Of a stretch of 36,813 bases of DNA, positions 1 through 36,813 are shown piece by piece. The stretch is from the NCBI GenBank assembly GCA_964420625.1, contig CAYQUB010000001.1, forward strand, positions 1-36,813. The letters run 5' to 3'. Source of the stretch: an uncultured Bacteroidales bacterium (GTDB lineage: Bacteria; Bacillota_I; Bacilli_A; ML615J-28; CAG-698). Numbering within the stretch: position 1 is the first letter of the stretch; each line of letters starts with the position of its first letter. The notes under the pieces are model-generated. The model worked only from the letters and a program-made list of their open reading frames with translations, made no database searches and had not been told where the DNA came from. The position numbers were made by a program, and so were the translations under genes.

Positions 1-748
1 CCAAAGTAATGGTATTGTCACCGGCCTTTAGGTAAAAGAGATATGGTTCCAAAACAAATCCGGTTTCGTCGCGGAGGTAAGCGGTCCGTTGGACATCGAG
101 GATCTCGGTCTGGCTCGGTTTCATGTCATTGTCGGTGGTATCGCGAATGATCTCGCCGGCGTCCGTCCAGAAGCGGGAGAACTTGACATTTCCCAAATTC
201 GGAAACTGAAGCTCATATTGGGCCTCCGGATCGACCGGATCAATGGCCTGGTTGATGTAAACCGCCCGTTCGATGTTGGCTCCGCCGTCGGTGATCGGGA
301 AGTAGTTGACATAGATGCGATAAAGACCGGCCGCCGGCACGCCCGGGATCGTCCAGGTCGCCAATCCTTCGTCGGTGGTCTTATAGGCGCTGATTGTTTG
401 ACCGCCGCGGTCGGTGATGTTCACGGTTTCAAACCCGTCGGCGTGATGGCTTACCGCATCGGGTCCGTCAACGATGATGTCGCTGGCCATTTGCGGCAGC
501 GGCAACTGCGAAAAATCCAGCGGGTAATTGTCCAAGGCGTCAGCGGGGATCCCTTGCTTGAGTTTTAAGAAATCTTCATAATCTCCGCCCGGGATCAATA
601 CTTCCGGGGCCTGGGATTGCGATAAATAATGGTTGGGATTAAAGCTTTGAACAATGACGGTCGTTAAAAAAGTAACCAGGATCACTGCCAAAAGCAGCCA
701 TATTATTCTCTTTACGTTCTTTGCGGGGATTTGTATTTTACGCGCCAT
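1..748 (-). CDS. Membrane-anchored extracytoplasmic protein, 3' end outside the window (possible carbohydrate- or solute-binding protein)
   Basis: The minus-strand frame is open from the ATG at 748-746 to base 1. It is missing from the ORF track because it has no stop in the window. My own translation begins MARKIQIPAKNVKRIIWLLLAVILVTFLTTVIVQSF: a basic N-terminus plus one hydrophobic helix. A soluble region follows (..GLYRIYVNYFPITDGGANIERAVYINQAIDP..). The ATG overlaps the 3' end of the GH20 gene by 11 nt. The listed 89..568 + ORF is its antisense shadow. Confidence 0.6.
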   Translation of the reverse strand, partial: MARKIQIPAKNVKRIIWLLLAVILVTFLTTVIVQSFNPNHYLSQSQAPEVLIPGGDYEDFLKLKQGIPADALDNYPLDFSQLPLPQMASDIIVDGPDAVSHHADGFETVNITDRGGQTISAYKTTDEGLATWTIPGVPAAGLYRIYVNYFPITDGGANIERAVYINQAIDPVDPEAQYELQFPNLGNVKFSRFWTDAGEIIRDTTDNDMKPSQTEILDVQRTAYLRDETGFVLEPYLFYLKAGDNTITL

Positions 749-2612
749 GAATTTCACCTCTCTGATAATATTTTAATGCCATCGCCGCGAATTGGAAGAA
801 TTTTTCCAAATAAGCCAAACTCGAATTCAAACCTCCCGATTTGTTTCTGGTCAGCCAAAGCCGTCTTTGTTCTTCGATCAGGGCCGGTTGTGACATGATT
901 ATGGTAGTTAGTTTTTTGATCTTTTCAAGTTCTCCAAAACTGGGGCTGAAACATTGGTTCAGTTCCAAAACGGTTTTCACGAGCCGAACCGATTGGATGA
1001 ACTCGGCTTTGACGATTTCTCCGTCATCGATTCTTAGACGGGCGTTATGGATCTCCCGGACTTTCTGATCGAGGAATTCGCCCAAAAAGGTGTTCTTCTC
1101 GTCGGTCAGGATGATCGGCGCGATCCGGCTTTGGAAGAAAGCGATCGGGTTTTCTTCCGTGACAGCCTGGACGGCCATCATGAAACCATAAAAAATTTGG
1201 GTGGCGTTGCTTCGGTATTCGTTTAAGTAATGGTAGTGATTCCCCAGATCCATGACCGCATCGGCCATGATTCCCGCAAGATCTCTGAACACTTCTTCAT
1301 TTAAATAATCCTTAAGGGTGAAAGCCGTTCCTTCTTTGACCCGCCAGCTCATCAAGGCCGCAAAAACAAGCGGTGCCCAACTGGCCGGCCAAAACTGCAG
1401 ATGGCCAAAGTCTCCCCAATCGGTCAGGATCATTCCTTCGCCTTCAAAACGTTTGGCATTGACGCAGGCGTTGGTGATGTTTTCCGCCCAATCGTCCTTG
1501 CGTCCCAGGAAACTGCACCAGCTGGTGGTCCCCGGCGCCGCAATGAATTTGATCTTCAATTCATGAAGTTTTTTCAAGTGATCGGAGAACGGATAATTGG
1601 CGTCATAACCCCAATCGAGAAACAGCATGTCTTTCGGAAGCCGGTCAAGCAATTCCGGATGCGAGATCAGCACGTCGCCCCAGATCATCGGCGTCTTATG
1701 GTATTTCTTTACTTCTTCGCAAGCTTTCAAGACAAAATCAACATAGACGTTTCCCAAGCCGGCTTTATCGCAGATCGCTTTCGAATGACCTTTTCCAAGT
1801 TCGAAAGGTTCATCAAAGTTCATGTTAAAGTAGGAAGACGAAGTAATCGGCAGCATGTCCGCGTACAGTTTTTTCACCAGTTCCAGCGAACCCGGATTCA
1901 TGGGGTCCAAAGTGCTCGGCTGGCGATGGCGGCCCCATAAAAAAATCCCGTCAGGCTTTTCGGCCAAGTCCTTGAATTCGTCTTTTTCCAGCCATTTGGC
2001 CATGTGCCCAAATCCGTTTTGATTGGGAACCAGGTCGACATAACGTTCATTGGCGAATTTTTCGAGCTCTTGGTATTCCGCCACGGAGATGAACCCGTCG
2101 GCTTCCAGATATCGGGAAAACGAAGGATAGCCGAAACTGAATCCCTCGACGTACAACTCCAGATGGTTCATCTTCAAGTTGCTCATCAGCACAATGATGT
2201 TTTTAATGGTTTCGCAAGTTGGGACTTTGTCTCGGCTGATGTCGAGCATGAATCCCCGAATTTTTAGGTCCGGCTTATCGCTTATGAAACCGCAGCGGAT
2301 CTTTTCCGATGACTGTTTCATAATCTGTCTGAGGGATAGAGTGGCATAATAGGCTCCGGCTTCGGAGCCGTAATTGATGGTGATGGAATGGGTCTCGATC
2401 TTGATGACATAGGCTTCATTGCCAAGCGATGCATCCGAAAGATATCGGATGTCGGCTTCGTTTTCCAAACCGGCCGAGAATTTTATTGCTTCTTTCAGTG
2501 CCCTAAAAACGTTTACCATTTTTGATTGGAAAAATACGGTAAACTCTTTTTTTAAAAGGTAATCGTTTTCAAGCATAACCATCTGCTTGACGTTGGGAAA
2601 AATTTTAAGCAT
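738..2612 (-). CDS. Glycoside hydrolase family 20 beta-N-acetylhexosaminidase
   Basis: 624 aa. The GH20 catalytic-domain signature is present: DKPDLKIRGFMLDISRDKVP..IKNIIVLMSNLKMNHLELYVEGFSF, then ..NMNFDEPFELG.. and ..LTDWGDFGH... An AGGAGAA ribosome-binding site lies upstream of the ATG at 2612. Confidence 0.85.
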   Translation of the reverse strand: MLKIFPNVKQMVMLENDYLLKKEFTVFFQSKMVNVFRALKEAIKFSAGLENEADIRYLSDASLGNEAYVIKIETHSITINYGSEAGAYYATLSLRQIMKQSSEKIRCGFISDKPDLKIRGFMLDISRDKVPTCETIKNIIVLMSNLKMNHLELYVEGFSFGYPSFSRYLEADGFISVAEYQELEKFANERYVDLVPNQNGFGHMAKWLEKDEFKDLAEKPDGIFLWGRHRQPSTLDPMNPGSLELVKKLYADMLPITSSSYFNMNFDEPFELGKGHSKAICDKAGLGNVYVDFVLKACEEVKKYHKTPMIWGDVLISHPELLDRLPKDMLFLDWGYDANYPFSDHLKKLHELKIKFIAAPGTTSWCSFLGRKDDWAENITNACVNAKRFEGEGMILTDWGDFGHLQFWPASWAPLVFAALMSWRVKEGTAFTLKDYLNEEVFRDLAGIMADAVMDLGNHYHYLNEYRSNATQIFYGFMMAVQAVTEENPIAFFQSRIAPIILTDEKNTFLGEFLDQKVREIHNARLRIDDGEIVKAEFIQSVRLVKTVLELNQCFSPSFGELEKIKKLTTIIMSQPALIEEQRRLWLTRNKSGGLNSSLAYLEKFFQFAAMALKYYQRGEIHGA

Positions 2613-2664
2613 GGGGTTCTCCTGGCCGGAATTAGCCGATTTTATCGGATTTTACTTTTTACTC

Positions 2665-2693
2665 ATTATACAATAAATACCCCTTTTTTTCAA
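2665..2693 (-). promoter_or_regulatory. Sigma-A type promoter for the GH20 gene
   Basis: On the minus strand: TTGAAA (2693-2688), a 17 nt spacer, then TATAAT (2670-2665). Confidence 0.5.
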
Positions 2694-2722
2694 GGTGAAA
2701 AAATAAATAATCGGGTCAAATG

Positions 2723-2752
2723 AAAAAAAGTTCCGATGCGAAGGCTCGGAAC
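2723..2752 (-). terminator. Rho-independent terminator after the GHL10 gene
   Basis: On the minus strand, a GTTCCGA..TCGGAAC stem is followed by a T7 run, directly after the stop at 2760. Confidence 0.6.
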
Positions 2753-2759
2753 CGGGTTT

Positions 2760-4055
2760 TTATATCTCTTCGGCTTCTTTTGACCAAAGTTTTTTCAATT
2801 TCTGGCGCGCGGCGCTAAGAGCCGGGATCTCGTCGCCAACCAGGTTCTTGTAAGTGAACATGATGACGCCTTTGATGTTTTGATGGCAGCGATTATACTT
2901 AAGTTGATTAATGATTTCTTCCGGGTTGCTCCAGTTTCCTTCCTTGGAATAACGGTACAATCCCATGCCGATGTACAGTTTGGTTCTGGTTTCTTTGGAA
3001 ATTTCCGCCCACCATTTGGCCAGATCGGCATACTTGACGACTTCGTAAAGATTGCCTTCGGAATTCTTTTTCCAGTAGTCCAAATCAAAATAATCCTGAG
3101 GCACGACGTAATCGATCCAGCCTTCCTTCATCCACTGCCAAACATCGGCGAAAAGCCCGGTATAGCAGTTGAAGCAAGCGAAATGGTTGTTTGAGCCATG
3201 CTCCCAAGCCGATTCGCTCGGCTCTTTGAACCACTTCGTGTTGGTCCGGTATATTCCGAACGGGCTGATCCCGAATTCAACTTTTTTCGGAAGTTCGGAT
3301 AGTTTTTCTTTGACCCGTTTGATGAGCAGGCTGACATTGTTCCGCCGGAAGTCCCCGAGGGTCTTAAATCCGGAAGCTTGGAATTTGGCCTCTTCGTTTT
3401 CGTCTTTGATGGCCTCATACGGATAAAAATAATCATCCATGTGAATGGCTTTCACATTGTAATTGCGTCCGATCTCCGCCGCGGAATCGGCGACGAATTC
3501 GCGAACGGCGTCGCTCGCCGGATCGAGGATCAGTTTCTGTTCGGCGGTGACGATGACCAGTTCCGGATGCCGTCTCGCAAAGTTGTTCGGCGCCAGGCTG
3601 TTCAGATATTCCTCTTTGGTCTGATGGGCATCCGTTAGTTTGACGACCGAGATCCGGTACGGATTCATCCAGGCCTGAACGGTGAGTCCCGCCGCGTTCG
3701 CTTCTTTCGCGAACCAGCCGAAAACATCGAAGCCGGGATATTTCCCTTGTTCTCCGGTAATGAATGCCGTCCAGGGGTTCAGTTTTGATTCATACCAGGC
3801 ATCATTGGTCGGACGAACCTGAAATACCACCGTGTTGAAATGGTATTCCTTGATCTTTTGGATCGCTTTGCGCAAATAATCCTGATAACTTTGCACGGAT
3901 TCCATTTGGGGAATGTCGATGTTATTGACCGTCGAAAACCAAATTCCGCGCAGTTCTTTTTTCTTCTGCACATATCGGTCCGGAATCATTACTTCTTCCT
4001 GGCTCTGATAGAAAGTGACATTGCCTTCGCTAGCAAATCTATTAATGGGTTTCAT
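2760..4055 (-). CDS. Glycosyl hydrolase-like 10 (GHL10, YngK-like) family protein
   Basis: The pattern ELRGIWFSTVNNIDIP...YHFNTVVFQVRPTNDAWYESKLNPW...AWMNPYR..AIHMDDYFYP is typical of the GHL10 / DUF187 family. I moved the start to the ATG at 4055 (MKPINRF) because GGAGGAATTAT precedes it. The 13 upstream codons in the track (MPRPRRSRLWRNY) have no ribosome-binding site. Confidence 0.75.
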   Translation of the reverse strand: MKPINRFASEGNVTFYQSQEEVMIPDRYVQKKKELRGIWFSTVNNIDIPQMESVQSYQDYLRKAIQKIKEYHFNTVVFQVRPTNDAWYESKLNPWTAFITGEQGKYPGFDVFGWFAKEANAAGLTVQAWMNPYRISVVKLTDAHQTKEEYLNSLAPNNFARRHPELVIVTAEQKLILDPASDAVREFVADSAAEIGRNYNVKAIHMDDYFYPYEAIKDENEEAKFQASGFKTLGDFRRNNVSLLIKRVKEKLSELPKKVEFGISPFGIYRTNTKWFKEPSESAWEHGSNNHFACFNCYTGLFADVWQWMKEGWIDYVVPQDYFDLDYWKKNSEGNLYEVVKYADLAKWWAEISKETRTKLYIGMGLYRYSKEGNWSNPEEIINQLKYNRCHQNIKGVIMFTYKNLVGDEIPALSAARQKLKKLWSKEAEEI

Positions 4056-4974
4056 ATAATTCCTCCATAATCGTGATCGTCTTGGTCTGGGCATCCATCT
4101 TCACGCGAATGCCGATCGGTAAATTAAGGAACGGAAAATCATGTCCCGAAGCAAAATCGGTGATGACCGGAACCGATAAATTCCCGAAGTATTGTTTTAG
4201 AAGGTCCGAGATCTCCCAGGATCCTTTTTCCTTAGGTTCGCAGCCGGTGAAATACCCGAGCACGAATCCTTTGGCTTGTTCAAGTTTTCCCGCCAAACGC
4301 AGATTCGAAAGATAACGGTCGATCCGGTACGGCGCTTCATCCACGTCTTCGATGAAGACGATCTTGTCCGTAAAATCCAAATCGTACGGGGTTCCCGCGA
4401 GCGTCGCGATCAGGCTGAGATTTCCGCCGATCAGTTTCCCTTCCGCGGCTCCCTCTTTGAGCGTCTTCGCATTGTCTTTCGGGTTTTTCAGCACCCGGCC
4501 TTTTTGATTTTGGAAGATCAGGGCTTCAAAATCAGCCCGGGAGGCCGCGTCCGCTTTCGGACTTCCGAGCCAAATGCCAACCGCTCCGTGGATGGTTGGC
4601 AAGCCGGTTTTCGCTTGGATGGCATTTAAAAGCACGGTAACGTCGCTGAATCCGATCAGCAGTTTCGGATGTTTCGCAATTTTGGAAAAGTCGATCCGAT
4701 CGACCATCCGCGAACAGCCATATCCGCCTTTCATGCATAAAACAGCTTTGACTTCCTCATCCAGATACATGGCTTCCAAATCGGCGGCCCGCTGTTCGTC
4801 CGTCCCCGCCAGATACCCATAAGAAGCAAAATCATTTTTTCCGTACTTGACTTTCAAACCCAATCCGTTCAAGTATTTTTCCATGACCGGGATCCGAGGA
4901 TTGTCCTTCGAAATCGATGATGCCGGGCAGATGATCCCAACCGTATCCCCAACCTGAAGTTTTTCGAATTTCAT
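4042..4974 (-). CDS. LD-carboxypeptidase (peptidase S66, muramoyl-tetrapeptide carboxypeptidase family)
   Basis: 310 aa. It shows VGIICPASSI near the N-terminus, a GFSDVTVLLNAI nucleophile-elbow region and a C-terminal ..DFASGHDFP.. histidine region. These are typical of the S66 LdcA family. Confidence 0.8.
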   Translation of the reverse strand: MKFEKLQVGDTVGIICPASSISKDNPRIPVMEKYLNGLGLKVKYGKNDFASYGYLAGTDEQRAADLEAMYLDEEVKAVLCMKGGYGCSRMVDRIDFSKIAKHPKLLIGFSDVTVLLNAIQAKTGLPTIHGAVGIWLGSPKADAASRADFEALIFQNQKGRVLKNPKDNAKTLKEGAAEGKLIGGNLSLIATLAGTPYDLDFTDKIVFIEDVDEAPYRIDRYLSNLRLAGKLEQAKGFVLGYFTGCEPKEKGSWEISDLLKQYFGNLSVPVITDFASGHDFPFLNLPIGIRVKMDAQTKTITIMEELYETH

Positions 4975-4976
4975 CT

Positions 4977-5672
4977 TTAGAAACCGTCCATCATTTTGGT
5001 AAACTTCTGGTAGCCTTCAAGGTTAAAACATTGCGCATGGGCATTTTTGGAAAGGGCTCCCCGAACAAAGGTCAAATGGGTGTAATAATCGAAATATCGA
5101 AACGACGGGCTGTTCATGATGAACCAGTGCTTGGAAATGGCTTCTTTCCAAAGTTCGAAACCATCGCCGCAGTTCACATAGACATAAGGGTCAAAGCCCT
5201 CGCGGTCCTCCCAGTTCTCGGCGAAATACACCGGCGCCCAATGCGGGGTTCCGGGGATCTTGCCGCCCATATCCAAAGCCGCCCAAAAAGCCGCGTTAAT
5301 GACGATCCGGTTAGTCGCCGCATGATCTTTGTGCATGGAGTTTTTCCAATGAGTGAAGATGATGTTCGGGCGGTATTTCCGAATTAAGGTCGCGACTTTG
5401 ATCCGGGCTTCGGCGTTGTCCGGCAGTTCTCCGTCTTGGTAGTCAAGCACCACCGCTTCGCCATGCAGCATCGCCGCGAAGGTTTCGGCTTCTTTCACTT
5501 TTTGAATCCGGTAATCGGCGACGGACATTCCTTTGGGGTTGCCCCGTTCGCCGGCGGTCAGCGCCAAAGTGATGATCTTATCGCCCTTTAAAGACTGAGC
5601 GGCCAAAACGCAACCGGCGGTCAGTTCCATGTCCCCAACATGGCCGCCGATGGCCAAAAAGGTTTTATTCAT
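4977..5672 (-). CDS. PIG-L / LmbE family N-acetylglucosaminyl deacetylase
   Basis: 231 aa. The N-terminus FLAIGGHVGDMELTAGC matches the metal-binding H-x-D-D-like region, and HKDH lies further downstream. The start overlaps the GNAT stop in an ATGA arrangement. Confidence 0.75.
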   Translation of the reverse strand: MNKTFLAIGGHVGDMELTAGCVLAAQSLKGDKIITLALTAGERGNPKGMSVADYRIQKVKEAETFAAMLHGEAVVLDYQDGELPDNAEARIKVATLIRKYRPNIIFTHWKNSMHKDHAATNRIVINAAFWAALDMGGKIPGTPHWAPVYFAENWEDREGFDPYVYVNCGDGFELWKEAISKHWFIMNSPSFRYFDYYTHLTFVRGALSKNAHAQCFNLEGYQKFTKMMDGF

Positions 5673-6652
5673 TTCAGTTCCTTTCTCAGGGCCACGAAGG
5701 ACTGAACGATCTTCATGCCCGCGTAAAGATATATTTCCCTCGCTTTGTTATCCGATCCGGTGAACAAAGTCATGAAAGCGGCATTGTTTTCTTTGGATTT
5801 CTGACAGAGCATGCAAAAGAGGGATTTCCCCAAACCATGGCCCTGGGCTTTCGGATGAACGCCGATTCCCCCAAGATAACCGCGGCCGCTCGGTTGGGTG
5901 AAAACCGGGCCGGTCCAGCCCAAGATCTCGCCGTCTTTTTGCGCGATCAGGATCGGATCGGGTTTTTCTTTGGCCAGATTGTTTTTCACAACGCTGCGCC
6001 AGCCTTCGTTTTGCAAGCCGTCAAACAGTTCATCAAACCCATGATGCAGAGCGGGATCATAAAAGGCGATGGTAAAGCCGTTCTTTTCGTTTTCTTTCAT
6101 CTTCTTCTTGACGTCTTCCGGAAGCTGATAGCGGCTCAGATCCAAATGATAGGCATCCTGTTGGCCGTTGACATTGTAACCGTTGGCCATCAAAAGGAAA
6201 TAATACGGGGTATTGAACGGAACCGCCGGCGCTCCCGGATGTTCGTGGTTCTTCGTCCCCGGAACCAGCCACTCCAGATTGATGGGGTTGAAAAAAAGAT
6301 TCCGAACGTAAGTTTTGCCCTTGTTTTTTAAGAATCTTTCCAATTCTTTCAAAATGAGCGAACCGATCCCGCGCCGCCAATGATCTTTGTCCACGGCGAT
6401 GCAGGTAATGTAACCGGGCGTTTGGCTCGGTTCTTTGCCTTGGTGATTGTAAGCGGCATTCCCGAAGCCGATGATTTTGCCCTTTTCGGTCACGACCAAA
6501 GACCCGTCGGGATCATAAAACGGATTGTCCAAAAATTTGCTTTGGAAAGAGGCTTTCGTAAACGGCGAATAGATGGAATAAGGAACCACGCTTTCGTTCC
6601 AAAGCGCCACGACCGCTTCGATCATCGGCGGTTCGAATTTTTTAAGGTCCAT
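5669..6652 (-). CDS. GNAT family N-acetyltransferase (two acetyltransferase-like halves)
   Basis: 327 aa with two acetyl-CoA-binding-like motifs, RRGIGSLILKELERFLKNKG and GHGLGKSLFCMLCQKSKE. A GGGAGGAAA ribosome-binding site precedes the ATG at 6652. Confidence 0.7.
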   Translation of the reverse strand: MDLKKFEPPMIEAVVALWNESVVPYSIYSPFTKASFQSKFLDNPFYDPDGSLVVTEKGKIIGFGNAAYNHQGKEPSQTPGYITCIAVDKDHWRRGIGSLILKELERFLKNKGKTYVRNLFFNPINLEWLVPGTKNHEHPGAPAVPFNTPYYFLLMANGYNVNGQQDAYHLDLSRYQLPEDVKKKMKENEKNGFTIAFYDPALHHGFDELFDGLQNEGWRSVVKNNLAKEKPDPILIAQKDGEILGWTGPVFTQPSGRGYLGGIGVHPKAQGHGLGKSLFCMLCQKSKENNAAFMTLFTGSDNKAREIYLYAGMKIVQSFVALRKELK

Positions 6653-7719
6653 TTATATTTCCTCCCTGAAAAATGACTGATGACATAGTTTCCGACTTTG
6701 GCTCTAAACGGTATCAGTTTGAGATTGTCGCGGGTCGGATGGACCCGGTTGGAAAGCATGCAAAAAGCTACTTGGTTGTCCCGGTCGATCCAAAGGTTCG
6801 TTCCCGTAAAGCCGGTGTGCTGAATGGTGTTGGGGCTGGTCAGGTCTCCCGATGAAGACAGACAGCCTTTGACGATCCATCCCAAACCCCGCGAATCGGT
6901 ATCCAAGGATATCCCGCTTTGCATCTCGACTTGTTTTTTAAACAGCAGATCCACCGTTGGTTTGGAAAGAAATACTTTTCCTTTGTATTTTCCGTCGTCA
7001 AGGATCATGCCCATGAAATGGGACAAATCGGAAACGGTGGAAAAGAGCCCGGCGTGACCGGCGACTCCGCCCAAAATGTAGGACTTCTCGTCATGCACAT
7101 GGCCGCGGACATAACCGTTATAGATCTCGTCCTGACGCAGTTCGGTCGGAGCGCATCTTTCGATGTCGGCGGGATTGTAGCCGGTATCGACCATTTCCAG
7201 CGGTTCAAAAACATTCTTTTTCGCGAATTCATCCAAAGTCTGTCCGGAGATCGCTTCAATGACGAACCCGAGCAGAATGAATCCGATGTCCGAATAAACG
7301 ATCTTCGAGTTCTTCGGATAAACCGGATCGCAGGCATAGATCCGCTCCAAACATTCATCCCGGCTGGCCAGTTTTGCGGCTTTGGACAAATCGGCCTGCA
7401 GTCCGGAAGTATGGGTCATCAGATCCCAGATGGTGATGTCTTGGTGCCGGAAATTCGGAAGATACGCGGAAACGGCATCATACAGCCGCAGTTTTCCGCG
7501 TTCCAACAGCAACATGAGGCAAGTGGTCGTGGCCACGACCTTGCTGCACGAAGCCATATCATACAGCGTATCCAAGCTGTTTGGCTCCGCCTTCGGAAAC
7601 AGACTCTTTTTCCCGAGGCTGTTCAGATAGGTCTTATCGGCCAACAGGCAATAATTGACGCCCGGGAAAACCCCTTCGTCAATCGCTTTTTGCAATAACT
7701 CTTCCAATCCTTTGATCAT
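6622..7719 (-). CDS. Beta-lactamase-fold serine hydrolase (class C / DD-peptidase-like)
   Basis: 365 aa. An S-x-x-K motif is present in YDMASCSKVVATT, YSD lies downstream (Y-x-N position), and ..GFTGT.. sits near the C-terminus (KTG-like box, here HTG). Its 3' end overlaps the GNAT start by 31 nt. Confidence 0.8.
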   Translation of the reverse strand: MIKGLEELLQKAIDEGVFPGVNYCLLADKTYLNSLGKKSLFPKAEPNSLDTLYDMASCSKVVATTTCLMLLLERGKLRLYDAVSAYLPNFRHQDITIWDLMTHTSGLQADLSKAAKLASRDECLERIYACDPVYPKNSKIVYSDIGFILLGFVIEAISGQTLDEFAKKNVFEPLEMVDTGYNPADIERCAPTELRQDEIYNGYVRGHVHDEKSYILGGVAGHAGLFSTVSDLSHFMGMILDDGKYKGKVFLSKPTVDLLFKKQVEMQSGISLDTDSRGLGWIVKGCLSSSGDLTSPNTIQHTGFTGTNLWIDRDNQVAFCMLSNRVHPTRDNLKLIPFRAKVGNYVISHFSGRKYKWTLKNSNRR

Positions 7720-7741
7720 TGATTTATTTCCTGCCTTTCAA

Positions 7742-8629
7742 TCAAAACTTATGAAGGTGGCGGCGGTAACGTTTATAGAAGTTATCGTAGCAAATTTTTT
7801 GGATGTTTTTCTCCGAAAAGCCGTGGCGGGACAGTCCCGAAAGCAATCCGGGGGTTTTGGTGGCATCCGCCAGATCCCGGATGTTCGAATTCGGAAAATC
7901 GCTCAGATAATCCATGAAGTCGAAACCGAACATGACATTGTCCACGCCCATGATCGCGATGGCTCTTTCAACATGCCCCAGGAAATGCTCGAGGTCTTGC
8001 AATTCCGGCTTTTTGGAAACAAAGCTGCTGGCGAGCGTCAGCCCGATCATGCCCCCGGCGTCTTTCAAAGCTTTTAATTGATCATCGGTCAGATTTCGCC
8101 GATGATCGCAGAGGCTCTTCAGGTTTCCGTGGGAGAAAATGATATTCCGGTGCGTGAAATTCAAAACGTCGTAAAAGCTTTTTTCATTGAGATGAGCGAC
8201 ATCGATGATCATGTCCAGCCGCTCCATTTCCCTCAAAAGTTTCTTGCCCTCTTCAGTCAGGCCCCGAGCCGGATCTCCCGCGACCCCGGTAGCGTACTTA
8301 TTTTCCTCGTTCCAGGTCAGCATCGCATGTCTGATCCCCAAATCGTATGCTTTGTTGATGTCCTCCCAATTCGGAAGGTTTCGGCACCCTTCCAAACCTA
8401 ACATGACTTCGAATTTCGGAAGCAGCTTCATGTCAATTTCCCCAAGCGCAATCTTTAGCGATTCCAGAAGATCGAAATCATCCGGCGAGTACATGGTCCA
8501 AAGCGCTCCCGAAACATCCGACTTCAAAAGCTGGGGAACATGAAAGTCCGAGAAACGGTTGCTTACTCCGGCTATTTTTTTGGTGTATAAGTCATAAAGC
8601 ATATCGCTATGGGTATCAAATATTTTCAT
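7742..8629 (-). CDS. Membrane dipeptidase family protein (peptidase M19)
   Basis: M19-type motifs are present: FDTHSDMLYDL, LGLEG, HAMLTWNEENKY, DVAHLNEKSF, FSHGN and GFDFMDY. I set the start at the ATG at 8629 (MKIFDTHSD), which is preceded by AGGAGGAAT. Confidence 0.8.
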   Translation of the reverse strand: MKIFDTHSDMLYDLYTKKIAGVSNRFSDFHVPQLLKSDVSGALWTMYSPDDFDLLESLKIALGEIDMKLLPKFEVMLGLEGCRNLPNWEDINKAYDLGIRHAMLTWNEENKYATGVAGDPARGLTEEGKKLLREMERLDMIIDVAHLNEKSFYDVLNFTHRNIIFSHGNLKSLCDHRRNLTDDQLKALKDAGGMIGLTLASSFVSKKPELQDLEHFLGHVERAIAIMGVDNVMFGFDFMDYLSDFPNSNIRDLADATKTPGLLSGLSRHGFSEKNIQKICYDNFYKRYRRHLHKF

Positions 8630-8637
8630 TATTCCTC

Positions 8638-9942
8638 CTAAAAATGGCACGTTTCGATCAAATGATCGTATGATTCGCGGTTGATGGCGATGTTGGCTTC
8701 TTTTTTGTTTACGAAGACCACGGCTCCCCGCACCAACCCGTTATAATTCATGGACATGGAATAGCAATAAGCCCCGGTGGAATAAACCACGACCGTATCC
8801 CCGTCCCGGGCTTCCGGGATCGGTATGTCTTTGGCGATGATGTCGCCCGATTCGCAACATTTCCCCACCACGTCATAGACCTTGGTTTCTTGGTTGACGG
8901 GATAATTGGCCCGGTTGGCGATCTCCACCGTATATTTGGCCTGATAAAGCGCCGGGCGGATGTTGTCAGCCATGCCGCCGTCAATGAACAGATAATTTTT
9001 TCCGCCCACGGTTTGTTTGGTTCCCCCGCAACGGTACAAAGTAAATCCCGAGTCGCCAACCAGACTTCGTCCCGGTTCGATCAATAACTTTTCCAGCTTG
9101 GTCGCATATTTTTTGTTCAGGATTTCGACGGTTTTGACGATCTTCCCCAATATGTATTCCAAATTGATTTCTTGATCGTCATCCAAGTACTTGATTCCAA
9201 ACCCGCCGCCCAAGTTCAAAACCCGGATGCTCACTTGATGGGCATCTTGGTATTTTTTGATGAAAGCCATCATCGTTTTGGCTTCTTTGGTAAAGAAACT
9301 CGGGTTGCTGACCTGCGAACCGATGTGCGCATGAAACCCGTCCAAAACCAGATAAGGGGAATCAGCATAGGCCTTGGCAATTTTTTCGATCATGGCTTCG
9401 TCATAGATCGATTCCCCGAATTTCGAAGACAGAAGCGCCGTTTGAATGTAAGCATGGGTATGGGCGCTGATTCCCGGATTGACCCGAAACAGAGTGTGGA
9501 CCACCGTTTTTTTGATTTCAGACAAATGCTTCAGTTTTATCAGTTCCGAATAATTGTCCACGACGATGTATTCCACTCCCAGAGAAATCCCCTGTTCCAA
9601 TTCTTCATCGGATTTGTTATTGCCGTGCAAAACGATGCGGTGCGGGTCAAACCCGCTTCTTTCGATCAGATGCAGATCGCCCGCGCTGACCGCGTCGATC
9701 CCAAAATGATGATCGTTTAAGATATGACATAAACGCGGGGCCAAAAAAGCTTTGGAGGCATAGATCACCTCGCAAGCAAAATGGGGGCTTTGGAAATAAG
9801 TCTCAAAGATCCGGATCTTTTCTAAAATCCCGATTTCGTCATAAACGTAAAGCGGGGTTTTAAAAGTCTGGGCGAGTTCGGAGAGTTTTCTTTCCCCAAC
9901 ATACAATTCGCCGTTTATATTTTGCATTGGTTTTGTTCTCAT
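8638..9942 (-). CDS. lysA: Diaminopimelate decarboxylase (PLP-dependent, alanine racemase-fold decarboxylase)
   Basis: 434 aa. Motifs are IYASKAF (PLP lysine), HGNNKS, GGGFGIKY, EPGRSLVGDSG, CESGD and GAYCYSMSMNYNG. The start ATG overlaps the dusB stop (ATGA). Confidence 0.8.
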   Translation of the reverse strand: MRTKPMQNINGELYVGERKLSELAQTFKTPLYVYDEIGILEKIRIFETYFQSPHFACEVIYASKAFLAPRLCHILNDHHFGIDAVSAGDLHLIERSGFDPHRIVLHGNNKSDEELEQGISLGVEYIVVDNYSELIKLKHLSEIKKTVVHTLFRVNPGISAHTHAYIQTALLSSKFGESIYDEAMIEKIAKAYADSPYLVLDGFHAHIGSQVSNPSFFTKEAKTMMAFIKKYQDAHQVSIRVLNLGGGFGIKYLDDDQEINLEYILGKIVKTVEILNKKYATKLEKLLIEPGRSLVGDSGFTLYRCGGTKQTVGGKNYLFIDGGMADNIRPALYQAKYTVEIANRANYPVNQETKVYDVVGKCCESGDIIAKDIPIPEARDGDTVVVYSTGAYCYSMSMNYNGLVRGAVVFVNKKEANIAINRESYDHLIETCHF

Positions 9943-10904
9943 ATTCTCGCAAGCAGCTCATCCAACAAGGACAGCAGTTCTTCCCTTCTAGAAACCAGGT
10001 TTAGTTTTTGGCGAAAATCTTTGCTGTGTTCGATCCCTTTCACATACCAAGCCGCCAGACTGCGCATTTCCAATAAAGCCATTTTCTCCGGTTTGATGCC
10101 AAGCAGCATCAAAAGATGCTTTTGGCACATCCGGATCTTTTCTTCGGGAGTCGGAGCCGGCTGGATCGCCCGGCCTTCAAAATGGTCTTTCAAATCGCGG
10201 ATGAGCCAGGGATTTCCGAAACTTCCCCGGCCGACCATGATCATGTCGGCGCCGGTGTAATCCAACATCCGCTGGGCATCGGCTACCGATCGGATGTCGC
10301 CGTTACCGATGATGGGGATCGTTACCGCGGTCTTTACGGCTTTGATGTAATCCAAGTTGACTTTTCCGGAATACATATCCGATTGCGTCCGGCCATGGAT
10401 GGTGATGAACGAGGCCCCTGCCCTTTCGGCGGCTTGGGCCACCTCCACGCAATTGATGCGGTTATGGCTTATTCCGGCCCGAATCTTGACGCTGACTGGC
10501 TTTTGAACGTTCTTCACGATTTCTTTCACCATGGCTTCGATCTTGTTCACATCGCTCAGCAGCTGGCATCCGCCTTCGGCTTTTAGGACTTTGCGAACCG
10601 GACAGCCCATGTTCAAATCTATGATGTCCGCGCTGGTTTTTTGGTCGATCATCATGGCGGCTTTCACCATCGAATCGATGTCGCCTCCGAAAATCTGGAT
10701 GGCGATCGGGTGTTCTTCCGGTTCGACCTCGGTGAGTTCCCAGGTTTTCTCATTATCATATAAAAGTCCTTTGGCGCTGATCATCTCCGAAAAGACCAAA
10801 TCGGCCCCGAATTCTTTCATGAGCATTCGGTAAGCGGGGTTGGTGTATCCGGCCAAAGGGGCCAAAGCGATTTTTCCGTTTATTTCCAGATTCTTTATTC
10901 TCAC
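9939..10904 (-). CDS. dusB: tRNA-dihydrouridine synthase B
   Basis: 321 aa. Motifs are LAPLAGYTNPAYR, DLNMGCPVRKV, IHGRT and IGNGDI. The start is GTG, preceded by GGAAGG. Confidence 0.85.
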   Translation of the reverse strand: MRIKNLEINGKIALAPLAGYTNPAYRMLMKEFGADLVFSEMISAKGLLYDNEKTWELTEVEPEEHPIAIQIFGGDIDSMVKAAMMIDQKTSADIIDLNMGCPVRKVLKAEGGCQLLSDVNKIEAMVKEIVKNVQKPVSVKIRAGISHNRINCVEVAQAAERAGASFITIHGRTQSDMYSGKVNLDYIKAVKTAVTIPIIGNGDIRSVADAQRMLDYTGADMIMVGRGSFGNPWLIRDLKDHFEGRAIQPAPTPEEKIRMCQKHLLMLLGIKPEKMALLEMRSLAAWYVKGIEHSKDFRQKLNLVSRREELLSLLDELLARI

Positions 10905-10937
10905 GGCGAACCTTCCGATCCATTTTTTGTTAGTATC

Positions 10938-10966
10938 ATTATAGCATAAAACTTAAACTTTATGAA
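10938..10966 (-). promoter_or_regulatory. Candidate promoter of the dusB-led operon
   Basis: On the minus strand: TTCATA, a 17 nt spacer, then TGcTATAAT (extended -10). Confidence 0.45.
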
Positions 10967-11065
10967 TACAAATCCACCTGAGTTTTACAGTTGTGTGGCA
11001 TAAAAAAAGTTTAATGAAAGCTTTCAGAAAATGATTACGAATACGAATCCGTAAAATCAGATTAA

Positions 11066-12069
11066 TGCCTGGTATTCGAGTACGAATGGCTTAGTACCTA
11101 TTACAGCGATGTCTTCCCAATCGACTCGTTTGATGCTTATTTGCAAGCCGTTTCGGACATCAATCTGGCAACCAATCTGCTGGTAATGCATCAAACCCAA
11201 AAAGAGTTCTTGAAGAGTATGGATCAAGGGATCTTAAGCGCTCTTAAGACAAAGTATTTGACTGAGTATACCGAGTTTTATGACCGTAACCACGCCATGG
11301 CCGCCGATGCGGACCTTCCGGAACTTGAAGCCCGGTTGGCTTGGTTCCAATCCCGCGTGAATGTGGCCGTCGAAACTTCCGCGCTTGATTAGCCATCAAG
11401 GAGTTCTATTGCTTCTGCTATAATCTGGTTTTGGATCCGGTCAAACCAGCCAAGATCAACAACGTTCGTTATTTGACCGAAAACGTAATTTGGTATTCAG
11501 AAACCGCCACCGACGCCAGCATCATGGACACGAACAATCTATTGGCAACTCATTCCGCCAACGTCAATGCCTGCATCGCCGTGGAAGACATTGAAGCGGA
11601 ATATGTAACCGCGGATTTCGCGATCTTCAGCGTTTATGTTGAAGACCCGGCCAAAATGGCGATCCGGACGGCCAAAAACGACGCTGAAGCCGAACTGTTC
11701 GATTATGTTGACTTCCTGGAACATTTCGTTCATGTCACCAATGTTGATGCCCTTTGTGAAATCTATGACGTCCGCCATGCCTTGATCGAAGCAGTCACCG
11801 CCCAGGCGGGCATCAGCCTCGCCATGAATATGGGTTTTGATGCCTTCCATGCGGCTGAACAATTGGACAGCCTTCTGGTCGAGAACTACCGGACAGCGCT
11901 GCTTCTTGACATGCAAAAGTACTGGGGCACATTGGTAAGCCCGACCGTGGAAATGGCCAACCTTCACGACATGTTCTATGACCAAATTGCCCTGGCTTTT
12001 CATCCTTTCATGATGAGCGTGATGATCAATGTTTATTACGCCGGCATGAATGGTTTGCTTGGCGAATAA
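11066..12069 (+). pseudogene. 5'-truncated, frameshifted remnant of a surface-protein gene paralogous to the helical region of the 1087-aa lipoprotein
   Basis: The two track ORFs (11141..11392 and 11431..12069) both start at TTG and have no ribosome-binding site. The first frame is open back to 11066 with no start codon or signal peptide. The second frame is open back to 11389, so a single frameshift near 11386-11392 would join them. The sequence style matches the repeat module of the downstream gene: ..YSETATDASIMDTNNLLATH.. versus ..FFATADSVIAMTAVYDEL.. and ..YIATADSLLAMQGVLDVH... The terminator hairpin resembles the one after the 1087-aa gene. Confidence 0.4.
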
Positions 12070-12091
12070 AATTCAATTATTGTTTCTTATT

Positions 12092-12118
12092 GGGACCGAA
12101 ATGTTTCGGTCTTTTTTG
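12092..12118 (+). terminator. Rho-independent terminator
   Basis: A GACCGAA-ATGT-TTCGGTC hairpin is followed by a T6 run. Confidence 0.6.
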
Positions 12119-12187
12119 TGGACCATGGCAGCCGGAAGTTCCATCACCATTACATTGGAGCCTGAAAAACCGTGAAAATTGTTTCAT

Positions 12188-12215
12188 TTGACACTACGAA
12201 CGGATATGATAAAAT
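12188..12215 (+). promoter_or_regulatory. Candidate promoter of the large lipoprotein gene
   Basis: TTGACA (12188-12193), a 16 nt spacer, then TGaTAAAAT (extended -10, hexamer at 12210-12215). A GGAGG ribosome-binding site lies ahead of the ATG at 12285. Confidence 0.5.
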
Positions 12216-12284
12216 AAGACTAAATCATACATGAGTTTTGTGACTTATGAATTATGGTTTAAGATTTAACGTACGGAGGTAAAT

Positions 12285-15200
12285 ATGAGGAAAATCTTGC
12301 TGTTTTTAACCTTTCTCTTTGCTGGTGCGTTCCTTGTAGGATGCTTTCAGCCCAAAAATGTTGTAACGTCAATCGAAGTTGTCAGTGATACCACGGAATT
12401 TGATGAAAGCTTTCAACTTGCCGACCTCAATGTAAAAGTTAACATGTCCGACGGATCCAGCAGTCTGGTTCCGTTAAGCGAGAGCATGCTGAGCACCGAA
12501 GACTTAGCCAAGTTTTCGACGGAAGGCACGCATACAATCAATGTTTCATATCTCAACATGGCGGCCGCGTTCACCATTACCATTACCGGTGAACCGGGAG
12601 CAGACGGAAGAGAAATTGAAGTTCAAGTCGCCGGCGGCTACATTCAATGGCGATATGAAGGCGATGCCGCCTGGACCAATTTGATTGCTTTGTCCGCCCT
12701 GATGGGACCGGCCGGGACCAATGGGACCAACGGAACAAATGGCACGAACGGAACTAACGGCCGAGAGGTTGCATTTCGGATCGATTCCGGATTCATCCAA
12801 TGGCAATATGTTGGCGATGCGAACTGGATTAATCTATTGGCCTTGACCGTCATCACCGGCCCGGCCGGAACTAATGGGACTAACGGAACGAACGGAACGG
12901 ATGGGATCACGCCAACGATCTCCGTCAGTCAGGACGGTTATTGGGTCATCAACGGAACCGTAACCGCTTATAAAGCTTCGGGAACTTCGGAAACTCCGGC
13001 TTTTTACACCGTGACATTTGAAGTCAACGGCGGCGTCTTGCCACAAGGCGTTCTCGCGGTCTTGGCGGATGTTCCGGAATGCACGACTATCGCTTTGCCT
13101 ATTCCAACCAAAGACGGTTATGTTTTCAATGGCTGGTGGACGGGAGAAACCGCCAATGACGGACAGTTCACCAACTCCACGCCGGTCACCAAGAATGTCA
13201 CGCTCTATGCGCGTTGGATCCTTGATACCGCTCCGATCCGGGAATTGATGAACGTCACCCGATCGATGAACTATACCGCTCAGATGAATGTTACGGTCGA
13301 CTTCACGATGGGTTTGCAGACCGGAAGTTTCGAGATGCTCTCCGATTTCCAAATCAATAAAACCGACGGGATCATCTTCACTTACAATGTTGATTCCGAA
13401 AAGTCTTTCCAAAACGGAGTCGAAGATCCGGATCAAGCCACTTATGAAGAACGGCACACCGTTTACCGTTCTGGCCAGATCTTCACCATGTGGCGAAGTG
13501 ATCCATTAGGATCCTGGCAAGTCGACCTATGGGAAGGCAATTACGAGAATGATGATTTCTCCTTTGCTTTCATGGATGTTTCCAAGTTCACCAAACGCGA
13601 AGGTCTCGACATTTACGATTATCCGCTAGAACAAGAAATGATCGACCGGATGGTCCAAGGCATGGAGTTTGGAAACGCCATGGTGATCGGAGAAGTTCAG
13701 TGCTATTTGGAACTGGCCCTGAAGAAGATCACCATCGTCCTGAACATTTCCGGAACCACTCCGGATGATCAGCCGGCTACCGGCGTCGTCACGATGTCCA
13801 TGGCTCTTTCCAACATCGGAACGACCACCGCCGAAATGCCTTTGGCCGATGTCATCGCCGGGGGAGTCGCCCGGGTTGACGAAATGGTAACGGAGATTCC
13901 TCAAGTCAATTTCGCAGCCACCGATTCTTTGAGGGATTTTAACGAACTCGTCGCCGAAGCAAAAGCGGCCATTAATGCCGCCACCAACGTTTTCGATGCC
14001 ATCGGGATTTCTGCTTCTTACTTGAATGAATTGCAAAATTTCAGGTTTGACATCGATTGGCTGAAGCAAGCCAAATATGACGCTCTGCAAGAAATGGAAT
14101 ATTTTTTGGAAGAACAAAGCTTTTTTGCGACTGCTGACAGCGTCATCGCGATGACTGCCGTTTACGATGAATTGAAAATCTTCATCGAAACCGCGATCAG
14201 CGGTGAAGAGATCTCCTTAATTAAAGATGAATTCTACAATCGGATCGACTTGGCCTTTGACTCCGATGAAACCAAGGTGGCTTTGTTGGGGGCTCAGGAC
14301 CGTGCCGTCGACTTTTTGAGATACTATTTCATCTACCTGCAGCCTTACTTCCTGAACTCGAATGACCTGTATTCGTTCTGGGGCGTGTTTGATACTTACG
14401 AGCAATTGATCAGAACCACAACCGCCATCGAGCAAGTTGATCCAATCTTCCAGGCGGGCATTGCTGCTTACACGGCTTTGGGCTTGAGTTTCGCGGATAC
14501 CGCTCCGCTAAGGGAACAATTCCTTCGCGATCTGGAAGATCTGCATGACATGGCATTAGAGATGTTCGGAGCCGTTGAGGCCGTTGATGCTGCTTACCTG
14601 GCTTACATCGCGAACATCAATGCGGCTACCGACCCGATTCTCATGGTCTCGGTTTTCGGAAACGGATATTGGGATATGCGCGGTTTGATGACTTCGGCTT
14701 CGACCGCGGCCGCGCTTCTTAAATTGGCCGAGATCCGCGATGAATACGCTGCCCTCGTTTTGGTCAGCTCGATTCCGCTTCTTAATGAGTTATTCGATAA
14801 CTACACCGTCATAATCAATGCTTGCCATGATTTCTGGGAGCCGATGGGTTATCTCGGTCAATTCCAGAATGATTGCAACCTTTATCTGACCTTCGACCCG
14901 TTAAAGCTGCAGATCGCCGACTGTGTCAGAGAATTAGAATTTACGTTCAATAACAATTCCTACATTGCCACCGCGGATAGCCTTCTGGCCATGCAGGGCG
15001 TTTTGGATGTTCACATCCCAATCGTTCAGGGCAGCACGACTGATGTAGAATTAACCAATAATTTTACGGCCGCCTTAATGGCTTTGGATGATGCCTTTGT
15101 GCCTGATCCAACAAAAATTGAATTGATCAACAGCATTCAGGGAGCCATTAACCAAATTAGGGTTCATGCTGACTTCTTATATGACTTCATTAATCCGGAA

Positions 15201-15548
15201 GTCATGAATCAGATCGAAGCCATCTCCGAAGAAGCCGTCAGCCAATTGCGTTCGGCCGATACCCTGGCGGAAGTAGTCTTGATTTATGACACTTGGTACG
15301 CCAACCTTCAGACTTTGGACCTGACTCCGAGCGCTTACGCTTTAAGACAATGCAAATTGGAAATGCTTAATGAACTGGAGTTCTTGCATGAATTCATCCT
15401 TGCCAACATCGATCCGCTTCCGGTCGATTTCGAACTTCATTATGAAGCTTATGTAACCGGCATTGAAAATGTAACCGGCATTCTGGAATTCCATGACATC
15501 ATCGAGGCCTTCCGGGAAGAATTTAACGGGTATTATTTGGGCGCTTAG
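12285..15548 (+). CDS. Large surface lipoprotein with an Ig-like domain, two collagen-like GTN repeat units, a Listeria-Bacteroides repeat and a long acidic helical repeat region
   Basis: The signal peptide has a lipobox (MRKILLFLTFLFAGAFLVGC). An Ig-like segment follows (VTSIEVVSD...THTINVSYLNMAAAFTITI). Then comes a duplicated unit IQW(R/Q)Y.GDA.W.NL.AL...GPAGTNGTNGTNG... A Flg_new-type repeat is present (YTVTFEVNGG...KDGYVFNGWWTGE...VTLYARW). A C-terminal region of about 550 aa holds two copies of a roughly 280-aa module marked by ATADS(V/L)(I/L)AM. Confidence 0.8.
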   Translation: MRKILLFLTFLFAGAFLVGCFQPKNVVTSIEVVSDTTEFDESFQLADLNVKVNMSDGSSSLVPLSESMLSTEDLAKFSTEGTHTINVSYLNMAAAFTITITGEPGADGREIEVQVAGGYIQWRYEGDAAWTNLIALSALMGPAGTNGTNGTNGTNGTNGREVAFRIDSGFIQWQYVGDANWINLLALTVITGPAGTNGTNGTNGTDGITPTISVSQDGYWVINGTVTAYKASGTSETPAFYTVTFEVNGGVLPQGVLAVLADVPECTTIALPIPTKDGYVFNGWWTGETANDGQFTNSTPVTKNVTLYARWILDTAPIRELMNVTRSMNYTAQMNVTVDFTMGLQTGSFEMLSDFQINKTDGIIFTYNVDSEKSFQNGVEDPDQATYEERHTVYRSGQIFTMWRSDPLGSWQVDLWEGNYENDDFSFAFMDVSKFTKREGLDIYDYPLEQEMIDRMVQGMEFGNAMVIGEVQCYLELALKKITIVLNISGTTPDDQPATGVVTMSMALSNIGTTTAEMPLADVIAGGVARVDEMVTEIPQVNFAATDSLRDFNELVAEAKAAINAATNVFDAIGISASYLNELQNFRFDIDWLKQAKYDALQEMEYFLEEQSFFATADSVIAMTAVYDELKIFIETAISGEEISLIKDEFYNRIDLAFDSDETKVALLGAQDRAVDFLRYYFIYLQPYFLNSNDLYSFWGVFDTYEQLIRTTTAIEQVDPIFQAGIAAYTALGLSFADTAPLREQFLRDLEDLHDMALEMFGAVEAVDAAYLAYIANINAATDPILMVSVFGNGYWDMRGLMTSASTAAALLKLAEIRDEYAALVLVSSIPLLNELFDNYTVIINACHDFWEPMGYLGQFQNDCNLYLTFDPLKLQIADCVRELEFTFNNNSYIATADSLLAMQGVLDVHIPIVQGSTTDVELTNNFTAALMALDDAFVPDPTKIELINSIQGAINQIRVHADFLYDFINPEVMNQIEAISEEAVSQLRSADTLAEVVLIYDTWYANLQTLDLTPSAYALRQCKLEMLNELEFLHEFILANIDPLPVDFELHYEAYVTGIENVTGILEFHDIIEAFREEFNGYYLGA
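12705..12905 (+). repeat. Coding tandem repeats: two runs of 9-bp GGN-ACN-AAY (Gly-Thr-Asn) collagen-like triplets within a duplicated unit of about 150 bp
   Basis: Run 1 (12705-12761) encodes GPAGTNGTNGTNGTNGTNG. Run 2 (12858-12905) encodes GPAGTNGTNGTNGTDG. The stretches before each run are also similar to each other (IQWRYEGDAAWTNLIALS / IQWQYVGDANWINLLALT). Confidence 0.8.
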
Positions 15549-15646
15549 CACTAAAAGAAGCTCTTTTTATTAATCAATTTACCTGTTAAAGAATTCGTGG
15601 TCACCACTAATTCTTTAACATAATCTTTAATATTTCAGAATTATAA

Positions 15647-15675
15647 GGGACCGGAATGCTCCGGTCTCTTTTTTG
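15647..15675 (+). terminator. Rho-independent terminator of the lipoprotein gene
   Basis: A GGGACCGG-AATGCT-CCGGTCTC hairpin is followed by a T6 run. It is similar in sequence to the hairpin at 12092-12118. Confidence 0.6.
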
Positions 15676-15701
15676 ACAATTTCCCATCTTTATTGTATAA
15701 T
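15673..15701 (+). promoter_or_regulatory. Consensus sigma-A promoter for panE
   Basis: TTGACA (15673-15678), exactly 17 nt of spacer, then TATAAT (15696-15701). Confidence 0.6.
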
Positions 15702-15731
15702 AACGTTTAGACTATGAAAGGACCGAAGAAC

Positions 15732-16757
15732 ATGAACAAAAGCTTGAGAATCTTAATGATCGGCGCCGGCGCGATCGGCGGCAACACCGCCGGACTGATC
15801 GCCAAAGCGGGAAACGACATTACGGTAGTGACTCGTCACGAAGATACCGCCGAATTAATAAGAAAAACCGGAATCAAGATTTCCGGCGTATTGGGGAATT
15901 TCACCATCCCGATGAAAGCTGTGGCCCGGGTCTCCGACCTCACCGGTCTTTTTGATGTAGTCTTCGTAGCCACCAAAGCTTATGACATGCCGGGAGTAAC
16001 CAAAAAGGTCCTGCCTTTGCTTCATGAAAAATCCTTGGTCGTTTCCATGCAAAACGGGATCTGCACCGATGAAATGGCCGCCATCGTCGGCGAACAACGC
16101 ACCGTCGGCTGCGTCATCGGTTTCGGGGCGACCATGGTCGAACGCGGAAAACTGATCATCACCAGCAACGGCGAATTCATCATCGGCAGCATCGCGAAAA
16201 CCAATCAGCCCAACTTAAAACCGCTTCAGGAAATATTGAACAGCGTTTTTCCGACCGTCATTTCCGAGGACATTTATTCGGAACTTTATTCCAAACTGAT
16301 CATCAACTCCTGCATTACTTCCCTCGGAGCCATCTGCGGGCTGAAACTGGGGGCCATGCTTAAGATCAAAACCGCCCGAAACATTTTCATGATGATCATC
16401 AAAGAAGCCATGAATGTGGCCAAATGCCTAAAACTGCATGTTCCTCCTTATGGAGGCAAGCTGGATTATTATACGCTGATCCAAGACAAGACCTGGTGGT
16501 CCCGCTTCAAAGCGCAGCTGACCATCACCATTGTTGGGAAGAAATACAAAAACCTTAAATCATCATCTTTGCAATCTTTGGAGCGAGGCCAACGGACCGA
16601 GATCGACTACTTCAACGGTTACATCGTTAAAAAAGCCCAGGAGGTCGGGATCGAGGCCCCGATCAATTCCCGGCTCGTGGAAATGGTCAAGCAGATCGAA
16701 CAGAAGAAACTGGACATCAAAGTCGAAAACCTGAGTCTGGTCGTTGCCAAAGATTAA
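15732..16757 (+). CDS. panE: 2-dehydropantoate 2-reductase (ketopantoate reductase, ApbA/PanE family)
   Basis: An N-terminal Rossmann motif is present (ILMIGAGAIGGNTAG), and the length and C-terminal helical domain are typical of ApbA/PanE. The track ORF starts at 15714. That ATG lies only about 6-12 nt after the predicted -10 and has no ribosome-binding site. I therefore prefer the ATG at 15732 (MNKSLRIL), which has AAAGGA 9 nt upstream. The start is uncertain. Confidence 0.7.
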   Translation: MNKSLRILMIGAGAIGGNTAGLIAKAGNDITVVTRHEDTAELIRKTGIKISGVLGNFTIPMKAVARVSDLTGLFDVVFVATKAYDMPGVTKKVLPLLHEKSLVVSMQNGICTDEMAAIVGEQRTVGCVIGFGATMVERGKLIITSNGEFIIGSIAKTNQPNLKPLQEILNSVFPTVISEDIYSELYSKLIINSCITSLGAICGLKLGAMLKIKTARNIFMMIIKEAMNVAKCLKLHVPPYGGKLDYYTLIQDKTWWSRFKAQLTITIVGKKYKNLKSSSLQSLERGQRTEIDYFNGYIVKKAQEVGIEAPINSRLVEMVKQIEQKKLDIKVENLSLVVAKD

Positions 16758-16797
16758 AGCCAACAAAAAGGCGGAAACTCCGCCTCAGACTGATGAC

Positions 16798-16833
16798 AAA
16801 CCCCATTTCCAAAGATGGGGTTTGTTTGTTTTT
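16798..16833 (+). terminator. Rho-independent terminator after panE
   Basis: An AAACCCCAT-loop-ATGGGGTTT hairpin is followed by a T-rich run. A smaller GGCGGAAACTCCGCC hairpin lies just upstream, at about 16770-16784. Confidence 0.6.
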
Positions 16834-16920
16834 CACAATCACCCCAAAACGGACATGAAATTCCGATTTTATGTCTTTAAAAGCTAAATATTTAGGGTTT
16901 TTGTCCCATTTTATAACCAG

Positions 16921-16952
16921 ATAAAAATGAGCGTTGACTTTGTCAACGCTCG
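16921..16952 (-). terminator. Rho-independent terminator of the ABC exporter operon
   Basis: On the minus strand, a GAGCGTTGAC-AAA-GTCAACGCTC hairpin is followed by ATTTTTAT. A GGCGGATTTTTCCGCC hairpin lies immediately after the stop codon and precedes it. Confidence 0.55.
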
Positions 16953-16972
16953 GAGGCGGAAAAATCCGCCTT

Positions 16973-18742
16973 TTATTTTTCGGTTTGATATTGAAGTTGA
17001 TATAATTTGTAATACTGACCCCGTTTTTTTAGCAGTTCCTGATGCGTTCCTTCTTCCATGATCGTTCCTTTTTGAAGAACGATGATCTTGTTGGCATGTT
17101 GAACCGTCGACAGGCGGTGAGCTACCACGAGCATCGTGCCGATGTTCATCATCTTCTGAAGCGAGTCTTGAATCAAAACTTCGGTCTCGGTGTCAATGTT
17201 GGCGGTGGCTTCATCCAGGATCATGATCTTCGGTTTGTGAACGACGGTGCGCGCGAAAGACAAAAGCTGTCTTTGCCCGGAAGAGAAATTGTTTCCCCGT
17301 TCCCGGACTTCTTCCTGATAACCGTTGGGAAGTCCCGAAATGAACTTATCCGCGTTCACATATTCGCAGGCTTGCCGGATGTCCGCGTCAGTGATCGATT
17401 TTTCGCGCATCCGGATGTTTGATGCCACCGTTCCGCTGAACAGGAATACGTCCTGCAGCATCTGACCGATCCCGGACCGCAGCGAAGCGATCTTTATTTT
17501 TTTGATGTCCAGGCCGTCAATGAGGATCTGGCCTTTTTGAATGTCATAGTTCCGAACGATCAAAGACAGGATGGTGGTCTTGCCGCTTCCGGTTGCCCCA
17601 ACAAAGGCCACGGTCTCGCCCGGAAGGATCTTAAACGAGACATCCTTCAGGATCCACTCGCCTTCAATGTAACTGAACCAGACGTTTTTGAATTCGATCT
17701 CGCCTTTCAAGTCGGTCAGAGGGACGGCATCCGGTTCATCGACGATGTCCGGATTTTTGTCCAAAACTTCAAAGATCTTCTCGGCGGCCGCGAAAGCCGA
17801 CTGCAGCACGTTGAACTGTTCCGCCAGCTGTTGAATCGGAGTATATAGTTTATCAAGATACTGGTAGAAAATGATGATGACTTCGAAGGTCAGTCCGATT
17901 TGGAACATGACGTTTTTTCCGCCGAACCACAGAATCAAAATGAGCGTCAGAACATACAAAACATAAATCATCGGCCGGAAGATTCCAAAAATGAAAGTTT
18001 CGCGCAGGGAACTTCGCTTTAAGGTTTGGTTCTTCTCCCGGAATTCTTTCAGTTTCTTTTCTTCCTGGTTGAATACCTGGGTGATCTTCATTCCGGAGAG
18101 GTTTTCCGAAAGAAAGGCATTGACATTGGCGATGTTTTTGCGAACCTCGCGATAAGCTTCTCGCGAATATTTCCGAAAGATGAAGGTAATGAAAACCAGC
18201 ACCGGGCAAACCGCCAAGACATACAAACTTAACTGCACATCGACCAAAAGCATGGCGATGATGACGCCGACGACGGTCAGCGAATCCTTAAGCAGATTCA
18301 TGATCACGCTGGTATACATCTCGTTCAGAGTGTTGGTGTCATTGGTGACCCGGGTGACCATCTTGCCGACCGGAATGCTGTTGATCTGACCGATCGAATA
18401 ATTCTCGATGTGCGAGAACACTTGTTCCCGGACATTATAAATGATCTTTTGGCCGGCCTTTTGCAGCGACATCCCCTGAAAATACTGAATGACGAACATG
18501 ATGGCCAGACAGACCGCATAAGCGATGACGATGTAAATGATCAGGTTGAAGTCGATGACATCCTGACCCAGGATCTTCGCGGCCTGGCCGAGCAGGATCG
18601 GGAGAAGCAGATCGAATCCGACCGAGATCACCATCATGACCAGCGCTACAAAAAAGATTTTCTTTTGGCTTTTGGCGTACCAAAACAATCGGGAGATGAT
18701 TTTTTTATCGGTGAGATTGACTTTTTCTCTTTGTTCATCCAT
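16973..18742 (-). CDS. ABC exporter, fused permease/ATPase subunit (consensus-site half of a heterodimer)
   Basis: There are six predicted TM segments, then Walker A GATGSGKTT, signature FSSGQRQLLSFAR, Walker B IMILDEATANID and H-loop VVAHRLST. I set the start at the ATG at 18742 (MDEQREK), which is preceded by GGGAGG and overlaps the upstream stop by 8 nt. Confidence 0.85.
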   Translation of the reverse strand: MDEQREKVNLTDKKIISRLFWYAKSQKKIFFVALVMMVISVGFDLLLPILLGQAAKILGQDVIDFNLIIYIVIAYAVCLAIMFVIQYFQGMSLQKAGQKIIYNVREQVFSHIENYSIGQINSIPVGKMVTRVTNDTNTLNEMYTSVIMNLLKDSLTVVGVIIAMLLVDVQLSLYVLAVCPVLVFITFIFRKYSREAYREVRKNIANVNAFLSENLSGMKITQVFNQEEKKLKEFREKNQTLKRSSLRETFIFGIFRPMIYVLYVLTLILILWFGGKNVMFQIGLTFEVIIIFYQYLDKLYTPIQQLAEQFNVLQSAFAAAEKIFEVLDKNPDIVDEPDAVPLTDLKGEIEFKNVWFSYIEGEWILKDVSFKILPGETVAFVGATGSGKTTILSLIVRNYDIQKGQILIDGLDIKKIKIASLRSGIGQMLQDVFLFSGTVASNIRMREKSITDADIRQACEYVNADKFISGLPNGYQEEVRERGNNFSSGQRQLLSFARTVVHKPKIMILDEATANIDTETEVLIQDSLQKMMNIGTMLVVAHRLSTVQHANKIIVLQKGTIMEEGTHQELLKKRGQYYKLYQLQYQTEK

Positions 18743-20504
18743 TGATCTCGCCTCCCACTTCATCTTCGAGTTTTTGAAGATTGACCATTTTCTTGTAAAG
18801 CTGACAAGTCTTCAAAAGTTGTTCGTGGGAACCAAAACCGATCAATTTGCCCTCGTCGATCAAAGCGATCTTATCCATGGTCTTGATGGTCGAGATCCGG
18901 TGAGCGATCAAAATCGTTGTCTTTTCCTGACGGGTCTGACGCAAATTCTGAAGGATGGTTTCTTCGGTCTTGGTATCGACCGCGGAAACCGAGTCATCCA
19001 AGATCAAGATCGGGGCATCCTTGATGAGCGCTCGGGCGATGGAAGTCCGCTGTTTTTGACCCCCCGAGATGGTCACGCCCCGTTCGCCCAAAATGGTTTG
19101 GTATCCGTCTTTGAATTCTTGGACATTGGCATCCAAGGCGGCCATCTCGGCCGCCCAAAGGATCTGCTTTTCGTCCTTGTTTTCAAAAGCAAAATCAATG
19201 TTGTTTTCAATGGTGTCGCTGAACAGAAAGTTGTCCTGAGGAACATAAGCCATGGCGCCCCGGACCTGCTTGAATGGCAGACGCATGATGTCGTAATCAT
19301 CAATCAGGATCTGATTCGGCTGCAAGTTGTAAAGCCGGAGCAACAGATCGACCAAAGTCGTTTTTCCGGAACCGGTCCGGCCGATGATCCCGACTTTTTC
19401 GCCGCTTTCAATGGTAAAGGTAATGTCATGAAGCACTTCGGTTTGGGTTTCCGGATAAGTGAAATTCAAGTGGTTGAAAGCGATCTTCCCGGATATGGCC
19501 GGGACCTCGAGCGGGTCAAGGTCAGAGATCTCGGCTTTCTGGTTCAAAAGTCCGTCGATCCTTTCCATCGACGCCGCCGCCTGGCTGCGCAGATTGATGA
19601 GCTGCGCGATGGCCATCATCGGCCAAGTCAGAGTCCCGAAATAAGAGATGAATTTGGTCAGATCGCCGATGGTGAAAAGGATGGTCCCGTTCACCTGATC
19701 CTGATAAATGAGATAACCGCCATAACCGAGGATGATGATCATGATCGAAGCGATCAGGGTTCCGATCAAAACGTTGAGCAGCACCGAAGCTTGGTTGAAC
19801 TCCATGTTGCGGTCATAATTGTCTTTGTTTATTTTGGAGAAAGCCAAAAGCTCATGGCCTTCTTTTACGAAAGCTTTGATGACGCTGATCCCCGATAAGC
19901 TCTCCTGAGTAAAATCGGACAGGTTGGCAAAAGCTTTTTGGCGCAGGGAGAATTTTTGGCTCATATACTTTCCGATGATCCGGCCGCAAAGAGCCAATAT
20001 CAAAAGCGGGACCGAAGAGATCAAAGTCAGAACATGGTCCATTTGCCACATCTTCAAGAAAGCCAAAGTCCCGAGGAATCCCGCGTCTACCAACATCAGC
20101 GTTCCCGCTCCGAAAGCCAGACGAATGGTTTGCAAGTCGTTGGTAAACAAAGCCATCATGGCTCCGGTCTTGTGCTGCTGAAAATAAGTCTGGGAAAGTT
20201 TCTCGGAATGGGCGAACATCCGCTCGCGGAGATCGGTTTCGATCCGGATTCCGTTTCCGAAGATGCAGATCCGCCACAAGAATCGGCCCAGGAACATGAT
20301 CCCAACCACGATCAGGATCTCGATCATGAAATCTTTTAGGACCGCTTCGGTCAAAGTCTGATACCGGAGTCCGTCAATGATCTTCCCGATGATCTCGGGG
20401 ATCTTCAGCTGATAGACATCGACCGCCACCAAAGCAGCGATCCCGATCACAAAATACAAGCCGTATTTTAAATAATATTTATTGATGTTTTTTCCAAAAA
20501 TCAT
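18735..20504 (-). CDS. ABC exporter, fused permease/ATPase subunit (degenerate-site half of a heterodimer)
   Basis: Walker A is GRTGSGKTT and the signature is ISGGQKQRTSIARAL. Walker B is ILILDDSVSAVD, with Asp where the catalytic Glu normally sits. A GAGGA ribosome-binding site is present. Confidence 0.85.
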   Translation of the reverse strand: MIFGKNINKYYLKYGLYFVIGIAALVAVDVYQLKIPEIIGKIIDGLRYQTLTEAVLKDFMIEILIVVGIMFLGRFLWRICIFGNGIRIETDLRERMFAHSEKLSQTYFQQHKTGAMMALFTNDLQTIRLAFGAGTLMLVDAGFLGTLAFLKMWQMDHVLTLISSVPLLILALCGRIIGKYMSQKFSLRQKAFANLSDFTQESLSGISVIKAFVKEGHELLAFSKINKDNYDRNMEFNQASVLLNVLIGTLIASIMIIILGYGGYLIYQDQVNGTILFTIGDLTKFISYFGTLTWPMMAIAQLINLRSQAAASMERIDGLLNQKAEISDLDPLEVPAISGKIAFNHLNFTYPETQTEVLHDITFTIESGEKVGIIGRTGSGKTTLVDLLLRLYNLQPNQILIDDYDIMRLPFKQVRGAMAYVPQDNFLFSDTIENNIDFAFENKDEKQILWAAEMAALDANVQEFKDGYQTILGERGVTISGGQKQRTSIARALIKDAPILILDDSVSAVDTKTEETILQNLRQTRQEKTTILIAHRISTIKTMDKIALIDEGKLIGFGSHEQLLKTCQLYKKMVNLQKLEDEVGGEING

Positions 20505-20530
20505 GGCCGTCCTCGGTTCTGCAGGTCATT

Positions 20531-20559
20531 ATTATATCATAGTCGCCCCAGTGAAGCAA
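20531..20559 (-). promoter_or_regulatory. Candidate promoter of the first ABC exporter pair
   Basis: On the minus strand: TTGCTT, a 17 nt spacer, then TGaTATAAT. Confidence 0.5.
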
Positions 20560-20656
20560 ACGAATTCCGTCAACGAAATCAACGGCTTCGGGAATTGCCT
20601 ACTTTCTTTTTTTTCACTTAATTGGTATAATGAAGAAGTGCTCTCGGAGGTTCATC

Positions 20657-20917
20657 ATGGCTGACAAAAACCGAACCAATTCCCAGATAAAATGTTCGCT
20701 GATCAACGGAAACCGGATCCTATCCATTGAATCGGAAAGCGAGAAATCGCCCCGGAACGTGGCGGTGATCCAGGACGGAAACCAGTCCGTTCTTTTCCAA
20801 GGCAATCAGCTTTTGACTTCTGAAAAAGTCTTCGAGTCTTTTTTGCAATCGGTCGATCCGGCTTCCGTCAAATACCTGGTCTTTTACCCGACCGAGTTCT
20901 TGCCGACGGATTCATGA
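20657..20917 (+). CDS. N-terminal fragment of a metallo-beta-lactamase-like (flavodiiron-type) domain: a separate small ORF or a frameshifted 5' part of the next gene
   Basis: I set the start at the ATG at 20657 (MADKNRT), which follows GGAGG by 7 nt. The track start at 20630 lies inside the TGgTATAAT -10 element (20626-20631). The ORF ends ..VKYLVFYPTEFLPTDS*, and its TGA overlaps the next ATG (ATGA). Confidence 0.5.
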   Translation: MADKNRTNSQIKCSLINGNRILSIESESEKSPRNVAVIQDGNQSVLFQGNQLLTSEKVFESFLQSVDPASVKYLVFYPTEFLPTDS

Positions 20918-22677
20918 AAGTCTTCGGAACTCATGATCTGCATCCGATCATCGTCACCGATGCCCTGACCGCCGGAACTTGGAAAGATTATTCGCCGGAA
21001 GCCGAATTCTTTGTCATCGATGAAACCATGCGGCTGGAGCTCAGCCCCAGCCATGTTTTGCGTTTCATCCGCACGCCGTTCTTCGGAAGCCCGAATTCGT
21101 TTCTGACTTATGACGATACCAGCCATACGGTCTTTTCGGGAGATCTGTTCTCGGCTCCCCGCTTTCCGGGAGCCGCGGAAAACGATCCTTTAAAAGCCAT
21201 GGCCATGGCCCATGAAAAAATCCTTCCGAGCAGCGACTTTCTGAAACCGATCATCAAAACTATCAAAAAATTGGAAATTGATATCATCATTCCGAATTTC
21301 GGGCCGCTCATCGTCAAAGATGAAGTCCGGAAAACTTTGGATTTTTTACAAACCCAAATTTTTTACAACAGCAGCATCTTGGTTAAAAGTTCCACTCAGA
21401 ACCGCCGGATCTACGATTACGTGACTTTGGGCAATCAAGTCATCGCCCGTTTAAAATCCCTGTACAGCAAAGAGGAAGTTCTTCGGATTTTCCAGGGCAC
21501 TCCGATCGCCATTGATCCGGAAACGATGGAGATCACCGGCACGCTGCTTCCCGGTTATAAATTCTGGAATCAGCTGTTTGAAGTCATCTTCAATAAAAAA
21601 GGTCCGGAATGGCTGGTGGTTTTGGAACCGATGGTCAATAAACTGGGCCGAACCTACAACATCAAAAAACCGGCCGTTTATTCATCATCGCTGATCACAT
21701 CGAAATTCGAAAACATCGCTTTGCAATCGAAAGTAAACTATCTTCAGGATAATTTGGACCGGGCCACCGATAAACTTCTTCACGATCCGGTGACCGGGGC
21801 CTACAATGAATATTTCTTAAGAAACTATTTAAGCCAGCACATCGCCGAAGCGAACCAAACCAAATCCTCCGAGGACTTCGCGCTGCTTTTCATTGACATT
21901 GACAACATCCGGAAACTGAATCTCATGTATTCCAAAGAGACCGGCAACGAAACGATGCGCAACTTCCATTATCTTCTCAATCAGATCAAAGATGAAAACC
22001 AGATGGTCTTCAAACGCAACGGGCCGGGTTTTGTGCTCTTCTGCGCCAAAAGCACTTTTGAGGAAGCCGTCAAAAAAGCCAATCGGATCCGCAACGCCGT
22101 CGCTGATTCCGATTCGTTCGTGGAAAAGATCACCGTTTCGGTCGGGATAACCCGTTTTCTGGAATTCACTTCCTCTGAACGCCAGGCCGAAGGCTTTTCG
22201 GAGATTATCTATGACCGGGGCGAGACCCGGGTCAAGACCGCTTATTCCAAAGGCCAAAACCGGCTGATCGACGAAAAAACCAAGAACGTCTTCCTGTCGA
22301 TCGGAAAGATCCTGATCGTCGATACCGACGAGATCGTCCAAAACATCTTCTCCAACGCCCTGAAAAACAATTTCTATGAAGTCGTGGTCGCCAAAAACGG
22401 CATCGAAGCCTTAAGCGCTTTTGATGCCAATCAGATCGATTTCATCATTTGTGAAAAAAACATCCCGAAGCTGGACGGATTCAAACTGAAAGCCAAGCTG
22501 AACGAAACGCCCGAGACCCAAACCATTCCGTTCGTGCTGACCACTTTCAACAAAAATCTGGCCATCGTCAATACCGCCAACGAACTGAACGTTGATTTCA
22601 TCCTCACGAAACCGCTCATCATCGAAGAAGTCGTCGGTCTCGTCAAAAGGATCCTTTCCCGGAGAGCCCATCCATGA
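20914..22677 (+). CDS. Multidomain signalling-like protein with the rest of the metal-site-less MBL-like domain, a coiled coil, a degenerate GGDEF domain and a C-terminal pseudo-receiver
   Basis: LRFIRTPFFGSPNSFLTYDDTSHTVFSGDLFS resembles the L.FI.TP..HWPDS..TY....LFS.D.FG block of flavodiiron MBL domains but lacks the histidines. The GGDEF-like region is DPVTGAYNEYFL...LLFIDIDNIRKLN...VFKRNGPGFVLF, with no GG(D/E)EF. The REC-like region is KILIVDTDEIV...DFIICEKNIPKLDG...FVLTT...ILTKP, with Glu at the phospho-acceptor position. Confidence 0.75.
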   Translation: MKVFGTHDLHPIIVTDALTAGTWKDYSPEAEFFVIDETMRLELSPSHVLRFIRTPFFGSPNSFLTYDDTSHTVFSGDLFSAPRFPGAAENDPLKAMAMAHEKILPSSDFLKPIIKTIKKLEIDIIIPNFGPLIVKDEVRKTLDFLQTQIFYNSSILVKSSTQNRRIYDYVTLGNQVIARLKSLYSKEEVLRIFQGTPIAIDPETMEITGTLLPGYKFWNQLFEVIFNKKGPEWLVVLEPMVNKLGRTYNIKKPAVYSSSLITSKFENIALQSKVNYLQDNLDRATDKLLHDPVTGAYNEYFLRNYLSQHIAEANQTKSSEDFALLFIDIDNIRKLNLMYSKETGNETMRNFHYLLNQIKDENQMVFKRNGPGFVLFCAKSTFEEAVKKANRIRNAVADSDSFVEKITVSVGITRFLEFTSSERQAEGFSEIIYDRGETRVKTAYSKGQNRLIDEKTKNVFLSIGKILIVDTDEIVQNIFSNALKNNFYEVVVAKNGIEALSAFDANQIDFIICEKNIPKLDGFKLKAKLNETPETQTIPFVLTTFNKNLAIVNTANELNVDFILTKPLIIEEVVGLVKRILSRRAHP

Positions 22678-23987
22678 TCATCCCTTATCAAGTCATTGTC
22701 TGGATCCTGGAGGGCTTGGGGGCCATCGCCGGCCTATTGATCATCGTCATTTTTCTGAACAAACTGCTTTTGCGTTACCGGATCTGGGAATCAAGACAAA
22801 TCAAAAAATATCTGGTGGCGAAATACCTTCAGAAACAATCCATCCAGAAGCATTTCTCAAAACGCAAACTGACCGACGAATTCATCAACATTTGCGAACA
22901 GACCGAACTTGATGACGACACCCTGGCTACGGTCGTCGCGGATTTCGACCGGCAGCAGATCATTGCTTATCATCTTTTCCGTCTGAATTCGCTTAAACCG
23001 ACCGTCCGGAAAGCCTCCGCTCATTACCTGGCTTTTTTTCGAAGCCGAAAAGCTTTGGACGGCTTGAAAAAGCGGCTGGTCATTGAAAAAAACGACAGCG
23101 TCAAGCTCTACCTGCTTAACTCGCTCAAAACCAATCTGGACGAATCGGTGGACATCATCATCGAAAGTTTGGTCGGTGCCAGCGCTTTTTACCGGCGCCG
23201 GGCCATCGAGATCATCACTCATCATCACAATCGTTTCAGTTACGCCATACAGGCGGCTTTGAACCGCAGCGAGTTTGAGATCAAAGAATTGGTCGCCGCT
23301 TTCGCGGCCGGTTACAAAAACGACGATCTGAAAGCCTATTTGCAAAAAGAACTGATCAGTCTCGAAGCCTTCTATGACGGCAACCAATCCAATCAGCTGC
23401 GGTACGATCCTTTAAAATTCAACGTTGACGCCTACTACTTCTCGATCTTGCGAACGCTGGTCGACGTTTATGACGAAAACATTTTCGTTGACCGCTATCT
23501 CACCCATTCGAAAAGCGAGGTTCGCCGGATCGTCATCGACGCCAAGAGCAAACGCGAAAACTTCGATGGCATCAAAAGCATTTTGGAGGGCTGCGACGGC
23601 AGCGACATGGATTTCTACCGGGTCGAAGTGATCACCAGGATCGCCGAGATCAACCGCGATTATTACCTGAACCTGGTCAGCATTTTTCAAAATCCCGGCC
23701 ATGTTCACCAACAAAAAGTCATTGCGTCGGTCCTGTCCTTCCGAACCGAGTACCTGATTTTGAAACTAAGTTCGCCGCAGCGGACCCAGATCATCGAATC
23801 CCTGAAACTTCTGGTCAGTTTCGGACTGACCGCCGACTTGATCGACTTCATGAACCAAAACAAAGATTTGGGGATCGAAAATGATTTGTTTCAGATCCTA
23901 AAGATCTATTATTCGGCTGACGAAAGGCTGAAAAAAGAACTGCACGTCTATTTGCGGCCCGAGATTTTGAAACGCATGGGAATCTAA
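22674..23987 (+). CDS. Membrane-anchored HEAT/ARM-like repeat protein
   Basis: An N-terminal TM helix is present (VIVWILEGLGAIAGLLIIVIFL). All-helical repeats follow, with HEAT-like strings: TVRKASAHYLAFFRSRKALDGLKKRLVIEKNDSVKLYLLNSL, AFYRRRAIEIITHH and SEVRRIVIDA. The ATGA start overlaps the upstream stop. Confidence 0.6.
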   Translation: MIIPYQVIVWILEGLGAIAGLLIIVIFLNKLLLRYRIWESRQIKKYLVAKYLQKQSIQKHFSKRKLTDEFINICEQTELDDDTLATVVADFDRQQIIAYHLFRLNSLKPTVRKASAHYLAFFRSRKALDGLKKRLVIEKNDSVKLYLLNSLKTNLDESVDIIIESLVGASAFYRRRAIEIITHHHNRFSYAIQAALNRSEFEIKELVAAFAAGYKNDDLKAYLQKELISLEAFYDGNQSNQLRYDPLKFNVDAYYFSILRTLVDVYDENIFVDRYLTHSKSEVRRIVIDAKSKRENFDGIKSILEGCDGSDMDFYRVEVITRIAEINRDYYLNLVSIFQNPGHVHQQKVIASVLSFRTEYLILKLSSPQRTQIIESLKLLVSFGLTADLIDFMNQNKDLGIENDLFQILKIYYSADERLKKELHVYLRPEILKRMGI

Positions 23988-24062
23988 AAAGAAACCTACG
24001 CGGCTCCGGTTCGGGAACGATCAAAAGTCGAAAAAAAGAAAGTTCAGTGGCTTAGGCGCCTT

Positions 24063-25568
24063 TTGTTCGTGGCTTTAGTTTTCTTTCCAATCGTTTTTTT
24101 GATCCGTTACAACCTGGGGCTGCTGTCCAAAAGCCTTTTGGAGATCCTGATTGCTTACGCGGTTGACATCAACTATTACATCGTTTTCTATTACGTCGCC
24201 GTCAATCTGATCTACCTTCTGCTGGTTTTGTTATCGATGAGTGGATCCCGGGAACAATCCCGTTTATGGAGTTTTAAAAACAAAAACATGCTTTTTGAAT
24301 CGGAAATGCTGTCTTCGATCTCCATCATCGCCCCCGCTTACAACGAGGAACTGTCCATCATCGACAGCGTCAATTCCCTGCTGAACCTAAATTATCCGCA
24401 GTATGAAGTCATCGTCGTCAATGACGGCTCAAAAGACAAGACCCTCCAAAAACTGATCGAATATTTCAAACTGGAACGCAAAAACCTCATTGTTTCCCAA
24501 AAACTGCCGACCATGCACGTGCGCGGCGTTTACCGAAACAAACTGACTCCATATCTGACCGTCATCGATAAAGACAACGGCGGAAAAGCCGATGCCCTGA
24601 ATACCGGCATCAATTATGCGGTCAGCGAATACATCTGCGGAATCGACGCCGATTCGATGTTGGAAGTCAATTCCCTGCTCAAACTGATGTCCGTGACCAT
24701 CGATCACAAATATCCGACCATTTGTTTGGGCGGAAACATTTTCCCGGCCAACGGCTGCGAGATCGACCGGGGCCAGGTCGAAAAAAAAGGCCTTCCGAAA
24801 ACTTTGATCACCAGACTTCAGGCCATCGAATACCTGCGGGCCTTCACGTCCGGACGGATCGGCTGGGCCAAACTGCGGTCGCTTCTGATCGTTTCCGGGG
24901 CCTTCGGTTTATTCCACCGGAACACCATGATCGAAGCCGGGGGTTACCTGACCAGCAGCGGCATCTTCAAAAAAGACACGGTCGGCGAAGACATGGAATT
25001 GGTCGTCCGGCTGTCCCGGAAAGCCCTGGAAGAAAAAAAGCCCTACCAGATCGACTACGTTTACAATGCTCATTGCTATACCGAAGTACCGAATGACTGG
25101 AAGAGTCTGTTCAAACAGCGCGACCGCTGGCATCGCGGCCTCATCGACATTCTCTCCTTCCATCGCCATCTGATCTTCAACCCGCGGTACAAAACCGTCG
25201 GGACCGTCGGCTTGCCCTATTTCCTCATTTTCGAAATGATCGGACCGCTTTTCGAAGCGCAGGGTTACCTCATGCTCATCCTGTCCATCGTTTTCGGACT
25301 GCTTGATCTGAACATCCTTTTGGCTTTGTTCTCGGTATCGGTCATGATGGGGATCATCGTCTCTCTGCTTTCGCTTCTGGCGACCGAGCGGGAATCCAAA
25401 TATCTGGGTTTTTCGGACACTTTGACTTTGGTAATCTTCGGGATCATCGAAAATCTCGGCTACCGTCAGCTCATGAGTCTGTACCGGGTCAAAGGATACT
25501 TCTCCGCCATGCGCGAAACCGGGCTTTGGGGAACCGTCACCCGCCGCGGCTTCAAAAAAAACAAATGA
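24063..25568 (+). CDS. Processive family-2 glycosyltransferase (PgaC/IcaA/NodC-like polysaccharide synthase) with N- and C-terminal TM segments
   Basis: Motifs are IIAPAYNEE..., VIVVNDGSKD, NGGKADALNTG, GIDADS, GEDMEL and QRDRWHRG (the QxxRW motif). There are two TM segments before and three or more after the catalytic domain. The start is TTG, with only a weak ribosome-binding site. Confidence 0.85.
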   Translation: MFVALVFFPIVFLIRYNLGLLSKSLLEILIAYAVDINYYIVFYYVAVNLIYLLLVLLSMSGSREQSRLWSFKNKNMLFESEMLSSISIIAPAYNEELSIIDSVNSLLNLNYPQYEVIVVNDGSKDKTLQKLIEYFKLERKNLIVSQKLPTMHVRGVYRNKLTPYLTVIDKDNGGKADALNTGINYAVSEYICGIDADSMLEVNSLLKLMSVTIDHKYPTICLGGNIFPANGCEIDRGQVEKKGLPKTLITRLQAIEYLRAFTSGRIGWAKLRSLLIVSGAFGLFHRNTMIEAGGYLTSSGIFKKDTVGEDMELVVRLSRKALEEKKPYQIDYVYNAHCYTEVPNDWKSLFKQRDRWHRGLIDILSFHRHLIFNPRYKTVGTVGLPYFLIFEMIGPLFEAQGYLMLILSIVFGLLDLNILLALFSVSVMMGIIVSLLSLLATERESKYLGFSDTLTLVIFGIIENLGYRQLMSLYRVKGYFSAMRETGLWGTVTRRGFKKNK

Positions 25569-25598
25569 AAATCGCTATTTTTCAATAGCGATTTTTTG
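25568..25598. terminator. Bidirectional terminator between convergent genes
   Basis: An ATCGCTATT-TTTC-AATAGCGAT hairpin has a T-run on the plus strand and an A-rich flank upstream. It sits between the stops at 25568 (+) and 25601 (-). Confidence 0.6.
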
Positions 25599-25600
25599 AA

Positions 25601-26410
25601 TTATAAGTAATCGTCGTAAATGTTCTTCTGCCATCTTTCGCTGGCCAAGAACTCGGTATCGTCTTTTTCGCGTTTGATCTTCGAATAATGTTTGGTCCCG
25701 CGGGCCACGACTTCATAAGAAGTTACTTTCCCGAGGGTCGAAAGAACGTTTGTTACCATTGAAAAGTCGAACGACGAGCAGGAGAAAATATCGAAATAAA
25801 TCAGTTTGTCATCGTAATCATAATGCAAGGCGATGTGGCTTTGGGCGATCAGGATGATCCCGGACAGATAATGGGTTTTGTTGACGGTGCTCTTGATGAC
25901 GAACGGCCGGGTGATCGGCGTCATGCCGATCTCATAAACCAGTTTCTCCAAGAAATCAAACATGTTTTCCATGGTGATCCGGTTCTCGTAAGACAGCTCG
26001 GCCATGACATGGGGGCCGAAATCTTCTTTCGGATCATACGGGAGCGTGTTGAAGACATTGATGTCCCGGTCCCGGATCTCCAGCGTCGAGATCGTTTCAT
26101 TGTACGGGAGTTTTTCCAGAAGGTAGTTCTTCAAAACTTCGGTATCGAAATCCTCGGAAAAAATGTCAACGAAATAGCATTGGCGAAACGGGAAAGTATG
26201 AATGGTGATGTGTCCGCCTTCCAAAAAGACGAACGAGCTGATGCCGTCGTCTTCTTTGACTTTTCCGTAATAATACGGAACCAGCGACGGCGGCGCCACC
26301 GGGGTGAGTTTTAAGACATAGGGGATTTCATTGACGATTTTATTGATGTAGCGGATGTCATCGAGCAGGGTTTGCGTGGAACCGTAGCAGTCCAACATGA
26401 CATGTTTCAT
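25601..26410 (-). CDS. Tandem-duplicated S-adenosylmethionine decarboxylase-like (pyruvoyl enzyme fold) protein; candidate arginine or ornithine decarboxylase
   Basis: 269 aa, made of two halves of about 130 aa that each resemble class 1 AdoMetDC. Half 1 reads HVMLDCYG...GISSFVFLEGGHITIHTFP..YFVDIFS. Half 2 reads PHVMAELSY...LSGIILIAQSHIALHYD..IYFDIFSC. The start overlaps the agmatinase stop (TAATG). Confidence 0.7.
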   Translation of the reverse strand: MKHVMLDCYGSTQTLLDDIRYINKIVNEIPYVLKLTPVAPPSLVPYYYGKVKEDDGISSFVFLEGGHITIHTFPFRQCYFVDIFSEDFDTEVLKNYLLEKLPYNETISTLEIRDRDINVFNTLPYDPKEDFGPHVMAELSYENRITMENMFDFLEKLVYEIGMTPITRPFVIKSTVNKTHYLSGIILIAQSHIALHYDYDDKLIYFDIFSCSSFDFSMVTNVLSTLGKVTSYEVVARGTKHYSKIKREKDDTEFLASERWQKNIYDDYL

Positions 26411-27306
26411 TAATCTTTTCCTCCAATTTTAGGTGTTTTTGCGCATAACGATGCGAATACTTCATAAAGCAGTTTTAAGGCCGTCCAGGACGTGATGTCG
26501 TTGCTATCCAGTTTCGGCGACACTTCCATGATGTCCATGGCTTTCACCGGCAGGTTTTCCACCAAAAAAGTCATGATTTGTAAAGCTCCTTGGGAAGTGA
26601 TCCCAAAGGCTTCCGGCGTTCCGGTCCCCGGCGCGAACGACGGATCGATGGCATCAATGTCCAAAGACAGATAGACTTGGAAACGTTCGTCAAACTTGTC
26701 TTTTAAATGACGGATGGCCTCAAGTCCGAATTCATTGATTTTGGATGCTTTGATGACTTCGATCTCCGGATGCTCGGAAAACAGTTCCAGTTCCTGAAGC
26801 TCAAATCCCCGCCCGGCGAGCAGAACAATGTTCTCGCTTTTGTATCCCCGTTCGATGGCCCGGAAATTCGGGCAGGCATGGGAGAATTTGCTTCCGTCAT
26901 AAACATCGCAGATGTCGGGATGAGCATCGATGTGGATGATGGCCGGGATTTTGCCGTCCCGGATCGATCGGTCGTAAAAAGCCGCTTCCAGGGGAATGGA
27001 ACAAGAATGATCCCCTCCGAAGAATACCGAGAATTTATGAAGATCCAAAATCCCGGCGGCTTTGGCTTCGATCTTCGAAAACGGCGTGCGGTTATGGCCG
27101 ATGTTTCCAAAATCATACAGTTTCAGAGAGGTCAGATCGATCCCTTCTTTGGAAGCCGGAGGAAGATATCCGGATAGTTTTCGGATCCGGCTCGGGGCTC
27201 TTCCCGCGCCTTTTCCCACCGAAGCGTTGCGATCCAGGGCAATGCCCGCGATCGTCACGTTGGCTTTTCCCAAATCTTCGGTCAATAAATCTCGCCAAGG
27301 TTTCAT
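26410..27306 (-). CDS. Agmatinase / ureohydrolase family protein
   Basis: 298 aa with all the Mn-binding motifs: GGDHSCSIP, IHIDAHPDI and LSLDIDAIDPSFAPGTGTPE, plus MEVSP near the C-terminus. Confidence 0.8.
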   Translation of the reverse strand: MKPWRDLLTEDLGKANVTIAGIALDRNASVGKGAGRAPSRIRKLSGYLPPASKEGIDLTSLKLYDFGNIGHNRTPFSKIEAKAAGILDLHKFSVFFGGDHSCSIPLEAAFYDRSIRDGKIPAIIHIDAHPDICDVYDGSKFSHACPNFRAIERGYKSENIVLLAGRGFELQELELFSEHPEIEVIKASKINEFGLEAIRHLKDKFDERFQVYLSLDIDAIDPSFAPGTGTPEAFGITSQGALQIMTFLVENLPVKAMDIMEVSPKLDSNDITSWTALKLLYEVFASLCAKTPKIGGKD

Positions 27307-27347
27307 AAGTTTTCCCTTCTAATCATTCATATTATCATTAGCGGTTT

Positions 27348-27375
27348 ATTATATCATTTTTTGTTTTTTTTTCAA
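27348..27375 (-). promoter_or_regulatory. Candidate promoter of the agmatinase / AdoMetDC-like pair
   Basis: On the minus strand: TTGAAA, a 16 nt spacer, then TGaTATAAT. A GAAGGGAAA ribosome-binding site lies ahead of the ATG at 27306. Confidence 0.5.
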
Positions 27376-27385
27376 AGTTTTTAAT

Positions 27386-27414
27386 TTAAAAAGAGCCTTC
27401 GGTTTTTCGAAGGT
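27386..27414 (-). terminator. Rho-independent terminator of the lipoprotein-ABC operon
   Basis: On the minus strand, a CCTTCG-AAAAAC-CGAAGG hairpin is followed by CTCTTTTT, just after the stop at 27424. Confidence 0.6.
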
Positions 27415-27423
27415 TCTTGGGTG

Positions 27424-29457
27424 TCATTGCGAATTATCGGAATTGCCGACTTGGGCCCGGTAAATGTTCGCGTATACTCCGTTGGCGGCCAGCAGGTCGC
27501 GGTGGTTTCCCTCCTCGACTTTCAGGCCGTGGTCCAAAACGATGATCTTGTCCGCGTTGTAAACCGTGCTCAGGCGATGGGCGATGATGATGACCGTCCG
27601 GTTCTCACAAACGACTTTCAAGGCTTTCTTGATCATCTCTTCGGTTTCGGTGTCGATGTGCGAAGTTGCTTCATCCATGATCAGAATGGCCGGATCATGA
27701 ACGACGACGCGAGCCAAAGTGATGATCTGTTTTTCGCCGCTGCTCATGTTGACCCCGGCTCGGGTGATCGGCTGATTGATGCCGAGTTCATATTTATTGA
27801 TCAGTTTTTCGCCGCCCATTGATTTCAGGATCGCGATGATCCGTTCATCGGTGACCCCCTCTTTCCCAAAGCGGATGTTGCTGGCGATGGTCCCTTTGAA
27901 GAGCGTCGGTTCCTGAAGGACGATCCCGAGATGATAGCGGTAAGTTCGTTTCGGAAGTTTGGCGATGTCTTCGCCGTCGATGTAGATCTTTCCGGATTTC
28001 TCGTCGGTCAGATCATAAAAGCGCAACAAAAGATTCATCAGCGAACTCTTCCCGCTGCCGGTATGACCGACCAGCCCGACCATTTGGCCGCTTTTTACTT
28101 CAAAACTGACGCCTTTTAGGACGTACTCGTTTTCCACGTAAGCGAACCAGACATTATCGAAGCGAATGTCGCCGCGGAAACGTTCGACGGTACCGATGGT
28201 ATCGTCCTCGAGTTCGCCTTCGATCAGTTTGGCGATCCGTTCGGTCCGAACCAGGCTGTGTTGATATTCGCTGACCTGGTTGAAAACGATGCTGACCGGT
28301 TCGATGATCTTAAGCAAATATTCGTTATAAGCATAGACCAATCCGGCGGTGATGGCGATCCCCGAGACCGTCATCTTCTGCCAGCCGAAATAAGCAACGA
28401 TGAAGGCGGTGATCAAAGCCCGGATGATGTAGATCAAGTTCCATCCGGCGGTCAGATGCAGCTTTACTTCTTTCATCTGTTCGGTCATGAAATCCTGGTT
28501 GATGACATCGAATTCCTTGATGGTCGGTTTTTTGAAATTGAAGATCTGAAGGATGCTGATCCCGTTGATGATCTCATTGATTTTGGCGGTCAGAAGGCTC
28601 CTAAGTTCGTTGACTTTCTCCGCGAACCGATGCAAATGCTTCAAAAAGTAGCGGATCCAGACATAGATGAACGGATAAGCAAGGAAAGTAAGCACGGCCA
28701 GTTTCGAGTTAAGGAGGAACATCCCCACATACGCGAAGACGAAACTGAGAATGGCGGAAACAAAAACGTTGACGCTGAGCCGATACAAACCGATCATGCC
28801 ATCCACATCGGAGGTGATCCGGGCGGCCATTTTTCCGGCCGGTTCGGCTTCAAAGTATTTGATCGGCAGTCTCTCGACGCTGCTTAAGGCATCGGTTCTG
28901 GCATCGCGGGCAATATAACTGATGACCCGGCCCGTGCAGATCTGCTGCGCGTAACTGGCCGCGATGACAACGATGCTTTTCACAAACAGAAAGATGATCC
29001 AAAAGATCAAAAAGGGAACGATCGGCTGATAAAAGTCGAAAACAGCTTTGCTTTCCAGCCGGACGACGGGATAGACGAAAATGATGCCGTCGGCTCTGGT
29101 CACCGTCAGCGTTCCGTTTTCGAACGATCGGCTGCCGTTTTCCACTTCCGATTCAACCAGATAAAAACTGGTTTTGTTGATGACGATGTTCGCATCGCCC
29201 AAAGTGATCTCGCCGTCTGCCAGGTATCTGACCTGTTTGTAATGACGGCCGTCATAAGTGACGGTTTTGTCATCATCGTTGACCGGCACTTCGACCCAAG
29301 GGTATTCGATCCCCATGATGTAGTCGTCCAAAATGGTCATGACGATCAATGGGGTGATGAAACCCAGGACCTGGACCAAAACGATCAGCAGGACCGAGGT
29401 GACCAATAGGTGATAGCGTCCCTTCATGTACTTGAATACGCGTTTAAAATTCTTCAT
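27424..29457 (-). CDS. ABC exporter, fused permease/ATPase subunit with an enlarged extracytoplasmic loop
   Basis: Walker A is GHTGSGKSS, the signature is MSSGEKQIITLARV, Walker B is ILIMDEATSHID and the H-loop is IIAHRLST. About 100 non-hydrophobic residues lie between the first two TM helices. I set the start at the ATG at 29457 (MKNFKRV), which is preceded by AAAGGTGA. Confidence 0.85.
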   Translation of the reverse strand: MKNFKRVFKYMKGRYHLLVTSVLLIVLVQVLGFITPLIVMTILDDYIMGIEYPWVEVPVNDDDKTVTYDGRHYKQVRYLADGEITLGDANIVINKTSFYLVESEVENGSRSFENGTLTVTRADGIIFVYPVVRLESKAVFDFYQPIVPFLIFWIIFLFVKSIVVIAASYAQQICTGRVISYIARDARTDALSSVERLPIKYFEAEPAGKMAARITSDVDGMIGLYRLSVNVFVSAILSFVFAYVGMFLLNSKLAVLTFLAYPFIYVWIRYFLKHLHRFAEKVNELRSLLTAKINEIINGISILQIFNFKKPTIKEFDVINQDFMTEQMKEVKLHLTAGWNLIYIIRALITAFIVAYFGWQKMTVSGIAITAGLVYAYNEYLLKIIEPVSIVFNQVSEYQHSLVRTERIAKLIEGELEDDTIGTVERFRGDIRFDNVWFAYVENEYVLKGVSFEVKSGQMVGLVGHTGSGKSSLMNLLLRFYDLTDEKSGKIYIDGEDIAKLPKRTYRYHLGIVLQEPTLFKGTIASNIRFGKEGVTDERIIAILKSMGGEKLINKYELGINQPITRAGVNMSSGEKQIITLARVVVHDPAILIMDEATSHIDTETEEMIKKALKVVCENRTVIIIAHRLSTVYNADKIIVLDHGLKVEEGNHRDLLAANGVYANIYRAQVGNSDNSQ

Positions 29458-31198
29458 GGGTATCACCTTTGATTTGGTTCAGATATTGCATTTTATACCA
29501 GTTGTCATATTTGAGAAGTTCATTGTGCGTTCCTTGGGCGGTGATCACGCCATCTTGAAGAACCAGGATCTTGTCAGCCGCCGCGACCGCGGAAAAGCGA
29601 TGCGCCACGATGATGTTGGTTTTATCGCTCCTCGCCTGTTTTAGATTTCGGATGATGTTGGCTTCGGTCAGGGAATCCACGGCGCTCAAGGAATCATCCA
29701 AGATCAGGATTTCCGGATTCTTGACCAAAGCGCGGGCAATGGAAAGCCGCTGGCGCTGACCGCCGGAAAGCGATCCGCCCAGTTCCGCGACCATGGTGTC
29801 GATCCCGGATGGCAGTTCGCGCAGATCCTTTTTGAAATCCGCCAAAGATACGGCGGTGTCGATCTGACTTGGACTGGCATTGGGATTCCCGATGAGGATG
29901 TTGTCATCGACGGTCCTCCGAAACAGCACATGGTTTTGAGGAACGTACCCGACCAGGTTTCGGGCATCTTCGATCTTCAGTTTCCCGATGTCGGTCCCGT
30001 CAAACAAAATCTGGCCTTTGGTAACGTTGAATTCCCGAAGCAGCTGGCGGATGAGCGTGGATTTTCCGGCTCCGGTCGGCCCGACGATGCCGATGGTCTC
30101 GCCGCTGTTGATGGTGAAGGAGATGTTTTTGATGACGTCGAAATCATCAAACGGATATTTGAAACTGACGTTTTTAAATTCGATGGTTTTGAAACTGAAG
30201 ATCTCGCGAGCGGTTTCTTCGTCTTTTACTTCCGGCTCGAGATCCATGATCTCATAGAAACGTTCGTCGGAAATGATGATGTTGTTGACGGAGTTCAGAA
30301 TGTTCGAAAGCGCGACCAAAGGACCGTACAGCTGCCCGACATAAACGAGGAAAGTAACCAGATCGCCGGTGGAGATCTGGGACTTTAAGACCATGTAACT
30401 TCCGAAAGCAATGGCTACAAGGTAGGATACCGCGTAAACCATTTCAAACAATGGTCCGTAGACGGCTTCGAATTTGATGATCTTCCACCAGGAATTGATG
30501 TCCGCGTCAATGGCTTTTTTGGTCTTTTGAAAGTCATTTTCTTCCTGAGTGTAGGCCCGGACGGCTTTGGCGCCTTCAATCGACTCCAAAACCTTTTCGG
30601 TCATGTCCGCGTAGATCTCATGATGGGTTTTGTAATAAGCCCGTTTTTTCTGGCGCTGTTTGTTCAGCCAGAAAATGGCAAACGGCATGAGGATGACGCT
30701 CGCCAATGTCAGCCACGGATCGATCGTCAGCATGATGGCGATGGCCGAGATGACCATGCCGGTATTGAAGACCAGCGTCTGCAGAAACGAAGTCGCGAGG
30801 ACGGTCAGATTGTTCAGATCATTGCTGGCCCGGGAGATCAGATCGCCTTTGGTATATTTTTCGTAAATCGCGGAATCAAGTTCAAAAAGATGATCAATGT
30901 ATTTTTCGCGCAGCGCATAGGACAGTTTGTGTCCCAACCGGTTGATGTTCAGGTGATAGGCGATGGCCACGAAATACCGGCCGATCGGGATGGCCGCCAA
31001 AGTCAGGACCAAAAACACTAGCCGGTCAACGGTCAGGGTGCCGCTCGCAATTTCGTCGATGGCCATTCCCAGGATCTTGGCTGGCAAGACCGGAGTAATC
31101 GAAAGGATCAGCAGCAAAAAGGCCAGGCCGATGTATTTCTTGTATTCAACTTTGAAAAACCAACCTAAATGTTTATAGGCTTCTTTCAAGTTCCTCAC
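29444..31198 (-). CDS. ABC exporter, fused permease/ATPase subunit (degenerate-site half)
   Basis: Walker A is GPTGAGKST and the signature is LSGGQRQRLSIARAL. Walker B is ILILDDSLSAVD, with Asp in place of the catalytic Glu. Confidence 0.85.
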   Translation of the reverse strand: MRNLKEAYKHLGWFFKVEYKKYIGLAFLLLILSITPVLPAKILGMAIDEIASGTLTVDRLVFLVLTLAAIPIGRYFVAIAYHLNINRLGHKLSYALREKYIDHLFELDSAIYEKYTKGDLISRASNDLNNLTVLATSFLQTLVFNTGMVISAIAIMLTIDPWLTLASVILMPFAIFWLNKQRQKKRAYYKTHHEIYADMTEKVLESIEGAKAVRAYTQEENDFQKTKKAIDADINSWWKIIKFEAVYGPLFEMVYAVSYLVAIAFGSYMVLKSQISTGDLVTFLVYVGQLYGPLVALSNILNSVNNIIISDERFYEIMDLEPEVKDEETAREIFSFKTIEFKNVSFKYPFDDFDVIKNISFTINSGETIGIVGPTGAGKSTLIRQLLREFNVTKGQILFDGTDIGKLKIEDARNLVGYVPQNHVLFRRTVDDNILIGNPNASPSQIDTAVSLADFKKDLRELPSGIDTMVAELGGSLSGGQRQRLSIARALVKNPEILILDDSLSAVDSLTEANIIRNLKQARSDKTNIIVAHRFSAVAAADKILVLQDGVITAQGTHNELLKYDNWYKMQYLNQIKGDTHEEF

Positions 31199-31220
31199 CC
31201 CGCTTTGGAATGTTTATTTA

Positions 31221-32450
31221 TCAGTCTTGGCCAACCACGGCGTAATGGACATAAATGTTTTCACAAGCCGCAAGCATCGTTGTTAAATTGGCCAGATTGG
31301 CGCTTGGCGTGTAGATGTAATTTAACTTCGTGCACCAGCTAAACACGTGTTTGCCAAGCGACATGACGCTGCTCGGCACCACGATGGAAGTCAGTTTGCT
31401 GTTACCCCAGAAACCCCAAGCCCCAATGGTTGTGACCGTTGATTCCAAAGTTATGCTGAGCATTCCGGTGCAGCCGCTGAAAGCCGCTTCGCCGATGACC
31501 GGCGTCGGTATGACGATCGAGGACAACATCGTGCAGGCATTGAAGGCCTCGGTGCCGATGGTTAAAACGGAGACCGGAATGTTGACCGAAGTCAGATAAA
31601 CGCAGCCCGAGAAAGCTTGATTTCCGATGGCGGTGATGCCTTCCGGAATGGTAACGCCGGTTATGTCATCGTTGTTCAGAAAAGCTCCGTCCCCGATGGT
31701 GGTCACCGGAAGACCGTTGTAAGTTGCCATGATGACAACTTCCGGGCTGGTTCCGTCATATCCGCTCACCGAGTAAGTTTCCCCTTCGAGAACGTAGATG
31801 ACGCCCAGATCATCCTGGTCATACAAGGCCGTGACACTCAGGTCCCGGGTCACATCCAAGAAATCCTGATTCCAGCCCAGAAAGATATATCCTTCCCGAA
31901 CCGGATCGGCGGGAGCAGCGGCATCCGCTCCGTATTCCACCGTTTCGGTCTTGAGAATCGTTTCGTCATGATCAAAAAAGGTAACTTGATAAACATTGAT
32001 GGCATATAAAGCGTTGACGGTCAAATCGCCTTTTACATCGTTAAAGCCAATGTCCCAGCCGGTAAAAACATGACCCAAAACGGCGGTCGGGACCGGAGCG
32101 ACGGCGGCTTCCCCATACGCGACCTCCTGAGTTTCGATGACCGTGCCATCAAAGGCTTTGAAGGTCACGGTAAACATTAAGCTCTCCCACTTGGCAAAAA
32201 GAGTCAGATCCTTTTCGATGAGGGATTGGTTGGTGTACTCGGCTTGGTTTTCGTCAAACCAGCCCAGAAAAACATAACCTTCCTTTTCGGGAGTCGGCAG
32301 GACCGAAATCGCCGTGCCTTCCAAGGCGGTCATCGGAGATATTTCTCCAGCTCCGCCGGTGTCGAAAGTTACGGTATATTCTTGGCTCTGGCATCCCGCC
32401 AGCGACAGCAATAAAGTAATGATGATAAGGGCAATACTTATTTTTTTCAT
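31221..32450 (-). CDS. Surface lipoprotein with three Listeria-Bacteroides (Flg_new) repeats and a BspA-type leucine-rich repeat domain
   Basis: The lipobox signal peptide is MKKISIALIIITLLLSLAGC. Three repeats follow of the type YTVTF....EGYVFLGW......LTLFAKW. LRR_5-like repeats come after them (ITAIGNQAFSGCVYLTSVNIP, VLTIGTEAFNACTMLSSIVIP, VTTIGAWGFWGNSKLTSIVVP). The stop lies only 22 nt upstream of the ABC gene start. Confidence 0.8.
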   Translation of the reverse strand: MKKISIALIIITLLLSLAGCQSQEYTVTFDTGGAGEISPMTALEGTAISVLPTPEKEGYVFLGWFDENQAEYTNQSLIEKDLTLFAKWESLMFTVTFKAFDGTVIETQEVAYGEAAVAPVPTAVLGHVFTGWDIGFNDVKGDLTVNALYAINVYQVTFFDHDETILKTETVEYGADAAAPADPVREGYIFLGWNQDFLDVTRDLSVTALYDQDDLGVIYVLEGETYSVSGYDGTSPEVVIMATYNGLPVTTIGDGAFLNNDDITGVTIPEGITAIGNQAFSGCVYLTSVNIPVSVLTIGTEAFNACTMLSSIVIPTPVIGEAAFSGCTGMLSITLESTVTTIGAWGFWGNSKLTSIVVPSSVMSLGKHVFSWCTKLNYIYTPSANLANLTTMLAACENIYVHYAVVGQD

Positions 32451-32489
32451 ACAAATCTTCCTGTGGCTCTAATTTTGAAAACTTTAATC

Positions 32490-32518
32490 ATTATACTATG
32501 AATGAGGATTTTTTTCAA
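32490..32518 (-). promoter_or_regulatory. Candidate promoter of the lipoprotein-ABC operon
   Basis: On the minus strand: TTGAAA (32518-32513), a 17 nt spacer, then TATAAT (32495-32490). Confidence 0.5.
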
Positions 32519-32551
32519 ACGTTTTGTCCCGTTTCTAAGATAAATAAAAAT

Positions 32552-32622
32552 GATCCCGTCTTAAGTACCGATCTGACCTGATTCGCAGCTCAGTATTGGA
32601 TATAGGTACTTAAGACGGGATC
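32552..32622 (-). ncRNA. Candidate small structured RNA (about 75-85 nt), or an unusually long tadA terminator hairpin
   Basis: A perfect 18-bp inverted repeat (GATCCCGTCTTAAGTACC / GGTACTTAAGACGGGATC) encloses 35 nt that contain a smaller hairpin (CTGAGCTG-CGAAT-CAGGTCAG). On the minus strand it is followed by ATTTTTATTT. It is preceded by TTGAAA, a 17 nt spacer and TGtTATAAT. Confidence 0.3.
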
Positions 32623-32628
32623 GGTCTT

Positions 32629-32657
32629 ATTATAACAAATTTCTTTGGTTTTTTCAA
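32629..32657 (-). promoter_or_regulatory. Near-consensus promoter overlapping the tadA stop codon
   Basis: On the minus strand: TTGAAA (32657-32652, containing the tadA TGA), a 17 nt spacer, then TATAAT (32634-32629) with an extended TG. The predicted start falls at the first bases of the 18-bp hairpin arm. Confidence 0.45.
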
Positions 32658-33118
32658 GTCTCGGCCTTTTCGCGCAGTTTCTGAAAAAATTCTTTCATCA
32701 TGGTGCTGATTTCAACTTCATCAAGTCCCGAAGTCGCTTCAATTTGATGATTGAACCGGGTTTCTTTCGAAAGATCCATGATGCTTCCCAAAACCCCGAA
32801 CTTCGGCTCTTTGGCTCCGTAAACGACCCGTTTGATCCGGGCTTGAAAAATGGCTCCGGTGCACATTAGGCAAGGTTCCAAAGTAACGTAAAGCGTGGCG
32901 TCGTCCAAAAAACTCCGGCCCGTTTTTTTACAGGCCTTGTTGATGGCGATGATCTCCGCGTGCGCCAAAGCGCTCTTCTTGGCCACTCGCTGATTGTAGG
33001 CTCGGGCGATGACATGACCGTCTAACTCGATCACGCACCCGACCGGAACTTCATTTTTGCCTGCGGCGATCTTGGCTTGCCTGATCGCTTCTTTCATGAA
33101 AGTCAAATCATTTCCCAT
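32654..33118 (-). CDS. tadA: tRNA-specific adenosine(34) deaminase
   Basis: Motifs are [17 protein letters not shown] and [13 protein letters not shown] set the start at the ATG at 33118 ([15 protein letters not shown]), which matches the usual TadA N-terminus. The longer track ORF runs into tdk. Confidence 0.85.
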
Positions 33119-33701
33119 TCGGTTTTCCGGGGACAACATGGCAATGGCGGCACCGCGCCTCATATTGTTCCTGCGCTCCGACCAAGATGATCGGATCCGT
33201 GTAATTGGCCGGTTTTCCGTTGATGATCCTTTGCGTCCTCGTCGCCGGGGCGCCGCAAACCTGGCAGATGGCGTCCAGTTTGGTGACGAATTCCGCTCTC
33301 GCCAAAAGATCGGGCATGACTCCGAACGGTTCGCCGCGGAAATCTTTGTCCAGCCCGGCCACGATCACCCGCACGCCGCGGTTGGCCAAATCTTCGCAGA
33401 TGTCGATGAGGCCCCGAGACATGAACTGGGCTTCGTCGATGGCGATCGCGTAGGGCAATTTCGTTCCCAAATGTTCGTAAATTTCGCGCGGTTCGGTAAT
33501 CGCGATGGATTTCGCCCGCCCGTTGTTGTGCGATACCACTTCGTTGCTGCTGTAGCGAGTATCGATCAGCGGTTTAAAAACGACCACGCTCTTCTTCGCG
33601 TAATCGATCCTTTTGATCCTTCGCAGCAGTTCTTCCGTTTTCCCGGCGAACATGCTGCCCGCGATCACTTCGATCCAACCATCTTTGACTTGTAAATCCA
33701 T
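33108..33701 (-). CDS. tdk: Thymidine kinase
   Basis: 197 aa. Motifs are the P-loop [20 protein letters not shown] and the zinc ribbon C.VCG...C..C near the C-terminus. An AAGGAGA ribosome-binding site is present. Confidence 0.9.
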
Positions 33702-33793
33702 TTTACCATCTCCTTGAAAACATTATATAATATTCCGACCCGATTGGAAAGAATTTTTTTGCTTTTTTCCGGCCCCGGTTTCGCAAATTTTTC

Positions 33794-33822
33794 TTGACTT
33801 AAAAAACAAATTGGGGTATAAT
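33794..33822 (+). promoter_or_regulatory. Promoter of rpmE
   Basis: TTGACT (33794-33799), a 17 nt spacer, then TATAAT (33817-33822). Confidence 0.6.
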
Positions 33823-33875
33823 AACGAAGGTAACTTACTATAGGTTCAAATACTCTATGGCGGAAGGAGAAAAAT

Positions 33876-34106
33876 ATGAAAAAAGGAATTCATCCGAAAT
33901 ACAACACCGTAACGGTTGTTTGCACCACTTGTGGCAGCACCTTTGAAACCGGATCGGTTTTAAAAGAGATGCGGGTCGACACTTGCTCAAAATGTCATCC
34001 GTTCTACACCGGGCAGCAAAAGTTCATTCAAGCGGCTGGCCGGGTCGAAAGATTCAATAAACGCATGGCTCAAAAGCAAGAGCCAAGCCCAGACTCAAAC
34101 AAATAA
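33876..34106 (+). CDS. rpmE: 50S ribosomal protein L31 (zinc-ribbon type A)
   Basis: MKKGIHPKY...[14 protein letters not shown]...[36 protein letters not shown] ribosome-binding site is present. Confidence 0.9.
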
Positions 34107-34122
34107 GTTTGAGTTTTTTTGT
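34093..34122 (+). terminator. Rho-independent terminator of rpmE
   Basis: An ACTCAAAC-loop-GTTTGAG hairpin spans the stop codon and is followed by a T7 run. Confidence 0.6.
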
Positions 34123-34133
34123 TCTTTTTTTCA

Positions 34134-34171
34134 TTTTATTGGACATTCCAAATTAAAAATGTCCAATAAAA
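34134..34171. repeat. Perfect 13-bp inverted repeat (TTTTATTGGACAT / ATGTCCAATAAAA), with a third ATTGGACAT copy at 34190-34198
   Basis: Read directly from the sequence. The spacer is 12 nt. The repeat lies between rpmE and the 3' end of the deaminase-fusion gene. Confidence 0.5.
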
Positions 34172-34245
34172 ACTTATTTTAAATCTTTCATTGGACATTT
34201 TTTGCAAGAAATGGCTTAAAATCAAATAAAATCTTCAATACTCGA

Positions 34246-35730
34246 TTACTTCAATAATTTATATCGTCTTCCTCTATTGTCGCCTTCTGCACCTATCAGT
34301 CTCAGTTCCACCAACCGATTTAAATCTCGATAAGCGGATTTTAGGTCTCTCCCAGATTCTTTCGCATATTCTGTCTTTGTTGTGATTTTCCTCAGTTTCA
34401 AATATTGATAAGCAAAGAATTCATTCTCGTTCAAAGAAGAAAACACTCCATTAAGCGACTTTTGATAACTCTTAAAGGATCTATAAAAGGTTACAATTAA
34501 ATTGGGGTTGTTAAACTCGATATTTGGGTTATACAGAGCCTTCTTCGAATCAAATAATAAATTTTTAAAGCATTCCATTCCCTTTCTGTTTCCTTCATAA
34601 AAATGTATTTTCGAAAACAAAAAAGATAGTTTTGGATTACGCTGCAAAGTTGGCGCAGAAAAGTCCCGTAACTGGTCAATTGAAATTGGCGGAGTTGGAG
34701 ATCCGGGACTAAGTACCTCAATTTTGTCATTATCTATCGAAATTCGAATTTGGGCATCTTCTCTGCTATAATCCCGATGAATCACCGCATTTAAAACCGC
34801 TTCGCGTAAGGCTCTCAAAAGTGGTTCCGATCCGGTTAGCCCACTTACGACAAATTGGGAATTAACCACTGTTGAAAGCCATTGGAAAACTGCCTGAATC
34901 TCCAAGATCAACGGTCCAGAAAATGATTTGTTTGAACCGAAAGCAGAAGCTTTTATTTCGAATTGGGGGCATGTTTGGGAAGGAAATTTCCCAAACAGCA
35001 AAACTGCTGTTCGCGAAAAAGTATGAATGGCTTTTCCATTTTTCGACTCATTGTTTGTTATTCCGGAAATTTCCAAAAAATGCCAAAAATCCGGAGAATC
35101 ATATTCGGTTTTTGAACCCGAAAGTTCAAAATATTTTTGAAAAGCATCTTTTGAAAAATCTGAATAAAAATCCATCTTCGGAACAATTACATCAAGGTAA
35201 TGGACTTTCCCGTTTTCTTTTTGTTTTGTGTCCTCAAAATAAGCCCGCAAAGAAGCATCATCCAGAAAAGCTCGATTTTCATTAATTATTTCTTCTTGAA
35301 GGTCCTTGTCAAACATTTCAACTGCTATTCCATTATCCAATAAATACTCGTGTCCTTTTCCCGAGACAGAGGGATGAGGGTCTTGTATTCCCATGTATAC
35401 TTTTTTAATCCGTGCATTAACTATTCTTTCGGCGCAGGGAAGTTTTCCTTCTCCACGTGAATTGGGCGCACACGGTTCCAAAGTTGCAAACAAAATTGCT
35501 TCCTCAAGCTTCCTTGTTCGAAGTTTCTTATCAATTAGAGTGTATTCAGCATGATCGCCGGATCGAAATTCCCCCCGATATGCGGATTCCATTGTACCAT
35601 CATCAAAAAGAATAACCGCACCAACTTTTGGGGGAACCTTTCCGTCTTTCCTTTTTTCACAGCTTGACTGTTTCATGACATTTACCGCCAATGTCATGGC
35701 TTCTCGGATCTTTTTCTGATCATTAATCAT
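34246..35730 (-). CDS. Fusion protein with an N-terminal RibD-like zinc deaminase domain, a partial AlbA_2 region, an HATPase_c_4-type domain and a C-terminal winged helix
   Basis: Deaminase motifs are GDHAEYTLI and TLEPCAPNSRGEGKLPCAERI...VYMGIQDPHPSVSGKGHEYLLDNGIAVE. Then come ..TAVLLFGKFP..SGPL.., LREAVLNAVIHRDYS, IEVLSPG, LQRNPKL and YEGNRKGM. The C-terminal HTH-like region is ITTKTEYAKESGRDLKSAYRDLNRLVELRLI. I set the start at the ATG at 35730 (MINDQKK), which is preceded by AAGGGGGA. The track start at 35769 lies next to a TGtTATAAT -10 element (35775-35783). Confidence 0.75.
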   Translation of the reverse strand: MINDQKKIREAMTLAVNVMKQSSCEKRKDGKVPPKVGAVILFDDGTMESAYRGEFRSGDHAEYTLIDKKLRTRKLEEAILFATLEPCAPNSRGEGKLPCAERIVNARIKKVYMGIQDPHPSVSGKGHEYLLDNGIAVEMFDKDLQEEIINENRAFLDDASLRAYFEDTKQKENGKVHYLDVIVPKMDFYSDFSKDAFQKYFELSGSKTEYDSPDFWHFLEISGITNNESKNGKAIHTFSRTAVLLFGKFPSQTCPQFEIKASAFGSNKSFSGPLILEIQAVFQWLSTVVNSQFVVSGLTGSEPLLRALREAVLNAVIHRDYSREDAQIRISIDNDKIEVLSPGSPTPPISIDQLRDFSAPTLQRNPKLSFLFSKIHFYEGNRKGMECFKNLLFDSKKALYNPNIEFNNPNLIVTFYRSFKSYQKSLNGVFSSLNENEFFAYQYLKLRKITTKTEYAKESGRDLKSAYRDLNRLVELRLIGAEGDNRGRRYKLLK

Positions 35731-35912
35731 CAATCTTTCCCCCTTCCAAATTATTCCAATTGTTTTCAATTTGGATTATAACATAATAGCAAAAATAAAG
35801 AAATCTTTTTTAAAATTAAAAACTCACAATTTTCGGAAATTTCCCATAGATATTTATGTTTCTCAAAACTTTTTTCGTTTCTCAGTCTTAGAAATTTGTT
35901 AAACCGGATTTT

Positions 35913-36353
35913 TTAAACCTTCCGAACGGATTTATCATAATCCGCCGCGACCCATTTCTTGCCCTTTTGAATGATCTGGTGTCCCTCTTGCTCCAACCGG
36001 CGTTTGTGTTCGGCGATCCCGCCCGGGAACCGCTCGTTCAGTTCGCCCTTTTTCTTTAAAGTCCGCCAATAAGGGGTGATGTCGTCCGACCCCTGCTTCA
36101 TTCTTTTCGCGAAGGCATGAGCCGCCGAATTGGCAAAGATGCGGGCGGACATTCCCGCCGTTTCGTCGGCTCCGTGCTTTCGGGCCAGATAAAGGTTGAT
36201 CTCCTCATAGGTGATCAGTTGACCGGGTCCGGCCAGGCGCATCGCTTCGTCGTATTCCAGAGGCGAAGGAAGAATGACTTTTCGGCCTTCATTTTCTTCG
36301 ATCCGCGGAAAACCCTTGGTTCCCCGAAGCATTTCCTCATCAGTTTTTCCCAT
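35913..36353 (-). CDS. MGMT-family DNA-binding protein lacking the acceptor cysteine (alkyltransferase-like)
   Basis: 146 aa. LITYEEINLYLARKHG...SAAHAFA...ITPYWRTLKKKGELN matches the O6-alkylguanine transferase DNA-binding domain pattern (G.v.tY..iA....aaRaVG.A....iPcHRVv...G). PYWR sits where PCHR normally is. Confidence 0.6.
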   Translation of the reverse strand: MGKTDEEMLRGTKGFPRIEENEGRKVILPSPLEYDEAMRLAGPGQLITYEEINLYLARKHGADETAGMSARIFANSAAHAFAKRMKQGSDDITPYWRTLKKKGELNERFPGGIAEHKRRLEQEGHQIIQKGKKWVAADYDKSVRKV

Positions 36354-36371
36354 TGGTCCGTTCTTTCGCTT

Positions 36372-36399
36372 AAAAAAACTCCCGTAAAAATTACGGGAG
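36372..36399 (-). terminator. Rho-independent terminator after lemA
   Basis: On the minus strand, a CTCCCGTAA-TTT-TTACGGGAG hairpin is followed by a T7 run. Confidence 0.6.
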
Positions 36400-36407
36400 C
36401 ATTTTTC

Positions 36408-36813
36408 TTAAAATTTGACTTTCGGAGCTTCTCTTTGCGCTTCTTCAACGACTTGGAAGAATTGCGCGGCCTTGAAACCAAACAGGTTCGCGATGATGTT
36501 GCTCGGGAACAATTCGATTTTGTTATTGTAAGCCAAAACGGTGTCATTGTAAAATTGCCGGCTGAACGAGATCTTGTCTTCGGTGTCTTTCAGTTGCGCC
36601 ATCATGTCCTGGAAACTGACATTGGCTTTCAGTTCCGGATATTGTTCCGAAACCATGAGCAACCGGCTTAAGGTTCCGCCCAAAGTAGCGTTGGCTTGCG
36701 CCATCTGTTCGACGTTTCCGCTTTGTTGGCCTTGGGCATACAAGCCGCGGGCTTTCGCGAATTCTTCAAAAATTCCCTTTTCCAAACTAGCATAGCCTTT
36801 GACGGTCTCGGCC
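36408..36813 (-). CDS. lemA: LemA family protein, 5' end outside the window
   Basis: ..YASLEKGIFEEFAKARG...LSRLLMVSEQYPELKANVSFQDMMAQL..TEDKISFSRQFYNDTVLAYNNKIELFPSNIIANLFGF is the characteristic LemA C-terminal region. The frame stays open upstream of the track start (a TTG at 36785) to the window edge. Confidence 0.85.
   Translation of the reverse strand, partial: AETVKGYASLEKGIFEEFAKARGLYAQGQQSGNVEQMAQANATLGGTLSRLLMVSEQYPELKANVSFQDMMAQLKDTEDKISFSRQFYNDTVLAYNNKIELFPSNIIANLFGFKAAQFFQVVEEAQREAPKVKF

Follow-up and report, generated by a model that had tools for sequence, protein, structure and literature searches.

An apparently disrupted two-gene operon predicted to link an ODP-GGDEF-receiver regulator to a HEAT-fused family 2 polysaccharide synthase

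The stretch of DNA analyzed here (36,813 nt, referred to as the window) contains a cluster of plus-strand open reading frames (ORFs) between positions 20657 and 25568 (Table 1). The original prediction, made from the sequence, described this cluster as a four-ORF unit bounded by a TGgTATAAT promoter and a bidirectional terminator. All of the features it described were located in the sequence, including the ORFs, the ATGA overlaps (20914-20917 and 22674-22677), the domain calls, the -10 box, and the terminator hairpin. The -10-like box has no good -35 element, and it was therefore missing from the output of a consensus promoter scan. The hairpin is common to the operon and a convergent AdoMet-decarboxylase-like gene. 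ABC transporter genes flank the operon in the window, as do polyamine-related genes (of the AdoMet-decarboxylase-like and arginase/agmatinase-family types), and the remaining genes of the window (approximately 28 others) all appear intact. In line with the original observation, the operon has neither a deacetylase nor a PilZ domain nor an export gene beside it.

Table 1. Coordinates of the genes, domains, signals, and lesions in the window
Feature	Position	Strand	Description
Extended -10-like box	20623-20631	+	TGgTATAAT, read in sequence; identical in L086
Shine-Dalgarno sequence	20647-20651	+	GGAGG, followed by ATG at 20657
Gene 1	20657-22677	+	Predicted soluble/cytoplasmic regulator with an ODP-like domain, a linker, a degenerate GGDEF, and a pseudo-receiver; a single ancestral ORF of ~670 aa
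ORF A	20657-20917	+	86 aa, from ATG behind GGAGG
ODP-family domain (flavodiiron-type metallo-beta-lactamase)	20729-21349	+	Spans the A/B split; diiron ligands replaced
Lesion 1	20909-20917 (~20911)	+	One T missing from a TTT run: GATTTCATGAAG in L086, GA-TTCATGAAAG in the window
ORF B	20914-22677	+	587 aa
Degenerate GGDEF domain	21778-22264	+	Pfam 50.9 bits; signature NGPGF; DENQ at the I-site position
Pseudo-receiver (REC)	22309-22669	+	Pfam PF00072, 57 bits vs cutoff 30.2; Glu for the phospho-acceptor Asp (DFIICEKN)
Gene 2	22674-25568	+	N-terminal TM helix, predicted cytoplasmic HEAT-like solenoid, basic linker, predicted processive GT2 synthase; a single ancestral ORF of ~950-1000 aa
ORF C	22674-23987	+	437 aa
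Lesion 2	23985-23987	+	TAA vs GAA (Glu) in L086; G to T substitution; splits gene 2
Former interdomain linker	23988-24062	+	KETYAAPVRERSKVEKKKVQWLRRL; still open in frame, conserved; dN/dS 0.12 vs L086
GT2 ORF (ORF D), synthase part of gene 2	24063-25568	+	501 aa, TTG start; DxD (DAD), GED, and QRDRW motifs; N- and C-terminal TM segments
Terminator-like hairpin	25568-25595	.	Bidirectional; 12 bp, with an A-run and a T-run at its sides

The comparison set comprised 34 loci. Among the relatives compared was L086, a syntenic metagenome contig 91% identical to the window, in which both genes are intact. The four-ORF state was seen only in the window. HEAT and GT2 were fused in all 33 other homologous loci that span the region, ODP and REC lay within one ORF in 24 loci, and the joined product of ORFs A and B aligned without gaps to single-ORF homologues. 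Thus, from sequence comparison, the native architecture is two genes instead of the four ORFs first proposed, with A and B forming one protein and HEAT and GT2 the other.

Each gene is interrupted by a single point change. In gene 1, the missing T brings a TGA stop into frame, which splits the gene into ORFs A and B and makes them seem to overlap by ATGA; in the undivided gene, the ATG assigned to ORF B encodes an internal Met. The chaining by ATGA noted originally is present in the letters, but the A/B overlap is a by-product of the frameshift, while gene 2 does overlap gene 1 by ATGA. Across the 13 kb that align with L086, coding sequence contains no indel of non-triplet length other than the deletion at 20911. 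In gene 2, the codon at 23985-23987 is a sense codon in relatives. No stop codon occurs between this TAA and the TTG at 24063, and the GT2 ORF shares the frame of ORF C, as had been noted. On this alignment evidence, the region holds an operon of two translationally coupled genes with one point lesion in each.

The dN/dS values against L086 were 0.04 to 0.16 for the module and 0.03 to 0.12 for flanking genes. Because the two ranges are alike, the lesions should be either recent or sequencing errors. Independent reads or contigs spanning the lesions were sought, and none was found. Should both lesions be sequencing or assembly errors, the organism would have an intact and active two-gene operon. 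A TTT-to-TT homopolymer deletion is a classic error type, dN/dS shows no decay, and the linker past the TAA has kept both its frame and its conservation, all of which would fit. However, the change in gene 2 is a substitution (G to T) instead of a homopolymer indel, neither the 13 kb aligned to L086 nor the ~28 other window genes show a further frame-breaking difference, and two independent random errors would both have to fall within a 4.9-kb operon of 36.8 kb (estimated p ~0.02). We therefore consider errors at both sites rather unlikely. Most likely, the lesions in the window genome are genuine and of recent origin, and the module is now inactive or strongly hypomorphic. The split gene 2 is not necessarily dead, since distant relatives encode HEAT and GT2 as separate proteins. 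For annotation, the window genome should be given two disrupted genes and not four ORFs, the operon being broken or mis-sequenced in both.

Most of the domain calls of the original prediction were recovered above the Pfam cutoffs (ODP, GGDEF, Response_reg, and Glycos_transf_2). For the ODP domain of gene 1, PF19583 scored 61 bits against a cutoff of 27.2, and residues 25 to 231 of the joined A+B product were colinear with residues 22 to 237 of PDB 6qrq, across the A/B junction. The window carries FYPTEF, FFGSPN, FSGDLF, and IPNFG at the ligand motifs where many relatives keep HHQDPD, LHFPG, SSDLFG, and PQHGS. The His/Asp diiron ligands (HxDxD, H..H, D, and H motifs) are thus lost in the window (THQDPD to YPTEFL, HFLHS to PFFGS, and PQHG to PNFG) and in its clade, and are intact in L005, L008-L011, L013, L014, L017, L018, L027, and L028; the ODP domain of L013 matched Pfam at 2e-62. 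Oxygen sensing is accordingly inapplicable to the window copy, even if repaired, because its ODP metal ligands are gone.

The other two signaling domains of gene 1 are also degenerate. When aligned with PleD, GGEEF lies opposite NGPGF and RAID opposite DENQ, and the signature is degenerate in all family members. The RxxD I-site, expected five residues upstream of the signature, was absent in the window and in all 22 relatives aligned. This motif defines the degenerate-GGDEF c-di-GMP receptors of the PssE type (PMC4125290). Judged by these alignments, the GGDEF domain of gene 1 lacks both the active site and the I-site. The precedent invoked originally, that of the c-di-GMP receptors PssE, PelD, and YdaK, was thus not supported. 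In the receiver, the Glu aligns with D53 of PleD, the conserved Thr and Lys are retained, and the acceptor is Glu in 24 of the 26 receivers of the fused subfamily. With A-site and I-site gone and the acceptor Asp replaced by Glu, the gene 1 protein is predicted to be neither a cyclase nor a phospho-switch.

These results bear on the proposal that four separate functional proteins make up an exopolysaccharide module, with the degenerate GGDEF as c-di-GMP receptor and activator of the GT2. A degenerate A-site beside a GT2 does resemble the PssE, YdaK, and PelD systems, ORF B could be reinitiated via the ATGA overlap, and the separate HEAT and GT2 proteins of distant relatives would be compatible with it. 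We nevertheless regard this proposal as improbable: the I-site is missing throughout the family, even the 91%-identical locus does not share the four-ORF state, and the A/B boundary cuts a single MBL fold in two. In addition, the GT2 ORF would be left with TTG as its sole possible start, behind a weak AGG and 75 nt past the TAA stop.

Gene 2 encodes the membrane partner of the two-gene operon. HEAT_2 scored 23.3 bits in ORF C, below the Pfam cutoff of 27.7, and distant orthologues matched it at 4e-22. The HEAT-like assignment was borne out by the AlphaFold model of ORF C (pLDDT 89.9), which consists entirely of paired helices forming an alpha-solenoid behind one TM helix; its top Foldseek matches were karyopherins, CAND1, AP2, and beta-catenin (probability 1.0). 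The fused homologue P0006 was modeled with a pLDDT of 90.4 and a pTM of 0.89, and an exhaustive HMMER search for gene 2 recovered approximately 143 clusters, mostly of 940 to 970 aa. For the GT2 part, Glycos_transf_2 scored 80 bits. The QxxRW motif and multiple TM segments described earlier were found: the motifs VVNDGS, GIDADS, VGEDME, and KQRDRWHRG of ORF D are invariant in family alignments, and hydropathy indicated two N-terminal and at least two C-terminal TM segments. The homologue model (pLDDT 90.4) matched hyaluronan, cellulose, and chitin synthases (HAS, BcsA, and Chs) with target-normalized TM-scores up to 0.63, and the best equivalog was PgaC/IcaA (TIGR03937; 114.4 bits vs a cutoff of 422.3). 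Based on these motifs and models, the GT2 part of gene 2 is predicted to be a membrane-integrated processive synthase of the hyaluronan/chitin/PNAG/cellulose-synthase type.

There is little to recommend the view that the GT2 instead glycosylates a lipid carrier or teichoic acid, or makes short oligosaccharides as NodC does, with HEAT as a scaffold for cell-envelope assembly: the low-score generic matches to undecaprenyl-phosphate and teichuronic-acid transferases, a NodC match of 56.8 bits, and the lack of adjacent polymer-modifying or export genes are outweighed by the QRDRW motif with its C-terminal TM bundle, the PgaC/IcaA family match, the synthase-like model, and the large extracytoplasmic protein with glycoside-hydrolase-like motifs that some relatives add, as in exopolysaccharide operons.

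The gene pair is widely conserved, and the bacterial groups in which it occurs are several and mostly anaerobic. A matching cassette whose genes overlap by 4 nt was found in Desulfosporosinus acidiphilus SJ4, Acetobacterium wieringae, and Petrotoga sp. SL27, and Eubacteriaceae bacterium ES2 has the same two genes adjacent; we take these named cultured hosts to be anaerobes. In Petrotoga, the cassette adjoins rubrerythrin and desulfoferrodoxin genes. Gene order, whose loss had been named in advance as evidence against the module, was conserved in every homologous locus examined. At more distant GT2 loci, from many phyla, a separate HEAT ORF lies directly upstream of the GT2 in 50 of 53 cases. 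In these triads a receiver protein is usually found directly upstream of the HEAT ORF, and 42 of the receivers aligned carry the acceptor Asp. One protein, P0069, has a weak REC domain fused to HEAT-GT2. PgaD/IcaD and the deacetylase partners PgaB/IcaB were absent from the window flanks and from the neighborhoods of the relatives. The literature was searched for a description of the sensor-synthase gene pair and none was found, which agrees with the earlier failure to recognize the combination as a described EPS system; database names for family members are only generic (e.g., "glycosyltransferase family 2"). The central idea of the original prediction, a conserved module in which a processive GT2 synthase is joined to pseudo-enzyme signaling domains and a HEAT protein of the membrane, is thus supported.

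In intact relatives, the receiver end of the regulator may dock on the HEAT solenoid, which would sit on the synthase and switch polymerization on or off. We infer such receiver-to-HEAT control of a hyaluronan/chitin/PNAG-synthase-like enzyme; the receiver-HEAT contact is suggested by gene neighborhood and one weak domain fusion. Where the iron ligands are intact, the input would probably be O2 or iron status, sensed by ODP; in Treponema denticola, ODP senses O2 (PMC7666581). Anaerobes might thereby make a protective, probably HexNAc-containing polymer upon oxygen exposure. The synthase itself would translocate the polymer, and an export gene would therefore be unneeded. Overall, the best explanation of the locus combines a broken two-gene operon, control running from receiver through HEAT to synthase, and lesions that are real and recent (probability roughly 0.6). 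A broader generalization is more tentative, and we hold it as possible but doubtful. It states that processive GT2 synthases of many phyla may be under a hitherto undescribed, non-c-di-GMP control, exerted by a receiver protein via a separate or fused HEAT adaptor. In anaerobic Bacillota, Spirochaetota, and Thermotogota, a phosphorylation-independent Glu receiver would be driven by ODP through a nucleotide-blind GGDEF, giving oxygen-triggered polymer synthesis.

In textbooks, c-di-GMP is the typical controller of synthase-dependent exopolysaccharide systems. If the above is true, a widespread receiver and HEAT-adaptor class would add a second regulatory logic to exopolysaccharide synthesis, and intact ODP would directly link oxygen or iron sensing to matrix production in strict anaerobes. 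The gene 1 family would also offer clean examples of three "dead" signaling folds (MBL, GGDEF, and REC) reused together. The family is testable because it is present in culturable A. wieringae, D. acidiphilus SJ4, Petrotoga, and Eubacteriaceae ES2.

Among known systems, Listeria PssC/PssE, Bacillus subtilis YdaM/YdaK, and Pseudomonas PelF/PelD likewise have an enzymatically dead GGDEF protein encoded beside a polysaccharide glycosyltransferase, which it presumably regulates. In contrast to PssE, YdaK, and PelD, the GGDEF of gene 1 lacks RxxD, is predicted to be soluble, and is preceded by an ODP fold and followed by a C-terminal pseudo-receiver; unlike the enzymes of those systems, the synthase here bears a HEAT solenoid, and the window offers it no partner of the BcsB-like, hydrolase, or deacetylase kind. 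The GT2 part resembles PgaCD/IcaAD, NodC, and hyaluronan and chitin synthases in its GT-A core (DxD, GED, and QxxRW) with N- and C-terminal TM helices, and these gave the best NCBIfam and Foldseek matches. However, it falls far below the PgaC/IcaA equivalog cutoff (114 vs 422 bits) and has neither PgaD/IcaD nor a deacetylase, and the ~430-aa TM-anchored N-terminal HEAT domain of gene 2 is absent from PgaC/IcaA, NodC, and hyaluronan and chitin synthases.

The regulator also has partial counterparts. Its ODP domain belongs to the same Pfam family as TDE2498, the oxygen-binding diiron chemotaxis sensor of T. denticola, but is fused to degenerate GGDEF and REC domains and coupled to a synthase instead of a chemoreceptor, with the iron ligands lost in the clade of the window. 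Regulators of the PleD/WspR type share the GGDEF and REC domains, and PleD was the best PDB and NCBIfam sequence match; in gene 1, however, GGDEF precedes REC, the reverse of their order, Glu replaces the acceptor Asp, and both A-site and I-site are gone. In Staphylococcus aureus GdpS, a degenerate GGDEF serves as a protein-recruitment module (PMC11962490). Although GdpS, unlike gene 1, is membrane-anchored, recruits a lipid kinase, and is without ODP, REC, HEAT, or GT2 partners, it provides a precedent for a GGDEF fold that works via protein-protein contact and not via nucleotides.

The four plus-strand ORFs of the module (ORFs A to D, 20657-25568) were present exactly as the original prediction had stated, with ATGA overlaps at the A/B and B/C junctions. 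ORF D shared the frame of ORF C, and the 75 nt from the TAA of ORF C to the TTG of ORF D were stop-free. The sequences claimed as a promoter box and a bidirectional terminator were also found, and the box was missed by a consensus promoter scan because it has no good -35. No Rfam or tRNA match was found in the window. Profile searches upheld the domain calls. In ORF B, the C-terminal half of an ODP metallo-beta-lactamase fold (PF19583, 61 bits) was followed by matches to GGDEF (50.9 bits) and to a receiver (57 bits); ORF D matched GT2 families, with PgaC/IcaA as the best named one, and the HEAT-like call for ORF C was a weak match (HEAT_2, 23.3 bits, cutoff 27.7).

Features of the module as read in the window
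Feature	Position	Strand	Remarks
ORF A	20657-20917	+	86 aa; ATG six bases past GGAGG
ORF B	20914-22677	+	587 aa
ORF C	22674-23987	+	437 aa
ORF D	24063-25568	+	501 aa; start TTG
TGgTATAAT box	20623-20631	+	read in sequence
Hairpin	25568-25595		flanking A- and T-runs; between module and convergent gene

The predicted four-gene layout was not borne out by the relatives. By sequence comparison, the module is two genes, each with one point lesion: a regulator (ODP-linker-GGDEF-REC, ORFs A and B) and a synthase (TM-HEAT-GT2, ORFs C and D). One of the nearest ORF C relatives, a Bacilli MAG, encoded ODP-GGDEF-REC in one ORF (at least 648 aa). When joined, ORFs A and B aligned without gaps to a single-ORF homologue and, across the A/B junction, were colinear with a solved structure of the ODP family, 6qrq. 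In a second relative contig, the HEAT-like region was continuous into the GT2, with ACG opposite the TAA of the window. Searched exhaustively with HMMER, the HEAT-like domain gave 143 clusters, mostly of 940-970 aa, and thus HEAT plus GT2 as one chain. For homologous loci, one genome per species was scanned with the GT2 alignment, and a script then assigned the domains of each locus. The layout was the same everywhere: one ORF for ODP-linker-GGDEF-REC and, immediately after it, one for TM-HEAT-GT2. HEAT and GT2 were fused in all 33 of the 33 loci covering both parts, and ODP and REC shared an ORF in 24 loci; one MAG was frameshifted, and three loci had a regulator without ODP.

In those three loci (L004, L021 and L023), the regulator was a degenerate GGDEF-REC protein of ~330 aa, and the receivers of L021 and L023 retained the acceptor Asp, in contrast to the ODP-containing forms. 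In an Acholeplasmatales MAG (L022), the regulator was split too (5516-6256 versus 4266-6119), with a frame change between GGDEF and REC that may reflect a separate lesion or an error in the MAG. At its start (1-130), the contig of another relative, L001, repeats its own sequence as a palindrome, probably an assembly artefact, because of which its fused protein P0002 looks N-terminally truncated.

Both genes were intact in L086, a metagenome contig with 91% identity to the window and synteny over 13 kb. At the A/B junction, L086 reads GATTTCATGAAG and the window GA-TTCATGAAAG; the loss of one T from a TTT run produces a TGA stop in the window, and the next in-frame Met codon mimics an overlapping start. 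In the synthase gene, ATC GAA AAA in L086 corresponds to ATC TAA AAA in the window (TAA at 23985-23987). The T deletion was the only coding indel in the 13-kb alignment that was not a multiple of three, and the remaining window genes gave full-length domain matches. By the Nei-Gojobori method, dN/dS between the window and L086 was 0.04 for ORF A, 0.11 for ORF B, 0.10 for the HEAT part, 0.12 for the former linker and 0.06 for the GT2, compared with 0.03-0.12 for the flanking genes. These values show no decay; selection has thus acted on the whole unit over almost the entire divergence.

The lesions are accordingly either recent or errors. Exact-sequence look-ups found neither the ORF B nor the ORF C product in public assemblies, and thus no independent support for the lesions. 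We favor real mutations, at a probability of roughly 0.6 to 0.7, because the second lesion is a transversion rather than a homopolymer slip, the remaining sequence is clean, and two random errors in one 4.9-kb operon are unlikely. A long-standing pseudogene does not fit, since dN/dS of every segment was at the low level of the flanking genes. Designed readthrough of the TAA was rejected because L086 has GAA at that place, and a programmed frameshift at the A/B junction because of the lack of a slippery heptamer and the plain T deletion seen against L086. An alternative code was dismissed because reading TGA as Trp in the ORF A frame gave sequence unrelated to the homologues, and L086 again pointed to a plain T deletion. 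As it stands, the window copy is disrupted in both genes and is a damaged example of its family.

In the regulator, the diiron motifs (HHQDPD, LHFPG, SSDLFG and PQHGS) were intact in many relatives, and the Pfam ODP match reached 2e-62 in Eubacteriaceae ES2; in the clade of the window, the iron-holding motifs were replaced. The GGDEF signature was degenerate in every family member (NGPGF, RGPSF, HGATF and others). The receiver retained Thr and Lys, with Glu at the phospho-acceptor position (24 of 26 members). By fold, the regulator belongs to the ODP and receiver families, with their functional residues missing in the window clade.

For the synthase, the AlphaFold model of ORF C (pLDDT 89.9) showed a long N-terminal helix followed by ~24 paired helices. 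Its Foldseek matches to karyopherins, CAND1, AP2 and beta-catenin indicate a generic HEAT/ARM solenoid. The full-length fused homologue P0006 was modeled with a pLDDT of 90.4 and a pTM of 0.89, and its GT2 half matched hyaluronan synthases (target-normalised TM-score up to 0.63), cellulose synthase BcsA and chitin synthases. The DAD, GED and QRDRW motifs were kept in the window GT2, with TM segments on both sides. Its sequence gave only generic N-terminal GT-A matches in the PDB; the fold search was informative instead.

The cassette stands alone, and its flanking genes vary between genomes. More distant GT2 relatives (40-44% identity) were found in Gemmatimonadota, Bacteroidota, Myxococcota, Acidobacteriota, Actinomycetota, Thermus, Clostridia and others. 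The gene directly upstream of the GT2 coded for a stand-alone HEAT protein (~370-400 aa) in 50 of 53 distant loci, usually with a receiver or double-receiver protein directly upstream of the HEAT gene. These receivers had the canonical acceptor Asp (Asp in 42 of the aligned receivers). One HEAT-GT2 protein, P0069, carried a weak C-terminal receiver domain (residues 1142-1221; 24.7 bits, below cutoff), a possible hint of receivers acting directly on the synthase. From the distant triads and the P0069 fusion, we infer an old control chain running from receiver to HEAT to GT2. In the Bacillota/Spirochaetota/Thermotogota branch, HEAT would have been fused to the synthase, the receiver would have lost phosphorylation (Asp to Glu), and input may have moved to the ODP sensor via a nucleotide-blind GGDEF fold.

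The named cultured hosts, Acetobacterium, Desulfosporosinus, Desulfitobacterium, Petrotoga and Anaerobium, are anaerobes. In Petrotoga sp. SL27, the cassette comes directly after genes for rubrerythrin and desulfoferrodoxin (L089, 3667-4678), an arrangement that fits an oxidative-stress context. The ODP protein of Treponema denticola is a sensor of O2 (PMC7666581). Together, the Treponema sensor, the anaerobic hosts and the Petrotoga neighborhood suggest an oxygen link.

A third conserved gene, missing from the window, joins the cassette in at least nine loci. It lies downstream of the GT2 in Eubacteriaceae ES2 (L013, 9500-12646), Acetobacterium wieringae (L088, 10027-13194), L008, L009, L010, L012 and L015, and upstream of the regulator in L017-L019. 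The product (~1050-1230 aa) has one N-terminal TM anchor and a large extracytoplasmic part with glycoside-hydrolase-like motifs, and it gave no Pfam match. Its N-terminal part is homologous to the extension at the C-terminus of P0030, a HEAT-GT2 protein (27% identity, E 2e-40), which suggests a functional link.

Elsewhere in the window, a minus-strand run at 738-6652 (GH20 hexosaminidase, GHL10, LD-carboxypeptidase, PIG-L-family GlcNAc deacetylase and tandem-GNAT genes) resembles a cluster for amino-sugar or peptidoglycan recycling; it is ~15 kb from the module and not conserved with it. Polyamine-related genes on the minus strand (25601-27306 and 8638-9942) encode a 269-aa protein with two AdoMet-decarboxylase-like stretches, an Orn/Arg/DAP decarboxylase and an arginase/agmatinase-family protein just under the agmatinase equivalog cutoff. 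L086 is syntenic across these genes, and in L001 the AdoMetDC-like gene is also convergent next to the GT2. Large surface-protein-like ORFs at 12285-15548 and 31221-32450 carry Listeria-Bacteroides repeats (Flg_new) and BspA-type leucine-rich repeats. The region 34001-36000 (G+C 0.37 versus ~0.48 elsewhere) is a possible foreign or defence-related island; its ORF at 34246-35769 combines cytidine/dCMP-deaminase and HATPase_c_4 domains.

Database names of the family proteins were generic only, and within the part of the literature covered, we found no description of the HEAT-GT2 fusion, the ODP-GGDEF-REC protein or the receiver-HEAT-GT2 triad; since this coverage was partial, "undescribed" is provisional. 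The original prediction held in part: the module is real, conserved and apparently uncharacterised, but its four genes and its analogy to c-di-GMP receptors were not upheld. The family merits experimental work in culturable hosts. As in PssE, PelD and YdaK, a dead GGDEF protein lies beside a synthase. However, the RxxD I-site, the defining feature of PssE-type receptors (PMC4125290), is lacking: RAID in PleD is replaced by DENQ in the window, and no family member has R..D at this position. The module was therefore not placed with PssE, PelD and YdaK. By motifs and fold, ORF D belongs to the broad class of processive GT2 synthases; it is no PgaC/IcaA equivalog (114 bits, cutoff 422), and the PgaC/IcaA partners are lacking. 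The module is a variant of the synthase-dependent exopolysaccharide systems.

Follow-up and report, generated by a model that had tools for sequence, protein, structure and literature searches.

The 269-aa protein encoded in the 36.8-kb window (the whole stretch of DNA analyzed) consists of two AdoMetDC-like domains in one chain, between which the residues associated with pyruvoyl formation and catalysis are divided. The second domain retains the pyruvoyl serine and the active-site cysteine, and the first half appears to be not simply dead, since it seems to contribute the His and Ser needed for catalysis at a single active site. The fused enzyme is best read as a probable arginine decarboxylase, encoded directly downstream of an agmatinase-like ureohydrolase with which its translation is likely to be coupled.

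Both open reading frames are present on the minus strand, at 25601 to 26410 (269 aa) and 26410 to 27306 (298 aa), and together they make up a predicted promoter-to-terminator bicistron. Its elements, in the direction of transcription, are as follows.

27396 to 27413, minus strand: terminator-like hairpin that closes the preceding ABC-transporter gene, upstream of the promoter
27348 to 27375, minus strand: sigma-70-like promoter ahead of the ureohydrolase gene, with hexamers TTGAAA and TATAAT 16 nt apart and an extended TG, assigned by consensus match (11 of 12 hexamer positions)
26410 to 27306, minus strand: arginase-fold, agmatinase-like ureohydrolase, 298 aa (PF00491, TIGR01230, and motifs)
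26408 to 26424, minus strand: putative coupling junction read from the sequence, with a GGAGGA Shine-Dalgarno element at 26419 to 26424 and a TAATG stop/start overlap at 26408 to 26412
25601 to 26410, minus strand: fused two-domain AdoMetDC-fold proenzyme, 269 aa, 31.5 kDa (two PF02675 domains)
26030 to 26410, minus strand: N-terminal domain, residues 1 to 127, without the pyruvoyl Ser (Gly65-Gly66) and without the Cys (Glu86), with Ser58 and ITIH71TFP kept
25604 to 26029, minus strand: C-terminal domain, residues 128 to 269, with a predicted cut between Gln190 and Ser191 and with His192, His196, and Cys211
25568 to 25595, minus strand: intrinsic-terminator-like hairpin with a 12-bp stem and a T run, directly past the stop codon

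An earlier note on this DNA, made from the sequence alone, had described the overlap of the two genes, and the TAATG was read there again, with the stop codon TAA at 26412 to 26410 and the start codon ATG at 26410 to 26408. Beyond the terminator of the fused gene lies a convergent glycosyltransferase gene, not speE, and none of the right-size open reading frames of the window encodes a spermidine synthase, in agreement with the remark in the note that none is nearby. The one PLP decarboxylase that the window encodes (gene at 8638 to 9942, minus strand) was considered as a canonical ornithine or arginine decarboxylase and was rejected, as it is LysA (TIGR01048, 407.7 bits).

The proposal that the protein is two AdoMetDC-like domains fused head to tail was borne out by several comparisons. 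When the halves were scanned separately against PF02675, both exceeded the gathering score of 25, the N-domain with 54.4 bits (E = 1.8e-14) and the C-domain with 33.4 bits (E = 6e-8). In a profile-profile comparison, the N-domain and C-domain profiles matched each other in register over 106 columns, with a probability of 97.5% (E = 8.7e-12), and the Gly-Gly of the N-domain paired with the Gln/Glu-Ser of the C-domain. The AF2 model (pLDDT 87.3, pTM 0.85) shows the beta-alpha-beta4-alpha-beta topology twice, and each domain matched T. maritima SpeD in Foldseek with a target-normalized TM of ~0.8; the T. maritima reference motif VVVISESHLTIHTWPE is present in PDB 1tlu. The Foldseek match to human AdoMetDC extends over ~290 aligned columns but is weak (E ~1e-3, query-normalized TM of 0.38 to 0.49). 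A family scan reported no match to PF01536, and an exact-sequence look-up of the protein returned no record.

Conservation was assessed across 58 two-domain sequences (54 cluster representatives and four genome loci), with residues given in T. maritima numbering. The equivalents of Ser63, the pyruvoyl residue, and of Cys83 are each found in all 58 C-domains and in 1 of the 58 N-domains, whereas the equivalent of His68 is found in all 58 N-domains and 45 C-domains. The Ser55 equivalent (Ser or Thr) is present in 57 N-domains and 33 C-domains. A pyruvoyl Ser confined to the second half, which the note had seen in the single protein, thus characterizes 57 of these 58 sequences and 119 of 120 close homologues; an N-domain pyruvoyl Ser is present in 1 of the 120. 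Ser191, His192, and Cys211 are invariant in both sets (120/120 and 58/58). Asp7 and a PYYYG motif in the N-domain are invariant as well. In divergent members such as P0167, P0197, P0153, and P0161, the C-domain His is gone but the N-domain His remains. Compared with the UBA2253 orthologue, the gene has 65 synonymous and 4 nonsynonymous codon differences spread across both domains, which we count as evidence of selection.

In the protein itself, Gly-Gly stands where class 1b SpeD has Glu-Ser, so that the N-domain would be incapable of making a pyruvoyl group (Gly65, codon 26216 to 26218, and Gly66, codon 26213 to 26215, inside the interval 26210 to 26221 where the note had placed a glycine). 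The Ser191 codon (AGC, 25838 to 25840) is exactly where it had been located, Cys211 is encoded at 25778 to 25780, and the residue before the serine is indeed Gln (Gln190). A Glu before the pyruvoyl Ser may serve as a base in processing (PMC3975893), and the Gln that the Bacilli clade carries where this Glu is expected counts against the explanation that we favor. In human AdoMetDC, Ser229 and His243 are required for processing, and Ser55 of T. maritima is the counterpart of Ser229 (PMC3975893). PDB sequences of the human enzyme place Glu67-Ser68 and Cys82 in the N half and WTIH243ITPE247 in the C half, which lacks the pyruvoyl residue, so the polarity opposite to that of the eukaryotic enzyme holds as had been suggested.

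The processing and catalytic set is thus complete only as a composite, with Ser191 and Cys211 from the C-domain and His71 from the N-domain. This reciprocal retention fits one composite active site that would be the mirror image of the site in human AdoMetDC, and it is on homology and conservation that we infer such a site. In the 269-aa protein, two class 1b AdoMetDC-fold domains would then form a pseudo-heterodimer within a single chain. The C-terminal domain is predicted to cleave itself between Gln190 and Ser191, giving a beta chain of residues 1 to 190 (22.1 kDa) and an alpha chain of residues 191 to 269 (9.4 kDa) with an N-terminal pyruvoyl group, and it would also contribute Cys211. The N-terminal domain would act as a built-in partner, donating His71 and Ser58, the counterparts of His68 and Ser55 in T. 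maritima and of His243 and Ser229 in the human enzyme, across the sheet interface. The resulting layout would be that of eukaryotic AdoMetDC with the halves exchanged.

The fused family is conserved in Bacilli, Clostridia, Myxococcota, Cloacimonadota, and other groups, and its Bacilli members include gut Anaeroplasmataceae and Mollicutes-like metagenome-assembled genomes (MAGs). In a phage collection, single-domain matches were found and the two-domain fusion was not. In a neighbor-joining (distance) tree with 200 bootstrap replicates, the N-domains form one clade and the C-domains form another, which points to a single ancient fusion at the origin of the family. Both halves are closest to a clade of single-domain proteins encoded in speD-like/speY/speB and speD-like/speB clusters. 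The N-domain has 29% identity to the insertion-bearing single-domain clade, ~23% to canonical SpeD, and 19% to the SpeD1 domain of published fusions (Dphos SpeD1), which supports the idea, already raised in the note, that the fusion arose independently. The mean identity of the C-domain is 27% to the SpeDA-context clade and 20 to 22% to SpeDC. None of the characterized SpeDA accessions (PIN80235, PIN84875, WP_181385235, WP_119321511, and PIS27863) was among the single-domain relatives recovered by profile search and cluster look-up.

The closeness of the halves to the SpeDA-context single-domain clade agrees with the arginine decarboxylation that the note had predicted. The grouping of the C-domain clade with the SpeDC ornithine decarboxylases and a compact fused subfamily, at 58% bootstrap in the neighbor-joining tree, counts against it.

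Gene context and one fusion protein are the guide to the substrate. At all 13 Bacilli loci, the gene immediately preceding the fused gene is an orthologous agmatinase-like gene, while the other flanking genes vary. In a subgroup from Clostridia and Cloacimonadota, a gene for agmatine deiminase (aguA) is found in the same-strand block (L015, L019, L022, and L030), and at L017 an arginase-family gene takes its place. The fused gene and aguA are separated by a conserved triad of unassigned genes, for which PADLOC and NCBIfam yielded no significant match beyond a resemblance to a KGGVGR-type ATPase. In one protein, P0167, encoded on a 3.1-kb MAG contig, the two-domain unit is itself fused to agmatine deiminase. 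SpeD homologues from clusters of the speD-like/speY/speB type have been shown to be arginine decarboxylases (PMC10407285; PMC13625781). Because of the upstream agmatinase-like gene, the aguA clusters and the aguA fusion, the speY/speB relatives, and the lack of a recurring speE, we favor L-arginine as the substrate with somewhat more than even confidence. The fused enzyme would most likely convert L-arginine to agmatine, the cotranslated ureohydrolase would convert agmatine to putrescine and urea, and the gene pair would constitute a bicistronic putrescine module.

The partner protein matches PF00491 with 205.9 bits and scores 171.0 bits against the agmatinase model TIGR01230, just under the cutoff of 174.3 (the L011 orthologue scores 159.1), and 89.8 bits against the arginase model, for which the cutoff is 227.6. 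The binuclear-Mn ligand motifs, which had been reported as intact, are all present (GGDHS, DAHPD, SLDIDAIDP, and the Glu of MEVSP) and align with those of solved ureohydrolases. The best match among PDB sequences is the Synechocystis “probable agmatinase 2” (7esr), which we take to be the guanidine hydrolase Sll1077; this match and the score just under the TIGR01230 cutoff count against the role proposed for the partner.

An alternative is that the fused enzyme is a SpeDC-like ornithine decarboxylase and that its arginase-fold neighbor is either an arginase feeding it ornithine or functionally unrelated. The grouping of the C-domain clade with SpeDC speaks for this reading, as do two features that SpeDC and the C-domain have in common, namely a diagnostic Tyr at the sixth position ahead of the Cys and an aromatic residue following the His. 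Furthermore, a published SpeD1-SpeDC fusion carrying S79A retains ornithine decarboxylase activity (PMC10407285), so a protein with a dead N-domain and a live C-domain can be an ornithine decarboxylase. However, the Gln(-5) and Thr(-1) of SpeDC are missing (IILIAQ-S in the C-domain and TQLIET-S in SpeDC), the C-domain is on average less identical to SpeDC than to the SpeDA-context clade, the partner scores far better against the agmatinase model than against the arginase model, and the aguA neighbors and aguA fusion would make no sense for an ornithine decarboxylase. We therefore consider ornithine as the substrate unlikely. Membership of the C-domain in SpeDC proper was rejected, as about two of the four diagnostics are found (the Tyr is present and the Phe is replaced by Tyr, while the Gln and Thr are missing).

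It is also doubtful that the protein is a genuine S-adenosylmethionine decarboxylase whose dcAdoMet would be used by a spermidine synthase from another locus, with putrescine provided by SpeB. PF02675 and TIGR03330 are its sole family matches, homologues carry the name “S-adenosylmethionine decarboxylase” in their sources, and the N-domain HTFP is retained in the Bacilli clade. Both speB and speD are spermidine-pathway genes; SpeB and AguA also occur in that pathway, and their adjacency alone is therefore compatible with a genuine AdoMetDC. Nevertheless, the score against TIGR03330 (64.8 bits) lies below the cutoff of 75.65. The ribose-binding Glu (Glu72 in T. maritima and Glu247 in the human enzyme) is replaced by Phe, Leu, or Ile in the His-donor domain and is variable in the other domain; the motifs are HTFPF in the N-domain and HYDYD in the C-domain, compared with HTWPE in true SpeD, and only 13 of the 58 N-domains have the Pro found without exception in true AdoMetDCs. 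No spermidine synthase gene recurs within ~7 kb of the ~35 fused loci, nor is there one in the window, and a fusion to agmatine deiminase would join nonconsecutive steps of the pathway.

A pyruvoyl decarboxylase for another substrate (lysine, or a guanidino or carboxy-polyamine intermediate), or an N-domain pocket turned into a regulatory ligand site, is improbable: it would accommodate the members fused to unrelated modules (P0197 to a radical SAM domain, P0153 and P0161 with unknown N-terminal domains), the conserved triad, the lack of a polyamine neighbor at most of the more distant fused loci (~17 of 22), and the otherwise unexplained invariant Asp7 and PYYYG motif, but all informative context indicates agmatine, and the amino-acid-decarboxylating SpeD homologues characterized so far all use Arg or Orn (PMC10407285).

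The family bears the name of AdoMetDC but more likely makes agmatine, and pathway reconstructions for its hosts would in that case wrongly predict spermidine synthesis and miss a route to putrescine. Many genes annotated as “SAM decarboxylase” in Bacillota MAGs would then encode arginine decarboxylases. With its proposed composite site, the family would be a natural counterpart of eukaryotic AdoMetDC that evolved independently and in mirror image. Because Ser and Cys are retained in one domain and His in the other, the family also lends itself to a clean test of whether a given residue acts in cis or in trans during pyruvoyl processing and during catalysis. Li et al. 2023 derived eukaryotic AdoMetDC from a fusion in which one domain became degraded (PMC10407285); for that model, it appears that either domain can degenerate.

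The family belongs with the AdoMetDC-derived decarboxylases and fusions of the kind described by Li et al. 2023 (PMC10407285), among which its domain order appears to be new. The SpeD1-SpeD2 fusions reported there, from D. phosphitoxidans, “Ca. Omnitrophica” OLB16, and Victivallis vadensis, similarly combine two class 1b SpeD-homologous domains in one chain of ~270 to 320 aa, and in that of V. vadensis, one domain is likewise degraded and one pyruvoyl residue is left; an engineered S79A mutant of SpeD1-SpeD2, in which the N-domain is dead, also has an active C-domain. In those fusions, however, the N-domain is a true AdoMetDC that has the Ser, the naturally degraded domain is C terminal, and the genes lie upstream of speE, whereas here the N-domain lacks the Ser and Cys, the C-domain is the live one, and the gene lies downstream of an agmatinase-like gene. 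We found no account of a fused SpeD with a dead N-domain and a live C-domain in the literature searched. We give an even chance to the proposal that the family is an unrecognized structural class of the AdoMetDC fold that arose when a SpeDA-like gene underwent a separate tandem duplication, with complementary decay of the copies and an orientation opposite to that in eukaryotes; such a class may extend over the genomes of at least dozens of species, in ~54 half-identity clusters. In that case, bacteria would have taken twice, and in mirror image, the route proposed for the eukaryotic enzyme, in which domains fuse and the halves then split the labor.

The single-domain SpeDA arginine decarboxylases of C. 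corticalis, V. chlorellavorus, and DPANN archaea (PMC10407285) resemble the fused protein in retaining the Ser, His, and Cys and in the clustering of their genes with speB, speY, or aguA. They have kcat/Km values of 1e2 to 1e3 per M per s and are homodimers of ~120- to 150-aa chains with two pyruvoyl groups and two sites, whereas the protein described here would be a fused heterodimer with one. Human AMD1 (class 2; PDB 1jl0 and 1msv) is likewise a single-chain pseudodimer of class-1b-like halves with one pyruvoyl group and one active site, in which the pyruvoyl-less half keeps TIHxxP(E) and donates the His and Ser. The order of the halves is reversed relative to AMD1 (Ser68/Cys82 in its N half and His243/Glu247 in its C half), the ribose-binding Glu is lost here, and the substrate is probably a different one. 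The pairing of a catalytically dead paralogue with a live unit also recalls what we take to be the arrangement in the trypanosomatid AdoMetDC/prozyme complex (PDB 5tvm, a weak Foldseek match to the AF2 model). Prozyme belongs to the eukaryotic class 2 type, is a polypeptide of its own, and acts allosterically; the dead unit here, in contrast, is fused to the live one in cis, with a predicted role in completing the active site.

A promoter-like site, a hairpin, the TAATG junction, and a Shine-Dalgarno sequence together delimit a predicted compact bicistron encoding the ureohydrolase and the fused AdoMetDC-fold protein.

Elements of the predicted bicistron
27375-27348, minus strand: promoter-like site, TTGAAA-16-TATAAT with a TG extension
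26410-27306, minus strand: ureohydrolase ORF, 298 aa (ORF call in the window)
26408-26412, minus strand: TAATG overlap, one base common to both ORFs (read from the sequence)
8 nt 5' of the second ATG, minus strand: Shine-Dalgarno GGAGGA (read from the sequence)
25601-26410, minus strand: fused AdoMetDC-fold ORF, 269 aa (ORF call in the window)
25595-25568, minus strand: 12-bp hairpin, then a T run

Converging on the operon's terminator are plus-strand genes (20914-25568) for an ODP/GGDEF/receiver protein, a HEAT-repeat membrane protein, and a PgaC/IcaA-like GT2 synthase, which look like a c-di-GMP-linked exopolysaccharide module. A cell-wall or peptide-recycling-type run occupies 2760-9942 on the minus strand (GHL10, LD-carboxypeptidase, PIG-L deacetylase, double GNAT, beta-lactamase-family protein, M19 dipeptidase and, last, the diaminopimelate decarboxylase LysA). 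Two further minus-strand genes (32654-35769) encode deaminase domains, one MafB19-like and the other (507 aa) with deaminase and HATPase_c_4 domains, and may represent a foreign or defense-type island. The GC content is down to 0.37 at 34-36 kb.

The fused protein has two PF02675 matches, its halves scoring 54.4 and 33.4 bits when scanned apart (gathering score, 25), and profile-profile alignment of the N- and C-domains places 106 columns in register (97.5% probability, E=8.7e-12). The confident AF2 model (pLDDT 87.3, pTM 0.85) contains one beta-alpha-beta4-alpha-beta topology occurring twice; the turn that links strands 3 and 4 holds Gly65-Gly66 in the N copy and Gln190-Ser191 in the C copy. 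Foldseek matched Thermotoga maritima SpeD to each domain and human AdoMetDC weakly over the full length (~290 columns, E about 1e-3, query-normalized TM 0.38-0.49). The earlier note had described two homologous AdoMetDC domains with the pyruvoyl serine in the second half only, in a gene overlapping its neighbor at TAATG; all of this was borne out, and its codon coordinates for the key residues were exact when mapped on T. maritima SpeD.

Key residues mapped on T. maritima SpeD (PDB 1tlu, ...VVVISE62-S63-HLTIH68TWPE72...DLFTC83)
Ser55: Ser58 in the N half, Ser183 in the C half
Glu62: Gly65, Gln190
Ser63 (pyruvoyl): Gly66, Ser191
His68: His71, His196
Pro71: Pro74, Tyr199
Glu72: Phe75, Asp200
Cys83: Glu86, Cys211

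The two-domain protein is no isolated oddity but belongs to a family. Among 5.8 billion proteins searched, there are 255 homologues, almost all 263-270 aa long and mostly from "Bacilli bacterium" and Acholeplasmataceae-type MAGs, where they are named S-adenosylmethionine decarboxylase. When 1.84 billion representatives were searched exhaustively with HMMER, 605 matched at E<=1e-3, and ~54 of the best 150 have two domains. Among the 80 matches listed when a single genome of each GTDB species was scanned are 35 full-length two-domain loci, from Bacilli, Anaeroplasmataceae, Clostridia, Myxococcota, Cloacimonadota, Aminicenantes, Peregrinibacteria, and the isolate Alkalibaculum sporogenes; four elements are common to all 35, namely, GGH-x-T-x-HTF(P/S) in the N-domain, a DFGPH linker, and IA(E/Q)SHI(A/S)xH and D(I/L)FSC in the C-domain. 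In a bootstrapped, distance-based neighbor-joining tree, the N-domains are monophyletic at 96% and the C-domains at 98%, which points to one ancient fusion as the probable origin of the family. The nearest locus (L001), from Caryophanales (formerly "Bacillales") bacterium UBA2253, is syntenic with the window, with 87% identical DNA. The fused genes of the two differ by 65 synonymous and 4 nonsynonymous codons over both halves (98.5% amino acid identity), so the Ser-less half is strongly constrained and not decaying. The adjoining ureohydrolases are only 84% identical; constraint is very unequal inside one operon (window 25601-27306 versus L001:9105-10810). A single protein of 120 close homologues, P0098 (51% identical to the window protein), has Ser at the N-domain cleavage position (LLEGSHITIHTFP) and might have two pyruvoyl sites or else be a neutral reversion. 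We also found a subfamily of compact two-domain proteins (223-242 aa; L039:199-870, L040:9983-10654, and L043:9974-10702), with a Ser-less N-domain (GDNFHFTCHTFS) and a C-domain reading QLIAESHISIH, in which the Gln at -5 is similar to the SpeDC diagnostic; no polyamine genes were found among the neighbors of these three loci.

The fused protein is probably an arginine decarboxylase. In all 13 Bacilli-clade loci, an arginase-fold gene lies directly upstream of the fused gene and is the sole neighbor in common; for the window copy, the agmatinase model gives 171 bits (cutoff, 174.3) and the arginase model 90. At four other loci (L015, L019, L022, and L030), an agmatine deiminase (PF04371, 297 bits; TIGR03380, 315 bits) is found in the same-strand block, its place being occupied by an arginase-family gene at L017. 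A single 602-aa ORF, P0167 (L085:1221-3029; GCA_947631875.1, CANRMV010000128.1), joins a two-domain SpeD-like unit to a PAD_porph agmatine deiminase, the one case of this fusion. The closest relatives of each half of the fused protein (27 to 29% identity) form a very large clade of single-domain proteins, which begin FGPHLMLDxYGC and have the same loop insertion. An arginase-family gene adjoins half of the sampled members of that clade, and in three members speD-like, deoxyhypusine-synthase-like (speY), and speB genes stand in a row; SpeD homologues of this cluster type were shown to be arginine decarboxylases (Li et al., PMC10407285). Most of the more distant fused loci have no polyamine gene beside them.

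The conserved same-strand blocks at L015 (488-9034), L017, L019, L022, and L030, found in Clostridia and Cloacimonadota MAGs, continue after the agmatine deiminase or arginase-family gene with a ~640-aa protein, a ~292-aa KGGVGR-type AAA ATPase-like protein, a ~760-aa protein, the fused speD-like gene, and a ~515-aa protein; for the three intervening genes and the final one, there was no Pfam, NCBIfam, or PADLOC identity. Other unusual fusions join a two-domain unit to radical SAM (P0197) and a single domain to a deoxyhypusine-synthase-like domain (P0231), and P0153 and P0161 carry N-terminal extensions of 250-335 aa with no identity assigned. One single-domain relative in the speY/speB-context clade (L048:9998-10426) passes the TIGR03330 cutoff (93 versus 75.65 bits), and the name "adenosylmethionine decarboxylase" that automatic annotation gives to proteins of that clade (at least 7,900) may often be incorrect.

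In the neighbor-joining tree, the C-domain clade joins the SpeDC ornithine decarboxylases with weak support (58%), and it has two of the four SpeDC diagnostic positions in common with them (the SpeDC and SpeD1 reference sequences come from OCR of a supplementary figure), which is consistent with ornithine as an alternative, if unlikely, substrate. The speB and aguA adjacency is itself suggestive for arginine, not decisive, because SpeB and AguA feed the spermidine pathway too and would also suit a true AdoMetDC. We consider that identity similarly improbable: the fused protein scores 64.8 on TIGR03330 (cutoff, 75.65), and in the His-donor domain a hydrophobic residue replaces the Glu of HTWPE. 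The human equivalent of this Glu, Glu247, reportedly binds ribose hydroxyls in the Tolbert/Ealick structures. Furthermore, no spermidine synthase is found in the 36.8-kb window (the note had reported none nearby), and none recurs around the 35 loci. A Pro that is invariant in true AdoMetDCs (Li et al., PMC10407285) is kept in only 13 of 58 N-domains. Some other function is the least probable.

Residue retention is reciprocal between the domains of 58 two-domain sequences (54 cluster representatives and 4 genome loci). In T. maritima numbering, Ser63 and Cys83 are each kept in 58/58 C-domains and 1/58 N-domains, His68 in 58/58 N-domains and 45/58 C-domains, and Ser55 (as Ser/Thr) in 57/58 and 33/58, respectively. 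In the divergent P0167, P0197, P0153, and P0161, Val, Phe, or Tyr replaces the C-domain His, but the N-domain His is kept. From homology and these conservation statistics, we infer one composite active site, in which the C-domain would self-cleave between Gln190 and Ser191 (giving 22.1- and 9.4-kDa chains) and supply the pyruvoyl group and Cys211, and the N-domain would supply His71 and Ser58. Such a site would be the mirror image of the eukaryotic enzyme. In PDB sequences of human AdoMetDC, the N half has ...LSE67-S68-SMFVS...KTC82, without a His five residues past the Ser, and the pyruvoyl-less C half has WTIH243ITPE247. Human processing requires Ser229, to which T. maritima Ser55 corresponds, and His243 (PMC3975893). 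The division of labor between the halves is thus the same but the domain order is opposite, in agreement with the polarity proposed earlier.

Among described proteins, the nearest counterparts are the SpeD1-SpeD2 fusions of Li et al. 2023 (PMC10407285). Their gene precedes speE, and they combine a live AdoMetDC as N-domain with a C-domain that is either an ornithine decarboxylase or degraded. A full-text literature search found no description of a natural SpeD fusion with a dead N-domain and a live C-domain, a state that Li et al. made by mutation only (S79A; PMC10407285). In contrast to SpeD1-SpeD2, the N-domain here lacks Ser and Cys, and the partner is an agmatinase-like gene rather than a downstream speE. 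The N-domain is also 19% identical to the OCR-derived D. phosphitoxidans SpeD1 versus 29% to the insertion-bearing single-domain clade. These differences suggest that the fusion, which to the note had looked independent of the eukaryotic one, most simply arose separately from SpeD1-SpeD2.

Follow-up and report, generated by a model that had tools for sequence, protein, structure and literature searches.

The window, i.e., the whole stretch of 36,813 nucleotides analyzed here, carries a single gene between rpmE and a gene encoding an MGMT-like protein. The sequence-only reading had placed a one-gene insert at 34120-35912, and blastn comparison with related loci in which this site is empty puts the breakpoints at ~34120/35909, in almost exact agreement. 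The sole long open reading frame of the interval (34246-35769, minus strand) most likely starts at the ATG at 35730, downstream of a ribosome-binding site, and its 494-aa product is identical to the database protein P0001. The features of the locus are as follows.

33876-34106, plus strand: rpmE
34121-35908, no strand assigned: single-gene 1.8-kb insert (blastn breaks against empty-site loci, GC content, repeat scan)
34134-34202, minus strand: 3' UTR repeat made of three palindromic TTATTGGACATT units (repeat scan, pattern search, RNA fold)
34246-35730, minus strand: deaminase-GHKL-wHTH coding sequence, 494 aa plus stop (open reading frame list, identity to P0001, AF2 model)
34249-34440, minus strand: C-terminal winged helix-turn-helix, aa 431-494 (weak Pfam matches, alignment to the canonical protein, AF2)
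34441-34830, minus strand: GHKL ATP-binding core (PF13749, HATPase_c_4), aa 301-430 (Pfam, 3LMM profile, invariant columns, RzAgo equivalence)
34831-35235, minus strand: helical linker and 'LLFGK.P' subdomain preceding the GHKL core, aa 166-300 (BLASTP, PADLOC)
35236-35730, minus strand: RibD/RibG-like zinc deaminase, aa 1-165 (Pfam, NCBIfam, PDB phmmer, Foldseek, residue invariance)
35739-35744, minus strand: AGGGGG ribosome-binding site
35775-35783, minus strand: extended -10 promoter-like element TGTTATAAT within the insert (read from the sequence)
35913-36353, minus strand: MGMT-like gene

Origin and expression signals of the insert

The insert is flanked by the rpmE terminator on one side and the stop codon of the MGMT-like gene on the other. 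In four related assemblies (L002-L005, 88-90% nucleotide identity), the site is empty and these two elements directly abut each other. In a fifth lineage (L001/L006), the site is filled with a copy that contains a premature stop; direct reading of the DNA identified an in-frame TAA, which rules out a frameshift. The AT-richness of the insert, previously judged by eye, is borne out by calculation: its GC content is 0.359, compared to 0.484 ± 0.015 in all other 1788-bp windows (z = -8.6), and the GC3 of the gene is 0.325, compared to 0.617 ± 0.046 for the 17 other genes; the insert thus departs strongly from the remainder of the contig. The gene is accessory and was acquired horizontally. Both junctions lie within A-runs and show A-run microhomology only. 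At the insert ends, the repeat scan detected neither a target-site duplication nor a terminal inverted repeat that was clear, and neither an integrase nor a tRNA was found there. The best candidate for a terminal inverted repeat, an AT-rich sequence with 73% complementarity, was discarded as a mobile-element hallmark.

The gene has its own extended -10 element, TGTTATAAT at 35783-35775, as had been noted from the sequence; a generic scan for -35/-10 consensus promoters did not flag it because it lacks a good -35. Downstream of the gene, a pattern search finds the unit TTATTGGACATT three times in one cluster, where 0.26 occurrences would be expected over the entire window. These copies form an AT-rich terminator-like hairpin, after which comes a U-run (RNA fold z = -4.2). 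The copies are conserved in L001, and an Rfam scan of 33.7-36.45 kb yielded no match at the gathering score.

A deaminase on a Schlafen-associated GHKL scaffold

The protein was modeled with AF2 (pLDDT 90.3, pTM 0.84) and searched for domains. Pfam identifies dCMP_cyt_deam_1 at aa 20-127 (5.6e-13) and HATPase_c_4 at aa 339-422 (1.4e-8; 35 bits, with the cutoff at 26). The Pfam matches to winged helix models (TrmB, HVO_A0114; aa 446-501) are weak; this segment aligns with HTH_24 in the canonical protein described below, and the helix/strand pattern of the AF2 model agrees.

The canonical comparator is an Arcobacter SLFN_AlbA_2-HATPase_c_4-HTH protein, encoded by a gene that overlaps hsdR. In a BLASTP alignment, aa 238-494 of the window protein match aa 184-447 of this protein (28% identity over 257 aa, E 2e-13), and the LLFGK.P, HRDY, SPG and RNP strings that had been picked out as family hallmarks all fall in the colinear region. 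The family profile is likewise colinear with PDB 3LMM (E 3.8e-10; positions 273-405 match chain positions 263-393), which is also the top whole-chain Foldseek match. A partial match of aa 244-357 to the PADLOC SIR2-PNTD1-PNTD2 model points to a SIR2-fused relative; PADLOC has no model for the deaminase-GHKL-wHTH family itself. The proposed AlbA_2/HATPase_c_4/wHTH module thus holds for its second and third components and fails for the first: PF04326 (AlbA_2) has no match in the window protein at E <= 0.1, and no remnant of it is present. A persisting partial AlbA_2 domain was also considered and rejected on this ground and because 'LLFGK.P' lies outside PF04326 in canonical proteins (from aa 184 onward in the Arcobacter protein, with AlbA_2 at aa 7-112). 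A few homologues (P0152, P0176, P0185) have N-terminal extensions in which Pfam detects no domain and which may result from wrongly called starts.

The canonical family, the Schlatpases, combines SLFN_AlbA_2 (PF04326) and GHKL (PF13749) domains with or without a C-terminal wHTH, and is also known as COG2865, pSlfn-HisKinase-HTH or the PDB 3LMM/DIP2311 family. The window protein is best read as an effector-swapped Schlatpase that retains the scaffold from ~aa 238 to the C-terminus and has a different domain in the N-terminal position. The deaminase-GHKL-wHTH architecture is absent from the Schlafen surveys consulted, and literature searches on GHKL/HATPase_c_4/PF13749, Schlafen and hsdR/hsdM in combination with deaminase found no description of the fusion. 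The sequence-only reading likewise did not recognize the architecture as a described one. It is a common architecture, not a rare one, and is shared by ~1,349 protein clusters at 50% identity.

In the GHKL core, E310 and N314 (the ExxxN motif; 118 of 118 homologues), H318-R319-(D320)-Y321, S341-(P342)-G343, R364-N365 and G384 are invariant, and E379 is nearly so (117 of 118). E310 and N314 are the equivalents of E314 and N318 of RzAgo, which bind the gamma-phosphate and Mg; in RzAgo, ATP binding leads to tetramerization.

With respect to the N-terminal domain, Pfam and structure searches agree that a RibD-like deaminase occupies the usual AlbA_2/Schlafen position, as had been suggested. A phmmer search of PDB with this domain retrieves RibD (1.5e-11), and Foldseek superimposes it on RibD/RibG structures over ~155 residues with an rmsd of 2.2-2.9 Å and 27-31% identity. 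The zinc-deaminase ligands recognized earlier by eye are all in place (H60-A-E62 and P86-C87-x11-C99), with H60, E62, C87 and C99 invariant in all 118 homologues. The best NCBIfam match is the deaminase half of RibD, below threshold; TIGR00326 scores 63.6 bits against a cutoff of 156.35 and covers positions 17-134 of the 343-position model, and the RibD_C reductase domain was not found in the window protein by Pfam. The TadA model NF008113 reaches only 18.4 bits against a cutoff of 150; the real tadA of the host lies at 32654-33163.

Besides the ligands, the domain carries R92, K96 and D117. [quoted passage not shown] The RibD class has been defined by the CDA fold, HxE, a Cys-Cys insert with a conserved His and an extended loop between strand 4 and helix 4 (Iyer 2011). 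The family has the HxE motif, the Cys-Cys insert and the DPxP loop, with P89 at the place of the conserved His and a His at position 94 in 50 of 118 homologues. The substrate of RibD is a guanine-derived pyrimidine rather than a canonical nucleotide and the RibD-specific His is absent, so the substrate of the family is not readable from homology.

The same defense scaffold could, in principle, carry a deaminase that edits a polynucleotide, either tRNA, which would parallel tRNA cleavage by the lost Schlafen domain in function, or phage ssDNA/DNA by APOBEC- or DddA-like mutagenesis, and we regard this as a possibility of secondary weight. The SLFN domain that is replaced here targets tRNA in the canonical proteins, TadA-type tRNA deaminases are detectable (1e-5 by phmmer, 7e-10 by profile), the AID/APOBEC-like Inv-AAD model of Pfam matches at 6.5e-12, four additional basic residues are invariant (R52, R56, K96 and R107), and the wHTH is a nucleic-acid-binding domain. 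However, enzymes of the mononucleotide type are structurally closest by far (Foldseek E ~1e-9 for RibD/RibG and ~1e-5 for dCMP deaminase, compared to only ~4e-3 for APOBECs), the viral structural matches of the domain are dCMP deaminases, and the ribose and phosphate contacts of RibG for a mononucleotide-like ligand are kept.

Distribution and genomic neighborhood of the family

The family is represented in at least 487 species genomes from many phyla, including Archaea, and nearest neighbors from different phyla or domains share 60-78% identity; it has clearly spread by horizontal transfer. In INPHARED, PLSDB, IMG/VR and BFVD, no full-length member was found, only separate deaminases or Schlatpase-type C-terminal modules, and the idea of a phage-encoded counter-defense was dropped on account of this absence from phage and plasmid collections.

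Restriction-modification (RM) or other defense genes, including pAgo and OLD, were found within three genes of the homologue in 36 of 77 loci, a raw count from crude ORF calling; in general, a random gene is expected near such genes in less than 1% of cases. The earlier reading had called for a test of this association. The neighbors include type I systems (25 loci), Res>X>Mod arrangements (5), Piwi (4) and OLD (4), and the coding ends often overlap or abut hsd or res/mod genes, e.g., in L032, L038, L010 and L078. We propose that many genomes transcribe the gene together with type I or type III RM genes. About half of the homologues reside among housekeeping genes. The window copy stands alone, with no RM or defense neighbor in the Pfam annotation of the 36.8-kb contig. 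The notion of a single-gene system fits this copy and does not extend to the roughly half of the homologues that look like accessory genes of RM operons.

A metabolic role, namely, that of a divergent RibD or dCMP deaminase in riboflavin biosynthesis or pyrimidine salvage, appears highly improbable. The N-terminal domain does have its best sequence and structure matches in RibD/RibG, but the TIGR00326 score falls far below the cutoff, RibD_C is lacking, and not one riboflavin or pyrimidine pathway family is represented among 160 neighbor proteins from the 77 loci, a setting that had been named in advance as contrary to a defense role. Furthermore, the composition of the gene is foreign, close relatives of the host lack it, and another lineage carries a nonsense mutation.

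The window protein belongs to the most divergent clade of the family, and it departs from the consensus at 8 of 102 highly conserved columns, compared to a median of 2 for the other members. These features, the solo location without partner genes, the premature stop in a sister lineage and a dN above that of the flanking genes would all be expected of inert cargo, i.e., a recently imported gene that is decaying or silent in this genome. We nevertheless consider this quite unlikely: the 494-codon reading frame is intact, all 38 invariant columns are retained, dN/dS relative to the UBA2253 copy is 0.14 over a dS of ~1, and the gene has its own extended -10, ribosome-binding site and terminator. 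The UBA2253 orthologue has a premature stop, and hence activity in the clade of the window protein is not guaranteed.

A different interpretation, in line with how this scaffold is usually annotated, is that of a ligand-responsive transcriptional regulator, in which the wHTH would bind operators and the deaminase-like and GHKL domains would do no more than sense nucleotides or metabolites, for RM control or for a housekeeping purpose. The conservation of the C-terminal wHTH, the palindromic TTATTGGACATT repeats that adjoin the gene and the lack of adjacent defense genes in about half of the homologues are compatible with such a role, yet we find it unlikely. Both catalytic sets are invariant across the 118 homologues, which is unexpected for a pure sensor; the palindromes are located downstream of the gene, where they fold into a terminator; work on the homologous SLFN scaffold has revealed an ATP-gated effector instead of a regulator; and the patchy horizontal transfer, presence/absence polymorphism and pseudogenization are atypical of a housekeeping regulator.

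Proposed function and relation to known systems

We hypothesize, with a probability of roughly 60%, that the protein is an ATP-gated deaminase, an effector-swapped Schlatpase employed in defense, with free (deoxy)nucleotides as the most likely substrate. ATP gating, substrate and antiviral role are all inferred, the last from association; the original suggestion of a defense or nucleotide-sensing function gains support in the same conditional sense, with all computable checks favorable. If the protein behaves like RzAgo, the GHKL domain would oligomerize upon binding ATP and thereby gate the N-terminal effector, and the wHTH might bind DNA or participate in sensing. The active deaminase would then attack a pyrimidine- or guanine-type substrate bearing ribose phosphate, probably free (deoxy)nucleotides, such that a pool needed by the phage is depleted or corrupted; the protein could accordingly act as a second-line or abortive-infection effector. 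Copies embedded in RM loci might guard the RM genes as PrrC, the precedent for an RM-embedded effector, does, and the copy in the window would act alone from its own promoter.

A more specific version, to which we assign a rather low likelihood, is that the family constitutes a new class of antiviral deaminases whose substrates may be guanine-type nucleotides (GTP/dGTP to XTP/dXTP) or a modified nucleotide specific to phages, with an ATP-driven GHKL oligomerization switch that responds to the engagement or inhibition of a partner restriction enzyme or pAgo. The RibD pocket removes the 2-amino group from a GTP-derived pyrimidine. If correct, this version would make the Schlatpase scaffold a general, effector-agnostic immune switch that accommodates RNase, SIR2 and deaminase domains.

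It was recognized only lately that the Schlafen-GHKL-wHTH proteins are one of the most abundant immune scaffolds of prokaryotes; their first mechanism was described in 2026. Here, more than 1,000 protein clusters from Bacteria and Archaea are found to combine the same scaffold with a wholly different effector. The widespread relatives of the window gene often lie in RM operons, and the gene is therefore a good candidate for a novel antiviral effector. If the preferred reading, an ATP-gated defense deaminase, is correct, the GHKL-wHTH part would be a portable switch or sensor, and the two families would provide a natural comparison that separates sensing from effector chemistry. The family would also add a candidate deaminase defense to the RibD branch, a part of the fold with no defense role in the literature searched. 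The combination of a RibD-type pocket with an ATP-gated switch could interest developers of base- or nucleotide-modifying tools. The result also corrects the annotation of family members labeled 'RecG helicase', 'ATP-binding protein' or 'RibD-like'.

Several known systems resemble the family in part. PrrC/RloC occupy the same operon position as its RM-embedded members, between hsd genes and with overlapping ends, which suggests a latent effector serving as a backup for the RM enzyme. They are unrelated, however, combining an ABC-ATPase with an anticodon nuclease instead of GHKL with a deaminase, and the window copy has no RM partner. The DCD/AvcD proteins, which provide defense by dCTP deamination, similarly employ a CDA-fold deaminase as an antiviral effector that is regulated within a larger multidomain protein. 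In contrast to the window protein, in which Pfam detects no P-loop domain, they have an N-terminal P-loop kinase-like domain, and the deaminase of the window protein belongs to a RibD-like rather than a dCMP/ComEB-like subclade; the PADLOC dCTPase model PDLC02373 gives a partial match only (15.8 bits, E 0.0012). Cad1 and RdrB of RADAR are TIM-barrel adenosine deaminases and functional analogues only.

RibD/RibG share with the family the fold, HxE, the enlarged insert between the cysteines, the DPxP loop and the equivalents of the ribose and phosphate contacts. The family differs in that its insert is longer (11 residues instead of 8) and without the conserved His, a reductase domain is missing, the score stays below the RibD family cutoff, none of the 77 loci lies in a rib operon, and the deaminase is fused to GHKL-wHTH.

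The closest relationship is with the Schlatpases. These defense-linked proteins are of similar size and colinear with the window protein from 'LLFGK.P' via ExxxN, HRDY, SPG and RNP to the wHTH, show the same patchy pattern of horizontal transfer, and occupy the same niche, embedded in type I RM operons or next to pAgo or BREX. The difference lies in the effector: the N-terminal Schlafen RNase is wholly replaced by the RibD-like zinc deaminase, and the chemistry predicted from this domain is hydrolytic deamination instead of tRNA cleavage.

The inserted gene and its site

Between rpmE and the gene for an MGMT-like protein there is a single long open reading frame on the minus strand (34246-35769). 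Its mechanically assigned start is a TTG codon; initiation at the ATG at 35730, which has AGGGGG upstream, yields a 494-aa protein identical to the database protein P0001. The flanking genes and signals are as follows.

33876-34106, plus strand, rpmE (Ribosomal_L31, 7.6e-32)
34134-34202, palindromic unit TTATTGGACATT, present three times beyond the stop codon of the inserted gene (3' UTR)
35783-35775, minus strand, extended -10 element TGTTATAAT, read from the sequence, ~45 nt upstream of the ATG at 35730
35913-36353, minus strand, MGMT-like DNA_binding_1 gene

The extended -10 element was not reported by a generic -35/-10 scan because a good -35 is absent. The palindromic copies can form alternative AT-rich hairpins followed by a U-run (RNA fold z = -4.2), are also kept in the UBA2253 copy (L001 ~11540-11580), and probably constitute the terminator of the inserted gene; a protein-binding or recombination role is also conceivable.

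The sequence-only reading had described an AT-rich single-gene insert, and its foreign composition is borne out by windowed GC, which is 0.359 in 34121-35908 compared to 0.484 +/- 0.015 in all other 1788-bp windows of the contig (minimum 0.444; z = -8.6), as well as by GC3 (0.325 vs 0.617 +/- 0.046 in 17 other genes). According to Pfam annotation, the rest of this 36.8-kb contig from an uncultured Bacilli MAG is of the housekeeping type (glycosidases, LD-carboxypeptidase, ABC exporters, a GGDEF protein, glycosyltransferases), and no restriction-modification (RM) or defence genes were detected on it. The MGMT-like protein matches only DNA_binding_1, below threshold (21.4 bits vs 27), with TPYWR at the position of the alkyltransferase PCHR active site, and is called as only 104 aa in L001. 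Sub-threshold Rfam matches correspond to an L31-Firmicutes ribosomal leader just upstream of rpmE (33838-33869, plus strand; 23.7 bits vs 33.3) and a ylbH leader (36303-36409, minus strand; 25.5 bits vs 50). The mechanical open reading frames of tdk (33108-33701) and tadA (32654-33163), both on the minus strand, overlap by 56 nt (33108-33163), and the true tadA start is probably further downstream.

In four related assemblies (L002-L005; 88-90% nucleotide identity), the LemA/MGMT-like/rpmE/tdk/tadA neighbourhood is complete without the inserted gene: after the stop codon of the MGMT-like gene come AAAAAA and the rpmE terminator, and blastn alignments break at window positions 34120 and 35909. 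The MGMT-like gene lies outside the insert because it is also found at these empty sites. A more distant lineage (L001, and L006 from Bacillales bacterium UBA2253; 82% identity) carries the gene at the same site. Both junctions fall in A-runs, and the insert ends show neither a clear target-site duplication or inverted repeat nor an integrase or tRNA. Across window 30001-36813, the relatives closest by flanking DNA (88-90%) lack the gene and the more distant one (82%) has it. At 1.08, dS of the inserted gene is roughly double the values for the flanking genes (0.46-0.67). This pattern suggests that the gene was either lost precisely or, as the filled allele, moved from one lineage to another through homologous recombination.

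In the L001/L006 orthologue, an in-frame TAA replaces the Phe codon of the window copy at ~codon 359 (L001 11060-11090), within the GHKL core (aa 301-430) and just before the RNP motif, so that the gene is split into 358-aa and 120-aa open reading frames, the downstream part being otherwise intact. P0002 is the 358-aa truncated product, and its 90% cluster includes 369- and 323-aa members (P0122, P0123) from different assemblies. Absence from close relatives together with the TAA in the sister lineage fits a dispensable, possibly costly accessory gene. The window and UBA2253 copies show dN/dS of 0.147/1.08 = 0.14, hence purifying selection on the gene; that the insert is inert cargo is the less likely reading.

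Domain architecture and conserved residues

Pfam detects dCMP_cyt_deam_1 (aa 20-127, 5.6e-13), Inv-AAD (aa 77-162), HATPase_c_4/PF13749 (aa 339-422, 1.4e-8) and weak winged helix-turn-helix (wHTH) models (aa 446-501) and does not find SLFN_AlbA_2 in the 494-aa protein; the best NCBIfam match is the deaminase half of RibD (63.6 bits vs a cutoff of 156). A confident AlphaFold2 model built from 118 homologues (pLDDT 90.3, pTM 0.84) has as its best whole-chain PDB match 3LMM (DIP2311, of the AlbA_2-HATPase_c_4-wHTH family; E 1e-10), with which the family profile is colinear (profile positions 273-405 to chain positions 263-393, E 3.8e-10). The N-terminal domain superimposes on RibD/RibG deaminase domains (rmsd 2.2-2.9 A, ~155 residues, 27-31% identity); human dCMP deaminase comes next and APOBECs reach only E ~4e-3. 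The region aa 238-494 aligns (28% identity, E 2e-13) with a canonical Schlafen-GHKL-wHTH protein of an Arcobacter plasmid (SLFN_AlbA_2 7-112, HATPase_c_4 282-360, HTH_24 388-433), the gene for which overlaps the hsdR start. Taken together, these matches uphold the proposal of a RibD-like deaminase in the AlbA_2 slot of this scaffold. The LLFGK.P string is indeed a scaffold motif of the family; however, it belongs to the pre-GHKL subdomain rather than to AlbA_2, so that the protein retains no AlbA_2 remnant.

The 118-sequence alignment (mean column identity 49%) contains 38 invariant columns, among which are the deaminase zinc ligands and catalytic Glu (H60, E62, C87, C99), basic and acidic deaminase residues (R52, R56, R92, K96, R107, D117) and GHKL residues (E310, N314, H318, R319, Y321, S341, G343, R364, N365, G384). 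The window allele keeps all invariant residues and deviates at 8 of the 102 columns that are >=90% conserved (median 2 and maximum 10 for the other sequences). Judging by these residues, the deaminase is predicted to be catalytically competent, and a purely regulatory role appears less likely.

[quoted passage not shown] Mapping of the published contacts through a phmmer alignment to B. subtilis RibG (PMC8256712) places Lys79 at the invariant R92, Asp101 at the invariant D117, and Asn103 at position 119, which is D/H/N in 117 of 118 sequences. Because the ribose and phosphate contacts have conserved counterparts, the substrate would seem to contain ribose-phosphate, i.e., to be nucleotide-like. 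The conserved His within the Cys-Cys insert of the RibD clade (Iyer et al. 2011, PMC3239186) is missing, and base specificity therefore cannot be read from these residues.

Spread and genomic neighbourhood of the family

When 1.84 billion representatives were searched exhaustively with a profile, 1,349 proteins scored E <= 1e-30, and, with one genome per GTDB species, at least 487 loci were confirmed out of 500 pattern matches; all 120 matches listed in a word-indexed search are ~500 aa and combine PF00383 with PF13749. The hosts include Bacteroidota, Cyanobacteria/Melainabacteria, Planctomycetota, Verrucomicrobiota, Proteobacteria, Acidobacteriota, Actinomycetes, Armatimonadota, Bipolaricaulota and Saccharibacteria and, among archaea, Thermoplasmatota and Methanoregula. 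Horizontal transfer within the family is clear from nearest neighbours that belong to different phyla or domains: identity to a proteobacterial copy is 61-63% for archaeal copies, and a Coprothermobacterota and a Bacteroidetes copy share 78%. The window/UBA2253 pair is an outlying branch, ~40% identical to all other members. No full-length members were found in 50,697 phage records, 72,556 plasmids, IMG/VR or BFVD, which contain only separate deaminases or Schlatpase-type C-terminal modules.

We analyzed 77 loci with a crude ORF caller and profiles seeded with neighbours that Pfam had verified. Type I RM components (HsdM, HsdS, HsdR, including the EcoEI type) lie within three genes in 25 loci, and 5 loci have the order Res, gene, Mod; Piwi proteins (680-729 aa) occur in 4, OLD-family ATPases in 4, and SNF2 with NOV_C in 2. 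The union with RM or other defence genes comprises 36 of the 77 loci (22 of 46 with full flanks), in line with the defence function suggested by the sequence-only reading. As a background rate, under ~1% of random genes would be expected, from the general copy number of RM systems, to be found so near a type I system. Gene and partners share one orientation, and their coding ends overlap or abut: in L032 HsdS ends and the gene starts at 10001, in L010 the gene starts at 9959, one nucleotide after the HsdR end (9958), and in L038 Res (end 9834) and the gene (start 9831) overlap by 4 bp.

The loci with the Res, gene, Mod order (L012, L016, L022, L038, L071) come from five unrelated taxa (Planctomycetota, Armatimonadota, Azophilus) and combine a Res-like helicase of ~1020-1060 aa with an N6_N4 methyltransferase of ~930-965 aa. 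In the four Piwi loci, all from Bacteroidota (L023 7727-11491; L030 10001-14045; L042 9989-13874; L075 9971-14088), the gene is co-directional with, and at most two genes from, a long pAgo-like Piwi-domain protein, and in L030 and L042 an open reading frame of 103-166 aa overlaps the end of the deaminase gene. These could be pAgo systems with the deaminase protein as effector, parallel to the published SLFN-pAgo fusion. A type I RM operon on an Arcobacter plasmid (CP146529, L133 43-9884) has accessory genes embedded between HsdS and HsdR, in the order hypothetical protein, SLATT-domain protein, DUF87 ATPase and Schlafen-GHKL-wHTH protein, with SprT following HsdR, illustrating the capacity of type I RM operons for many extra effectors.

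A Pfam scan of 160 remaining neighbours at +/-2 positions identified 10 Methylase_S, 5 EcoEI_R_C, HamA, YhcG and RhuM, the others being unrelated housekeeping families. The RibD-like clade has been assigned only to riboflavin biosynthesis (Iyer et al. 2011, PMC3239186). Location in riboflavin or pyrimidine operons, which would speak against defence, was not seen: none of these pathway families occurs among the 160 neighbours, and a metabolic role is less likely.

Proposed function and relation to Schlatpases

The best-supported interpretation is an effector-swapped Schlatpase, in which a GHKL-wHTH switch is combined with a RibD-like deaminase and used against phages or other invading DNA; as had been proposed, we infer this defence function entirely from association and homology. 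The GHKL domain of RzAgo uses E314/N318 to bind and hydrolyse ATP, and the binding drives tetramerisation and assembly of the active Schlafen tRNase (10.64898/2026.05.29.728809). By analogy, oligomerisation, and with it the deaminase, would be under the control of ATP binding. Given the RibG-type contacts and structural neighbours, the substrate would most likely be a free nucleotide, with depletion or corruption of the nucleotide pool as in dCTP deaminase defences; the main alternative is editing of tRNA or DNA. For RM-embedded members, a PrrC-like guard role (PMC12707154) is plausible. The window copy has no such partner genes and carries a promoter-like element and a terminator of its own, and so would have to act autonomously or in trans.

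The name Schlatpase was introduced in a 2026 preprint for the SLFN_AlbA_2 + PF13749 supradomain, which 60,692 of 103,533 prokaryotic Schlafen proteins contain; most of them are small, and a C-terminal HTH may be present or absent. The module has moved between pAgo, NACHT and type I RM proteins (10.64898/2026.05.29.728809). Among 55 Schlafen architectures, Slfn-HisKinase and Slfn-HisKinase-HTH are the most frequent (Taboada et al., 10.1101/2025.07.24.666596); more than half of defence-associated Schlafen homologues are linked to RM and other nucleases (PMC13462974), and Schlafen-minimal-HisK-wHTH proteins in BREX loci, from at least 1,017 taxa, have been proposed as backup effectors (PMC12839542). 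None of these four reports mentions a deaminase version, and full-text searches for the combination found no description. The architecture, thought unusual from the sequence, is not rare, yet undescribed as far as these searches could determine. The family lacks a model in PADLOC v2, where the best match is a SIR2-fused protein with the same pre-GHKL region (aa 244-357, 6e-12), which points to a third effector for this scaffold. A 2,918-aa protein, P0277, contains two HATPase_c_4 and two SLFN_AlbA_2 stretches and several HTH regions, and between residues 1148 and 1472 it resembles the C-terminal module of the deaminase proteins very strongly (E 1e-78).

The family is a candidate new deaminase effector and a natural experiment on how modular a recently recognised immune scaffold is: the GHKL-wHTH part is common to the window protein and the Schlatpases, which carry a Schlafen domain where the window protein has a RibD-like deaminase.
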